DNA of 63,059 bases, counting the filler, from Stramenopiles sp. TOSAG23-3 (Eukaryota): the NCBI GenBank assembly GCA_900128585.1. It is 10 parts of 10 records of this genome, joined end to end, with 100 filler letters (N's around TTAATTAATTAA, not from the genome) between each part and the next. Parts side by side here need not be neighbours in the genome. Positions count along the whole stretch, not along the records: positions 27,597 to 34,381 come from LT643254.1; 9 more parts are not named here. One strand, 5' to 3'. The notes under the pieces are model-generated. The model was not told the origin of the DNA. It made no database searches and worked only from the letters and a program-made list of their open reading frames with translations. Within the stretch, counting starts at the first letter, position 1. Each line of letters starts with the position of its first letter. The translations under genes and the position numbers were made by a program. This document shows, piece by piece, positions 1 to 63,059 of the stretch.

Positions 1-503
1 CCAATGGACTATGCCACCGAAGCAGCCAACATCGCGCCCCTTACCCGGTACCCCCACACCCTGGCCCGACTCCCGGCCCTGGACAGCTCAGACTCGGCCA
101 CTAACACAGAACCGCAATCCAGCAGTGAGTAATCCAGCAGTGAGCAACTCAGCATTGCCTCGACCCTAATAGTGCTATCCTCGGATGAAGACACAGGAAC
201 CAGAGCGTTGCCAGCAGGACGAGATCCCAACGGGCACGCCGACGAACCACAACTACCGCATCGCTGATCGAAAATGACACAAACGACCCTCCCCCGACAT
301 CTCAACCCACGGATGACAATCCCTTGACTGATTTAAAAGACTGACAACGAGCACCTCTAAAACAACTAAGCCGCTGCTTGGAAAATCGTACAAGGATTGA
401 GTCACCTATGAGTGAGATATCGGATGAGGCCTTTAACGGACAAAAGGAATTAAATTGTTCATTGGAATATATATCTCCTCAGTATTGACAACCAACAAAC
501 AAC

Positions 504-560
504 GAAACAAAATTACAAAACCAAGTTAGGATTAGGGTATGAGGACAGCCAATTTTCTTG
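504..560 (+). repeat. Dispersed repeat copy (GAAACAAAA..AACCAAGTTAGGATTAGGGTATGAGGAC..AGCCAATTTTCTTG)
   Basis: Reverse complement of the copy at about 35063-35148 on another contig; the 28-nt core 519-546 is identical; this copy has an internal deletion. Shorter copies at about 581-600 and 751-778. Confidence 0.85.
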
Positions 561-884
561 CTTTTTATAATAAATACTATAAAATAACAGCCAATTTTCT
601 TCTTGTTTTTTTTAGTAATTAAAATTAAAGAAAAAAGAAGGCGTCAGTTCAAGAACAATATCTCCTCCTATTGCTATCCTCCCCAAGTTCTGGCCAAGAT
701 TCCGATTGATTGGTCTCAAAATTAAAAGTACACAGCGGCATAAATGTTTTAATTACTTAAATAACAGCCAATTTTCTTATTTTTTTAATTACTTAAATTA
801 ACTTCTTGTAAATCTTCAATATACTTATGTTCAGACTGGTTGTCCGGTCTTCTGGGCCTGAAACCTTCTAGGAAGGGTTCAGTC

Positions 885-3800
885 TTAATTTTCCACGGAG
901 TCTAATTCACTCAGTGCTTCTTCGACTTGACTAGCGTGTGATTGGGCCGGCTTAGACCGTGTAGCTCTCTGTTCCCTAAGTAATTTACTATTTAGTCCCC
1001 GAAAACGCATTTCTGACGAGGACAGCTTCCCTTCTTCGTAATTAACGTTTGTGAATCTTGATATCCTACTTCTATTTTGTTTATCTAATTTTGTTTCAGG
1101 AAACGCTCTCTCTCTAGCAAAGCTTTCATTTGTTAATTCTTGTACTCGTATACTCTGTTGCACACTCGATGCTGTAGATACATTCAATGAATAAAGATGG
1201 GCAGGATCACGGGAATGTGCACCTGCAATTGCACTTTCATTAAGCAATAACGCTGATTCCACCGCATCTAATCGCGATGCATATGAATCAATAGTTTCGT
1301 TGTTATGAAAAAGGCCCTTGGCCGAGGTCCTGTTCACATCGGGGAGTAGAGCAAACGGCGCAGCACAGTTCCAACCCGTATACCCTACATTACACGCGCA
1401 TTGGCCAGTTGTGAAGTTGCAGAGTCCATTACCGGAGCATTCTACTTTGCTTTCCGGGTTTATAGGACACCTCAATAACTGGCAGTACGTACCAAGGAAC
1501 CCCGGATTGCATTTACACTCTTCCTTCGAGATATTCCATACTCCACGACCGAAGCATGTGGACACATTGCATGCCATACCCGACCAGAACTTGTCGCAAA
1601 CACACTTTCCATTCTTCTCGTCGCACCTTCCATTACCATCACAAGGTTCAATTCTACCAGGACATATGCGCTTTTGACACCATTGACCACTGAATCCAAT
1701 CTGGCAGCTGCATTTCGCGTTGATACACTTCCCACGCGCGCTGCAATCTTGCGGGCACCGCGTCTGAGAACAGTCCGATCCAAAATATTTATTATTACAA
1801 ACACACTTGTTGGCATAGCAGATGCCATGAGAACGGCCACTGCAGTCATTTGGGCATCGTTTTTCCCTGCAATCTTTCCCAGTATATTCTGAATCGCACT
1901 TACAGCTCCGGTTTGATAGACATACACCATGCCCGCTACACATACTTGGGCATGTCTTGACCTGGCACAAATCTCCTGACCAGCCGTCCTTACAGAAACA
2001 CTTTCCATCTAAACAATCGCCATTTCCATAGCAATTCTTTTCACACGAGATATTCCAGCGGCAGTCTTTCTCTGGCCCTCCCCAACCTTGGTGGCAAACA
2101 CACTGAACGCCGTCATTTAGGGAAATATTGGCATTGCCAGTGTTTGCAATGGGTAAAATGGAAGCATTCTTTTCTACACAATTTCCATGACCTGAGCAAA
2201 GATTTTTACATTCCATTCGATCACATGAGTCTCCTGTCCATCCCTTGTGGCATACACACTGGCCAAGGACACACTTTCCTCTGGAATTGCAATGTCTTGG
2301 GCAAAGTGGTACATTGCAACCAATTCCTTTCCAGCCACGTTCGCACGTACAATTTCCATAAGAAGACAACGCCTTCTCGCGCCCACAAATACCATGCCCG
2401 TAACAAGGGCCCTCTTCGGTCTCTTCGCCGGGGCATGCTGGGCGCTCGCATCCAGTACCTGCAAAGCCCTTTTCGCATACACACCGAGGCGCAAAAGATG
2501 CATTTTCACAAACACCTCGGTTACTGCATTGAAGCGGGCATGACTTGATCGCACAGCTCATCCCACTGTAATTGCCATAACAGTAGCATTTTCCATACAG
2601 GCAATACCCATTCCCATTACAATTATCTGGGCAAGACCGCTTGTTGCACGAAATACCGCGCCATCCTTCAATGCACTTACAAATGGATCCTCTGCCCGAA
2701 TCGTGGGCAACACATTCCCCACGTCCATGGCAGTTTTCAGGACAACTCAAAGTTGAACAGGTAGGACCAGAGAAACCTTCATTGCATAGACAAAAACCAT
2801 TAGATCCTATTGGACAATGGCCATGCCCACTGCAATTTCGTACTATTCCAAAGCTATCTTCAATTGACGGACATTCGTGCATTTCGCATCCGTTTCCAAA
2901 CCAACCTGGCTCGCACAAACATTCACCGCTGCTACATACACCATGATTGTTGCAGACATGACCACTACTGCTAACTTTACATACTCTATGGGAACAATGG
3001 GGCGACTCATAACCATCATAACAGATGCACGTGTGCTCTTCGGAGCAACTACCGTGTCCGCTGCAGTTCAAACGGCATACAGGGGTTGAGCAAATCTTAC
3101 CCGTCCATCCAAGGTCACACTTACATTTTCCAAACGCGTCACATTCGCCATGAACACCACATAGCTCATCGCACGCACGCATTTCGCAGCTTTCCCCTCG
3201 CCAGCCACGCTGGCATGAACAAGTACCTTGATCGTTGCAAGTTCCATGCAAACAACCTTTGCCGCACACTTGCAAATTGCAAGATTCGCCAGACCAGCCA
3301 ACAGCACATCTGCACAATCTGCCAAAACCACAAACGCCATGTCCACTACAATCTTCAGGGCAACCGGCGAGATTACAGTCATCACCACTAAATCCATTAT
3401 GGCAGTTACATTTCCCGGCATTACTGCAAACACCATGACCATTGCACTGATTATACTTAGTGCACAAGGGAACACTACAATCAGCACCAGAATAGTCATT
3501 GTAGCAGGCGCAGCCTGCTGCTTTGCACTTACCATGCCCAGAACAAAAATTCGGGCAAACGTCAATACTGCAGTCTTCTCCAGAGAAAGGGTGAAAACAA
3601 GTACATTTTCCATCGTTGCAATCACCTTTTCCATCAGAGCATCTATTCAAGCATTTTTCAAGGTCGTTCAATTCTACATTGCATGAATTCCCCCCCCAAC
3701 CGGAGTAGCATTCACACCGCATAGGCGAAAAGTTTTCAGGATTGTGTTCGATACGTCGCGCTGACAGCCCACCTTCGCCGGTTCCACCGTTTGTTTCGTT

Positions 3801-3986
3801 GAAAATTCGCAAGACTGCTCTTCTGCAGCTTCCGTGTCCAGAACAATTATCCGGGCAGGGTTCTAATTCCAATACCACATTATTGCCCCTTAGCTCGACG
3901 GACATACTATTGAACACAAGAGCATTGAAAACGAGAAAGGTAAAATAAACGCAATAAAGCGAAGAAACGTTGCGTGTCCTGTTCAT
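885..3986 (-). CDS. Tenascin/teneurin-like EGF-repeat protein, probably secreted or surface (about 1033 aa)
   Basis: Roughly 25 tandem C-x3-C-x-G-H-G-x-C...C-x-C-x2-G-W-x-G-x2-C repeats. Hydrophobic segment follows the first in-frame ATG at 3986; the ORF-track start at 4085 is TTG. Confidence 0.9.
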   Translation of the reverse strand: MNRTRNVSSLYCVYFTFLVFNALVFNSMSVELRGNNVVLELEPCPDNCSGHGSCRRAVLRIFNETNGGTGEGGLSARRIEHNPENFSPMRCECYSGWGGNSCNVELNDLEKCLNRCSDGKGDCNDGKCTCFHPFSGEDCSIDVCPNFCSGHGKCKAAGCACYNDYSGADCSVPLCTKYNQCNGHGVCSNAGKCNCHNGFSGDDCNLAGCPEDCSGHGVCGFGRLCRCAVGWSGESCNLQVCGKGCLHGTCNDQGTCSCQRGWRGESCEMRACDELCGVHGECDAFGKCKCDLGWTGKICSTPVCRLNCSGHGSCSEEHTCICYDGYESPHCSHRVCKVSSSGHVCNNHGVCSSGECLCEPGWFGNGCEMHECPSIEDSFGIVRNCSGHGHCPIGSNGFCLCNEGFSGPTCSTLSCPENCHGRGECVAHDSGRGSICKCIEGWRGISCNKRSCPDNCNGNGYCLYGKCYCYGNYSGMSCAIKSCPLQCSNRGVCENASFAPRCVCEKGFAGTGCERPACPGEETEEGPCYGHGICGREKALSSYGNCTCERGWKGIGCNVPLCPRHCNSRGKCVLGQCVCHKGWTGDSCDRMECKNLCSGHGNCVEKNASILPIANTGNANISLNDGVQCVCHQGWGGPEKDCRWNISCEKNCYGNGDCLDGKCFCKDGWSGDLCQVKTCPSMCSGHGVCLSNRSCKCDSEYTGKDCREKRCPNDCSGRSHGICYANKCVCNNKYFGSDCSQTRCPQDCSARGKCINAKCSCQIGFSGQWCQKRICPGRIEPCDGNGRCDEKNGKCVCDKFWSGMACNVSTCFGRGVWNISKEECKCNPGFLGTYCQLLRCPINPESKVECSGNGLCNFTTGQCACNVGYTGWNCAAPFALLPDVNRTSAKGLFHNNETIDSYASRLDAVESALLLNESAIAGAHSRDPAHLYSLNVSTASSVQQSIRVQELTNESFARERAFPETKLDKQNRSRISRFTNVNYEEGKLSSSEMRFRGLNSKLLREQRATRSKPAQSHASQVEEALSELDSVEN

Positions 3987-4806
3987 GTTTGAGTGATACT
4001 GTTGGGTAGAGAGGGCGTCCAACTTCCAAACACGATGATTACACAAACTGTTTCTCTTGTTGCTTCCGTACACGATGCGCTTCAAATATCAGGAAGTGAA
4101 CAGGATGTTTACAATGAATTGCACATAGTATGTGCTAGAGTGGAAATTATCCGTTCTAATGTTGTTGAAGTCGGCGAGCTGAAAATCGAATGTCGCTAAT
4201 TCTCAATCAGAAAAAGTTAAATCTCTTTTTCGTATAAAATATATAGGGGAATACTGTAGCTATTGTATTTTATAAAGAAAGTGCAAAAGCCCCCCCCTTT
4301 TTCTGAAACTCGAAATCCCTTCCTTCTTTTGTGTTACGCCGTTTTCAATTTACAACATTTTATCTGAATATTTATTAACATATACATATCATAAAGAAAA
4401 ATTCTTGCTTGATATGCAGCACACTCATTTTCCCCTACCTTTATTGGATTTTGTTTGTACTTGTTAGTATACTCTTTTGAGCTTTGTTGACTACTTTTTC
4501 TTATTACTACTTAAATCTAAAACCCAACATGTGTTGTACAACAAATATTTTCCTATCAAAATTTGCGCTCTGCTTTTTGCTCGCTTGGATGATTTCGCTT
4601 TTGTATTAATAGTCTCTCTTAAAGAGTCTCGACATTTAACTTTTCACTTTAGGCTACCCTACTTTTGTTAAGTATAAGAACTCGTATTGTGTAATTCCAG
4701 TCAAATAATGTACTAAATTAATAAAAAATTAACAAAATGAGGGAACAACTTGGAAAAAATCAAGTTTTTAAGGCGACGAACCTTTTGCGACGATTCCAAT
4801 CATTAA

Positions 4807-5060
4807 TATATAACTATGAATTAGAATACAACATTTAAATAGAACGCATGATTATTATGTATAGTTTAATGTACTTATATAACTATGAATTAGAATACAA
4901 CATTTAAATAGAACCTATGAATATTATGTATAGTTGTATGTACTTATATAACTATGACTATATACAACATTTAAATAGAACCTATGATTATTTTGTATAG
5001 TTTTGTGTACTTATATAACTATGAATTAGAGTACAACATTTAAATAGAACCTATGATTAT
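4807..5060. repeat. AT-rich minisatellite, about 69-bp unit x 3.7
   Basis: Units beginning TATATAACTATGA at 4807, 4876, 4945 and 5012, each containing TACAACATTTAAATAGAAC. Confidence 0.95.
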
Positions 5061-5611
5061 AACTAAATAACTTCCAACAGCTAAACAGTATTACCATAGT
5101 TCCCATCAAACATATTGTAATATAATCCTTATTTGCTTTTTTTCTTCTTTAATTTTTTTAATTTTCTGAAGTAGCTGTTCGACACTGCTCTTTAAGAAAC
5201 GGGCCTTACGAAATAATATTATATAATAATATCATCAAATTATAACACAGCACTCATAAAATGTAGTTAAGGAAACGACTAGCATTTTTCAACGATATAT
5301 TTCTTTTTCTTGTTTTTAAAATAGCCCTGCTGTGTCGATATATAATATACCCTAAAAATAAGAGCGTTAAATGTCGAGGCTCTAATTTAATATTGAAAGG
5401 ATTAATTGTATATTCGGACTGTATTTAAACGTAATTTTTAGAAAAACCCTTTTGTCCAGAAGTACAGTCCAAATAATAATTTACTCAGATTACTAAAGTT
5501 TTTGAAATTGAATCAATTACAGTAAGTAACTGCAGATTATTGCAAACCTTAAATGTTTATTTCTAGACAGTCAGGAGTACAGTATCATAAAGTTGCTCAG
5601 TATCGGTATTG

Positions 5612-6028
5612 CGGAGTTAGTGAACAGGGGAGGTGGTGGGGTATTAATAGGGGGGGGGGGCGTGTGTGAGCAAAAATTCACGAAAAAATAGATATTAATT
5701 TAATGCTGTTATTACGTTAAATATGATTAGCATTAAAATAACACTATTGAATAATATCTAGTATATATTGCCTTAATGTAATGTTTTTCTTCTTCTTTCT
5801 ATTTGCATTAAATTGTGTTCCAACAGTTCTAATTAGTCTTCCAACAATGTTTTGAAAATCTGAAAGTCGCCTATCAAGCGTAAATTAAGGAATTGAATTT
5901 CTGTCTCTCATGTTCTTTGTTATTTTAATGTTAATTATGTTTAACATAATAACAGCATTAAAGTAATATCTATTTTTTCGAGAATTTTTGCTCACGCTCC
6001 CCTAACCCCCCACTGTTCACCAACTGCG
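5612..6028. mobile_element. MITE-like foldback element
   Basis: 78-bp inverted repeats 5666-5743 and 5918-5995 (72/78 matches), outer 16-bp inverted repeats 5612-5627 and 6013-6028 (14/16), non-coding AT-rich interior. No clear target-site duplication. Confidence 0.7.
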
Positions 6029-6319
6029 AAAAGTACATAGGTAGTCGAGCGGGCCGTCGGTTCTTGAATGGCCGATAACTGCTACCGGGACTAAAGTATT
6101 AGTGCCTGTACCGCAACTACTTTTACTTAAATGCTTCCAGAGACTATTGTCGAGGCGGCGCCGGCGAAGGGGGACCACTTTGCCATTTTACATTTGTGAA
6201 ATTTCTACAAACAAGGTGGCAGTTGCTAACATCAAAACCCAGTGTCTTAGCTCACGTTGAAGAGATTTTAAGTCCTACGCTTAAGTCCCAGCGCGAAAAG
6301 AGACCGTTGTCCATAACAA

Positions 6320-6816
6320 ATGCAAGCGTCTTTACACCTCCTTCTGCTGCTCGCCTTTGCTTCTATCGCTAATAGTCGCATCCCAGAGTTTATTGGAGAT
6401 AGTCAAAACGATAAAACTTCGCTGATAAGAAAAATTAATGACCAAAAGGTTAAGTCTTCGAGGCGAACTGGTGTTGCAAATTTGGGAGGCGGCTATTCGA
6501 CGGCTAAAACCAAGCAAGCAAGAACTGAAAGATTGCCTGATTACTTTGGTGGCGACGAACAATTTTTGAACAGTACCTCGATTCAACAAGAACAGCAAAC
6601 CAAGGAAATTGGCGTCGCAAGAAATGAATATGCGAGTAGCATTCGTATCCCCAACGCAAAACCTTCGCGGTTTTTAGAAAACCGCGGTGAACATAGAGGA
6701 GACTTGAAAATGCGAGAAGCGTTACTAAACCTGCGCTCAAAGAAGGATCGACGGCCGTTTCCGTTCGGGGGGCAAGGTTACCAGTATACACCAAGTCAAT
6801 ATAAACATCCCCCCCC
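6320..6816 (+). CDS. Secreted hypothetical protein, 3'-truncated by contig end
   Basis: ATG followed by a signal peptide (MQASLHLLLLLAFASIANS); frame open to the spacer. Confidence 0.7.
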
Positions 6817-6916
6817 NNNNNNNNNNNNNNNNNNNNNNNNNNNNNNNNNNNNNNNNNNNNTTAATTAATTAANNNNNNNNNNNNNNNNNNNNNNNNNNNN
6901 NNNNNNNNNNNNNNNN
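6817..6916. other. Artificial contig spacer
   Basis: 44 N + TTAATTAATTAA (stops in all frames) + 44 N. Confidence 0.99.
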
Positions 6917-9163
6917 ACAAGCGAGGTTTTTTGGGTGCTGGTGCATAAACAACAGGCTTTATTGGTTTTTGTTTCACAATCTTGGGGTGCTTTATACCAA
7001 GTTTTTTTGTCAGCGGGCTTTTCAAGCAATGCCGATCATGTGCCGGCCCAGGCGATCATATCTCTATGGAGTTCAGACACGGGCACAGACGAGGACAAGC
7101 GTGCAGTTTTGCTAGATAGTTACGCTCAGGCTACAACCCCTGCAGTTCTGGACATAGTCAATGTGTCTGTAGCTATCCGGCCCGATCTGATAAATTCCCT
7201 GCTAGTTGATGCAGTCACCACGCTCCCGCATGCGTCAGTGGGAATAACGAAAGCAGTTGCGCTGAAAATAAATAAAACCGACGCCAGCGCAGTGTTACAG
7301 AACGTTGTAAACGCCGTCAAAGATTTGGCACCGTTCTCTTCCTTGTATACGCCTGCTGCCATTCTTATCACTGCTTTTCAAGAAAATCCTGATTTGAAGA
7401 AAGGCATGTACGAAATCGTAAAGACGTGGGCGATATATGAGTCAAGTGCAGTGGTGGAGTCCAGTTCAGGAGAGGCGGTAACTATACCTGGTGCTTCATT
7501 GAGCGTTTCTCCATATAGCACAACAAATAACTCGGTGATCTCGTTAGCAAAATTCGACTGTAAATTTTTGAGCAGAAGTGTAAGGACGGGGGAATGCTTT
7601 GCGGTAACGATAGAGAAGTTGGAGAAGCCAGCAGTCCTCATTTTTGATGCCGCCGTAGATACGACTATGTGCATGAAGAGCGCAGACATGTTGAGTGACA
7701 ACTTTGTGGGCGTGCCGTGCATTATCGCTGGTGGCAAAGCCCAATACTCAGGAACTTCTTTTTCAGTTTTCACAACATACAGGCCGAGCGGCGCCCACAC
7801 CCACGATACGGAAAGATTTCATGCGGGGAAACCTGTCACAATTTCCCGAGACCAAGTTTCCTACAATGTTATTCAAGAAGGGCGACCGGTTGGAAATAGA
7901 GCGGTAGGGAAATTCCCCGACTCTTCCGTCAGCATTAGTAAAATTGAAGCAGAAATTTTAGGGTTTGATGTGTTTCATCCCAATCAAATCATTTACTCCA
8001 ATGGGCATGCGCTATACAAGTCAAGCACGGAGCTGGAAGCCGCCTCCCCAGTGGTGTCTGGAATAGCCAACTTCACGATCGAAGGTGCCAATTTTGGTGT
8101 GCAGAAGGAGGATTTACTGGCAGTGCGCGTTCGGGGCGTTCGATGCCCAACCCTTAATTACATCAGCCCCGTTTTGATAACATGCATATCAGGCGAGGTG
8201 GAGCATGTGAATGGCGCCGTTCCGTTCAAAAAAAGAGAAGTAGTCGTTACGACTACCTCGGGAAACTCGACCCTCGACGATGGCATACGGAACATCAATG
8301 TCCGCTTAAGTGAAGGGTACAGTCTACCTTTTGTTACTGGTGTTGCCCGGGGCTTAAAGACGTTCCGGCCCCATGCTGTTCTTGCCGATACGAACCATGA
8401 ATATTTTTACTGGAGTGACACCAGTGAGCAAACCGTTCGTCGTTCAAATTTCAAGGGTGCTGACATTGAATTGGTCTCCTCTGGAAATCTTACACGGAGA
8501 GTGCTGGGAATGGCCCTGGATATTCCGGCAAAAAAACAAATGTATGCCACTGATGCTAACGAAGGGACGGTAGTTATTATTCCTACGGAAGACATGGCGT
8601 TGCCTATCAAAATATTACTACGTGGGCTACGCGATCCACGTGGCATCGCACTTGATACGGGGGCGCGCGAGCTGTATTTTACAGAACTCACGGGGAAAAT
8701 CTATCGTGCATCGATGGACGGTCTTAATATCGAGACGAACCCCAACATGCCTGTCAAAATGAAGCAGATGCTCGTCCGGCGACCATCAAAGGTGCGCCTT
8801 GATGGAATATCACTTGATCTTTCTGGGCCTCGACGATATCGAAAAATATATTGGGCAGAAGCAAATTCAAACAATATCATGCGTAGCAGCTTAGACGGCC
8901 AAAAAGTTGAGGTAATTGCCGGTCTTGATTCAGGTTTAATGTTTCCCCAAGGTATCGGATTTGACACCGCAGCAAAGCAAGTATATTTCAGCGAGTACTT
9001 TGGAAAGATTTACAGGCTGTCTTCAACAGACATAGAAATTGGGAATGAACCTTCCCGCACAAAGGTTATAGATGCGTCGCGCGGTGCGGCAAGTACCGTA
9101 CGGGAAGAAATGTTGGCACTGACCAAAGTAGGAGGGCAATTTTTTTTCTCTGTCAAAGATTAA
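6917..9163 (+). CDS. IPT/TIG-domain plus YWTD (LDL-receptor class B-like) beta-propeller protein, 5'-truncated
   Basis: Frame open from the contig edge. TIG-like FTIEGANFG...VRCPTLNYISPVLITC; propeller repeats YFYWSD, MYATD, LYFTE, IYWAE, VYFSE with PRGIALD/PQGIGFD. Confidence 0.8.
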   Translation, partial: TSEVFWVLVHKQQALLVFVSQSWGALYQVFLSAGFSSNADHVPAQAIISLWSSDTGTDEDKRAVLLDSYAQATTPAVLDIVNVSVAIRPDLINSLLVDAVTTLPHASVGITKAVALKINKTDASAVLQNVVNAVKDLAPFSSLYTPAAILITAFQENPDLKKGMYEIVKTWAIYESSAVVESSSGEAVTIPGASLSVSPYSTTNNSVISLAKFDCKFLSRSVRTGECFAVTIEKLEKPAVLIFDAAVDTTMCMKSADMLSDNFVGVPCIIAGGKAQYSGTSFSVFTTYRPSGAHTHDTERFHAGKPVTISRDQVSYNVIQEGRPVGNRAVGKFPDSSVSISKIEAEILGFDVFHPNQIIYSNGHALYKSSTELEAASPVVSGIANFTIEGANFGVQKEDLLAVRVRGVRCPTLNYISPVLITCISGEVEHVNGAVPFKKREVVVTTTSGNSTLDDGIRNINVRLSEGYSLPFVTGVARGLKTFRPHAVLADTNHEYFYWSDTSEQTVRRSNFKGADIELVSSGNLTRRVLGMALDIPAKKQMYATDANEGTVVIIPTEDMALPIKILLRGLRDPRGIALDTGARELYFTELTGKIYRASMDGLNIETNPNMPVKMKQMLVRRPSKVRLDGISLDLSGPRRYRKIYWAEANSNNIMRSSLDGQKVEVIAGLDSGLMFPQGIGFDTAAKQVYFSEYFGKIYRLSSTDIEIGNEPSRTKVIDASRGAASTVREEMLALTKVGGQFFFSVKD

Positions 9164-9345
9164 AAAAGAGGATGATGAGTAAAGTAACTCGCCGTTAAAT
9201 CATGGTTTATTTATATAATGTGTGTTGTGTTATCTCGTAATACGAAGTAAGTAAAATGTCTGAACTTAAAACACAAGATTATAAAATTTACATCTCTCTT
9301 GTGTGAACCTGAAAAAAGGTAATATCATTGGTCTCTGCACCCAAT

Positions 9346-11388
9346 TCACCTCTTGCCCTTCTTCTTTTTCTCTGCCCCTTCGGGTAATTCATGTTCATGT
9401 TTGGGCGGAGTGACACCATTTGCCATCATAATCGATACAAACATTTCCCTGTTAATGCAGCAAGTCCGAGGGACCTCGCAAGAAACCAATTGCCTAAACA
9501 ACGGCACAAGTTTGTCTGCGTCATACTCATCTGCCGGGGAACAAAATTCGACAATATGGTGAAGCAAATCCAAGCTAAATGCTTGATTTTCTTTGCAATC
9601 GAAGAGTTTCCAAATGGTACTTCCCATCTCAGCAGCGTCTGCCTGGCTTTGCTCATACCACATGTTTATGCATGTCCGCATGAAGGAGTCTATGTCGATT
9701 TTTTTGTCGCTGCCTTCGGCAAGTTTCGTTTTACTGTCTGTCTCCGGTATGCAGTACTGCAAAATAAAGTTTTCTAATTTTTCGAAAAGGAGGGACTGGA
9801 TGTAAAGCGTTGACTGCTCAAAGGTGACGTGTAAATTCTGAAATACCTCTTGGCACGCCGCTTTGGCTCTTGGTAACGGGATGAAGAAGAATGACGACAA
9901 ATCCGTCTCTCCCTCCTGCAAATCGTGGTCGTATACATCATACTCTGTCATTGAGATTGGGATGTTACCATTTGAAACTAAATTTAGTAATTTCAGCATA
10001 GTCGTGCATGCCCTTTCATCGTACAGATCTTCGTCAATGATGCCTAAGAGTCTTCCGAAAAACGCAATTCTCGGGTTGTCATCGACGTGCCTCCTAATCC
10101 CTTCCACAATGCCATACACATAGGCTTCGGCAATGCTCCAACTCCCATATTTGTACAACAGGTTTTCAAAAATAATGTCCGCAAATGACTGCGATGCGGT
10201 TATCGGTATATCTGCAGTTATCTCCATATCTGCTTTAACCTTCTTATTTGCGGCCAGCGCAAAGAATGTAAGGAGGATTTTTTCGGATAATAGCGGGACT
10301 TTCATATCGCTCGGCGCCGCTTGTCCGTACTTTTTCCAAGGCAACGCAAGGCTAGACTGTTTAATTGGCGGGGAAATAAAAGCGCCGTGGTCTGAATCAT
10401 GCCCATCCTCAGATGGAGCCGAATCCCGATCCAGTTCTCGTTTAGTGGCATTAGCGGCACGATAAAACTCCTTGGCCAGAAGTTGTGGGAGCTTTGTCCG
10501 ATTGGACCTAATGGACGTCAGGGCACCTTCTAATTGCTCCGAAACTGACGGTGGGGCATTCTTGCCTTTCTTTTTTGGCTGTCTTCTTGCGGGCGATTTT
10601 CGCCTTGCGGCTTCCTTTTTCTGTTTCTTGACCTCTTGGATTACGTGGTCGTTGACCTTCTTCTTTCTATCAGTTCGCTGTTTGTCGGTTTTCGATCGTG
10701 ATAGTTCTATCGCTACCTGATCGTGATGCTCCCGGAGGTTGGAGTGTTCTTCATGCAATGCCTCGTGCTCTTCCACAATTGTTTCGAAACGAGGTTTGTA
10801 GAGAAGATCTGCTATTTCGTTCGAGTTGATTGCGGCTATTTCATGGGTTTGCACGGATTTCTTCAGGTCAACAATCTGCAACCGAAGCCGTCTTATTAAA
10901 ATTCGGCTGTTCTCGTTTTCCTGCCTTAGGTATTCAGCATCGCGCAAGTTGTCTTGCTCGTTCGATAACACTGCGTTTAAATTAGACTGCAAGTCAAAAA
11001 TAACGGTTCTATTCTGTGCTTCGTGGCGAAATTTTTCTCTCCACTCGTGATTCTGCTTCCGAAGAGAGCGAATGCCTTGCTGTAACGTCGCAATTTCCAG
11101 TTTTAAGTATTCCTCTGCCGTTCGCTCTGGGACTGGTTCCTGAACAATCGGCGCAGGCTTGGGCCTGGGAGGAGGCATGCGTTTCTTCACAATAATCGGC
11201 GCAGGTTTGCTTTCGACAGGAACCCGTTTCCTCATGGCATCTTCCAACTCTAGCCTATGGCTAAAATCGTTTTGTTTCTGTGACACGTCATTTTCCACTC
11301 CTTGCACGTAGCCTTGATAGTCTATGGGCTCAAGGGACCGGGGTCTCTGGGACTCCACCCCTTCAGCGCGTCCAGCTCGACCGTCCAT
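9346..11388 (-). CDS. Coiled-coil protein with TSNAXIP1-like helical C-terminal region (possibly flagellar)
   Basis: Long ORF, first ATG at 11388, N-terminal coiled coil. LLYKYGSWSIAEAYVYGIVEGIRRHVDDNPRIAFFGRLLG resembles the TSNAXIP1-type region. The ORF is solid; the family call is tentative. Confidence 0.65.
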   Translation of the reverse strand: MDGRAGRAEGVESQRPRSLEPIDYQGYVQGVENDVSQKQNDFSHRLELEDAMRKRVPVESKPAPIIVKKRMPPPRPKPAPIVQEPVPERTAEEYLKLEIATLQQGIRSLRKQNHEWREKFRHEAQNRTVIFDLQSNLNAVLSNEQDNLRDAEYLRQENENSRILIRRLRLQIVDLKKSVQTHEIAAINSNEIADLLYKPRFETIVEEHEALHEEHSNLREHHDQVAIELSRSKTDKQRTDRKKKVNDHVIQEVKKQKKEAARRKSPARRQPKKKGKNAPPSVSEQLEGALTSIRSNRTKLPQLLAKEFYRAANATKRELDRDSAPSEDGHDSDHGAFISPPIKQSSLALPWKKYGQAAPSDMKVPLLSEKILLTFFALAANKKVKADMEITADIPITASQSFADIIFENLLYKYGSWSIAEAYVYGIVEGIRRHVDDNPRIAFFGRLLGIIDEDLYDERACTTMLKLLNLVSNGNIPISMTEYDVYDHDLQEGETDLSSFFFIPLPRAKAACQEVFQNLHVTFEQSTLYIQSLLFEKLENFILQYCIPETDSKTKLAEGSDKKIDIDSFMRTCINMWYEQSQADAAEMGSTIWKLFDCKENQAFSLDLLHHIVEFCSPADEYDADKLVPLFRQLVSCEVPRTCCINREMFVSIMMANGVTPPKHEHELPEGAEKKKKGKR

Positions 11389-12184
11389 AGCTCGTCTCGT
11401 GAACGGAGAAAGGCACGCTTGAAGTGCAAACAACCTGGGCCGCTTATGTTTCAACAATGGTCGACGTTTTTGTGTGTCTATTTATCATCTTTATTCGGAA
11501 TTTTAAAGGCACCGGTCGAAGTGTCTAGTTTATTATGTCAATACTTATTATTAAAGCTTTGAGTCTTAGAGCGATACCGGACGACCGCTTGCTGAACAAA
11601 TAAAAAAATGATGCACGAAATCCATTATATAACGCTGTGTTACTGGTATTTTCTTTAAAACTTTAAACAGCATCATCATTATACATAACGGCTTCTTTCC
11701 TAATTATTATTTCCTATTACATTCGTCCTTATTACATTGTAATGTATAATATACATAAACACAGTATTAATTACAGTATTATATTATGATTAATGTGTGG
11801 TACGTAGCTGTAATTATTTTTTAACAGGTAAATAGTATTCATGCGAGTAATAACAATAAAATAAGGAAAGAGAAAGAAGAGGAGAGGAGGAAAGCGGGAT
11901 TGAGAATTGAGACAAGAAGAGGAGGAGGAGAAGGAGAGGGATGTTTATGATATTGATTGTGATCAAATTATTATAACGAATAAAGCATATTATATTTAGA
12001 CAACGATGTAATTCTAATAGTGAATTAATTAAATTAATCACAGAGTAAATGACGAAGGAAAGAAATGAATGGAAAACAGAATTAAGTTTACCATCCATTA
12101 CGCAAATACGGGGTCGGTAGGTAGAGCTGTTAGTAGACAAAGTCCAACCCGTTGACGGAGGGCGATTGAACGAGAACACCTGAA

Positions 12185-13713
12185 ATGGCGCTCTACTTGT
12201 TCTTGTCTTTGAGTCTCCTTCATCTGCTCGGGTTAACAAGTTGTTATAGTCTCAAAAAGCAGGCGTGGGCACGGTATAGCGCCTTGGAAACCGTGCTTGT
12301 TGATGCACGAAAGAGCAACACCGTTGCAAAGGACCTTTATTTTCATGTTACAATAGATTTTTTGACAGACGCTGGGGGGGAAGAATTCCATATTGACTGC
12401 CCCCTGTGGTCCTGCAACAGTTTAGAATCGCCTTGCACACCGATAGAGAGGCCCGAGCGAACGCAAAGAAGCAGCGATAAAATGTGGTGGGCCACGTTTA
12501 AAGATCGTATGGCAGATTTTTCTCATGCACACAAACTGAATGTTGTGTTTAAAGCCTCGAACCTTGAGGGTGGGCCAGGTACTTTAAGCGGTTGTAAGGT
12601 CCACACGAACAAATTATCGACGGCGTTTCCTTTAATCGGTTCTGATTCGATTAGCGATAGACTTGTCCTAATTTTAAATCATGCAAAGCAAGAAAGTCCT
12701 ATGCCCACCCTTCCTTTTAAAAACATGTCTTTCGTTGAAGCGAAACAGGCAATACCATCAAAGAATGACCCGTGTTATCGAGAACTGGTCTCCTATACAA
12801 ATTGTGTAAAAGAAAAGCAAGATGTGCGACTGTGCCCGAATGAAAACAGGCGGTTGAAAGATTGTCGTGTCCGAAGCACTATCAAAGAGGAAAGTGGCTA
12901 CGTAATAAATACAGCCAAGAAAAAAGAGACGAAGGGATACTCGTTTAGATCTTGCGGCGGTGCGGGAGGATGCCCATCTGCGGCTTCTGCAGGTGCACCT
13001 CCAGGGGAACTTGCTGGCAAAATGGAGTTGCCGAGCCCGCCAGTCTCAAGCCCTGGGGGGGAGGATGTCTCCGACTCTAGTGGGGTCGTTGTTATGAGCA
13101 TTGTTCATACAGTTATGGGGTCTCTTGTCCCGCAAACGGTGGACCATTTTGCAATTAAAGCCCAGCAGGAATGGCCAAGGGTGTTGACCGTCTCCTTGCT
13201 CAACGGGATTCCATCGAACGGCAACGGCAATGGTGCGGGCAGCGAGGGTCAACCATCTAATGGCGATGCTCCTGGAGAGTACAAATTTCGGGAAATTACC
13301 CCTGGGCCTAAGAGCAAACCCACCATTAAGATGTCTACGCCTCGGAAAATGATCGAGGTAGAAACGGAAGCAAGGCAATCGTTGGCAATGGCAGATAGAG
13401 AAGTAGAAAGGGCGGCTGAAAATTTAAAAGGCCTGCACATTTCACTTGCTAAACTGAAGGGTGAAGTTGCACTATCACTCAAAAAGTCAAAGGAGCACTC
13501 CAGCAAAGCGCTAGCTTTTGAAAGTGATGAATTTCGGCGCGGTATTGAAATGAAAAAAGCAAACATTCAACAAGAAGAAGCTGCGAGAAAGTTAGAGTTG
13601 GTAGCAAGCGTGGCGGACGAAATTAAAAAAGCTGCCAAACACTCTAACGATGCCGCAGAGTTATCTGCAGCGGCGGCTCTAAAGCTGCGCAGAATTAGAC
13701 GCGAAAAAAAGGA
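12185..13713 (+). CDS. Secreted hypothetical protein with Cys motifs and coiled coil, 3'-truncated
   Basis: Signal peptide MALYLFLSLSLLHLLGLTSC; CX9CX9CX9C at 12773-12865; frame open to the spacer. Confidence 0.75.
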
Positions 13714-13813
13714 NNNNNNNNNNNNNNNNNNNNNNNNNNNNNNNNNNNNNNNNNNNNTTAATTAATTAANNNNNNNNNNNNNNNNNNNNNNNNNNNNNNN
13801 NNNNNNNNNNNNN
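13714..13813. other. Artificial contig spacer
   Basis: 44 N + TTAATTAATTAA + 44 N. Confidence 0.99.
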
Positions 13814-15622
13814 CGTCAGTAGAGTGATCAGTAAGCGAATGTAACGGTGTGATAAATAGGCGGCGTCGTGGAGAACTTTCGTGTAGTGAAAGCGGGCCAT
13901 ATCCAGATCGCCTGATTCAAGTAGATTAAGCGCATAGTTTTCGCACGCGTCAAGTCTTTTGCAGGGAACGAAGTGCACTGTAAACATATTGGAGGCTGCA
14001 ATAGAAGCATTTGACCCCAGATCACGTACATGAACTTGCAAATTGGCACTAAGAGGATGGGCACCACCGTCAATAGCTGTCATCGGAAATATAGTTTTGA
14101 GTGGAAATCTGTACTCTACAGACGAGATATTGTTGCATACTTCCTGCAGAAGCTCTCGACCAGAGGTGACCGACAATGTATGCAAAATAGAAGCAGGCTT
14201 CGTCAACGTCACGCATACCAATGCTGTCGAACCTCCACGTTTTCCCCAAATTGCCCGAATCAGTAATGTTTCAAAAATGCTGCTCCCAAGGTCCGTGACT
14301 GGGAGTACTTGGTTTGGGTGCAAGTTTTCAACGCGTACAAAGGGAACGCCATCGTGCAATGTTTCCTTAATCAAATCAAGAAAAATTTGCGCAACAATGC
14401 CCATCGACGAGTAAATGCGAGCAAAAAGAGGTCCACTGAAGTAAGAGTGGATTTTTATGTTGTCGCCCAATGCCATCTGTAAGCTCTCGGTAAGACTTGG
14501 TGACGAAGGTTCGAAATACTCAAACTTTTCCCCGTGTCTTGATGTGTTTAGTACGGTCGAATTAATTGGCAAAGAAACCGGAATATCCACAAACCTGTAG
14601 CCCGGGCGTTTCTTGAAGTACTGGTTCGTGTGTATCACAACTGTACCGCATGACAGTGCTTCTAAAATACGGTCAGAATACTCGTGCAAACGATGAGGAG
14701 ATATATAGGCGTCGACCGAGTTGTAAGTGTTCACCCAGTCCATCGAGGTAAACAGTGTGTCCAAGAAAAGAATGTTTCCACTTTTGTACCACCGCATTGC
14801 CCCATTTGTATCCTTTACAGCCGTCTCGAGCCGGTCGCGCGAGCGCTTGCCGAACCCTTTCAAAAGCAGAACATGCTTTTTCGCGGAATTTTTGCTGAGT
14901 TCTACATTGTTCAAAAACTGAACAAAAGAGTGCAATAAAACGTCTATGCCTTCGCCCCAGACCATTTTTCCAGCAAAAAAGAGCACAATAGTATCCTCGG
15001 GATTACTAGAAATTAAGGAGAACAGCCAGGACCTCGCTTTTATCTTTTCCTTAAGCTGCAGGGGACGAAAAACATTCGTCTCGACTCCATAAGGCAGCAC
15101 AAACACATCTGCGCTTGGAAATCCACGGCCGACAACGTCGCTTTTTGTCTGCTCCGAAGGAACGACAATAGTGCAATTTACACTGTCGGTATGGCTGCCA
15201 AGAAGAGGACCTGCACGCACAGGGTTGTATAAAAATGTGAAAACGTGGTCAGCTCTATGCCTCGATGCGTGGGAAGGTGCAAACTTTCCGAACTGGATTA
15301 AAACGGTTTTTCTCCCAATGATGGTGGTGTTAACGTCCATTCCGCCTGATTCTTCGGGGCATGCAAGACCAACGCAAGTGTAGCTGTCAAAATCAAGGCC
15401 GTCCGCGGTGATTATGGCGGCAGTCATATGAGGTATTTTCCGCAGTTGGTCCGTAATCTCGTCAAGCACAGACTTTGAGTAGTAGCGCTGCTGAATTAAA
15501 TCAGGTTCAAATTCAGGGTAGTTTTCGACGATAAATTTGTACCGAACGGTTATACATCGCCCGGTTCGCAGAAGAGCACATACCACAAGCCCCAAAAAGG
15601 AAAGTGATAGTGGAAACGCCAT
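13814..15622 (-). CDS. GT-B glycosyltransferase (family 4-like) with signal peptide and start of a TPR-like region, 3'-truncated
   Basis: Motifs IVVPSEQTK, VLPYGVETNVFRP, FFAGKMVWGEGIDVLL, YNSVDAYISP, ILEALSCGTVVIHT. Confidence 0.8.
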
Positions 15623-16576
15623 ACTGTAGTCTTGGGTACTCTAAAATACAGTATTCATGGCAGTATCTCGGCGACTTTTACAAGAGGCATGAAATGACAA
15701 AGCTTGTCGATCCAACTCATATATAAAGCTATTTCACTTCCATACTTCTACAACAAACCTGCACAAATTTACAAGCCACAAAACATGTGTCCGGTTACCC
15801 CTCAAATGCGCGCGATTTCAACTCAGACGTCCGGTCCTGTGTGGGTGTATTGTGATGACGTCCTCCTTCTTAAACCACATTCTTCAATGACCCTTCTTCT
15901 TCTTCTTCTTCTTGATATTATAAATAATTTTTTAAGAATTTAATAATTTTAACTGCTCCCCCCTCCCCTCCCTATTATTATATTAGACGACTATTATATT
16001 ATAATTTTTTTAAATCATCATCACATTAAAAAATAATAAAAGAAACAGAAATAATATTATTATACTGGTAACAGAGCATCAGATAAATGAAATATAAAAA
16101 GACGACAAGCGACAACCTCACAACAAAACTTCTTTCTTTTTTTTTCTTCACGAGAAGAAGAAAAGTTTGTTGAATTCAAACGTCTCTTCTATTTAAGGTG
16201 TAGTTATCTCTTTGATTTACATTCCATATTTATCACTATATTTTCAATATATACTAGACTATTATATGGAATTGATTATTTGATTCCTTACTTTAGACAG
16301 AATTCATCCATCTCAAGGGAAGAAAAGAAAAAAACGACTTTGTTACTACTACCCTTGGTACGGGTATATAGTAGTTGTTTTATTATTTTATAGTTTTTGT
16401 TTTTGGCAAACAAAGTGTGACTCAAGCTTTTTATTGGATCGATACAGATATAGTTGATTAAGAAAACTTCAATTGGAAAAAAAAAATCAAATTATTTGGG
16501 TTTTATAGTATAAATATACACAGAAAAGATAAAGATAAGCACATAATTCAACACTTTATACGCGTGAAACAGATCA

Positions 16577-19500
16577 ATGGCATCATTAGCCGAAGGAAAT
16601 GTTACAGAGAAGCTTGGGCAACTGCTGCTCGACACCCTGTCCCCGAATACTGATGTGCGGACAGCAGCCACAGCATCGATGTCGGAGAAGTCATTGCAGC
16701 CTGGTTTTGTGGTGTCTCTATTCGCGGTGGTAAAACAATCAAATCAGTCAGGGCAGTCTAGTGGGAAATGCCTCGCGTGCTGTACTTACCTGAAAAATTT
16801 TATCAAGAAGCACTGGAAACTAAAATCAGGCACGTTTCTTCTTCAGGCAGAGAGGACGGAGATACGCACGGCGCTGGTGGACTTACTCCTTGACAATTCC
16901 CTCAAAGTCGGGAAAAGCGCGTCTTCGCTGCTGGCAGAATGCATTCGCCTCATTGCTCTTGAAGACTTTCCAAAGGAGTGGCCAGAAGCCACCTCAAAAA
17001 TTAGCAGCATCTTTCAAAATTTGCAGGAAGACCCTGCAACCCTCGAGAGGGCAATCTTGTTCGTGTACGTCGTGGTGAAGCGGTACGAGTACTTTTTTGA
17101 CCCGTTGCATTCAAAATCGGATTCGCCTGCAGAGTTGAAACTGATTGCAGACGCGGTTCTTCCAAAACTAACTGCAATATTTACGAAGATGATGTCTTCG
17201 GGGTCAGCCGCGAGCTTTCCTGAAGAACAGAAACGGCTGCTAAGGATGATTGCTAAATTGTATTTTAGAATCACCCGATCGTACCTTCCAGACGTTGCCA
17301 AAACGGTAGCCCCAGATTTTCTTGGTGCTTGCATGATAGTTTTGGCAGACATCACTGCAGGGATGCAAGACGACGTGAAAGTACAAGATGAGGACTTTAT
17401 GATCGACGAAGAAGAATTGTCCCAAGAGTGGCGATTGCATAAAAGAGTTTTGAAGCTGTTCACGTCTATCCAATCTCGCCATCGGCAACTTGCAGAACCT
17501 TACATGGCCCGTCTGGTTGACCTCTGTAGGCTTGCGACACAGCGCCCGCGGGGAGCTTTGCCAGACCGAATATACTCACAATGCTTTGATATTCTTGCAG
17601 CCACGACGGCGCATAAATCGCACTACGCACTGGTGAAGAAACATTTCCCTGAAATTGTAGAAAAGTCCATTTTTCCACACCTCGAATTGTCCAGTACGGA
17701 CAAAGAATGCTGGCTAGAGGACGAGGATGAGTACGTCCGCTCAAACCTGAGCTTGGAGGACATGGAAATCGAAGACAATGAAATCGAATCTTATACGGGA
17801 CGAAAATCGGCAATGAACTTTTTGACTGTAATGTCAGACTACTCTGAAGGCAGCAACAAACCGGCCGGCGGTGGCAAACAAAAGCGTAAGAAAGGGAAAG
17901 GGAACAGCTCCAAGCATAGCACTCCAAACTTTCAAATTGTTTTGAAATACATCGATCGTCTCAACCATAACCTGACTTCCTCCATCAACGAAATCGCAAA
18001 GAGCCCTGTTGAAGAAGCTGAAAAAGAACGATCTGCGCTCGAGGTGGACCGTGAAAAGAAACAGTATGCCATATTGCTAGCTTACGGCGCAATGGCCGAT
18101 GCCATTTGCAAGTCTACTAAAGGAGCGGCTATTAGCACTTTTATCAGGAACAACGTGCAGCCCGCTTGCGACAAAAGCGGCGTCATGCTGGCGTTTCCGA
18201 ATTGGAAAGTGAAGCAAAGCCCTTACTTGGCCGCAAACGCCCTATGGGTAGGGGCGCAGTTTGCAGAACACTTTTCAATTCAGACCTTGGCGAATGAAAT
18301 GTTTGACCTCTCATTGGCAATGATGTCCACTCGTGATCCAGACGTCGAAGAAGTGGACGATGATGCCCCTACGTCTTGGAAACCAATCCGTGTGGTTGCC
18401 GGGCATGCTCTTCGAAACACCATAGAGTGCCATTTTGATGAGAGAGAAGACATCAAGGACCGGTTAAAAGTGCTCATTGAAAGTATGATTGCAATAGCGA
18501 ACGATGCAGATGATTCCTTGTCTTGTGATCGAATGAATTACACCGTGCTAGCTACGACCTTTGAATCTGCGGGAGTTGACGTGGTTCCATACGTTTCTCT
18601 AGTCGGCGGCCACTTGTTCCAGTGCTGCATTTCAGACTTGAACGAAGGAGGCGACTTACTTTCTTCTGCTGCTTTCAAGACAATGAATTCTCTCGGCGAA
18701 AACATCGAAGGCTTGCTAGATGAGCTGGAAAGTGCTGAAGCGGACGACGAAGACGCTCTTCCCAGTGGCTGGGATGTTATACAAGCGCTGGCTGTCATAG
18801 AGAAAGCGTTCGATCAGATGGCAGACATTTTGCTCCGGCTGTACACCACCCCTGACATAGAGTACCACCCAGATGTAGGAAGCATGATTCGGTGCATACT
18901 TAGCTTCATTAGCCCGGTGCGTGAAGACGACGAAGTACCCCTAACTCCAAGCGAACAGTACAGAATAAAATCCTCGTTGGGCGAAAAAGCTCGAAACGTG
19001 GCGTTTCTATTCTGCAACTCTTTGTCGGGCTCCGTGGATGATTTGATTCAGGCCGACGATGAGTTTCCAACATTTGTTTTGTTGGCCAAGTATTGCAGTA
19101 GGCATGAAGGTTTTTTTACGAAATCGCAAGATGGCCCGCAAACTTCTCCATTTGAAGCACTCATGCAATTGGCATTTCCATTGATGGAGTCTGGGATTGG
19201 AAGAGCCCCCAAAGCTGCATGCCGTATATTGATTTCTCTGTTCAACCATAAAAAGGATGACTGGGATGAATCGTTTCTCGAGCAATGCGTGACCTCGACT
19301 TTGGCGTGTGCAAGCTACAGCGTTTCGGACTTTCAGCTTGCTCAAATGACGTACTTGCTTAGTCATGTTGTCGTTAGGAACGTAGAACTTGCGATAAATG
19401 CTTCCAGGAACGCGGGAAGCCTTGGCGACCTTCTGATTGTTTTCAATAAAGGAATGCCGAATATAAATCGAACGCGGGGGCAGAAAATTGCAGTGTGGGC

Positions 19501-19990
19501 TGCGTTGCGTTTAGTGAATATGATTGGCCTGGGAAATAACTATTCTTCGGCAAACCGCAGACTGTGCGGCGATTTGTTTGCAAATTGTGTCTCGAACATC
19601 ACAGAAGATTGGAATGACATTGGCAACAGCGACGATGACGAGGAGTCCGAGGATGATTCTTCGGGGTCGTCAGATGATGAAGAGGAGGAAGAAGAGGGCG
19701 ATAGCGACGCCGGTGCATCGGAAGAGGAAAATGAAGAAGAGTTTTTGGCACGCTACGAAGAGGAAGCAAAGAAAATGGCTAAAAATGATGGTGGCGACGA
19801 GGATGACGATGATGAAATTGATGTCCTTTTCGAGTGTGACGACGAGCAGTATGTGTTCGCAGAGATGGACGTCCAAGCAAAGTTTATCGATTGGTACACT
19901 CGAAAGAAGAGCGTCCTTGAAGCGGAAGTCGCAAAACGGAAGACAGTCACAAATTTTGACAAGTTTTTAGTGAGCTTAACAAAAAATTAA
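16577..19990 (+). CDS. Importin-beta family karyopherin (importin-7/8-related, PLANTKAP-like)
   Basis: IBN_N-type start (LLLDTLSPNTDVRTAA...YLKNFIKKHW...IALEDFPKEWPE), W-x-E-D-x-D-E-Y motif, HEAT-like helices, acidic C-terminal tail. Confidence 0.9.
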   Translation: MASLAEGNVTEKLGQLLLDTLSPNTDVRTAATASMSEKSLQPGFVVSLFAVVKQSNQSGQSSGKCLACCTYLKNFIKKHWKLKSGTFLLQAERTEIRTALVDLLLDNSLKVGKSASSLLAECIRLIALEDFPKEWPEATSKISSIFQNLQEDPATLERAILFVYVVVKRYEYFFDPLHSKSDSPAELKLIADAVLPKLTAIFTKMMSSGSAASFPEEQKRLLRMIAKLYFRITRSYLPDVAKTVAPDFLGACMIVLADITAGMQDDVKVQDEDFMIDEEELSQEWRLHKRVLKLFTSIQSRHRQLAEPYMARLVDLCRLATQRPRGALPDRIYSQCFDILAATTAHKSHYALVKKHFPEIVEKSIFPHLELSSTDKECWLEDEDEYVRSNLSLEDMEIEDNEIESYTGRKSAMNFLTVMSDYSEGSNKPAGGGKQKRKKGKGNSSKHSTPNFQIVLKYIDRLNHNLTSSINEIAKSPVEEAEKERSALEVDREKKQYAILLAYGAMADAICKSTKGAAISTFIRNNVQPACDKSGVMLAFPNWKVKQSPYLAANALWVGAQFAEHFSIQTLANEMFDLSLAMMSTRDPDVEEVDDDAPTSWKPIRVVAGHALRNTIECHFDEREDIKDRLKVLIESMIAIANDADDSLSCDRMNYTVLATTFESAGVDVVPYVSLVGGHLFQCCISDLNEGGDLLSSAAFKTMNSLGENIEGLLDELESAEADDEDALPSGWDVIQALAVIEKAFDQMADILLRLYTTPDIEYHPDVGSMIRCILSFISPVREDDEVPLTPSEQYRIKSSLGEKARNVAFLFCNSLSGSVDDLIQADDEFPTFVLLAKYCSRHEGFFTKSQDGPQTSPFEALMQLAFPLMESGIGRAPKAACRILISLFNHKKDDWDESFLEQCVTSTLACASYSVSDFQLAQMTYLLSHVVVRNVELAINASRNAGSLGDLLIVFNKGMPNINRTRGQKIAVWAALRLVNMIGLGNNYSSANRRLCGDLFANCVSNITEDWNDIGNSDDDEESEDDSSGSSDDEEEEEEGDSDAGASEEENEEEFLARYEEEAKKMAKNDGGDEDDDDEIDVLFECDDEQYVFAEMDVQAKFIDWYTRKKSVLEAEVAKRKTVTNFDKFLVSLTKN

Positions 19991-20291
19991 AACACGCACT
20001 CTCCTCAAATATCAAGCTGAAACTTTTAAGAAACCATGATGTGCAATAAACATTTGATTCTTTTTCATTAAAAAATCCTTGTAAAATTGATAATTGCAAT
20101 ATTTTTTGTTTTGAAATGCGCTTGTTTCCAGATTAATTCTAAGTCTCCAAAGCATTGAATACGAGGAGGGGTCGACTTTCGATAATTTAATAAAATTCGC
20201 GGTACTTGCACATTTAATAAATTTTATTTTACGTAATTCTGGGCTTCGTATGTTTCTAATTATTACAATTCCACTAACAACAACAATTCTT

Positions 20292-20590
20292 CCTTTGCAT
20301 TTTGTTTGTTTTTTGTTTTTGTGTTTGCAATCGGTATTTTATATATACACAGCATTTCTTAAAATAAAGTAACAAGTCTCTTCGTTATTAAAATGAAAGA
20401 AATATATTCCAACACAAAAGTTACAACAAACAATATATTTTGGTAAAAGTAAAATACATATACGCAGCACTAAAAAAAGAACCAACTTTTGTTGCATGTA
20501 CCAACAACAAGTGTTCTTTTGCAATTTTTTTGTTTCTTTTTTTTGTTTTAGCAATCGGTATTTTATATTAACACAGCATCTCTTAAAATT
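20292..20590. repeat. Imperfect direct repeat about 225 bp apart
   Basis: GCAATCGGTATTTTATAT-n-ACACAGCAT-n-TCTTAAAAT at about 20327 and 20551, each preceded by a T-rich tract. Confidence 0.8.
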
Positions 20591-20609
20591 AATTAACATT
20601 TCTTTTCGG

Positions 20610-20709
20610 NNNNNNNNNNNNNNNNNNNNNNNNNNNNNNNNNNNNNNNNNNNNTTAATTAATTAANNNNNNNNNNNNNNNNNNNNNNNNNNNNNNNNNNN
20701 NNNNNNNNN
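20610..20709. other. Artificial contig spacer
   Basis: 44 N + TTAATTAATTAA + 44 N. Confidence 0.99.
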
Positions 20710-21660
20710 GGGGGGGGGGGGGGGGGGGGGGTCACAACAATAATATATAGACACACTACTATTATAAAACTATTAATAATATCTTTTCTTTTTTTCAGAC
20801 GACTTCCTCTCGTTTAGTACGCGTACTTTAAAACTACGAATTCGACAGGAAGAAGTCACTACCCGGTCGTCGAGCTATACTGTTCAGCTGCTGTAAAGGT
20901 GTAATAAAGATATTGGTACAAAATAATAAAATATTATACTTCAACTACGAGGAGAACTTGAAAAAAAGGAAGGGATATTTCAATATTAAACCGGTTGTAT
21001 TCCTGGTTAAACTTTTACCCCCCCACTTTTCAGACTTCTATTTTCTAGATTGAGTGTTTGGTCCCTCCTCAAAAAGTTCTTTATTGTGTCCCTGTTAAAT
21101 TTTAGTTTAGTATATTTTCTAGAGCAGAGAAAGAGATTTTTGAATATCTGGAATAGTCAAGTCTATTTATTATTGACTGACTAGACTATTGTCATCACTT
21201 TACTTTTATTTTATAGACACTCCTCGTATCATGCGATGATCATCTACGTATCAGTTAAAAAATTGTAATAATTTTATTTTTTAAAACGATGATCGATCCG
21301 CGATATTTCTTCGAAAGAAGTAGAGTAAACAAATACGAACGACGACACAGCACCACCTTCTATTATCAAAATGTCATAATAGACTGACTACTGAAAGTAT
21401 AATAATAATTAAGCCATTATTTAGTTAGACACTCTAATAATAATACTATTATTTTTATTATTATTATTATCACTGCCTATTGATCAGCCGATTATTCATA
21501 AGAGAATGAACCGTGTAGATAGATAAGGTGGAACAGAAAATTATACAGTCATGGAGAGAAGATATGTGCTCTCAGGAGTGTATCTACGGAACGCCTAAAT
21601 TAATTATCTGTAGCTATAGCTTGGGACAATAGGCGTAGAGTTAGTATACTCCTGGTTTAG

Positions 21661-23205
21661 ATGAGTTCTAATACCCTAGGTGGTGGTGCGGGGTACGAAG
21701 AAATTGATCACGACGAGTATTCGACCGCGGAGGAAGGCGGGGAACTGAGGGAAATCCTTTTATCGCCGTTGGTACCGGTCGCGCTGCAAAAGAAGAAAGC
21801 TCCATGTTGTAGCTGGAAGAAGGTTGGTATCGTGTCGGTCACCTTGGCGGCATTGTACTTAGTTCTGCTGCCTGCTGCGGTCAGCATTATGGTCGCCGTT
21901 GCACCTCTTACTATTGTTGACTTCGAAATGCTGGGGTTACCAACATCCGCGATGTATAAGGACACTTCTGTTCCAACAATTCGAGTTATGTCCACGATGA
22001 GCATGAGCAAAAGACTGCCAGTAAATACTAAAGTAAATTCTCGAGATTTTACTATTTTGTATAAAAATAAGGACCTTGGTGCCATGGTCCCAGACTTGCC
22101 TTTGGATACGACAGAGACAGGGAAGGTCACGTTCAACTCGTCTCTGCGAGTGCAATCAACAGAAGGATTTCATGCATTAGGGCAAGATTTGGTTCGCAAA
22201 GATAAGGTGACGTTACATTTGCAATCCTGGTCTTCAATTTCAGTTCCCATATTTGGCTCTGCTGCTGAATTTTCCATCCCTTTCGTGTACATATCAAAGG
22301 ACATTACAATGAAGGCTTGCAGCGGTTTAAATACGATGCATCTGGAAGTTTTTGATTTGGCCGACATGCCCGGTCCGAAAAAAGATGTGCGACTGCACAT
22401 GCGAGTGAAACTTTTCAATCCTAGCGCCGTCAGTGTGTTAGATTTAGGACATGCGAAGTTTGACGTTTTTTTTCGTAATTCGTTTGTGACTTCATTGGCG
22501 TCGGAAGGGGATATGAAATTGTTGGCAGGGTCGAACACACTGATAGCTAATGGACTCTTTCGGCCGGCCGACGTAACAAAGACAGAAGTCTTGATTTCTG
22601 ACTTCATTGAAGGGCACGAAGTGATTATAGATGCAATTGCGCCTGTAAAAGATGCGTCCGACGTTCCCTTATTCAGCGCATTTTTAGCGGGTATGAATTT
22701 GAAAGCAAAGCTGCGTGGTATTCCAAGTGGGGTTATAGTAGCTGGTCTGATGGATTTTGCGCCATTAAAGACAATTGCAGATTTACTCCTTTATGGAAAA
22801 CTAGAAATCGACTCCCAAATACGCTTGTACAACCCATTTAAGGCGCTTGTGACCGTGACTGCGGTCAAATTTCTCATATACTATAAAGGCGTGGAACTCG
22901 GCAGTGCAGATTCAAAAGCGTTACACGTACCCGTCTATGGAAATTCGAGTGCGTACACAGAAAAATTAACAATGGTCGTCGATACAAAAGGAAATAAATC
23001 AAATGAAGAAGCGATCATTCATGCTATTGAAGATACATTCAAATATGGATATTGCAAGATTAGTCTGAAAGGGGTTTTCACCATCACCATAGGGCAGTAT
23101 ACTTTTTCTCCTCCGTATGAACAACCTGCAAACATTCTTGGCTGTAGCTTTCTCGACCGGGAGCCGTGTGATAATGCAAAGCCTCCAAATTGTCCGACCT
23201 GCTGA
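21661..23205 (+). CDS. Type II membrane protein with tandem LEA_2/DUF3712-like beta domains
   Basis: One TM helix near aa 55-82; repeated LFNPSAVSVLDLG and LYNPFKALVTV...IYYKGVELG motifs. Confidence 0.75.
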   Translation: MSSNTLGGGAGYEEIDHDEYSTAEEGGELREILLSPLVPVALQKKKAPCCSWKKVGIVSVTLAALYLVLLPAAVSIMVAVAPLTIVDFEMLGLPTSAMYKDTSVPTIRVMSTMSMSKRLPVNTKVNSRDFTILYKNKDLGAMVPDLPLDTTETGKVTFNSSLRVQSTEGFHALGQDLVRKDKVTLHLQSWSSISVPIFGSAAEFSIPFVYISKDITMKACSGLNTMHLEVFDLADMPGPKKDVRLHMRVKLFNPSAVSVLDLGHAKFDVFFRNSFVTSLASEGDMKLLAGSNTLIANGLFRPADVTKTEVLISDFIEGHEVIIDAIAPVKDASDVPLFSAFLAGMNLKAKLRGIPSGVIVAGLMDFAPLKTIADLLLYGKLEIDSQIRLYNPFKALVTVTAVKFLIYYKGVELGSADSKALHVPVYGNSSAYTEKLTMVVDTKGNKSNEEAIIHAIEDTFKYGYCKISLKGVFTITIGQYTFSPPYEQPANILGCSFLDREPCDNAKPPNCPTC

Positions 23206-23256
23206 ATCGACAGCGGAGATAACATACGACTCTTTAAGTTTTAATTACTAGTCTAT

Positions 23257-23332
23257 AAAATAACAGCCAATTTTCTTGTTTTTTAAGTTTTAGTTTTATA
23301 ACTTTTAATAACAGCCAATTTTCTTGTTTTAA
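23257..23332 (+). repeat. Two copies of AATAACAGCCAATTTTCTTGTTTT
   Basis: Exact motif twice between convergent genes; same motif on contigs 1, 6 and 9. Confidence 0.9.
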
Positions 23333-23450
23333 TTAAAGTTAAAAATTACCAAAAATTGTATTACTAAAAATTAAATTCGTTTTACGTCATTCTCAGATAT
23401 TTTTAATTTAAATCAAACTTCAAATGAGTGTAGAGGGGCTAAATCTCCCA

Positions 23451-24566
23451 TCAGTACCTTGCTCTTTCCCTTGGAACAAGACATAAAATTCTTGCCTCGC
23501 AACTTTGCCGCTCCGGCGCGCTTTCATCCGTATTTTCGTCATCAAACGAGGAGTGCAATGTAGGTTGAAAGGGTGTCATGGCGCTATCGTAAGTCTTGAT
23601 CAATAAAACTTCTGTGTCAAGCATTTTTGGAAACCAATACCACTGGTGATTTTTGCTGTGTAGACTTGAGTAAAAATCTAAGGACGCGTCGCCGCCTAAA
23701 TTTGCTTTCTTGGTGTATTTTGATGCCCCGCCACCAATGCTGCTACGGCACAATTCTGTGGTTCCCACAGAACGCGCATCACACACGGCCAGGGGAAACC
23801 TTGTTAGTGGTATTTTGGAAATGTTTCTCCAAGTGTTTATCATCAGGAGACGAGAGTTGGACAATTCCTTTTCCGTAACCCCAGACTTTTTCATCATGTC
23901 AACGATGCCAAATGTGGCCGTGGTGCCACCTTGGTCTTGAAATGCGCTTAAAACCGAGTCTCTATAGTCTTCGCAAAAGTCGTTATGCACGAATTGGATT
24001 GGTCCGGACACGGCCGTGAACAACTTGTTAATCGGACTCGTCGCCTTCTTTCCGGACTTACGTATCAAGTGCCCGTTGCAAAATGCCCTTGTTGCCCCAG
24101 TCACGTGCATGCACAAGCGTTCGATCTCACGATAATAGCATGATGCTACATGTGCGGGATTATCCCAATTTTTAACTTTTGATACATGCGGATGAAGTTG
24201 GAACCCCGTGTTGAACAGGCTTACAATGCCACTCATCCGTGCATCCATCACATTTTTTCGTTCCTCCTGCAACATCGTTGCTACGGCCCGTCCTTGATCT
24301 CTAACTATCGATTGGAGCTCCTCCCGTGCCTCCTTGTTCTTAAGAATGGTTGCAAAAATATTCTGCAGACTCTTCATGTCGAACGTTCCACTTGCATCGT
24401 TCTGGGAAAATGATCCTGCAAGGGATCGTTGTGTTCCTTTTTCGCCCCTGTCGCTAAATTTTGTCAGCAACGTAACCAAGCGGCCGATGGCCAGGCCTTG
24501 CGCACGAACTGGGTCACCTTCTGGCCGTGGATCAATCCGATAGTTGAAAACCCCGTTCGTGCTCAT
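23451..24566 (-). CDS. CmcJ/NvfI/AsaB-family non-heme Fe(II)/2OG oxidoreductase
   Basis: VHNDF, INTWRNI, PLAVCDARSV, HQWYWFPKM..EVLLIKTYDS, TLHSSFDD, PERQSCEAR. Confidence 0.85.
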   Translation of the reverse strand: MSTNGVFNYRIDPRPEGDPVRAQGLAIGRLVTLLTKFSDRGEKGTQRSLAGSFSQNDASGTFDMKSLQNIFATILKNKEAREELQSIVRDQGRAVATMLQEERKNVMDARMSGIVSLFNTGFQLHPHVSKVKNWDNPAHVASCYYREIERLCMHVTGATRAFCNGHLIRKSGKKATSPINKLFTAVSGPIQFVHNDFCEDYRDSVLSAFQDQGGTTATFGIVDMMKKSGVTEKELSNSRLLMINTWRNISKIPLTRFPLAVCDARSVGTTELCRSSIGGGASKYTKKANLGGDASLDFYSSLHSKNHQWYWFPKMLDTEVLLIKTYDSAMTPFQPTLHSSFDDENTDESAPERQSCEARILCLVPRERARY

Positions 24567-25050
24567 TGTAGTATTTGCAGTGATAAAGAGTCAGCTTTCC
24601 TGTTTTTTTTTTCTTTGAGCGTTCCGGTTTGCATTCAAATTGTTTTTGCTACAGCTTTCGTCCCCACACCTTTATTAACTCATCTTCAAGTTCAACAAGC
24701 TTCTTCTTGCACGTAGTAGTGAGTAGCACGACAAGGAGAGAATTGAATGGGGGGTTCAATAATATCATCCTGTGTTGGGTTACTAAAAAAAAAAAACTTT
24801 TGGGTTCAACTTTGTTGTTTATTATTTATTATTAGACGTTGGCTGCTCGCTGGTTCCGAACTTTCCAAATGAATAATACAAGTATACATTCTAGTAACCT
24901 AAATCCATTATTATGAAAATATATAGACACTATAAAATAAATGCTACCTGGTACGTATAAAACAGACGACTATTATATATATAATTTTTAATTTCGGTGC
25001 GGAGATAGACTAGCGAACGGTAGGTATTAAACCTGAGTAGACGCCTCTCT

Positions 25051-26712
25051 CTACGCTTTTATTTCCAACAAATTTTTACCGGATGACAGAAACGTGTTTG
25101 CCGTTACGCTGCCGTCTTTGTTCATGGTTATCATCTCCGCTTTGCAAGTGCCAAACACAGTGGTGTGAATGTATGTGCTGCCTTCTTGGTCAAGGAAAGC
25201 GAATTGGTTCGCGGGGGCACTGCAATTTACCGAGGCATGGATGAGGCCGAACAAAGCGGCGGGCAATTGAATTTCCACCCCAAACAATCGATGCTTGTTG
25301 TCGTGCGTTAAGGAGCCATCGTGGGTGATTTTCACAAATTCTGACGATCCTTCTATCGAATCCACTTTGTATTCTTCCCCATTGTAGTAAATGTAGGAAG
25401 GAGTGAACCAGGCCAAGTCCAAACCTAATATTTTGATTGGCATGCCGACTAATTCGATCTGAAGATCGGACACGGTTTTTCCGTCCTCGCTTGTAAACTG
25501 AGACGCGGATATCATCACCCAGTTCAACAAATCTAAACCGTAGGGAATTTTGTACGTTGTTTTCACCAGAGGAATGGACGGGGCCAATTTGTTCTTTCCC
25601 ACGGTTCCACCAACAGGCCACCCGCTGCGGTCGTACTGCGAGACAGGGTTGGGCAAAACGGCCCCAAGCCCAAGGAGAGCAAGTTCGGGCGGAAGGAAAG
25701 AATTTGTCCGCCCCCCCGTTGCAAAACTGATGTTCACTTCGACGCCACCGATCGTGCCAATCAAGTTGTTTTTTCCCATCACTATACTCTTGCCAAAATG
25801 CACAGTGACATTGTCCGCACCAACGGAGAAATCTTCTAGCGGTAGCGTTTGTCGGGTGACAGAGTGCGATGTTCCATCCGTGTATTGGACCAAACGTAGC
25901 TCAAGGGTATCAGGTCGCTTTATCAAGTCGATAAGGACACCCGTGTGCCCATCGCTGGTCCATAAGTACCAAAACTCAGTCTCGAATGCCGCCCGGTCAA
26001 TGCAGTTTTTAATTACATCGCCGAGAAGCAGGACACCAAATTGTAAAAAGCTCCTTATCTTGTCCGCTACCGTTCCACCGTGGACTCGGACGGAAGCCGC
26101 CAGGCTGATGATACTGCCGACTCCAATTTTCACGATTCCAGAGCGCAATACGGCAGATTTTGGATATTTTGCATCGGCGTCAAGGACATGGACGTAAAGG
26201 GTAGTGATTTGCGTCAACAAGCCAAGGCAATTGTTTCCCGGGATATGCTTCACCCCATAAAGCAAGTAGTTTTTGCCTTCTTCCTTAAATGGCAAAGAAT
26301 ATTCCATCATCAATTGATGCGATGGCAAGACACCCCCATCGAATATATGCAATGAACCTTGGGGTACAGGGCCGACAGGTACCTTCGTTTTGTTCGTTAT
26401 GGCAGATTCTTCAACAGTCCCCGTGCAAAGGGCATTATGAAGAGGGTCCGCGAGCCACGTTCTGACATCTTTAATATTGACGTGGAGTGAAAAGGCAAGA
26501 ACTTCCCCTTTCAGCTTGCCCTTGATATACGCGACCTCAAAATCTTTGATTGTGTCACTGGGTGACCCCCCAGTTGTAGCGAACCCCTTAAGCGTCTCGT
26601 TAAATGTGATAGAGATCGTCGCATTATCCAATTTACCTAAAACGGGCGTGGGCGTTACCAGGACCCCGAGCAACAGGAACAGGAAGAGTAACTGGCTAAC
26701 AACTTTCATCAT
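25051..26712 (-). CDS. Secreted beta-rich protein; N-half resembles the accessory domain of GMC/cholesterol-oxidase-like proteins
   Basis: ATG at 26712 and a signal peptide; motifs FNETLKG, LADPLH.A.CTG, M.Y.L, YGVKHI, TTLYV. No FAD-binding GxGxxG. Confidence 0.7.
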   Translation of the reverse strand: MMKVVSQLLFLFLLLGVLVTPTPVLGKLDNATISITFNETLKGFATTGGSPSDTIKDFEVAYIKGKLKGEVLAFSLHVNIKDVRTWLADPLHNALCTGTVEESAITNKTKVPVGPVPQGSLHIFDGGVLPSHQLMMEYSLPFKEEGKNYLLYGVKHIPGNNCLGLLTQITTLYVHVLDADAKYPKSAVLRSGIVKIGVGSIISLAASVRVHGGTVADKIRSFLQFGVLLLGDVIKNCIDRAAFETEFWYLWTSDGHTGVLIDLIKRPDTLELRLVQYTDGTSHSVTRQTLPLEDFSVGADNVTVHFGKSIVMGKNNLIGTIGGVEVNISFATGGRTNSFLPPELALLGLGAVLPNPVSQYDRSGWPVGGTVGKNKLAPSIPLVKTTYKIPYGLDLLNWVMISASQFTSEDGKTVSDLQIELVGMPIKILGLDLAWFTPSYIYYNGEEYKVDSIEGSSEFVKITHDGSLTHDNKHRLFGVEIQLPAALFGLIHASVNCSAPANQFAFLDQEGSTYIHTTVFGTCKAEMITMNKDGSVTANTFLSSGKNLLEIKA

Positions 26713-27496
26713 CCTGTTGATAAAACCAGAATTGTATTTGAAGTACCAACACCACAAAGCACGCAAATCTATATTAAACTTTGTAATGAAAACAGACGAA
26801 CAGGGGAACTTTGTTTATGATTTCCCTTTCCTTTTAGGAGCGGTTCATACATATCACGGCGAACCTATACAAAAAATGGAAAACAAAAGAACTTTTATTT
26901 ATTATTTTTACTACTTGGTACTACTATACGTTGGTAGTCAGTCGTCTACGTAACTACGTAACTATTCTATTATTATTTGGATTATTTTCATTCTATTTTT
27001 ATTTGTATTTGGTACCGTACTGACACTACCGGTATTAATATTGTCACTCATCACGATATTTATTTAAAAATAAATTTTATTTGGTAAAAAATTTATATAT
27101 TGACGACTAGTATTTTTTCCCCTGCTATCCCTTGCTATCCCTTTTGTTGGAAACAAAGATCCAGGTTTGGAAGATGCTGTGTTCTTGTGCATTCTATAAT
27201 ATATTGCGATGGGGGAGTGTTTTTGCACGTAGTGACATAATAATCTTTTAGAAAACTGGTGTAATTTGGATTAATTCTTATTTCCATGTTGTGTTGTTGT
27301 TGACGGTGGTGGTGGAAGAATGAAATTTTGGATATTTGTTTTTTTTTTTAATAAAAAAAATCTAAGAAGAAGATCTTAACAAAAGAAGAAGAAGAAGAGC
27401 AGGGAGAGTCATCGAACACACGAGCGAGGAGGAGGAGGAGGAGGAAGAAGGAGAAGGGGATAAAAAATATTTGGTGTGTGTACAAGTAAGTAGTAT

Positions 27497-27596
27497 NNNN
27501 NNNNNNNNNNNNNNNNNNNNNNNNNNNNNNNNNNNNNNNNTTAATTAATTAANNNNNNNNNNNNNNNNNNNNNNNNNNNNNNNNNNNNNNNNNNNN
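27497..27596. other. Artificial contig spacer
   Basis: 44 N + TTAATTAATTAA + 44 N. Confidence 0.99.
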
Positions 27597-27638
27597 AACA
27601 ACCCCATTATCAATCTATAATCACTCCTCACCACAACA

Positions 27639-28145
27639 ATGAAACACACATACGAAGCACTACGATACTGGCTCAACTTTGTGGTTAAGCATGGGAAAGA
27701 GTACATGAACGGACCCGCCACCTCCTTCTATTGTACCGAGCTTATCTTTGTGTTCACCAACATTGGGTTGCGCCATAAATGGTTCCAATTGTTCGATGGC
27801 TTTGACGAAATCACGGAGCTCCCCGAAGATCCCAGCGACTTGGGGAAGCTCGCCCTTTGCTTTGATGTCAAACGGATTACAGACGACTGGCAGATAATTC
27901 AAGTCAAGCTCAACGATATCATGTTCGCCCACTTTGACATGGTACACCTTAACCCACTCACGGATCAAGAGGCGCACGAGGCCCTCATGGCTGCTGATCC
28001 CATGTACGTCAGTGATTTGGACGCCTACTTTGAAGTTGACAACGAGTTTGCCTTTGACCCTAACGAATCCTTGAGCTTGACCCCGGAAAATAATATTTAT
28101 AGGCACGATCCACTGCCAATCTCAACGCACGATGTCGTCGTCTAA
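27639..28145 (+). CDS. Hypothetical acidic protein (168 aa)
   Basis: ATG in ACAACAATG context; coding-like codon bias; no recognised motif. Confidence 0.75.
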   Translation: MKHTYEALRYWLNFVVKHGKEYMNGPATSFYCTELIFVFTNIGLRHKWFQLFDGFDEITELPEDPSDLGKLALCFDVKRITDDWQIIQVKLNDIMFAHFDMVHLNPLTDQEAHEALMAADPMYVSDLDAYFEVDNEFAFDPNESLSLTPENNIYRHDPLPISTHDVVV

Positions 28146-28256
28146 GCATAGTACATTNNNNNNNNNNNNNNNTAAATGTTTAATGCTATCTTGTAGTCTG
28201 ACTAGTCATATATTATTATGTACCTTAAAATTATTATGAAGTTTCTAAGTAATGTC

Positions 28257-29069
28257 TTATACCTCAACCGACTCAAGGAGCTCCCTGAGGGTTTGCCCGT
28301 GATTGTTTCGAATTTGTTCCGCTGCTCTGCTCTTGTTGTATCTTTTCCATACTTCAGGCTTCCTCGTCCTTCTAAACGTGTGGTAGTTGGAGATAAAGCA
28401 GCCAATTTTGGTGGCCGATCCAAACTTGAAGTGTTCTCCGTGCCTTGTTTTGAGCTCGTTCATGAGCATGGCGTCGTAGGCGGGCGTCCCAATAGGCCGT
28501 TTTCGATAGGTTTTCACCGCGAAGCCCGTGACTTGAATGAACCCGTCCTCTGTCGGCTTAACGAAGTACCGCTTGTTCTGTAGCTGAAAGTGCCACTCGT
28601 CGTCTGTCTTGACTCTTCCGTTTTGAACAGCAGCCACCATCTTCTCATGGGACTTCTTCTTGTTCTCTTTGGCCGGTGATCTAGACTTCAATCCGTGCCA
28701 TTGTCCCTCCTTCATCGGATGGGTGCGCTCCCTTACGCCGCCGTACTTCGCTAGTCGTATGACAGCAGTAGCAGTACCAGAGTCCGTGCGGTGGGCGTCG
28801 CGGTTGCACTCTTGGCACACACGAACAAGGCGCCCGAATTTGCGTCTCCTCCGCTTGCATACAACACACTTAATCGTAGTTGATTTTTGCTTCGGCTTGT
28901 CCTTCTCTATCATCTGTGTCAGCTTCTGGGCAGCCTTCAACCTCAGAAAAGGATGGTAGGGGCGGTACCCCTCAGGTAATGTGTAGTCCTTCCCATTGGC
29001 CCGCCCTCCATTGAGAACTTTGGGTTTGAGGAACTTTGCTGCCTTTGTACAGACCGTGTAGGGTGCCAT
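28257..29069 (-). CDS. Basic hypothetical protein with CxxC-x13-CxxC zinc ribbon (270 aa)
   Basis: CVVCKRRRRKFGRLVRVCQEC; start context CTATAAAAAATG. Confidence 0.8.
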   Translation of the reverse strand: MAPYTVCTKAAKFLKPKVLNGGRANGKDYTLPEGYRPYHPFLRLKAAQKLTQMIEKDKPKQKSTTIKCVVCKRRRRKFGRLVRVCQECNRDAHRTDSGTATAVIRLAKYGGVRERTHPMKEGQWHGLKSRSPAKENKKKSHEKMVAAVQNGRVKTDDEWHFQLQNKRYFVKPTEDGFIQVTGFAVKTYRKRPIGTPAYDAMLMNELKTRHGEHFKFGSATKIGCFISNYHTFRRTRKPEVWKRYNKSRAAEQIRNNHGQTLRELLESVEV

Positions 29070-29306
29070 TTTTTATAGTTGTTTTTAACTTTATATTTGT
29101 AATGTTTGCGTGTATTTTTTATGTTTTAATTCTATCTGGTAATCTTTGGGACAAATGTCAACTTTCTATATTATAATCTCAAGTTTCTTTTTGTCCCCGA
29201 TCACAGCATTTGCTTTTCGGATGGATGATGTAGTGTAGTATGATAGAATAATAATAATTTGTGCGTGATATAAAAAAAATGAATCCATTAACCACTGGTT
29301 AAGAAA

Positions 29307-29949
29307 TTATGGTGAATTACTGTAGTACCCCATGTCGTCCTCGTTGTCGTCAAGTTCCTTAAAGGAGCCGAACTCGTCAGTCTTCCATTCTGTTAGTACG
29401 TAATCCTGTTCTTCGAGATATTCGTACTCGCCTTTAAGGAATTCGTTGTCGATGAAGCGGTGCATGTCGCGGATAAGGTTTCCGGGTATGATCTCAACTT
29501 CGCAGTACCCTGTGTGCTTGTCCAGTCCGGTGATTTCCTTTCCTTCCTTGTCAAAGAACTTGGCGTAAGGTTTGTCAGCCTGTACCTTCCCGAACCATAC
29601 CTTTCTGCCTTTCCTGCCATAACTCCTTTATATCACCCTTGAAAACGTTGGTATCAGTGTCGTCGTAGTGCTTCCACCTCCATAGGCTAAAGAAGAACTC
29701 GTACTCTTCCTGTAAGGGAGTGGCATTTGCTTTAAAGATGTCACCACTCTCTCGCTTCTCGTCGTTGATTTTCCGCCTCTTCTGGATCATCTCTTTATAT
29801 CTATTGATATTGAGTTGATCCACTGGGGACCTTGCTATGCCGTTGACATGATGAACGCTAGCTCGCGCGTACCACTTCTCGGTCTTTGTCATGGGGACTC
29901 TGACTGCTGGCTTCATCGGTGGAGTTCTTTGTTTGGTAGTGTGGACCAT
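29307..29949 (-). pseudogene. Hypothetical gene of about 213 aa interrupted by a 1-nt frameshift near 29602
   Basis: The ORF from 29949 stops at 29575. Removing one A from CAGAAAGGTA gives ...QERQKVWFGKVQADKPYAKFFDKEG...DDMGYYSNSP* to TAA at 29307, with the same codon style. Confidence 0.7.
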
Positions 29950-30056
29950 AGTTGATTTGTGTTTGTTGATTGCTTTCTTTTGATATAGTTTAGATACTGT
30001 TCGGTTTGGTTTACTTTTACTATGTTTTGTAATTAGTTTACTTTTTATATTTTCTT

Positions 30057-30120
30057 TTATGGTCTGTTGGTCTTATGGTCTGTTGGTCTTATGGTCTGTT
30101 GGTCTTATGGTCTGTTGGTC
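30057..30120. repeat. Perfect 16-bp tandem repeat x4 (TTATGGTCTGTTGGTC)
   Basis: Read directly from the sequence. Confidence 0.98.
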
Positions 30121-30170
30121 TGATAATGGGATGTACCAAATGGGATGTTGGGATTTTTTCCGATTGGAAT

Positions 30171-30322
30171 CCCATTGGGAATTGTGGCTATTATTCGACC
30201 TATTACCCAATGGAAATTGTGGCTATTATTCGATACCCAATGGGAATTGTGGCTCTATTATTCGATACCCAATGGGAATTGTGGCTATTATTCAACCCAT
30301 CCCAATGGGATCCCAATGGGAT
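30171..30322. repeat. About 30-bp repeats with palindromic core CCCA(A/T)TGGG
   Basis: CCCAATGGGAATTGTGGCTATTATTCGA-type units at 30171, 30206, 30236 and 30268; extra cores at 30301 and 30312. Confidence 0.95.
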
Positions 30323-30528
30323 TAATATTATTTTTTTTGTAATTATCAATAATCAGCTCCGAATCCCACTACCCCTACGCCCGTTACACACCGTGAATGG
30401 GATCTCAACCACCGGGATCGTACCTTCGTAAGATATAAAACTAAAATAACATTTAAACTAATGTAATTAAATTATCAAAAAGTTGTCAACTATATACAAA
30501 TTAAAACAAAAATCAACTCTGACTCGTC

Positions 30529-31521
30529 ATGCAGGTCTACCCTAACGCCCTTTGGGCTACCATTATCAAATCGCTGGTCGTTGTTATCGGCGCCCACGGC
30601 CATGAAAACCTCAAGCCACCTGAGGAGTGTGAAGCCGTCAATTGGGATCGTAGTCCTATGCACAACAAGGAGTACGTTGAGAATGCCGTGCTCATCGATC
30701 ATCGCCCTTTTGATCCAAAAATCAACGCTACCTTCGTCGTCTGGAACTCCGCTCTACCTCATTGCAATGGAACATGGAACGATAAGCTCTCTGGGAAGAA
30801 GCGAAAACGCGGCTTTTCCCCACAGCTGACTACAAAGGGCCATTTCGTCTCTGACATGGAAGCAGCATCGGAATACGCCCACGAGCATGGATTCTGTGTT
30901 GTTGAGCTCGATCTCTCTTTGGAAGAGTACAATCGCCTGATCACGCTTTATCGACAGTCCGTTCAGCTGGTAAACAAGGAGATTATCGATCCAGAATCAC
31001 CTACCTGTCCGGATATCAACAAGATAAACGCCGATCACCTGCCGCCATACAAGACTAAAGGTCTCCAACAATTTTATGGCTTCTGTCACACTCCATTCGC
31101 TAACGCCTGTCGCGAAATAGCAGCTATTAAGCGCCTGTTCAGCATACTGTACGACTGCCCCCAACATGCTATGTACTGCTCGCTCGACGCGTCTGCTGTG
31201 GCAATGGCTACTGGTTCAAATGACAATTGGCTTCATAGAGATCAGACAAAAGCTAAGGTAAATCACGACTGTTGGCAGGGCACACTCTACCTCAAGTCTC
31301 CAACAAAGAAGTACAGAAGACTGGCGCAAATGGTAGCACACCATCCTACTACCCACGGTCTTGCCAATCGAGAAGATCTGGAGAACTACGCAAAGGCTAA
31401 TGGCGCCTGCTTAACACACAATAATCACCGCGTGAACAAGGAAGCGGAAGGCTTAACTGGTCATCTCGCAATGAGAAAAGAACAGTATGGAAAGAGGTAT
31501 AAAACTCATACTACTAAGTAA
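30529..31521 (+). CDS. PhyH-like Fe(II)/2-oxoglutarate dioxygenase with rearranged motif order
   Basis: HGFCVV, GLQQFYGFCH, SLD, WLHRDQ, CWQGTLYL, RLAQMV..HP; the blocks LVVVIGAH and FVVWNSALPHCN sit at the N-terminus. Confidence 0.8.
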   Translation: MQVYPNALWATIIKSLVVVIGAHGHENLKPPEECEAVNWDRSPMHNKEYVENAVLIDHRPFDPKINATFVVWNSALPHCNGTWNDKLSGKKRKRGFSPQLTTKGHFVSDMEAASEYAHEHGFCVVELDLSLEEYNRLITLYRQSVQLVNKEIIDPESPTCPDINKINADHLPPYKTKGLQQFYGFCHTPFANACREIAAIKRLFSILYDCPQHAMYCSLDASAVAMATGSNDNWLHRDQTKAKVNHDCWQGTLYLKSPTKKYRRLAQMVAHHPTTHGLANREDLENYAKANGACLTHNNHRVNKEAEGLTGHLAMRKEQYGKRYKTHTTK

Positions 31522-31539
31522 TTCTTTACATTATTTTAA

Positions 31540-31905
31540 TTACATACTACAGTATACACAATCGCATTCACCGTACGATATCATTCCCGGAGTTGTGTAT
31601 GGCACTATCTCGCTTCCGTCCATTGGGAATGTTGCCCTGTTCTTGTACAGAGGATCGCAACAGTTCTTGTAATCCCAGCTCAAGTAGTAGTCGTCGAAGT
31701 TGATTTGGAGATGGGAAACGTACTTCTTCGCCGGTCGGCCATTCATGATGACCCTCAGGTCCTTCCCGTTCCAGTAGCCCTGTAATTCCATCGTCGTTTG
31801 TAAGCGCATTTTACAGGTTGGCTCCGGTCGTAACACCTCGTCGCGAACCCATAGGCCCTTGAGGATTAATGGAGTAAACTCTTCTACGTCTGATCGTAAC
31901 TGCAT
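31540..31905 (-). CDS. Hypothetical protein (121 aa)
   Basis: AAAATCACAATG start; Cys-rich C-terminus (CC...CxCxxC); ends 18 nt from the convergent gene. Confidence 0.7.
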   Translation of the reverse strand: MQLRSDVEEFTPLILKGLWVRDEVLRPEPTCKMRLQTTMELQGYWNGKDLRVIMNGRPAKKYVSHLQINFDDYYLSWDYKNCCDPLYKNRATFPMDGSEIVPYTTPGMISYGECDCVYCSM

Positions 31906-32076
31906 TGTGATTTTATGTTATATTACGCAATGTTTATGGGTTTTCTAGTTAAATGTTAACGATTTCTTTCTGTTCCTATAATTTATGTAATTTCGGTAGG
32001 TTGGTAAGTCGGTAAGTCGGTTGTAGAAGGTTGTAGGTTGTAGAAGGTTGTAGGTTGTAGAAAAAAAGTAAAATAT

Positions 32077-32526
32077 TTAGCAGTCATTTTGAAGACACCC
32101 ACCACAATTTCTTCCAGCGCACAGCACAGTCTTAGTGTACATGTAGGGCGACATGGGATAATTGTGGCCAGAAGAAAACCACGCCTTATTGTTATCAATT
32201 TCGACATCCACATTGCAAAGTTTCGTATGTTTCGGCGCCCTGATTTTCAAAGTAACTTCGTACTCGTCTTCTTCGTCTCGTTTGCGTTTTTTCAATGGAG
32301 AATAGGCCAAGTTCGGTGATTCTTCGATGAACATAGGCTGTGTTGTGCTAGTCCCACAGTTCTTCTTCCAGCCGAGTCTAGAGCCCATATACTCGTTGTA
32401 ATCGGGATGAAGTTCTGCTAAAGCAAGAGCCATCGGGTGCGGCTCAGTAAATCGTTCCCAATCCCGTACTTCAGCTTCTTGGATCGCGCTGTCAACGAGA
32501 TAATCTACGAGACAACTGATAAACAT
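32077..32526 (-). CDS. Hypothetical protein with NLS-like PLKKRKR and C-terminal Cys cluster (149 aa)
   Basis: AAACAACTATG start; CAGRNCGGCLQNDC terminus. Confidence 0.75.
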   Translation of the reverse strand: MFISCLVDYLVDSAIQEAEVRDWERFTEPHPMALALAELHPDYNEYMGSRLGWKKNCGTSTTQPMFIEESPNLAYSPLKKRKRDEEDEYEVTLKIRAPKHTKLCNVDVEIDNNKAWFSSGHNYPMSPYMYTKTVLCAGRNCGGCLQNDC

Positions 32527-33042
32527 AGTTGTTTTTGGTTAGTAAATGGAGTTTTGTTAGTTTGTTTGTTGGTTTGTTAGTTTGTTTGTTTAATGTATTC
32601 ATTCTTATTTCTTTTTCGCAAATGGAATTCCCAATTGTACTAAAACTCGTGCGAGTAATGTAAGTGTCAACCACTACCCAATGCGATTCTAATTATTTAT
32701 TGATTCAAAAAAAATAAGATTTCTTGTTTCGATGCTGTCTCTATGTTAATTCAAATAATGATTAAAAAAATGGCCCATACGGCTGCTATTCCTATGTTAT
32801 TTTCGACCAAAAATCATTAATTTATTTCTATGCTGTCTTCATGTTAATGAAAATCCCAACTAATCCCATCTGGTACCACAATTTTTTTTCTTCATCCTCC
32901 CTCCAAAATTTTTTTGTCTTCACGAACGCAAAAGGTTCTGGTCCTCCCGGGAAATTGGAAACATGGAAAGTAAATAAGTATAAAATAATATAAAAGCAAA
33001 TGAAACACAAATAAAAATAGCAAATACTAATACAAAATCACA

Positions 33043-33504
33043 ATGGAATCTCAACAATGCGGTATTTGTTTTGAGGATTTGGGGCCCGCTAAGCGAAAAG
33101 CCACCACTGACGTATGCGATCATCCATATTGTGTGGGCTGCTTGGAAACATGGGCGTTAAAAAACGATACATGCCCGACGTGTCGCCGTACGTTTACTGA
33201 AGTCAAGACACACGGCAAAAGGAAGCGCGAAATCACCGTTAGAAAGTTGAGGACGGATATGGTGAAGGCGAAGAAACGAACGAGAAAACGAGTACTAAGA
33301 CGCTTCAAACGCCAATTTCAAAAGGGCTACGCTTACCGTTTCAAACGATCGGTGACAATCGCTGGTGTGCCTTTACAAGAATGGGGATTGATACCACGTT
33401 CTGAAGCTACTGAGAACGATATTGCCGACATGGACAAAGCAAAAAGTTTGAAATGCTGTCTGGACGATAGAGGGGGGAGGTTCACACCCATTGTACTTGA
33501 ATAA
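33043..33504 (+). CDS. RING-finger (C3HC4) protein, putative E3 ubiquitin ligase
   Basis: CGIC...CDHPYCVGC..W...CPTCR; basic C-terminal region. Confidence 0.9.
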   Translation: MESQQCGICFEDLGPAKRKATTDVCDHPYCVGCLETWALKNDTCPTCRRTFTEVKTHGKRKREITVRKLRTDMVKAKKRTRKRVLRRFKRQFQKGYAYRFKRSVTIAGVPLQEWGLIPRSEATENDIADMDKAKSLKCCLDDRGGRFTPIVLE

Positions 33505-33522
33505 CTTTATAATATACTTTAT

Positions 33523-34101
33523 TTATTCATTATTTATCCATCTACACCCATTCCATACACGATTGTAGAGGATATTATCGCTTTTACTCATGTTCTCGGT
33601 ACCCCATAATGGCTGGAGGTTGGTGTAATGAAAACATCGCCTTTGCTGTTCGGGATCGCTCAAGTCAAAGGAAGCACAGGGCATCATGTGATCGATGTGC
33701 CATGTTCCTTGGTTCTCCCATGTCATTCCGGGTTGGAACTGCTTTTCCATATGATCCATTAAGTGTGATATGGAACAGCCCACTAACTTCATGGTTCGAG
33801 CGCTCTTGTTCTTGCCTTTGAGTGCTCTATGTAATTGTCTTCGTAAAAGCTTTTTAAGTCTGTACTGTGGATCAGAATCGTAACGTTCCTTAGCGCGTGC
33901 ATTTTTTCGTTTCTTGTATTCCGGGCGCTTGTTGCTCTTCCTTTCCGATGCACGAGCTTTCTCCGGGTTGTTTTGTTTCCACTTCTTGGTAGATGCCTTC
34001 ACACACACTTTGCATCGGTATGCAAGCCCATCGGGTGATTTGGATCGCTTGTTAAACTCCGTGAGCGCTTTGGTTTGGTTGCATCCGGTACAGGTCTTCA
34101 T
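33523..34101 (-). CDS. HNH/endonuclease VII-like putative homing endonuclease of the kind common in NCLDVs and phages
   Basis: N-terminal KTCTGCNQTK..EF......DG....CKVC; LVGCS, FQPGMTWEN, WHIDH..PCASFDL, CFHYTNLQPLW..EN.SK. Confidence 0.85.
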   Translation of the reverse strand: MKTCTGCNQTKALTEFNKRSKSPDGLAYRCKVCVKASTKKWKQNNPEKARASERKSNKRPEYKKRKNARAKERYDSDPQYRLKKLLRRQLHRALKGKNKSARTMKLVGCSISHLMDHMEKQFQPGMTWENQGTWHIDHMMPCASFDLSDPEQQRRCFHYTNLQPLWGTENMSKSDNILYNRVWNGCRWINNE

Positions 34102-34262
34102 TTTGATTCAATCTGAGGCTTTAAATACCACAATTTCCATTCCAGTGCGTTTCTAGCCACAATTCCATCTCTTCCACATACGAATGGGACCTGAGGGTCC
34201 TTACCGGTCAGGGGGTCCACTATCCGTACCTCCATCCATCCATCATCCATCACTACTGTACT

Positions 34263-34324
34263 ATCCCAACATCCCAACATCCCAACATCCCAACATCCCA
34301 ACATCCCAACATCCCAACATCCCA
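34263..34324. repeat. 8-bp tandem repeat (ATCCCAAC) x7 plus a partial copy
   Basis: Read directly; runs into the motif ATCCCATTTGGTACAT. Confidence 0.98.
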
Positions 34325-34381
34325 TTTGGTACATAAAAATAATAAAAAATAGAATAAATAACAAAAGAAAAACATAAAACT

Positions 34382-34481
34382 NNNNNNNNNNNNNNNNNNN
34401 NNNNNNNNNNNNNNNNNNNNNNNNNTTAATTAATTAANNNNNNNNNNNNNNNNNNNNNNNNNNNNNNNNNNNNNNNNNNNN
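34382..34481. other. Artificial contig spacer
   Basis: 44 N + TTAATTAATTAA + 44 N. Confidence 0.99.
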
Positions 34482-34832
34482 AGGAGACTGGGCGGTAACT
34501 GGTACCTTGGCCACAAGGGCGCTAAAATGCCAGGAGCAGTGCAGTGGACTACCAGCAAGGCCGCAGAAAAGTCTCGTATGAACAGGATCGTTGGCCCGAG
34601 AGATGCTATCGGAACGATGGTAGGGGGCGCCGTTATTAACCATTTCTTTGACGAAATGGACGACGAAGACGATTTGGACGACGAAGCGGTAGGAGGCTGC
34701 TCTAGGTGCGTACGCTGGCCGTGCTCCGCGTTCTGCGACGAACTAGACGATTTGGACGACGAGGACGACGACGATAATTTATACGACGAAGCGGTAGGAG
34801 CCTGCTCTGCGTCTAATTGTTGGCGATTGTAG
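34482..34832 (+). CDS. Possible 3' end of a gene with duplicated acidic/Cys motif (DEAVGxCS)
   Basis: Frame open from the contig edge to TAG at 34830-34832. The antisense frame is also open, so the strand is uncertain. Confidence 0.4.
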   Translation, partial: RRLGGNWYLGHKGAKMPGAVQWTTSKAAEKSRMNRIVGPRDAIGTMVGGAVINHFFDEMDDEDDLDDEAVGGCSRCVRWPCSAFCDELDDLDDEDDDDNLYDEAVGACSASNCWRL

Positions 34833-35062
34833 GCCTCCACGAACAGTCATACATTTGAGTAACAGGATAGCAAAACAGAAATTACCTATCATACCAGGAG
34901 GAAATTGTTTAAAAGTGATCACTATCAATCAAGCAAGAAAAAAAAATTGTACCCTACTGTTTCTTTTTTCTTCTTCTTTTTTCTTCTTTTTCTTCTTTCT
35001 TCTTCTTTCTTCTTGTTCTTCTTTCTTCTTGTTCTTCTTTCTTCTTGTTCTTCTTCTTTATT

Positions 35063-35148
35063 AAAAACAAGAAAATTGGCTGTTATTTAAGTAATTAAAT
35101 TTAGCGTCCTCATACCCTAATCCTAACTTGGTTCCGTAGTTTTGTTTC
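35063..35148 (-). repeat. Longest copy (about 85 bp) of the dispersed ACAGCCAATTTTCTTG repeat family
   Basis: Reverse complement matches 504-546 and 751-778. Confidence 0.85.
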
Positions 35149-35864
35149 AATAAAAAGGTCTTTCTTTTTTTACTTTCCCTCCGCCCTCGTGCCATTCCCA
35201 ATCAACCCTCCCCTTTCAAGTTCTCGCTGGTCTTCTCGCCCGTCTCGACTAATAAAATAAACCAAAAGGTCATCTGTTTTTTGTTTTATAGAATAGTCTA
35301 GTTATATAACAATTGTACTAATTCAATACAGCATAGCAAGGAATTGAACAGCTTGCTCTTCTTCTTTTTTTTTTCCCAAAATAATTTTCTTTTTTCTTCT
35401 TTTGCTTTTGCATCATCAATCTCCGCGACCAAAGTTAACAAATCTATTTTTATGGACGCTATTCCTATGTTATTTGTTTTTTAAAAATCAAGGACCTGGA
35501 CCTTTCAAAATATCTATTTCTTATATACAGTTACACAGCATCATACCACGCACAAAAAATCGGGATTTATTATAATAATCTGATCTTTTTTTACATAGAC
35601 ACAGCAGAATCAAACCCCAAATTTTTACAAGAGAAGACGACAACAAACAAAGACAACAGCCACAGAGACCACACACAACGCTATATTATAACGGAATTGG
35701 TTTACTCGAACGGCCGAAGGGATGTAAATGAAAAAATAAATGTAAAAAGCAAAGAGAGAAAGATAATTTACACAAAAAAGTTCATTATCAAAGCACATTT
35801 AGATTATACGTTTTCATTTTGCTTCTATTGCACTTTCAGTTTACAGTTCACACAAGCATATACA

Positions 35865-37736
35865 ATGTCGACCTTTGTTAATGCCATGGACCACGCGGTC
35901 GCCAGCCGGACCCTTGGGGAAAACGGGATGGCGCAGTTGACGACGACAACGGACTCTAGGGTAGATCTGTTCTTCAACGCGGTGAGATCGACACCGGAAG
36001 AGGGAATGAGGGGCCTCATCGACAAGGTGGTCGCGCAAATCCGATCGGAGGCGACGGATAGTAAGGAAAAGGCGGAGTTGGCGGCGGACTTGATTGTCTC
36101 GATTTTCCAGATGAGGGCGACCCGCGGCATGGGAAAGGGAGAGCGGCACTTGGCGGTGGTGTCGTTGGTGTACCTCCACACCATGTTCCCAAAGACGATA
36201 GAGTCGTTGATGGAGGAAGTGCCGTTCTATGGAAGCTGGAAGGATTTGCTGGAAATCTCCACTTCAGTAAAGGTACAAACGGGTCTGCGGGACGCCTGTC
36301 TGAAGCTGTTTGCGAGGCAGCTGGAGGAGGACGCAAAGGCCGTTCGGGCGAGTGAGGCGAAGGGCGCAGAGGGAAACCTGACCATTTCGCTGGCGGCGAA
36401 GTGGGCCCCGCGAGAAGGGAAGGCGTACGACAAGAAAGGGAAAGTAGTCAAGACTTTGAGCAAGATGCTGTTCCCGTTGGAGACGTTGAGCAAAGGCGAC
36501 AGGCGCAAGCTCTACCGCAAGCTGGTAGGGGGGCTGACGAGGCAGTTGAAGGTGCCAGAGGTGTTGATGTCGGCGCAGCGGTGGGGAGAGATCAACTTCA
36601 AGGAGGTGCCATCCTTGTGCTTGGACAGGCACAGAAAAGCGTTTTTGAACGAAGACTTGAAGATCAAACTCCAGGCATCAGAGTTTGAGACCGGCAACCG
36701 TCTCCCGGAGAGTGCCGACCGAGTCGCGTGCAGAGCCCACTTGGTGGAAAAGCTGAAGGAGGGCGCGGTGAACGGGAAGCAGCTGTTCCCCCATGAAATC
36801 GTCCAAAAGTTCCGGTCTGGGTACGGCTCTGGATTGTCCGAGATGGAGGAACTGATGAGTCAGGCGCAGTGGGTAGCGATCCGTGACGACGTTTTGAAGG
36901 GGATGGCGGAGTTGAAAGTGTCCGAGGACAAGGGCGGAAAGGTTGACTTGGGAAACCTTGTCCCGCTGGTGGACGTATCTGGGAGCATGAGCGGTATCCC
37001 AATGGAGGTGGCGATCGCCCTGGGAATCTTGGTGTCCGAAATCTCGGCAGATTGCATCAAGAACCGCGTCCTCACGTTTGAGTCAAGGCCTCAGTGGTTT
37101 GCGCTTGACTCGAACGACTCCATTGGGGAAAAAGTTCGAAAGCTTCGAAGGGCACCGTGGGGTGGTTCGACGAACTTTACGTTGGCCTTGGAGATGATTT
37201 ACAACGTGGTGAAATCAAACAGGCTATTGGAGGAGGATGTCCCCGATTTAATCGTGTTCAGTGACATGCAATTCGATCAAGCGGACCGATCGTTTGCGAC
37301 TCAATACGAGCAAATCAAACGTGCCTTTCACTCCCTTGGGATGGATATCATGGGGAAACCGTACGATCCACCGCGGATAATTTTTTGGAATTTGAGGGGA
37401 AACTCTCACCGCGGTTCCCATGCCCCTGTCACGGCAGAGACGGAAAATGTTCAGCTCTTGTCAGGGTTTTCGCCGAGCCTGTTGAAACTTGTTTTGGCAG
37501 GGGAGCTGAATGGGGAGGAGGAGATTGTGGAGACGGTCGATGAGAGCGGAAATGTGGTGGTGACAAAGCAGAAGAGGAAGATCACGCCATACGAGACGTA
37601 CCGAAAGGCCATCGACGACGAGAATTTTGACCGGGTACGGAAGCGGTTGAAAACCAGCACGGAGGGGGTGTTGGCGAGCTACTCGTTCTCCGAAGCAGCA
37701 TCGGAATCGGCGGAAGGGGATGCAAAGGTGGCATGA
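35865..37736 (+). CDS. DUF2828-family (TROVE-like + vWA) protein
   Basis: GKGER, YGSWKDLL, ISLAAKWAPRE, LFPHEIV, LVDVSGSM, WGGSTNF, VFSDMQFD, IIFWNLR, LLSGFS. ATG at 35865. Confidence 0.9.
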   Translation: MSTFVNAMDHAVASRTLGENGMAQLTTTTDSRVDLFFNAVRSTPEEGMRGLIDKVVAQIRSEATDSKEKAELAADLIVSIFQMRATRGMGKGERHLAVVSLVYLHTMFPKTIESLMEEVPFYGSWKDLLEISTSVKVQTGLRDACLKLFARQLEEDAKAVRASEAKGAEGNLTISLAAKWAPREGKAYDKKGKVVKTLSKMLFPLETLSKGDRRKLYRKLVGGLTRQLKVPEVLMSAQRWGEINFKEVPSLCLDRHRKAFLNEDLKIKLQASEFETGNRLPESADRVACRAHLVEKLKEGAVNGKQLFPHEIVQKFRSGYGSGLSEMEELMSQAQWVAIRDDVLKGMAELKVSEDKGGKVDLGNLVPLVDVSGSMSGIPMEVAIALGILVSEISADCIKNRVLTFESRPQWFALDSNDSIGEKVRKLRRAPWGGSTNFTLALEMIYNVVKSNRLLEEDVPDLIVFSDMQFDQADRSFATQYEQIKRAFHSLGMDIMGKPYDPPRIIFWNLRGNSHRGSHAPVTAETENVQLLSGFSPSLLKLVLAGELNGEEEIVETVDESGNVVVTKQKRKITPYETYRKAIDDENFDRVRKRLKTSTEGVLASYSFSEAASESAEGDAKVA

Positions 37737-38303
37737 AGGGAGAGTGACAAAGGGGAAAGGAAGTGGGAGCATGCGCCTAAACTTGTGAATTAATTTGTAT
37801 ATAAAAAAAAAACATTTAAAAACTCATATGAGATTCATTTAAAACAAAACCAAAACAATTATTCTACATTTGTGCGTTTTAAACATTTATTTCCAGAAGA
37901 AGAAATAATAAAATACACCAACAATCATCATTTCATATTATTTATTTTTTGTAGTCGTCGTCTATTTTGAGTAGTAGTACCGGTCGACTATNNNNNNNNN
38001 NNNNNNTATATTTTAATAATAATATTTTAATAAAAAATATCAACAAACAACGAACAACACACAACAGGATTTTTTCTTAATTAAAAAAATAATTAATCCT
38101 CTCCACCTCCACCACCCCACTGAAATTTTACTTATAATAATTTGAATATTTTATTTTTTGTTGATATAAAAAAATGCAAACAAAGCGCTTATTCCGATAA
38201 ATTTCGCTTCTGTAACTTTTACTATGACGATTGTCTAAACGTTTCTACGCTTGGTAAATGCAACGAACGTTCCTTTTCTGAGGGGTAGTTAGAGAGAAAG
38301 AGA

Positions 38304-39614
38304 ATGTCGTCGATGCCGGCTTCCGTTTCCGTGGGTAAAGCGAGCGTCGCGGTGATTGGGTTGATGTCGGGGACTTCGCTGGACGCTGTGGACGCGTCTC
38401 TGGTTTACGTAGAACAGTACGGGGAGCTGCTGCTCGGGGCGGGTGAGTCCATAGAGGTAAAGATACCCAGTGAGTTACGCGGAAAGTGTTTAGCATTGTC
38501 AAAAACGTGCGCGGCAGACGTTGACTTTGCCCGGTCCTGCGCCGCAGTCTCCGTCGACCCTCGGAAAAGTTTCCGCAACAAAGACATTGCTGGACTAGAA
38601 TTAGAAATTACTGAAATACACGCTCGGGCTGTGGCCAAACTGTTGAACAAGATATCATCACCTTCGCCAACAGGAGATGCCCGCGCGCGCCCTCCGGTCA
38701 GCCTCGTGGGCTTCCACGGCCAAACGATATACCACCACCCTCACGGTCCCCCAAGTGAGCGCTTCACGTGGCAACTCGGCGACGGAAAACTCTTGGCCAA
38801 ACTGACAAACATGAAGGTTGTGTCGCAGTTCCGCTTCCAGGACGTTGGTCGGGGTGGCGAAGGGGCTCCACTGGCTCCTCTGTATCACGTTGCGCGCATG
38901 CGCTTGTCGTTAGCCGCCAACCACGTGCCCGCTGGGGTCGTAAGTGCAGGCGGTGCGACCGGGACTTCGATTGCCATTTTGAACATTGGTGGTGTCAGCA
39001 ACGTAACGTTCCTGAGGGTCGACAGCGCTTCAAACCAAAGCGCCCCGTTAGCCTTTGACTGTGGGCCGGGGAATGCATTGATCGACGACTTTATGCACCG
39101 TAAAACTGGTACTCCAACGGATCAAGATGGTGTATGCGCTGCCGCTGGCAATCCCCGAGAGGACATCATCAACGAGGCTGTGCTGAACTATGCCGCATAC
39201 TTGTCGCGCAAACCACCAAAGAGCTTGGATCGGAACACGTTTTCCGAGGGCATCTTCTCTAGCGAACTTTTTTTTAATCGGCTTTCGATAAACGACGGGG
39301 CAGCAACACTCGCGCGCTTCACTGCAGTCTGTATTGCCATGTCAGTCTCCCTGGTAGGCGAAGATCATGCCCCAAAAGTGTGGTACGTCTGCGGGGGAGG
39401 CCGCCACAACCCTACCCTGATGAAACACATCATGGAAGAGGTCTGCGTCCCCGTTTTTCCCGTAGAGGCCCTTGAGTGGAACGGCGACAGCCTGGAGGCG
39501 GAGTGTTTTGGATACTTGGCTGCACGGGTCGTTGCTGGGAAGCACACTTCGCTTCCAACGACGACCGGGTGTTCGGAGCCCGTATGTGGAGGGTTGGTGG
39601 ATATGCCAGTTTAG
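38304..39614 (+). CDS. anmK: Anhydro-N-acetylmuramic acid kinase (AnmK/levoglucosan kinase family)
   Basis: IGLMSGTSLD, GFHGQT, GGEGAPLAP, LNIGGVSN, AFDCGPGNALID, PPKSLDRN, CGGGRHN, EAECFGYLA, PTTTG. Confidence 0.92.
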   Translation: MSSMPASVSVGKASVAVIGLMSGTSLDAVDASLVYVEQYGELLLGAGESIEVKIPSELRGKCLALSKTCAADVDFARSCAAVSVDPRKSFRNKDIAGLELEITEIHARAVAKLLNKISSPSPTGDARARPPVSLVGFHGQTIYHHPHGPPSERFTWQLGDGKLLAKLTNMKVVSQFRFQDVGRGGEGAPLAPLYHVARMRLSLAANHVPAGVVSAGGATGTSIAILNIGGVSNVTFLRVDSASNQSAPLAFDCGPGNALIDDFMHRKTGTPTDQDGVCAAAGNPREDIINEAVLNYAAYLSRKPPKSLDRNTFSEGIFSSELFFNRLSINDGAATLARFTAVCIAMSVSLVGEDHAPKVWYVCGGGRHNPTLMKHIMEEVCVPVFPVEALEWNGDSLEAECFGYLAARVVAGKHTSLPTTTGCSEPVCGGLVDMPV

Positions 39615-39946
39615 GTGTCATCACGAGAAAAAATCCCGAAAGGGGACGTGTACATATTTAGATTAACTGAATTAGGTTTTTCGTTTTTGGTAATATTTCA
39701 TGATCGTGTAAAATAATTTTTAAAATAATGGAGAATTACACTCTCTATTAAATTTAAAAAAAAAACTATATATAATTAATCTGCATATAAAAAAACAAAT
39801 TATATAGTTTGCTTGAAGACACAATAATTAGACTACTCTATAAATTACAGCCAATTTTACATAAGAGGCACACTAAGCTTCAGGATACTAGCGATTTTGT
39901 TTCATAGTACTAATTATAATTCTTAAGTAACTGGAAGGCCTTGTTA

Positions 39947-41146
39947 TTAACCTTGCACGATCTTGCACTCTATGTGCAGGCCGCCTATTGGTGTAAACTC
40001 TGGGATGAAAATTCTGCGGACTTGGCCCAACTGAATGTTTGGATCACCGTCAATGTCGTAAACATCTGCCACTCTGTCGGGCTGGTCTACCATTGGAACC
40101 TCTATGCGGAACCCCCGCCTTGCGTTCAAAATGGGTACGTCCACGTTGTACACCAAGCTGTTGAAGTCTTCCCGATGCAGCAAAAAGTGGGGGTGATCCG
40201 ATACTCCAAATTCAAAAATGAAATCTCCGGGGCGCTTGTTCAACGCCGCGTCCCCGTCTCCCGCCCGCTTCATTCTCCGAGAGTTCGATCCTGGGGGGAT
40301 TGTAAACGCCAAGTGCTGGTCTTCGTGGACGACCCCGCTACCATGGCAGTGTCGGCAAACATGTCCCGAATGTCCAGTGCCACCACACTTGGGGCATCTT
40401 CCGTGGAACGTCACGCACGGTATCCCGTGGTGGCAGCCCCACGTTTGCTGAACGCTTCCGTGCCCACCACACCGATCGCAAATATGGGGTGAATCGTGCC
40501 CCTCCGGTGCCCCAGTGCCAGAGCACACCGGACATGTGGACGCTTTCCGCCGTTTGTGGTTTATTCTTATCGGCTTTCCCGAAAAATAGGCCGCCATGTC
40601 TACGTTCATTTGAAGAACAGTGTCCTCGTTCCGGGGCTTGTCCTTCAACATTTTGTAGGCGGCGCTTATTTCCAAGAACTTTTCTTCGGCCTCCTCCTCC
40701 GAAAGTTGGCACACCTCGTCTTCCCTGGTCGGGGAAGCCCGGCGCTGGAGCCGGCTCATTCGCCGCTCTGCGGACGATATCAACTTGGGCACAATGGACT
40801 CCTTTACGTTGTATTTATGTACAAAATCCATTGCCGCGGATTCGATTTGCTGCCCTTCAAAAACAGTGAAGTTTTTTGTGCCCTTTGTGCCCAGCTTTAC
40901 TTCAAACGATAAGACCGACTTCTTCCTTTGACCGTCCTTTGCCCGCTTCCGCTTCAACGCCTTGACCTTATCCGGGTGATACAGCAACGCCAGCTTTCGG
41001 TAAGCCGATTTTATTTCTTTCTCAGTCGCGTCAGAAGATAGCCCCAGCACGTCGTAAGGAATCGCACCCCCGTTAGCGTTTAATACTGCCGCAAATAGAC
41101 AGAAGAGGAGGACGAAGAAATGGCGCGTTATTCTGCATACCGCCAT
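39947..41146 (-). CDS. Secretory-pathway type I DnaJ chaperone (Scj1/ERdj-like) with an insertion in the J-domain
   Basis: Signal peptide from ATG 41146; YDVLGL...[16 protein letters not shown]; four CxxCxGxG repeats; C-terminal PGD..F....HP.F motif. Confidence 0.9.
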
Positions 41147-41262
41147 TTTTTGTACGTTCTTTCTTCGACCGCCCACGAACAAACTAAACTATACCCACCT
41201 TTCTCCCCAAACTGTATACGGTCGACTCACATAAAATACTTATACAGTACAGAGAACAAAGG

Positions 41263-41362
41263 NNNNNNNNNNNNNNNNNNNNNNNNNNNNNNNNNNNNNN
41301 NNNNNNTTAATTAATTAANNNNNNNNNNNNNNNNNNNNNNNNNNNNNNNNNNNNNNNNNNNN
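41263..41362. other. Artificial contig spacer
   Basis: 44 N + TTAATTAATTAA + 44 N; followed by a (GAA)n microsatellite. Confidence 0.99.
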
Positions 41363-41738
41363 GAAGAAGAAGAAGAAGAAGAAGAAGAAGAAGAAGAAGA
41401 AGAAGAAGAAGAAGAAGAAGAAGAAAGAAGAAAAAGAAGAAACGACGACGAACGACGTTACGTGGTTATTATTATTATAAGTGGTGGTGGATGGGATTTG
41501 ATTGAGCGGTGGTGGACTTTTTTTTGTAATCTATATTATGAGTAGAGAGATATATTACGAAATGAAAGGTGTTCAATTTCATTTTGGTCATATATTGTTT
41601 ATGTGTTTCGTTTATTATTAACTTGACTTTATCTAGTTTTCCTACTTTTTCACGTTTCACCCCTGATTTGTTTTTCTTCTTCTTTTCACTTTCATTTTTG
41701 TTGTTAAATAGTTGTTGTTGACCGTTTCACACACCGCC

Positions 41739-51973: not shown

Positions 51974-52879
51974 TTATTTGGCCGATGATGGTGAAAAAGT
52001 CAGGGTTCCCGCTTCACTTGTCGTGCAGTGTATAAGAATACTTGGGTACTTTAGTTCTCTATGATGGCCAGCGCAGGCAGCATTTATGTACAGTGTGGTG
52101 GGAGACGTCATGTCTTTTCTTGGTTGGTTGTCTGCGCCGTTTACTGCGTGCTTTGCGGGCGTCATCACTGTTTGTTTTAGTTTTTTTTCTAACGATACCC
52201 CATGCGCATAATGAATATGGCCGCAAACAAAGAGATTGCACTTGTGTAATTTTTCATCGATTGCTTTCCTCAAAGAGGGGCAACCATGGGCTCCATCTAC
52301 GTCACACTTAGGTGGCCCATGACTCAGTAAGATATTTGTATCGGCTGGAATTAGGCCGTACGCATGATTGCCATCCTTCGACGGCCAGTAAAAGTCTGTC
52401 CCGTAAATATGAATAGGAGGGATCCCTGTGTCCCGCTCCAGTATCAGCGACGAGTTTCGAAGAAATACTGCGTTGGAAATAACCTGAGACGCCCTGAGGT
52501 TCCATGAGCTGCTCGACTCGTGATTTCCTAGTATGACTATTTTAATTTTGTGCGGGAGCTCGCCTAACCAATGGTTAAAATCTTCAGCGTCAGAGAGCGT
52601 TCCGTACCTTGTAAAATCGCCGGCGTGGATTAATATATCCCCGACTGGTATATCGTTGGTCAGCGCTCGGTGCATACAATGCGTATCGCTTATGCAAACA
52701 ATTTTTGAAATATCTCCTGTCACTTTTAAGCGCTGCGGTGGGATTCCATGGGCCTGTTTCGGATTTTTAACCCCCACATTAAGGTTTAGCCCAGGATGCC
52801 TGCCCGAGAGACACGACCTTATCCGGCAGTCCATTTTTCTTGCCAAATCTTTGACGCCCCCCGGCGCTTTCCTACTCAT
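51974..52879 (-). CDS. Calcineurin-like metallophosphoesterase (MPPED1/2-like)
   Basis: ISDTH, IHAGDFT, GNHE, LSHGPP, CGHIH, INAA. Confidence 0.92.
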   Translation of the reverse strand: MSRKAPGGVKDLARKMDCRIRSCLSGRHPGLNLNVGVKNPKQAHGIPPQRLKVTGDISKIVCISDTHCMHRALTNDIPVGDILIHAGDFTRYGTLSDAEDFNHWLGELPHKIKIVILGNHESSSSWNLRASQVISNAVFLRNSSLILERDTGIPPIHIYGTDFYWPSKDGNHAYGLIPADTNILLSHGPPKCDVDGAHGCPSLRKAIDEKLHKCNLFVCGHIHYAHGVSLEKKLKQTVMTPAKHAVNGADNQPRKDMTSPTTLYINAACAGHHRELKYPSILIHCTTSEAGTLTFSPSSAK

Positions 52880-53667
52880 CTACGTAACTTTTTAGAGAAT
52901 CAACAAAAACAATGTATCGTTTCTAGCAAATGTTCATGTGTATAAATAGAGAGATATATGCGTCTGTGTATATCCTCTTTGTGTTGTTTTGAAACATCTG
53001 TGTGTGTGATTACATAAAAAAAAAATTCAAATGTGCGTTCACGTTTGTCTTTTGTACTAGCTATATGTTTAAAATACTACTGTGGTAATGTGGTAATACA
53101 CAACAATATAATGGGAGGGCGGGTTAATAAAAAAAAAATAATAGTCCTTTTTTCTTCCTTCCATTCATTTTGTCTTGTTGTGTTTATATAGTTGGTACCT
53201 GTACCGGTACGTACAGGTACAGGTGCTGGTCCTCCTCCTCCTCCTCCAATCCTCCAAGCCTTCTTCTTCTTCTTCTTCCTTCTTTTTCTTCTTCTTCTTT
53301 TCCTTCTTTCGTCTTCTTCTTGCTTCTTCTTTCTTCTTTTCTCCTCCTCCTTCTTTCTTCTTCTTTTCTCCTTCTTCTCTCTCTTCTCTTCTTCTTTTTC
53401 TTCTTCATTTTTTTTATTATATATTATTTTTTATTAATTTATTATTATATTATTTATTCGAAGAACAACAAAAAACAAGTACAAAAAACAAAAACAACCA
53501 CAATTGATTTATTATTACCATGGTAACTATATAGATGATATTATGAGTGTAAACCTTTCCTTTTTCCTTTTGAACAACGACGAAAGACCCCAACGGTAGG
53601 CATCCTAACAACAAACGGGAGGGTTATTGATTTTGCGGTTCGATCGATACTGTTTGACAAGCTTAGG

Positions 53668-54699
53668 ATGGCCCTTCAAGTGTTCAACCTCACGGCGGTT
53701 GCGGCAGTTTGGTGCTTGTTGTTTGGTCGGGGCGGTAGCTCTGCTGGGGTAGAAAAGTGGAGTTTTAAGGCGGAAGGCCCGGTTGGTGGGAGTCCGGCGG
53801 TAGGAAAGGATGGAACCGTTTACGTTGGCTCGGACGACCACAACATGTACTCATTCTCCAGGTTTGGGGAGTTGAAGTGGAAGTACTCTACGGGGGGGAA
53901 AATCTTCTCTTCGACCGCAGTTGGAGAGGACGGGACGGTGTACTTTGGCTCCGCTGACAACTGCCTCCATGGGGTGTATCCGAACGGCACAAAACGCTTT
54001 AGCTTTGAGACGGGGGGAATTGTGTACGGTGGACCTTCGATTGGCCCGGATGGAACCATTTATTTTGGGTCGCTGGACAATCGCACGTACGCGCTTACCG
54101 CCGCGGGAAATTTAAAGTGGACCTTTGAAAGTGGTGCGGTGTATGGCAGCCCTGCGGTAGGAAAAGATGCAGTATACGTTGGTGCAGGCGCAAGCGTTCA
54201 AGCCATAAACAGCGATGGTTCCTTGCGCTGGAAGTCTGCCACTGGCGGGCTCGTTGGAACACGGCCTGCTATCGGTCAAGACGGAACGGTGTACGCTGGT
54301 TCATTTGATCACTCATTCTATGCGATTGGCCAAGATGGTACCAAGAAATGGACTTTCCAAACTGGTGGACCAATTGGTTCGTCCGCCGCGGTAGGCAACG
54401 ATGGCACAGTATACTTTGGGTCTGCCGACATGGCCCTGCATGCCCTCAACAGCGATGGTACTCAAAAGTGGGGTTTTAAGACGGGGAACATGATGGATTC
54501 GTCGCCAGTGCTAGGGCCGGACGGCGACATCTATATTGGTTCGGAGGACCAAAGCTTTTACGCGGTAAAGTCTGACGGGGAGCAAGCGTGGGCTTTTGAA
54601 ACTGGGGGAGCAATACACTCTTCCCCGGCCCTAGGGGCGGATGGGACGGTTTATTTTGGTGACCAAGACATGACATTTTACGCAGTTAGCCCACCATGA
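53668..54699 (+). CDS. Secreted PQQ-like (BamB-type) 8-bladed beta-propeller protein
   Basis: Signal peptide, then eight repeats of about 40 aa: KW.F.TGG.I.SSPA.G.DGTVY.GS.D...YA...DG. Confidence 0.92.
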   Translation: MALQVFNLTAVAAVWCLLFGRGGSSAGVEKWSFKAEGPVGGSPAVGKDGTVYVGSDDHNMYSFSRFGELKWKYSTGGKIFSSTAVGEDGTVYFGSADNCLHGVYPNGTKRFSFETGGIVYGGPSIGPDGTIYFGSLDNRTYALTAAGNLKWTFESGAVYGSPAVGKDAVYVGAGASVQAINSDGSLRWKSATGGLVGTRPAIGQDGTVYAGSFDHSFYAIGQDGTKKWTFQTGGPIGSSAAVGNDGTVYFGSADMALHALNSDGTQKWGFKTGNMMDSSPVLGPDGDIYIGSEDQSFYAVKSDGEQAWAFETGGAIHSSPALGADGTVYFGDQDMTFYAVSPP

Positions 54700-55012
54700 T
54701 ATAAATGAATAGCACCATCCATGCCGTCGTACTCACTGCGAAAGTAAAAAAATGTACCAACAAATTCGAAAAAAATTCGGCGCTTGAGCTCTCTACCATT
54801 TGAATGTTGCAAGCAAGAAAACGGCTTATTCGCTCAATCATGAGTTGGAAAATGATGGCAAATGACAAGCCTTCTTCTTCTTCTCTCAGCAGCAGGCAGC
54901 AGCGCACAGACAACAACAGAGCTGACTCATTGCTTCCTTTATTAAGGATATTATATAATATTGATTCATGGAAATAATATGGTTTCTCATTGTAAATAAT
55001 CGTATAATATTA

Positions 55013-55112
55013 NNNNNNNNNNNNNNNNNNNNNNNNNNNNNNNNNNNNNNNNNNNNTTAATTAATTAANNNNNNNNNNNNNNNNNNNNNNNNNNNNNNNN
55101 NNNNNNNNNNNN
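55013..55112. other. Artificial contig spacer
   Basis: 44 N + TTAATTAATTAA + 44 N. Confidence 0.99.
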
Positions 55113-55769
55113 ATTAATTCCACTTTATTTACTCTTTCTATTATTCGTGTAACAGTTTTCAGATTCCTATGCTATCTTTATATATTTAAAAAAAAAAGCG
55201 AACAAAGATTCCGCGAAGAAAAAAAAGACTAATTTTTGTATTCTTCTCAATCGTATTCTAATGTACATAAAACTACGAAGGCAACAAAATAATATCTCTA
55301 TGGTACCACCATGCAATAGCAGGGCATTTTAAAATTAGAATTGGAATGGCTTTGTTACATCGGTGGCGGTGGTGGTGATCCGATGTGATAATAAAATTCT
55401 TCTTTTTTTCTTCTCTTCTCTTCTCTCTCTTCTTCTTCTGTTGTGTGTGTATGTGTGTGGGTAGTTAAATAATTGTATCGTTTAGGGTTTCATTCATTCA
55501 ATTCTTAATCTATCTCAATACCATCCCTTTCTTCTTTCTTTCTTTCCATTTCGATTCTACTCCGTTCAAATAAGATAGTTTGACGATTTTCTCTCTCTCT
55601 ACGTAGAAAACATAATCTAAAACGTGAGAACCACTGTTTATTTAGAACTGCACAGATAAGTAAACAGCATTTATTGTATATTATCATTCGATCAGTAGAC
55701 AAATTTCCCTACTTTGAACGTTAGGAAAGGTACGAGTGGAACGTCTTCTGAGCAGATCTGCGTTAAAAA

Positions 55770-58700
55770 ATGAGTCGAAAAAGAGCGCAGCAATCTTTAC
55801 AGAAGGGTGGGGGTTCTTTGGGCACGGAAATGTTTCCAGACTTGCACCTAAAGATGTCCAAGAAAATTGCACAGCTGACCAAGGTGATCTACCACCTCAA
55901 CACGCGCAACGAAGACTTTGACATAAACTTGAAGGCGGAAAAGGAAAACCACGCGAACGAAGTAGAAGAAATACTGCAGGACGCGGCCGACAAAATAAAC
56001 AAGTTCAAAGCCCAGTTGGCCAAAGCCAAGCAGAACAGCGCGACAGCAAACGCTTTGAAGAAACTCAGATCCCAGCACGAGAGGGAACGGGAAGAGGCAA
56101 TGAACGAGTTTTCAAAATACAAATCTCGCGTTCAGAAGCGAGAGGACTCCCTGCGAAAAGAGTTCAAGGAGAAGGTCGGCGGGATGAAGCGCGATTTGGA
56201 TGGGGCAAAGAAGACGTTTAAGCAGCGCCTGAAAGCATTCTCTGAAATTCAGAAAAAGCACAAGAATAACGCTTCCATATCAAACGCAGAACTAGAAGAG
56301 TTGAAGAAAGCTCACAAAGAGGAAATCGATGAGCTAGTAAAAACCTGGAACAAGAAGTACAACGATATGCTGTCCGAAAGAATGGATGTTGAGGACGGAC
56401 TGAAGGCCAAATTCGAGGCAGACTTGAACGAGGCAAAAAGGACAATATCTATGAAACACGCAAAGGAGCTGGAGCAGTTCGAAAAGCATTTGCGAGACCA
56501 GTTCGAGAACGAGAAGAAGAAAATGAGTTCCGAGCATGAGGCCTTGATGCGAAAAGAGAAAGACGTATTGGTGAGCAAGATGGAGAAGCTTCTCGTAGAT
56601 TTGGAAGCTGTGAGGGGCGAAAAGATTAACTTAGAGCGGGAGAACGAGAGTCTGTCGAAGCAGATACCAGTGCTTGATAAAAACATTCTGCGCTTAGAGC
56701 ACGAACTTCAAATGCAAAAGAATGCATGCGACATGCTGCGCAAAAACAACGGGGCTTCCACAAAAGAGATGGAGCAGCTGCTCAGCGAGCGCGAGAAAAA
56801 GGTGAGCGCCCTGAACTCCGAGCTGACGAGCTTAAAAGCAAAGTACGAGTCGCAACAGTTACAAATGGAGCAGTTGAAGAAAGACAAAAAGGCCGTGGAA
56901 GCCCAATTGAAGAAGAGCGAAGCCAATGTATTGGACAAGGACAAAAGTCTGAAAAAGACGCAAAGTTCCCTGGAAAAGGAGCAAGCGAAGGTGGTCCAAC
57001 TTCAGAGCAAACTGGACAAACTTAACTCTCAGAACAGCGATTCCGGAAAAACTATTCAGGATTTGGAGAAAAAAGTCAGCGATCTGACGAAAAAATTGCA
57101 GGGCTTGACAAGCAAGCACGAGGCGTTAGAAAAATCGTCCAGCGAAACGATATCGAAGCTGAAAGAAGAGATCAGTAAACTGATGCAAGAGCACGCCGAC
57201 GCCATGAAAAAGAAGCAAAGCGAGATGGACCTTGCACTGGGAAGTGCGAGCAAAACCGCGCAGGATACGATCCAATCGCTCAAGAAGCAATTGGAAGAGC
57301 TGAAAATTTCCAGCAGCAAAGGGTTAGAAGAGCTTAAAAATAGTTTGACCACGAGCCACAAAAAGGCCCTCACGGAATTGGAGTCAAAACTAAAGAGCGA
57401 CCTTGCCGAGCAGAGCAAGAAAGCGAAATCAGCGTACGACGAAATGGAAGAAAAGTTGAAGAAAGAAATCAAGCTCTTGAGCGAAAAATCAAAAGGCGCA
57501 TCGTCCGATTTGTCCAAACTGAACAAGGAACTAGGGCTTGCAAAACAGCAGATTTCAAAGATGGAAAAAGAACTTGCGCGGTACAAGGCAGACAACGACA
57601 AGTTGAAAACACAACTGAAACAGGCAAAGGACGAACTAAAGAGCAAAATCGGCAAGATGCAGGAAGAACTGAGCAAGAAACTCAAGGCAAAGCAGAAGGA
57701 GTTCGAAGATCAAATCCGAAAAGCGGGCGAGACAACCAGGGAAGCCGTGGAAAAACTGAGGAAAGAGATGACCAAAGAACGGGAGGATGCCGTGTCAAAA
57801 TTGAGTGAGGAAATTGAAAAATTGAAGACGGATTACGCCAAGGAGACCAAGGCCATGCAAGAGGCCCACGAGGACAAAACCAAAGAGACGCTGTCGGCGC
57901 ACGAAAAGCACATTGCGGACCTGGAGGCCCAGTGGAAACTGAAGGTGAAGGCCTTGGAAGACCAACTGAAGGCTAATTCGGAGAATTCAGCCAGTTTGGA
58001 GGGTGTGCTGAAGGAAAAGGACGCAATCATCAAACAATTAGAAAGCGATTTAAAGAGCAACGTACAGGCAATCGAGGAAATGAAAAACGAAATGAAAGAG
58101 AACGAACTGAAGTCGGCAAAGGCGTTGAAAGACTTAAAAAACCAAAATTTGATCGCCTTGAACGAGAAAGCTCAAGAGTGCAACAAAAAAATCGCTGCCT
58201 TAAAGGAAGAAATGGGCAACAAAGTGAAACTTGCTGCCGAGGAGCTGGCCAAGAAACTTGCAGCTGCAAAGATGGAACAGACGAAAGCCCTGGCCGAGCA
58301 TGATGCCAAGCACAAAGCGAATGTGGAGAAACTGAAGGAGCTTGAGCACAAGAGACTCGAGGAAGCAGACGTTGCTCGCCAGAACGAAGTGGGTGCGATG
58401 AAGCGTAAAGGAGAAGCAGACGTCGAGGCGATGCACAAGCGATGCGCGGAAGAGGCAAACCTGAATGCCCAGCGGTTGGAGTCGGACTTGAAAGCGTCCC
58501 ACAAAATGTTAGTAGACCGTCTAATTGAAGAAAATGCGGAGCAAACAAGGGAGTTGAACGACGAATTTGTCAAAGCGAGAGCCATTATGGAAGAGCAGTA
58601 CGCAGAGCTGCAAGCGCGCTTTACCAGTTTAGAGGAGAGGTTTTTGAACCGCGAGTCGCGCCCCGAGGACGTGGAGAGAATCAGATTTTTAGAAGCAGAG

Positions 58701-59012
58701 ATGATCAAGAAAAACAAGGAAGTGAAGCGGGTGAAAGAGGAAATGAAATATTTCAAACTAGAACTATTGAACAGGGAAGAGAACTTTAACAGTAAATTTG
58801 GACGTTCACCGAACGTCGGGGTAATGCAGGTCGTGAAAAATAACCAACGTGGGAAGCCTGGTAGTAAAGGCAGAGGCAAAAGTGGGAGCCGAGGCAATAT
58901 GCCAGGTGCCCCAAGCATCGATGGCGCATTACCGCCTCTTGGGTCGCAAAAGAGACGACCGGGTGGACGCCCATCGGGTGGACGCCCATCTGGTCCTGCA
59001 AGCCGGAGATGA
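55770..59012 (+). CDS. FAM184: FAM184-family coiled-coil protein
   Basis: DLHLKMSKKIAQLTKVIYHLNTRNE at the N-terminus; RESRPED and LELLNREENFN.KF...PNVGV at the C-terminus; long coiled coil between. Confidence 0.9.
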   Translation: MSRKRAQQSLQKGGGSLGTEMFPDLHLKMSKKIAQLTKVIYHLNTRNEDFDINLKAEKENHANEVEEILQDAADKINKFKAQLAKAKQNSATANALKKLRSQHEREREEAMNEFSKYKSRVQKREDSLRKEFKEKVGGMKRDLDGAKKTFKQRLKAFSEIQKKHKNNASISNAELEELKKAHKEEIDELVKTWNKKYNDMLSERMDVEDGLKAKFEADLNEAKRTISMKHAKELEQFEKHLRDQFENEKKKMSSEHEALMRKEKDVLVSKMEKLLVDLEAVRGEKINLERENESLSKQIPVLDKNILRLEHELQMQKNACDMLRKNNGASTKEMEQLLSEREKKVSALNSELTSLKAKYESQQLQMEQLKKDKKAVEAQLKKSEANVLDKDKSLKKTQSSLEKEQAKVVQLQSKLDKLNSQNSDSGKTIQDLEKKVSDLTKKLQGLTSKHEALEKSSSETISKLKEEISKLMQEHADAMKKKQSEMDLALGSASKTAQDTIQSLKKQLEELKISSSKGLEELKNSLTTSHKKALTELESKLKSDLAEQSKKAKSAYDEMEEKLKKEIKLLSEKSKGASSDLSKLNKELGLAKQQISKMEKELARYKADNDKLKTQLKQAKDELKSKIGKMQEELSKKLKAKQKEFEDQIRKAGETTREAVEKLRKEMTKEREDAVSKLSEEIEKLKTDYAKETKAMQEAHEDKTKETLSAHEKHIADLEAQWKLKVKALEDQLKANSENSASLEGVLKEKDAIIKQLESDLKSNVQAIEEMKNEMKENELKSAKALKDLKNQNLIALNEKAQECNKKIAALKEEMGNKVKLAAEELAKKLAAAKMEQTKALAEHDAKHKANVEKLKELEHKRLEEADVARQNEVGAMKRKGEADVEAMHKRCAEEANLNAQRLESDLKASHKMLVDRLIEENAEQTRELNDEFVKARAIMEEQYAELQARFTSLEERFLNRESRPEDVERIRFLEAEMIKKNKEVKRVKEEMKYFKLELLNREENFNSKFGRSPNVGVMQVVKNNQRGKPGSKGRGKSGSRGNMPGAPSIDGALPPLGSQKRRPGGRPSGGRPSGPASRR

Positions 59013-59095
59013 TTAAAAATGGTATGGTACGGGAAGAAGATAATTTTAACATTCAATAATGATAAATGTACTCCTCGTAATCTTGTAATATACCT

Positions 59096-59122
59096 AAATA
59101 ACAGCCAATTTTCTTGTTTTAA
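59096..59122 (+). repeat. Copy of AAATAACAGCCAATTTTCTTGTTTT
   Basis: About 85 nt downstream of the FAM184 stop; matches the copies at 23257 and 23307. Confidence 0.9.
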
Positions 59123-60194
59123 AAAAATATGTTTTTTTATATATATTGATGAAATCATCAACTTTAAAAAGAATACGAATTTCGTGCGCTTCATTTTACC
59201 CTTTTATTACACAATGCACATAGATAGGATAATTTCATCATACTATACGAGGTATCCGTAGTGTGTGTTTTGACCGACTAGACGTGTAATAGAACCAAAA
59301 AGAAAAGCTCTTCTTCAATATATTCCAAATATTAATATAGTAGAGAGATCGAGATTTTCTTCTTCTTCTTCTTNNNNNNNNNNAAGGCACAAGCTATTAC
59401 ATGTACATTATAATACAAAGTAACAGCTGAAGAAAGAACACGATGCATGCCAACGTTCATTTATTCTTAAGAAAAAGGGAAATTAAACCCTAATTATATC
59501 ACTAATAATCACCCAGGCAAGAAATCCACCATCATTTATTTCAGTATAATAATATATATACTTAAATACTTAATAAGTATAAGAAGAAATAAAATCGTCG
59601 TTCTTCCCAGTGGTGTACATTAAATAGATTCTATTCCCTATCTAAATTAATACTGTTGTGTTCTTGTTGGTTTATTATTTATTTTATTATACTTCATCAT
59701 TACTTTTTTTGTATTCTTCTTCTTCTATTTATTTATTATTTAACAAAAAAAAAAAACAAAACGTTTTTTTTTTCTTCTTCTTCTTCTTCTTCTTCTTCTT
59801 CTTCTTCTTCTTCTTCTTCTTCTTCTTTCTTCTTCTCTCTTTTTTCTTCTTTTTATTTTAATATTATAATACCATCCAGGATAGTAGTACCTACAGTAGT
59901 ATGTATTTCTTTTTTTTCTTTTTTTTTTCTAATTATTTAAATTATTCTACTACTTACCATTACTACTACAACAACCGGAACCAGGTACCGGTACTCGACC
60001 GTACTTCTTCTCACAAGAAGAAGAAGCGCATATGCATCTGAAGATGCTACTGTAAACGTTTAAACAATATTGTGGAAACGTGGGAAGACAATTTTGTTAA
60101 TACTCAAACAAATTTAGACTCAAATATTTCCCCTCTTTCTCCCAAGAGAAAATCGGTATATTTAGTATTTTTTGTAAAGATTTCGTACGGACAG

Positions 60195-60719
60195 ATGGAA
60201 GCTCGCCGGTCGTCTGACGAAAAGCACAAAAAGAAACGGGGTGACTCTCTGAGTGCGCTGAAAAGTTTTTATTCGAAGAGCAAGTACCGTGGCGATCGTA
60301 CAAGGCGCGAACTGAATGATGTGACAAATAGTTTTGAGCATAAATTCTCTGAAGACGACGAGCATTATGCGAGCAGTGGAAATAGTAGGAATGGCAGCTC
60401 AGAAAATAGTGGTTTTTATACGGCACGGGGTGGGTATGTTTCAGCAAAGTATTCGCTGGTCACCCCAAGGAACAGCGAAGGAGGGACAAAATATGACGAC
60501 CAAAATGACGTCTATCGGAATCATGAAGCCCCACGAGTACAAGCAGCCCCGCGAAAGTCTAGAGCTTCTAGGGACACAAGGTACAACGAAGTGCCAAACA
60601 CTGCACGGGATGGTTTGGGAGTCGGCAGTGCGAGGTCTATCTGCAACTCGTTGAAGCACCGGGGAGGGCCAAGACTCGAAGCAATAGGCGACAGCGAAGA
60701 AGACGAAACATGCTTTTAA
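60195..60719 (+). CDS. Hypothetical disordered protein (about 174 aa)
   Basis: First ATG at 60195; repeated TAR/TPR/SAR tripeptides; no domain recognised. Confidence 0.5.
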   Translation: MEARRSSDEKHKKKRGDSLSALKSFYSKSKYRGDRTRRELNDVTNSFEHKFSEDDEHYASSGNSRNGSSENSGFYTARGGYVSAKYSLVTPRNSEGGTKYDDQNDVYRNHEAPRVQAAPRKSRASRDTRYNEVPNTARDGLGVGSARSICNSLKHRGGPRLEAIGDSEEDETCF

Positions 60720-60951
60720 TCTCGCGCCGCCGAATTTCGAAGTTCACAATTTTGTCCAAAGACACAACACCGACAAGATGGTATGTTAAGCAAAGTGGAA
60801 CCTTTCATTAAACCGTAATGGTTCATAATAAAATTTTATTTTTGATTACGTACGAAATATTTCACGCGAAGCAAAATACTACATACTTCTCGCGCGGTGG
60901 TGATCATTGTTTTCGATGATAACAACAACGAGTTTCACAACCGCGATCCTG

Positions 60952-61043
60952 TGGTGACTTTTTTTTTCAGTGCAAAGCTGCGCACATCCTGATGATTCCA
61001 GGATTCCGTTATTTATGCGCAAGGCACATCATTTTCGTCACCA
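60952..61043 (-). promoter_or_regulatory. SECIS element (type II-like) in the GPx 3' UTR
   Basis: Minus strand: helix I TGGTGAC/GTCACCA; core ATGAT...TGAA; helix II GTGC-CT-TGCGCAT / GTGCGCA-GCTTT-GCAC; apical AAA 13 nt from the core; mini-helix TCCTG/CAGGA. Confidence 0.85.
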
Positions 61044-61078
61044 AACCAAAGCTTTATGCCCCCACTACTTCCCAACGA

Positions 61079-61650
61079 CTATAGCTTGCTTCGGTTTCCA
61101 ACCAAAACATCGATGTGGGACGACAGAGCCTTTGCCCCCTTTTTATCAAATCGCTCCACAGACTGCCCCGAACGGTGCACCAAGAACACCGTGCCGAAGT
61201 TCCAGTGTATATCTTTCTCGCTCGTGTTCGATTTGAGCCAAGCAAAGACGGGGTTAGAATGGGGCCCATTCACGTCAGATTTTTGGAACAGATTAAAACC
61301 ATCCCTAATCAAATTGAATTTTGATCGGACAAAATCTTTAATCTCAGAATTTTCTTTCAATTCTTGCCCTCCCTGTTGTGAGAGGATTATGATAGGTTGA
61401 AGTTAGCGGACCGCGGCAACCTGTTCGAGAAGGAGGAGAAAATACTTACAAACTGGCCAGAGGGAAACGCCAGGACTTCTACATCAGGGTATTTGCTGTT
61501 CAACAGCTCCTCCATTTCCTTATAGCGTTTCTTTGTATATCCTCATTTGGAAGCGACGTTCGTGACGAACGCTACCTTCCCTTTGAACTTTGAAAAGTTC
61601 ACGACATTCCCGTCGGTGTCAGGGAACGACAGGTCGTGAAAGGAAGCCAT
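61079..61650 (-). CDS. GPX: Selenocysteine glutathione peroxidase, 2 exons (61650-61450, 61372-61079), 164 aa
   Basis: MASFHDLSFPDTDGNVVNFSKFKGKVAFVTNVASK-U(TGA 61545-61543)-GYT...VLAFPSGQF^GGQE...KSDVNG...IHWNFG; 77-nt intron GTAAGT..GCTAAC..ACAG; SECIS downstream. Confidence 0.95.
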
Positions 61651-61873
61651 GGTATGAACTAGTTTCTGTGAGCTCAGCTTGCACTGGGGCGTCCAACGAT
61701 GCTTTAACGTTGATAGAAACATACACGTTTATTTCTATTTCTTTGATACCCAAAGCAATATTATTGGCCTCTGCATTCAAAAAATATTTTCGCTGTATCA
61801 AATTCATGCAACACTTCCCTTTCATTACATTAGAGTACTTGTTCCAAAACGTGTTAAGAAAAAAAAAGATGAT

Positions 61874-61973
61874 NNNNNNNNNNNNNNNNNNNNNNNNNNN
61901 NNNNNNNNNNNNNNNNNTTAATTAATTAANNNNNNNNNNNNNNNNNNNNNNNNNNNNNNNNNNNNNNNNNNNN
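61874..61973. other. Artificial contig spacer
   Basis: 44 N + TTAATTAATTAA + 44 N. Confidence 0.99.
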
Positions 61974-61975
61974 TC

Positions 61976-63059
61976 AAGACCTACCTGGCGGCGCACCACT
62001 CCGCCGCGACAGTCCAGAATAATCAGGGGAAGACCCCCCTGCAGGCACTATGCGGAAACCAGCGGGCCACCAAAGAAATGGTCTTCTCGTACATAAATGC
62101 GCATCCAGAGCACGTAACGGAGGCACGGTCGGTGTCTGACGAAGGCCGCACAGCCCTTCATTACCTTGCTGCGAACAAGCACCAAGGAACCGTCGATGTA
62201 GCGAAGGCGCTCCTCAACGAGAACAACTCTGCATTGAACCTCGTCGATGCCCAAGGCAGAACGCCGTTGATTTGCTCATTCGAACAGAATATGCACAAAC
62301 CTGTGGAAAAATCAAGCAAGCTGTTCAAGTACTTGTTAAAAAAAAGTTCCATGGCGCCGCCGGACGATGAGTTCGGCAACAACCAATTGCACATAGTTTT
62401 GTGGTGCTTGGCACGCACGACCATCAGCGCGGAGACTGCCCATAGTCTGGTGAGCGATTTGATTGCGCTAAACCCTTCTTTAGTCCTCCAAACAAACCGA
62501 GTCGGGGTGTCCCCCGCTGGAATGGCTGAAAGCTGTTTCTCAAAAAAAATACAGAAGATGGTAAAAAAGGCCGTTGAGGAGTCCGTGTCGAAGGAGCTTC
62601 CCGACGACGCATTGAATTTGCTCGAAACTTTAAATGCGCAGAAAAAAAAGAAGAAGAAGAAACTGAAAAAGTCGAAAAGCAAACTGCGCGTAAACCCTTT
62701 TCGCGACCCACCGCCAAATTACGATACCATGCCGCAACACGAAAAAGAAGCGAAGCGAGTCTTTTATTTGCTCCATGAAATACTGGAAGCTCGCCACGAA
62801 AGGCCCATCATTATGTTCTATCGCCTTGATGAGGACAAGTCTGGAACAGTGACAAAAGAAGAGCTTCGAAAAGGCCTTTCGGGTTTGGAACCGCCGATCA
62901 AGATTTCAAGACGCCAGGCATCGTGCATATTCAAAATGTTGGATACCGACGGCGGCGGGGACTTGTCGTACAGAGAGATTGCGCGCGAAATTAAGAAAGT
63001 CAGTCGGTACAAGAAACCACCAGCAGCAACTGAGGAAGAGCTGGCAATGCAAAAACAAG
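61976..63059 (+). CDS. Ankyrin-repeat plus EF-hand protein, partial at both ends (absent from the ORF track)
   Basis: Frame open throughout: NNQGKTPLQ, DEGRTALHYLA, DAQGRTPL, DEFGNNQLH; EF loops DEDKSGTVTKEE and DTDGGGDLSYRE. Confidence 0.88.

Follow-up and report, generated by a model that had tools for sequence, protein, structure and literature searches.

Does a gene-dense contig in the assembly of an uncultured marine protist belong to the genome of its host, or to a large virus? The window analysed here, a stretch of 63,059 nt from Stramenopiles sp. TOSAG23-3 (ten parts, each from a different record, joined by filler), contains such a contig (LT643254.1), delimited by N44-TTAATTAATTAA-N44 joiners and with a 15-N gap at 28158-28172. 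An earlier note had proposed that it is a segment of an undescribed large virus with a nuclear phase, integrated or co-assembled, and had pointed to its many small genes. Indeed, eight small intronless ORFs, paired divergently and convergently, lie on its 6.8 kb (Table 1), against 1–4 ORFs of at least 150 aa on each of the other contigs, the longest being 1137 aa.

Table 1. Features of the contig, in positions of the window
Feature	Position	Strand	Observations
Whole contig	27597-34381		Part of a larger virus-like element
orf168, ORFan	27639-28145	+	C-terminal half acidic; no Pfam/PHROG family
orf270, ORFan	28257-29069	-	CxxC...CxxC and KRRRRK cluster; no Pfam family
orf227	29307-29949	-	One of two paralogous genes; unbroken in L001 (227 aa)
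Divergent spacer	29950-30528		(TTATGGTCTGTTGGTC)x4 at 30057-30121; ATCCCATNTGGTAC at 30133-30146(-)
Predicted PhyH-like 2OG-Fe(II) dioxygenase, 330 aa	30529-31521	+	Profile search and structure comparison
Convergent AT-rich spacer, 18 nt	31522-31539		13 nt in L001 and L002
orf121, ORFan	31540-31905	-	C-terminus Cys-rich; no Pfam/PHROG family
Tandem repeats (TCGGTAAG)n, (GGTTGTAGAA)n	31993-32062		Between orf149 and orf121; also L001 10543-10639
orf149, ORFan	32077-32526	-	KKRKR cluster, C-terminus Cys-rich; no Pfam/PHROG family
Divergent spacer	32527-33042		ATCCCATNTGGTAC at 32863-32876(+); (TTTG)n at 32553-32591
RING-finger protein	33043-33504	+	Pfam zf-RING_2, 37.8 bits vs cut-off 27.3, E 2.3e-9
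Convergent AT-rich spacer, 18 nt	33505-33522		18 nt in L001, 12 nt in L002
EndoVII/HNH-type nuclease	33523-34101	-	phrog_1035 'endonuclease VII' E 2.8e-28; N-terminal CxxC...CxxC zinc ribbon
Upstream/divergent region	34102-34381		ATGGAAATTGTGG 34128-34140(-); (ATCCCAAC)x7.8 34263-34324; ATCCCATNTGGTAC 34319-34332(+)

Genes of the contig

A Pfam family is absent for six of the eight proteins; since one of these is the PhyH-like protein, five ORFans are left, in agreement with the inventory of the earlier note (five ORFans, a RING protein and an HNH/EndoVII-like nuclease). The contig is colinear with positions 6094-12911 of the metagenome contig L001, in blocks at 83–99% identity (blastn), and comparison with related DNA gave dN/dS values of 0.03–0.75 for all seven genes tested; the eighth, orf227, is broken in this contig. 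All seven are under purifying selection, and by this sequence measure they can be regarded as real genes. The orthologues of orf168 are present in L001, L002 and L004 (dN/dS 0.35–0.49). The orf270 protein, for which the Atlas gave no lead, is fast-evolving (0.60–0.75); orf121 (0.22–0.29) and orf149 (0.06–0.10) are more constrained. A 1126-nt contig of an oligo-dT RNA library covers the orf270 orthologue, and those of orf121 and orf149 are matched by contigs of poly(A) libraries. Altogether, two studies of oligo-dT/poly(A) RNA have contigs that fall inside five of the eight orthologous genes, a hint of expression, presence in such a library not being proof of transcription. A paralogue of orf227 lies at L001 3299-3754 (E 8e-4), and both share their N-terminus and promoter. 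Basic clusters of four or more consecutive K/R residues occur in six of the eight proteins, more than the four for which the earlier note had reported them.

The RING protein has a long basic tail (KRKR, KRTRK, RRFKR), and its gene has a dN/dS of 0.15–0.16. From its domain, it is probably an E3 ubiquitin ligase.

The 330-aa protein has no Pfam match itself. However, a profile search returned 192 matches, and Pfam PhyH was present in 7 of the 30 distant ones tested, a family that includes giant-virus copies. Its AF2 model (pLDDT 91.3) has the double-stranded beta-helix fold of this family. The VIA-wide list consists mostly of 2OG/PhyH-clan oxygenases (Z 8.4–3.3), headed by GIG2/DUF1479 (Z 8.4) and YbiU (Z 8.0), with human PhyH at Z 5.3, and the best BFVD matches are the PhyH proteins of Pithovirus LCPAC001, Tupanvirus and CeV; a Foldseek search of the PDB with the model found nothing. 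The HxD motif (H236/D238) is conserved, the distal His and the 2OG-binding Arg lying outside the assigned residues. Unlike the known family members, the protein is extended at its N-terminus by some 95 residues and has a KKRKR cluster. We assign it as a divergent PhyH-like 2OG-Fe(II) dioxygenase, encoded by a strongly constrained gene (dN/dS 0.03–0.08).

The EndoVII/HNH protein resembles phage T4 endonuclease VII and PHROG 1035 over residues 1-176. Its W-H-x-D-H ... N ... N core is invariant in 15 sequences, and the N-terminal Cys pairs are kept. It differs from the phage enzyme in having no Pfam HNH match (no Pfam match above cut-off at all) and in its basic 'KKxxQNNxEK' repeats, variable in number, between zinc ribbon and nuclease. 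We found 7541 relatives of this protein, and both L001 and L002 hold a second HNH copy; the gene is multi-copy and probably mobile. The family had been considered typical of NCLDV accessory genes. This is overstated: the family does not single out NCLDVs, being present in 126 named phage records as well as at least 579 stretches of IMG/VR, including phage-sized contigs devoid of an NCLDV capsid. Among 80 HNH loci of IMG/VR checked for other genes of the contig, none was found, apart from two weak RING matches.

Signals between the genes

The leaders of the contig genes are G-poor and A/C-rich and end in AAA(A/T)CA(A)C(T/A) just 5' of the ATG. The motif AAA[TC]?CA[AC][CT]?[AT] is no more than 25 nt away from the ATG in 6/8 contig genes versus 1/19 host genes, which bears out the similar leaders noticed earlier. 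The G content of the 60 nt 5' of the ATG is 6.9% versus 21%, and all eight contig genes end with TAA, versus 8 of the 19 host genes. Relative synonymous codon usage (RSCU) of the contig correlates with that of host genes at r = 0.17; when the host genes are split in two, the halves correlate at 0.77, a value that the contig also reaches with bases 1-13000 of L001, its left part. In codon usage, leaders and stops, the contig is thus foreign to the neighbouring host-like contigs. A point against the viral reading is its tetranucleotide correlation with four host contigs (0.77–0.79), just slightly under their mutual value (0.83–0.91).

A 14-nt motif, ATCCCATNTGGTAC, has three exact matches, all inside the contig, for 0.01 expected. 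Each divergent spacer holds one copy together with strain-specific tandem repeats. In L001 it recurs at 2329, 8701, 11444 and 12906, with a variant at 15956, always between divergent genes. Spacer 29950-30528 additionally contains four 30–35-nt repeats with ATGGRAATTGTGG (30163-30300) and a 27-nt inverted repeat, 96% complementary to 34308-34334. Repeats also form the end of the contig at 34381. The genes have TATA-like boxes 20–65 nt upstream.

The two convergent spacers, described earlier as exactly 18 nt, do have that length here, but it is not fixed: it varies in L001 and L002. No significant hairpin was found in either of them.

The larger element

The related DNA reached comprises L001 (19.9 kb) and about 3 kb more in L002. 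L001 adds a tyrosine recombinase (Phage_integrase E 1.1e-23, XerC-like 9e-38), a methyltransferase, a kinase-like protein and the second HNH gene. Paralogous families occur, with two HNH copies and two orf227-like genes in L001 and two RING genes in L002. The contig belongs to an element larger than 20 kb with virus-type genes (recombinase, HNH nucleases, kinase). A sequence search with the kinase gave 5 unnamed matches; its nearest Atlas clusters score 0.96–0.98 and, in a comparison by language-model features only, the commonest phylum of the 10 best is Nucleocytoviricota in nine and Uroviricota in one. Integrase and methyltransferase genes have A/C-rich leaders, as do all eight contig genes, and in the right part of L001 4/8 genes are compact ones that start at TAAATG.

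No capsid, polB, packaging ATPase or transcription factor was found among the ORFs scanned in the contig, L001, L002 and L006, and no host junction in the DNA reached. The proposal of a large virus is therefore borne out as regards a foreign contig in a larger element with virus-type genes, but not by hallmark genes or a junction; both NCLDV and mirusviruses are candidate classes, and both an integrated and a co-assembled state are candidates. In IMG/VR, six queries (alignments of the PhyH-like protein, the HNH protein and the kinase, besides the kinase by itself, orf270 and the integrase) brought up relatives of HNH only.

Origin of the contig

We conclude that the contig comes from a large DNA virus not described before, or from a dormant copy of it, in an uncultured marine protist. 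It is probably a fragment of a nucleus-dependent NCLDV of eukaryotes. The full reading, an accessory-gene segment of an undescribed large eukaryotic dsDNA virus, most likely a nucleus-dependent member of Nucleocytoviricota, possibly temperate and carried by the protist (coded organism A), is the one that we favour with reasonable though not high confidence. Its association with organism A is supported by two samples of that organism, both of which cover L001 throughout.

The main competitor, somewhat unlikely in our opinion, is a giant endogenous viral element, fixed and decaying in a protist chromosome and no longer infectious. All 30 bins of L001 are covered in each of two samples of organism A (runs X1 and X2), so nearly all of the 19.9 kb is there; a recombinase is linked; and the GC content (43.4%) and GC3 (0.55) equal those of the host, which counts against a virus. 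The same applies to the 44-nt deletion at 29609/29610 that shifts the frame of orf227 in the DNA alignment to L001, as expected of a decaying endogenous copy or of an assembly error. Decay, however, fits poorly with the purifying selection, with the promoter-like signals that are intact and conserved between strains, and with the distant codon usage. Moreover, strains differ as a mosaic (79–99% identity, varying gene by gene), as in a recombining virus population, and a host junction is missing from the contigs examined.

A large DNA virus that is not one of the Nucleocytoviricota but, for example, a mirusvirus or from a different lineage replicating in the nucleus, would account for the missing NCLDV hallmarks and links to IMG/VR contigs, and for the NLS-type clusters and TATA-like boxes. 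We consider it unlikely, the kinase and the PhyH-like fold (in BFVD) being closest to NCLDV proteins, although both are weak pointers.

The virus could also be that of another marine eukaryote, ingested by, attached to or co-sorted with the protist cell; an excerpt of one report (PMC7541821) states that viruses in single protist cells may be prey and not infections. The sequence is widespread, 11 marine or seawater metagenome runs containing 0.29–0.42 of the sampled words of the contig. Nevertheless, coverage of all L001 bins in two separate samples with the same organism label, and a GC content equal to that of organism A, make this distinctly unlikely.

Quite improbable is a large non-viral integrative element, i.e. 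cargo moved by the tyrosine recombinase without any virion, for which speak the XerC/D-like enzyme, selfish HNH genes in several copies and the lack of a structural gene in L001 and the ~3 kb of L002. Against it, all of the 10 best kinase matches in the Atlas are viral clusters, the compact gene starts of TAAATG type in the right part of L001 are virus-like, and metagenome contigs of 97–280 kb carry relatives of the PhyH-like protein and of the HNH protein. In metagenome assemblies such lengths are presumably rare for protist chromosomes and frequent for giant viruses.

Finally, ordinary host genes or a bacterial or phage contaminant, suggested by the phage records of the HNH family, are highly improbable: codon usage and leaders differ from those of the host, a eukaryotic setting is indicated by the RING finger, by the NLS clusters and by the contigs of poly(A) libraries, and phage HNH relatives are all below 60% identical (29–40% among the named phage matches listed) versus 60–75% for marine metagenome relatives. 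The check for contamination put forward earlier came out negative, with no phage DNA match to the contig; 185,579 prokaryote genomes contained no relative of either the kinase or the PhyH-like protein.

Comparison with known viruses and proposed biology

By analogy, the large virus proposed here may be compared with phaeoviruses (EsV-1) and 'xanthoviruses', large DNA elements with a linked tyrosine recombinase. It shares with latent nucleocytoviruses the nuclear-localisation-type clusters and the presence in both samples of organism A; in contrast to them, no capsid or polB is linked to the contig block, and neither an attachment site nor a junction with host DNA was observed. Its host, unlike the brown algae of phaeoviruses, is a marine unicell that is uncultured. 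Like Punuivirus, a GEVE of Chlamydomonas, the element has two gene-start classes, A/C-rich leader cassettes and TAAATG compact genes, and its two parts differ in codon usage (r 0.03). Excerpts of the Punuivirus report (PMC13692296) describe a bipartite virus with latency genes of host-like type and virulence genes under virus promoters, the latter bearing the motif AAANAACATAAG. By contrast, the element of the contig shows no introns and its motif is not AAANAACATAAG; Punuivirus integrates by a retroviral-type integrase, whereas a tyrosine recombinase is present here.

From the NLS-like clusters and TATA-like boxes we infer a nuclear phase. The leader motif may be an element-specific promoter or initiator, read by the virus's own polymerase or by host Pol II with the TATA-like boxes, and the repeat arrays and 14-nt motif putative binding sites driving both flanking genes. 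The products would go into the nucleus and act there on the host, with the RING protein serving as a ubiquitin ligase and the PhyH-like enzyme as a predicted hydroxylase, and the EndoVII/HNH gene could be a selfish homing nuclease or a branched-DNA resolvase. Phaeoviruses enter the nucleus and integrate by a tyrosine recombinase, according to an excerpted account (PMC12993054). In the same way, the recombinase may permit integration of this virus in its protist host.

A probable viral contig in the protist assembly

One contig of the window, hereafter the focus contig, is best read as a piece of a large, seemingly uncatalogued DNA virus of eukaryotes, or of an endogenous copy of it, and the finding is confined to this contig. 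It contains an internal gap and terminates in repeats. Its eight ORFs were all found where the earlier note had placed them. Contigs of about 6.8 kb make up the window, linked by joiners of the form N44-TTAATTAATTAA-N44. The remaining contigs carry one to four long ORFs apiece, of at most 1137 aa, and eukaryotic domains are found on them (importin-beta N-terminal, teneurin-type EGF, LDL-receptor repeat, FAM184), so that the description as a protist assembly is reasonable. No relatedness to the focus contig, or to the seven loci (L001–L007) obtained by a metagenome scan with an alignment of the PhyH-like protein, was found among these other contigs. An AnmK-type anhydro-N-acetylmuramic acid kinase (E 5.9e-65), mainly a bacterial enzyme, is encoded on a host-like contig whose GC content locally reaches 57%; the gene may have been transferred long ago, or the contig may be a contaminant. 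A tandem repeat is present in the AT-rich half of the first contig, and another contig opens with a G run that is probably a sequencing or assembly artefact.

Positions of the features discussed and dN/dS of seven genes of the focus contig. L001, L002 and L006 are related metagenome loci; X2 is a run of the coded protist, organism A.
Feature	Sequence	Position	dN/dS
Focus contig	window	27597-34381	
Gap of 15 N	window	28158-28172	
orf168	window		0.35-0.49
orf270	window		0.60-0.75
orf227-family ORF	window	29307-29949	
44-nt deletion in this ORF	window	29609/29610	
PhyH-like gene	window		0.03-0.08
orf121	window		0.22-0.29
orf149	window		0.06-0.10
RING gene	window		0.15-0.16
HNH gene	window		0.33
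69-nt tandem repeat, 3.7 copies	window	4807-5060	
Run of 22 G	window	20710-20731	
AnmK-type kinase	window	38304-39614	
Part colinear with focus contig	L001	6094-12911	
14-nt motif ATCCCATNTGGTAC	L001	2329; 8701; 11444; 12906	
Variant of this motif	L001	15956	
GGTCCATCGGTCCATCCC-type repeats	L002	9680-9740; 12365-12390	
EndoVII/HNH copies or remnants	L001	2493-2670; 12102-12728	
EndoVII/HNH copies or remnants	L002	4476-5063; 13011-13493	
Joints, in X2, between HNH copies on opposite strands	L001	2492 to 12738	
End of X2 contig matching the deletion	L001	8138	
7.1-kb X2 contig	L001	12680-13205; 13884-19770	
299-aa protein with KKRKR cluster	L001	13024-13923	
TAAATG starts (4/8 genes of 13898-19682)	L001	13898-14557; 17211-18287; 18293-18853; 19245-19682	
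Second HNH of L001	L001	18293-18853	
174-aa membrane protein	L006	2506-3030	

Codon usage, leaders and spacers

Base composition gave no clear separation of the focus contig from the host contigs. Its GC content (43.4%) and GC3 (0.55) equal the host values, and its tetranucleotide correlation with four host contigs was 0.77-0.79, slightly under the 0.83-0.91 among these four. Codon usage is clearly different: RSCU correlates at 0.17 between focus and host genes, against 0.77 when two halves of the host set are compared and 0.77 when the focus genes are compared with the left part of L001. The similar leaders described in the earlier note proved more striking than noted there once composition and motif were compared with host genes. 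The 60 nt before the ATG consist of 52% A, 20% C, 6.9% G and 21% T in the focus genes and of 30% A, 19% C, 21% G and 30% T in 19 host genes. The motif AAA[TC]?CA[AC][CT]?[AT] is located at most 25 nt from the ATG in 6/8 focus genes versus 1/19 host genes, and a TAA stop is used in 8/8 versus 8/19. Codon usage, leaders and stop codons together show that the block is not ordinary host DNA. Not being a feature of the host genes, the leader motif is not the general start context of the host; we infer that it is the promoter or initiator of the element. It bears a loose resemblance to AAANAACATAAG, an A-rich motif described upstream of the virulence genes of punuivirus (PMC13692296). A TATA-like box could be read by eye 20-65 nt upstream of the ATG in seven of the eight focus genes.

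The 14-nt motif ATCCCATNTGGTAC has three exact matches, one per divergent spacer, where 0.01 was expected and no shuffle contained three. A second motif, ATGGRAATTGTGG, has six matches with at most one mismatch, five of them in the focus contig (0.24 expected). Tandem arrays occur in the focus spacers as well, namely (TTATGGTCTGTTGGTC)x4, a block of four units of 30-35 nt, (GGTTGTAGAA)n and (ATCCCAAC)x7.8. These arrays and the 14-nt motif are present only between divergently transcribed genes. In L002, these repeats are swapped for others (GGTCCATCGGTCC type) at unchanged positions, and GGTCCATCGGTCCATCCC-type repeats are seen in place of the ATCCCATNTGGTAC of the window and L001. The spacer elements turn over between strains with their position kept, which would fit putative, fast-evolving protein-binding sites serving both adjoining genes.

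The two convergent spacers had been described as exactly 18 nt long. This is true of the focus contig, but the matching spacers of L001 measure 13 and 18 nt, and those of L002 13 and 12 nt. A rule of exactly 18 nt was rejected on account of these 12-18-nt spacers in related strains, and the conserved property is only that they are very short and AT-rich. Hairpin terminators at both spacers were not significant (z -1.7 to +0.7), and a scan for bacterial-type promoters and terminators stayed near shuffle level. Rfam families were absent from the window and from L001, as were tRNAs from L001, L002 and L006.

Coding status and predicted functions

dN/dS was estimated for seven focus genes from orthologues in L001, L002, L004 and L006, and the values obtained (see table) indicate that all seven are coding. 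Identity to L001 ranges from 99.4% (orf168) down to 80% (HNH), a gene-by-gene mosaic that would be typical of recombining populations. The orf227-family ORF is intact in L001 (227 aa) and is frameshifted in the window by a 44-nt deletion bordered by GGCAG(G/A)A direct repeats. Either a genuine defect of the gene or an error of assembly may lie behind the frameshift. An X2 contig likewise ends at a site matching the deletion, so the site may be polymorphic. The model for the orf227 family is poor (pLDDT 65), with weak winged-helix-like matches at best (Z <=4.5) and no match in BFVD, and no fold is therefore claimed. For orf270, the best score in the Atlas was 0.81, which is noise level. Five of the focus proteins are still ORFans. 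Basic clusters, another feature of the earlier note, were recovered as K/R runs of at least four residues in six of the eight focus proteins, and such KKRKR-type clusters suggest that most of the products could be imported into the nucleus.

The PhyH-like protein (330 aa) has no Pfam family above cut-off, PF05721 included, and NCBIfam returned nothing for it or for the HNH protein of the window. A word-based search gave 11 relatives, some on 97-223-kb contigs, and a profile search of 1.84 billion representatives gave 192 matches at E <=0.001; when 30 of these 192, all distant, were scanned, Pfam PhyH was above cut-off in seven and no family was found in 23. An AlphaFold (AF2) model from 33 sequences reached a pLDDT of 91.3 and has the double-stranded beta-helix fold. 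No match was found in the PDB by Foldseek with the model, nor among PDB sequences with the profile. In an exhaustive VIA-align search, nearly the whole list is made up of PhyH-clan 2OG-Fe(II) oxygenases, with GIG2/DUF1479 (Z 8.4), YbiU (Z 8.0), EvdO1 (7.3) and human PhyH (5.3). In total, 24 PDB chains scored Z >=5, and nearly all among the matches listed are 2OG oxygenases of this clan. The best matches in BFVD are NCLDV proteins annotated 'phytanoyl-CoA dioxygenase' in Pithovirus LCPAC001, Tupanvirus and CeV-01B (E 1.6e-4 to 4e-2, TM ~0.4; TM 0.42 at E 1.6e-4). In the HxD motif, D238 is kept in at least 90% of the 33 sequences and H236 in all of them; the distal-His candidates H272, H297 and H300 are invariant only among seven close relatives. 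We read the protein as a PhyH-like dioxygenase of divergent sequence, which also has an N-terminal extension and a KKRKR cluster.

Both other named proteins of the earlier note were recognized by profile searches. The RING protein matches zf-RING_2 (PF13639) with 37.8 bits for a cut-off of 27.3, over residues 4-48 and the full profile, and belongs to the RING family. The 192-aa nuclease belongs to PHROG 1035 'endonuclease VII' (E 2.8e-28). Its core W-H-x-D-H...N...N and N-terminal Cys pairs are kept across 15 relatives, with H135, D137, H138, N161 and N170 invariant in 15 sequences. Pfam HNH (PF01844) did not match, with no HNH family at E up to 1, and nothing significant was found among PDB sequences. 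With 7541 proteins at E <1e-5, the family is very large. Its nearest members, at 60-75% identity, are marine metagenome proteins without a name whose contigs reach 104 kb, and a 52%-identical relative sits on a 280-kb contig. In named collections, 126 phage records carry the family, all less than 60% identical and, among the matches listed, 29-40% identical. In IMG/VR, the HNH alignment matched 579/598 candidate stretches, on contigs labelled giant-virus MAGs as well as on phage-sized ones. The family was proposed as a typical NCLDV gene; given these phage records and phage-sized contigs, it is not diagnostic. In the 80 loci kept from IMG/VR, no other gene in common with the element was found, bar two weak RING matches. 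The NCLDV capsid PF04451 was absent from three HNH-bearing IMG/VR records searched, and the control genomes were silent too, which gives this absence little weight.

A larger element in related loci

L001, a 19.9-kb contig, is colinear with the focus contig at 83-99% identity and reaches about 6 kb further to the left of it and about 7 kb further to the right. Its flanks contain further ORFans with the same leader type, a paralogue of the broken ORF (E 8e-4) sharing its N-terminus and promoter, and a remnant of a second HNH copy. On the right, L001 encodes a tyrosine recombinase (Phage_integrase 1.1e-23; XerC-like 9e-38, below the NCBIfam equivalog cut-off). Further genes there encode a SAM methyltransferase that matches DOT1 weakly, a protein resembling protein kinases, and a second HNH that matches Pfam HNH with 50 bits. 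L002 adds about 3 kb leftward, where it has another RING gene as well as a second, complete HNH copy. L006 is a more distant relative (PhyH-like protein 68% identical) in which the PhyH-like gene is retained together with two RING genes, one orf227-like gene and further small ORFs. EndoVII/HNH copies or remnants occur twice in L001 and in L002, and X2 has joints between HNH copies on opposite strands, which suggest that inversion or recombination has taken place by way of these nuclease genes.

The right part of L001 has a GC3 of 0.435, an RSCU correlation of 0.03 with the left part, and TAAATG starts. It is a second regulatory class within one element. A single X2 contig covers stretches on either side (see table), and an independent assembly therefore also joins both parts of L001.

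Further proteins of these loci deserve mention. The 299-aa protein of L001 shows a sub-threshold ELM2 match (E 0.001), and its N-terminus looks chromodomain-like by eye. The bin with the start of this gene has the highest depth in the RNA run X15 (38.5). The L006 membrane protein has a sub-threshold PAP2_C match (E 5.6e-5) and an SGHT motif which recalls sphingomyelin-synthase-like enzymes; it may be a lipid-modifying gene of this distant relative.

Occurrence in sequencing runs

Sampled words of the focus contig were found in 20 runs from 13 studies. Their share was 0.93 in X1, 0.56 in X2 and 0.55 in X3, all labelled organism A and representing two samples of one study. It was 0.29-0.42 in 11 marine or seawater metagenome runs and 0.07-0.15 in RNA-library runs (four, plus a fifth recorded as RNA but probably DNA). 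At >=85% likeness, X1 and X2 each cover 30/30 bins of L001 with contigs of up to 7 kb, the recombinase-kinase part included; loose ends are present, and none is assignable to host DNA. Bins of L001 are also covered by X15, an oligo-dT library (24/30), and X16, a poly(A) metatranscriptome (12/30). Contigs of these two runs lie inside five of the eight orthologues (orf270, PhyH-like, orf121, orf149, RING) and on several flanking genes, which is not proof of transcription. Each X16 piece listed either stays inside a gene or extends no more than 10 nt beyond it.

Affinity of the putative virus

A bacterial or phage contaminant had been named as one outcome that would speak against a viral reading; no match to focus-contig DNA was found among 50,697 phage records, and 185,579 prokaryote genomes yielded no relative of the PhyH-like protein or the kinase. 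In IMG/VR, no relative was found with the PhyH-like alignment, the kinase, orf270 or the integrase. The lineage therefore seems uncatalogued and eukaryote-associated. A cluster look-up of seven relatives gave no informative names. A mirusvirus was the other affiliation considered, and its HK97-fold capsid, portal, terminase and triplex genes were absent from the DNA examined.

The viral reading of the earlier note is supported in outline; the NCLDV class, one of two it proposed, is not demonstrated, hallmarks being absent in the loci scanned. By Pfam, no capsid, polymerase or packaging gene was found in 8 window, 17 L001, 13 L006 and 2 L002 proteins, and these proteins include no double-jelly-roll capsid, polB, A32 ATPase, VLTF3 or D5 primase-helicase. 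Of the element, the scan covered the 19.9 kb of L001 and about 3 kb more in L002. In the ESM Atlas, the clusters nearest to the kinase score 0.96-0.98. The 10 clusters listed are 93-100% viral, the commonest phylum being Nucleocytoviricota in nine and Uroviricota in one. A sequence search gave five unnamed relatives, and the link of the kinase to NCLDV is a lead without an alignment behind it. NCLDV membership, probably combined with a nuclear phase and a recombinase, is our best guess.

In phaeoviruses, integration makes use of a tyrosine recombinase (PMC12993054), and the element likewise has a linked XerC/D-like recombinase. For punuivirus, a bipartite latency/virulence architecture has been described (PMC13692296). 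A fuller reading, which we consider unlikely, is that of a cosmopolitan, uncatalogued, temperate and nucleus-dependent giant virus of an uncultured marine protist, integrating by its tyrosine recombinase and interleaving two regulatory gene classes, namely G-poor-leader/repeat-enhancer cassettes and compact TAAATG genes. The leader cassettes would then encode nucleus-targeted, host-manipulating products: the RING ligase, the PhyH-like dioxygenase, the chromo-like protein and the DOT1-like methyltransferase. On this reading, the element would be a marine counterpart of the punuivirus architecture. General literature searches found no description of the element, a result that cannot show it to be unpublished.

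Possible mechanism and significance

Each gene is its own cassette: a TATA-like box, present in seven of the eight, is followed by a G-poor leader, and behind the TAA stop comes a 3' spacer that is AT-rich and very short. Immediately ahead of the ATG, or at a distance of up to 12 nt from it, the leader ends in an AAA(A/T)CAAC-type motif that may be read by a viral polymerase or by host Pol II. Predicted roles are those of an E3 ligase for the RING protein and of a hydroxylase for the PhyH-like enzyme. EndoVII/HNH, present in several copies, is a candidate homing nuclease or junction resolvase, and the joints in X2 suggest that its copies recombine. The XerC/D-like recombinase could provide a route to integration, as in phaeoviruses.

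The hosts of marine giant viruses are mostly unknown. The presence of the element in two samples of one uncultured protist and in ocean metagenomes would provide a concrete pair of host and virus to study. Its absence from the IMG/VR copy searched suggests a lineage missed by current viral catalogues. The 14-nt motif, G-poor leaders, TAA-only stops and distinct codon usage are sharp enough to recover the rest of the genome. If the element is integrated or latent, its small nucleus-targeted proteins would be candidate host-control factors, and giant-virus latency would be extended from algae to an uncultured marine protist.

Follow-up and report, generated by a model that had tools for sequence, protein, structure and literature searches.

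The window analysed here is a stretch of 63,059 nucleotides, filler included, from Stramenopiles sp. TOSAG23-3 (GCA_900128585.1), in which parts of ten records of this genome are joined end to end. On its plus strand, positions 30529–31521 form an intronless coding sequence, a single uninterrupted frame from ATG to TAA, which encodes a protein of 330 amino acid residues (P0001) followed by the stop codon. A preliminary description of this DNA had read the gene as a PhyH-like Fe(II)/2OG dioxygenase whose core segments stand in a non-cyclically permuted order, and the clean ORF and all the motifs quoted in it were located by script at the residues and bases assigned to them. The segments are called here blocks A, B and C after their order in canonical relatives, and their limits in P0001 are given with the motifs in Table 1.

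Table 1. Motifs, candidate ligands and sequence blocks of P0001, with residue numbers and window positions
Feature	Residues	Window positions	Strand	Remarks
Block B (HMM match)	9–94	30553–30810	+	DSBH strands IV–VII, N-terminal here
SLVVVIGAH	15–23	30571–30597	+	PGSH-type motif, block B
FVVWNSALPHCN	69–80	30733–30768	+	block B, holds His78
His78	78	30760–30762	+	putative distal iron ligand from alignment, strand VII
KKRKR	90–94	30796–30810	+	C-terminal edge of block B, start of B-to-A linker
Block A	96–257	30814–31299	+	N-terminal helical PhyH part and strands I, II (HxD) and III
HGFCVV	120–125		+	block A
WLHRDQ	234–239		+	His236 at 31234, Asp238 at 31240
HxD iron ligands, His236-Arg237-Asp238	236–238	31234–31242	+	match invariant H132/D134 of canonical alignment
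III–VIII hairpin (CWQGTLYL-KSPTKKYR-RLAQMV)		31270–31335	+	DSSP strands 249–255 and 264–269
CWQGTLYL	248–255		+	strand III
KSPTKKYR	256–263		+	8-residue turn between strands III and VIII
RLAQMV	264–269		+	strand VIII
Block C	259–306	31303–31446	+	strand VIII, helix, G-x-x-x-T-H motif
Arg264	264	31318–31320	+	strand VIII, block C
His297	297	31417–31419	+	in conserved G-x-x-x-T-H motif, block C

The surroundings of the gene are those of a cellular genome. Pfam searches on 32 ORFs of the window identified teneurin-type EGF repeats, LDL-receptor/TIG, importin-beta/Cse1, RING finger, DUF2828/vWA and AnmK domains, and in addition DnaJ (the J-domain match spans only profile positions 2–37 of 63), PTPS, ThiJ-like, metallophosphoesterase, PQQ propeller, FAM184-like coiled coil and Ank/EF-hand proteins, with no virus hallmark gene among the 32. 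Around the gene the GC content is uniform, and no paralogue of P0001 was detected within the window by tblastn. Moreover, the gene order is preserved in related marine contigs; next to the homologue of 68% identity in L007, the RING gene is the only neighbour that persists. The locus belongs to a gene-rich part of the nuclear genome of a marine protist, and its eukaryotic context, in which operon logic does not apply, offers no functional clue from the neighbours. The proposal that the gene lies on a virus-like element found no support, since its neighbours in the window are eukaryotic cellular genes, the locus is syntenic and the only viral relatives found have the canonical order.

Eleven relatives of P0001 came from a word-seeded search, and phmmer, run exhaustively over 1.84 billion representatives, returned 35 matches at E ≤ 0.001, 18 of which reach E ≤ 1e-10; a profile search added a few more. 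The family alignment holds 30 sequences with 21–74% identity to the query; the short fragments P0016, P0022, P0042 and P0012, the models P0010, P0011, P0023 and P0024, which look frameshifted or scrambled, the low-complexity proteins P0035, P0036 and P0044 and the proteins of canonical order were left out of it. Along the permuted family the succession of motifs is SLVVVPxSH...LWNSxxVHC, then helices, then NWLHxDQ and QGxxxL, and finally RxAQMV..P and G....TH. Annotation is absent throughout, and the sole named member is an 'uncharacterized protein' from the dinoflagellate Cladocopium goreaui. None of the 30 members reaches the cut-off of the Pfam family PhyH (PF05721), the best having E 0.071 and 13.8 bits against 22, and the whole P0001 protein matches no Pfam family at E ≤ 10, PF07350 (Gig2-like/DUF1479) included. 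It had been expected that the two parts of the protein, searched separately with HMMER, would hit the two halves of PhyH-like profiles; against Pfam neither gave a match at E ≤ 10. The family profile found among the PDB sequences only a chance-level match to a photolyase (E 0.79).

The connection to known enzymes runs through five relatives of canonical order, P0030, P0034, P0037, P0041 and P0043, which are the weakest of the phmmer hits and match only residues ~107–257 of the query. P0001 is linked directly to the first four of them by phmmer at E 1e-8 to 2e-4, and four of the five pass the PhyH gathering score (29 of the 35 phmmer hits were scanned). Read by eye, they run from helices, WLHxDQ and QG through VVPKSH...LWNSRTLHCN to R....a..P...G.STHW. 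A profile search with the canonical set gathered 47 proteins (P0034 and P0041 included, 45 new), most of them with PF05721 and several of them green algal; in single-sequence searches, canonical PhyH proteins match P0001 within block A only. Named canonical members come from Trebouxia, Symbiochloris and Elliptochloris, and the BFVD models labelled 'Phytanoyl-CoA dioxygenase' from Tupanvirus, Pithovirus and CeV-01B also belong here. The canonical PhyH-like proteins of giant viruses and algae have NWLHxDQ, QGxxxL, VVPxSH, LWNSRxxHC, the strand VIII Arg and G..(S/T)TH in common with the permuted family, whereas they show the order A-B-C and are detectable by PF05721, and the permuted family shows B-A-C and is invisible to Pfam. 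A scan of IMG/VR for viral permuted copies gave one locus, ORF 6613–7560 of the giant-virus MAG (GVMAG) L001, which is of canonical order, as are the only viral PhyH relatives found. In the ESM Atlas the nearest clusters (score 0.90) are PhyH proteins of Actinomycetota and Nucleocytoviricota together with one resolvase cluster, which we regard as a lead only.

For a comparison of the blocks at the profile level, the family alignment was cut into B (residues 1–95), A (96–257) and C (258–310), and each sub-profile was aligned by hhalign with an alignment of the five canonical-order relatives (P0030 numbering). Query residues 10–91 of block B fall on 172–248 of P0030 (probability 96.5%, E 9e-10), residues 100–257 of block A on 15–170 (99.8%, E 2.4e-30), and residues 260–308 of block C on 252–302 (77%, E 2e-5). 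Block C is the weakest link of homology, and at i-E ≤ 0.01 its HMM recognises only 11 of the 49 canonical proteins. When the canonical set was scanned with the block HMMs, B followed A in all 37 proteins with a B match (49 scanned, 12 without a B match at i-E ≤ 0.01) and C followed B in 11 of 11. The order B-A-C was found in 28 of the 30 permuted members, the other two being truncated, a count which is circular because the block HMMs were derived from that same set. As judged from these profile comparisons, the resemblance of the blocks is beyond chance and the three map to their canonical places in another order; P0001 is homologous to bona fide PhyH members, a relationship visible only at the profile-profile level through the canonical relatives. 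These alignments bear out the assignment of the protein to the PhyH branch of the Fe(II)/2OG dioxygenases and the claim that the block of strands IV–VII, with its distal His, precedes the HxD block. Since the passage from A-B-C to B-A-C is a transposition and not a rotation, the term non-cyclic was also right, provided that block C is homologous.

The residues expected at the metal site were followed through the 30 members of the family. H78 is kept in 27 of them, H236 in 29, and D238, R264 and H297 in 28 each, which bears out the earlier statement that the protein still has its full set of iron ligands and the Arg; one member, P0032, is without H78, D238 and R264. In the hhalign comparison H78 aligns with the His of canonical WNSRTLHCN, and this canonical distal His in turn aligns, at a weak level (whole-sequence E 3.6e-4, domain i-E 0.17), with the His of RTVHMA in SnoK (5epa_A), which we take to be a metal ligand. 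R264 opens the modelled strand 264–269 and aligns with an invariant canonical Arg. The predicted facial triad residues, HxD and the distal His, are present and conserved, H78 being assigned by alignment, and R264 is the putative basic residue of strand VIII that binds the C5 carboxylate of 2OG. The order of the ligands in P0001 is His78...His236-x-Asp238...Arg264, which departs from the order HxD...His...Arg of the canonical DSBH.

An AlphaFold2 model of P0001, built on the 30-sequence alignment only, forms one compact domain with a mean pLDDT of 89.7 and a pTM of 0.91. Block B contributes strands 12–19, 53–56, 67–73 and 78–84 (pLDDT 90–96), and residues 81–100 in the linker region drop to pLDDT 74–76. 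The 10-residue pLDDT blocks 251–260 and 261–270, which cover most of strands III (249–255) and VIII (264–269), average 96 and 95, in agreement with the short hairpin that had been proposed to join the two strands through an 8-residue turn. Against the PDB, Foldseek gave no match at E ≤ 0.001 for the P0001 model among 184 at E ≤ 10. The canonical protein P0041, modelled likewise as a control (pLDDT 90.9, pTM 0.89), gave at least 350 matches at E ≤ 0.001, the best at 2.4e-10, and given this control the lack of matches for P0001 can be attributed to chain order. Among viral models, the best matches of P0001 are partial ones (E 7e-5 to 1.6e-2, TM ~0.4) with the canonical PhyH proteins from Tupanvirus, Pithovirus and CeV.

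With VIA, an order-tolerant yet sequential structure search over 48,161 chains, the best targets of P0001 were GIG2/DUF1479 (6akz_A: Z 8.4, rmsd 4.7, 194 residues aligned) and YbiU (4rgk_A: Z 8.0, rmsd 4.8, 194 aligned), at a level of Z which, according to the tool, common arrangements can produce. P0041 had the same two best targets, with Z 20.9 (267 aligned) and Z 20.6 (271 aligned), respectively. From P0041 to P0001 the score falls by about 12 Z units and the alignment shortens by about 75 residues, in line with a sequential aligner being unable to place block B, and most of the VIA alignments span only model residues ~93–310, that is, A plus C. Among the 50 rows listed, 47 are Fe/2OG oxygenases or halogenases, as judged from their titles or from the protein named, and the exceptions are 8fnc_14, 3pl0_B and 3qh7_A. 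On these models, blocks A and C show an oxygenase fold, and the whole protein is predicted to be a double-stranded beta-helix, at a borderline Z that is backed by the P0041 control.

It could be supposed that the odd order stems from faulty assembly or gene modelling, for instance from a chimera of contigs or wrongly joined exons, and some database relatives are indeed plainly poor models (P0010 and P0011 seem to contain frameshifts, and P0024 has the order B-A-C-A). This explanation is effectively refuted by the gene itself, which is one uninterrupted ORF, and by several independent sequences. A marine metagenome contig (run X2) is collinear with the window over 30300–31685, with 25 substitutions, and thus covers the whole gene. 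RNA-library contigs cover 30631–31043 and 31060–31445 (X15) and 30458–31083 and 31290–31525 (X16, oligo-dT); they cross both block junctions with no joint reported, these being contigs from RNA libraries that may contain DNA. Furthermore, a search for metagenome loci with a closer alignment of 10 sequences found eight collinear loci in different assemblies, each as a single tblastn match, four of them with 97–100%, three with 68–72% and one with 35% identity, and the same order recurs in the homologues (28 of 30) down to 21% identity. The chimeric assembly that had been named as a danger was seen in none of the DNA contig, the RNA-library contigs and the eight loci, and the last also answer the call for homologues of the same order in marine metagenomes. 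The gene is under strong purifying selection: third codon positions account for 32 of the 36 variant sites listed within the CDS (nine further variant sites are outside this list), dN/dS is 0.03–0.075 against L002–L004, and in these three loci the dioxygenase is 97–100% identical, compared with 67–97% for the neighbouring ORFs (two neighbours have 99% in L002).

Three other readings accept the gene as real. The N-terminal block might be the decayed remnant of a duplication, with the real distal His lying C-terminally (His297 or His271/272) in the usual order HxD...H, and His297 is in fact located after HxD and conserved in 28 of 30 members. We consider this very improbable, because strand VIII comes just 8 residues after strand III, which leaves no strands IV–VII behind HxD; besides, the motif around H297 matches G..STHW of the canonical relatives, whose distal His sits in block B, and conservation in block B equals that of the rest of the protein (W72, S74 and H78 at 90% or more) and modelled at pLDDT 90–96. 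A fold that is rewired and catalytically dead, kept as a pseudoenzyme for binding or scaffolding, is slightly less improbable and still quite unlikely. In its favour, P0032 has lost H78, D238 and R264, but the triad and the Arg are kept in 27–29 of the 30 members across 21–74% identity, and the low dN/dS given above speaks against loss of function as well. The most plausible of the three, and nonetheless unlikely, is that block B docks in trans, so that the IV–VII block completes the barrel of a partner chain in an obligate domain-swapped dimer or oligomer. The linker between B and A is flexible and variable, as its pLDDT, the ~70 additional residues of P0018 and a deletion variant of 6 letters indicate, and such tethers permit swapping; on the other side, the monomer model is compact, as its pTM attests, and a linker of 20 residues is long enough for docking in cis.

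Against these alternatives, the ORF probably encodes a functional Fe(II)/2OG dioxygenase of the PhyH/Gig2-like branch whose DSBH is built from segments in non-canonical order. We infer the geometry of the triad, enzymatic activity, a class of substrate and the docking of B in cis rather than in trans. In this working model, block B, carried on the flexible basic linker, would fold back and take its place between strands III and VIII, where His78 from B would complete the facial triad with His236 and Asp238 from A, and Arg264 from C would hold the C5 carboxylate of 2OG; the predicted enzyme would then hydroxylate or otherwise oxidise a substrate. The linker comprises about residues 85–100 and is a basic stretch of some 20 residues, rich in K/R in the close homologues and not in the distant (dinoflagellate-like) branch. 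Its length varies: one RNA-library contig leaves out the 6 letters at 30789–30795, and by its block coordinates and sequence the B-to-A spacer of P0018 is ~70 residues longer than that of the query. The motif KKRKR resembles an NLS, as had been remarked, and a role in nuclear localisation is possible.

The origin of the rearrangement was examined in a tree of block A (78 rows, 167 columns, unrooted, with the truncated P0029 left out), in which the 29 permuted proteins group together with the canonical P0034, P0043, P0037 and P0030 (SH-aLRT 95). Holding the 29 permuted rows together by a constraint gave a slightly better tree (lnL +0.73, p-AU 0.52), and a single origin of the permutation is therefore compatible with the data, rather than proven by them. 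Intermediates of the order B-A-B-C or B-C-A-B-C were found in none of 117 proteins; P0024, with B-A-C-A, was considered as an intermediate and set aside, as it looks like a bad gene model. We assume that the rearrangement might have arisen once, in the canonical PhyH-like gene lineage common to marine eukaryotes and giant viruses, and that the rearranged form would then have been inherited vertically in marine protists, a dinoflagellate included. A possible route is that block B was first duplicated to the N-terminus, giving B-A-B-C with the domain intact, and that the internal copy was lost afterwards. Taken as a whole, the reading of a non-circular permutation of single origin, in which a four-strand block with one ligand moved to the N-terminus of a protein predicted to be active and kept in several marine protist lineages, is in our judgement likely, a little less so than the assignment of the enzyme itself.

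Among proteins of known structure, GIG2 of Candida albicans (6akz) and YbiU of Yersinia pestis (4rgk), both of DUF1479, are the best structural matches of both the P0001 and the P0041 models. They differ from P0001 in having the canonical strand order, with 10–15% identity, and P0001 is without a PF07350 match. The literature search on GIG2 and YbiU returned only genome-scale or annotation papers and brought up neither substrates nor a transferable function. Human PHYH (2a1x) and PHYHD1 (3obz) share the superfamily fold and, by homology, presumably the same set of iron and 2OG ligands; their VIA scores are Z 5.2 and 4.6 for P0001 against Z 15.7 and 14.6 for P0041. In PHYH, HxD comes before the distal His, whereas in P0001 it comes after it, and the analysis gave no sign of an acyl-CoA substrate for P0001.

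The fold of the Fe(II)/2OG oxygenases is one of the most closely studied in enzymology, and no member is known to us whose metal ligands stand in an order other than HxD...H. Whether the order B-A-C had already been described was a point raised at the outset; in the full-text literature searched, with most subscription journals outside its scope, no description of this order, or of any permuted DSBH or 2OG oxygenase, was found. Non-circular permutations have been reported for other folds, for example for the HK97-like capsid of phage BPP-1 (PMC3863775) and in a survey (PMC2096629). The blocks there are likewise reported to keep their places in three dimensions while the chain order changes in a non-rotational way, but the folds are others and no catalytic metal site is involved.

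The B-A-C family is real and conserved and represents a new topology for a known kind of enzyme, and the rearrangement, which is rare, hides the family from standard annotation. Despite a confident model, P0001 has no Foldseek match in the PDB where its canonical sister has at least 350, and none of the 30 members reaches the Pfam cut-off, so that order-dependent tools miss the family; it follows that other rewired enzymes are probably to be found among 'hypothetical proteins'. That a family with its distal His in front has been conserved shows that the jelly-roll can accommodate a chain order altered by more than rotation, and it leads one to ask by what steps rearrangements of this kind evolve. 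If the reading is true, marine protists hold an enzyme family invisible to Pfam, which would be a natural experiment on the limits of changing the folding order of the DSBH, and P0001, being small, soluble-looking and intronless, would be a convenient protein for folding and design studies.

The dioxygenase protein is 97–100% identical between the window and the closely related contigs L002–L005, while most of the neighbouring ORFs compared with the same contigs (window 27639–34101) show 67–97% identity. The dioxygenase gene is by far the most constrained gene of its neighbourhood. The RING-finger gene downstream of it has a counterpart in a more distant metagenome locus, L007, which likewise lies downstream, on the same strand, of a dioxygenase homologue with 68% identity, and the two RING-finger proteins are 39% identical to each other. 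The dioxygenase-RING gene order is a case of conserved synteny over a deep split. The intergenic region upstream of the dioxygenase gene bears two kinds of repeats, and this region (30057–30310) is conserved in part in L002.

Features in the neighbourhood of the dioxygenase gene and elsewhere in the window
Feature	Position in window	Strand	Details
168-aa ORF	27639–28145		67–68% identity in L003–L005, 99% in L002
Neighbouring ORF	29575–29949		67–87% identity vs related contigs
Perfect 16-mer repeat	30057–30121		4.1 copies; intergenic, upstream of dioxygenase gene
Repeat of ~31-base unit	30171–30293		~4 copies; intergenic, upstream of dioxygenase gene
RING-finger gene	33043–33504		downstream of dioxygenase gene; counterpart L007 6493–6945
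Neighbouring ORF	33523–34101		~70–75% identity vs related contigs
AnmK homologue	38304–39614		full-length; E 6e-65
DnaJ ORF	39947–41146	(-)	only positions 2–37 of 63-position J-domain profile matched

Relative to the window, the contig X16 from an oligo-dT RNA library lacks six letters at 30789–30795 (one at 30789 and five at 30791). The gap falls where block B (strands IV–VII with the distal His) ends, just before the codons for KKRKR. Since the net gap is a multiple of three, it is consistent with a loop at this place that tolerates length change. Two database homologues with 73–75% identity, P0013 (721 aa) and P0045 (774 aa), have an additional N-terminal region of about 400–450 residues, for which no Pfam match and no counterpart within the window were found; it may be due to a fusion or to the merging of gene models. 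In a third homologue, P0024 (534 aa), a piece with strand I and HxD follows block C (the strand VIII Arg), giving the order B-A-C-A. A mis-ordered exon model is the probable explanation, though this could be another rearrangement.

Runs of 44 N's occur in pairs with a period of about 6.88 kb between 6817 and 61973 (6817/6873, 13714/13770, ... 61874/61930), which looks like regular masking or scaffolding rather than biology. Three further short runs are located at 28158–28172, 37992–38006 and 59374–59383. The window contains 832 N's in total, and the dioxygenase gene (30529–31521) is free of all these runs.

As for the other genes, the restricted profile match of the DnaJ ORF hints that its J domain is interrupted, either by an intron or by a break in the reading frame. 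AnmK (anhydro-N-acetylmuramic acid kinase) is a bacterial-type enzyme of peptidoglycan recycling, found here in a protist genome with otherwise eukaryote-like surroundings, and its presence may reflect an old gene transfer.
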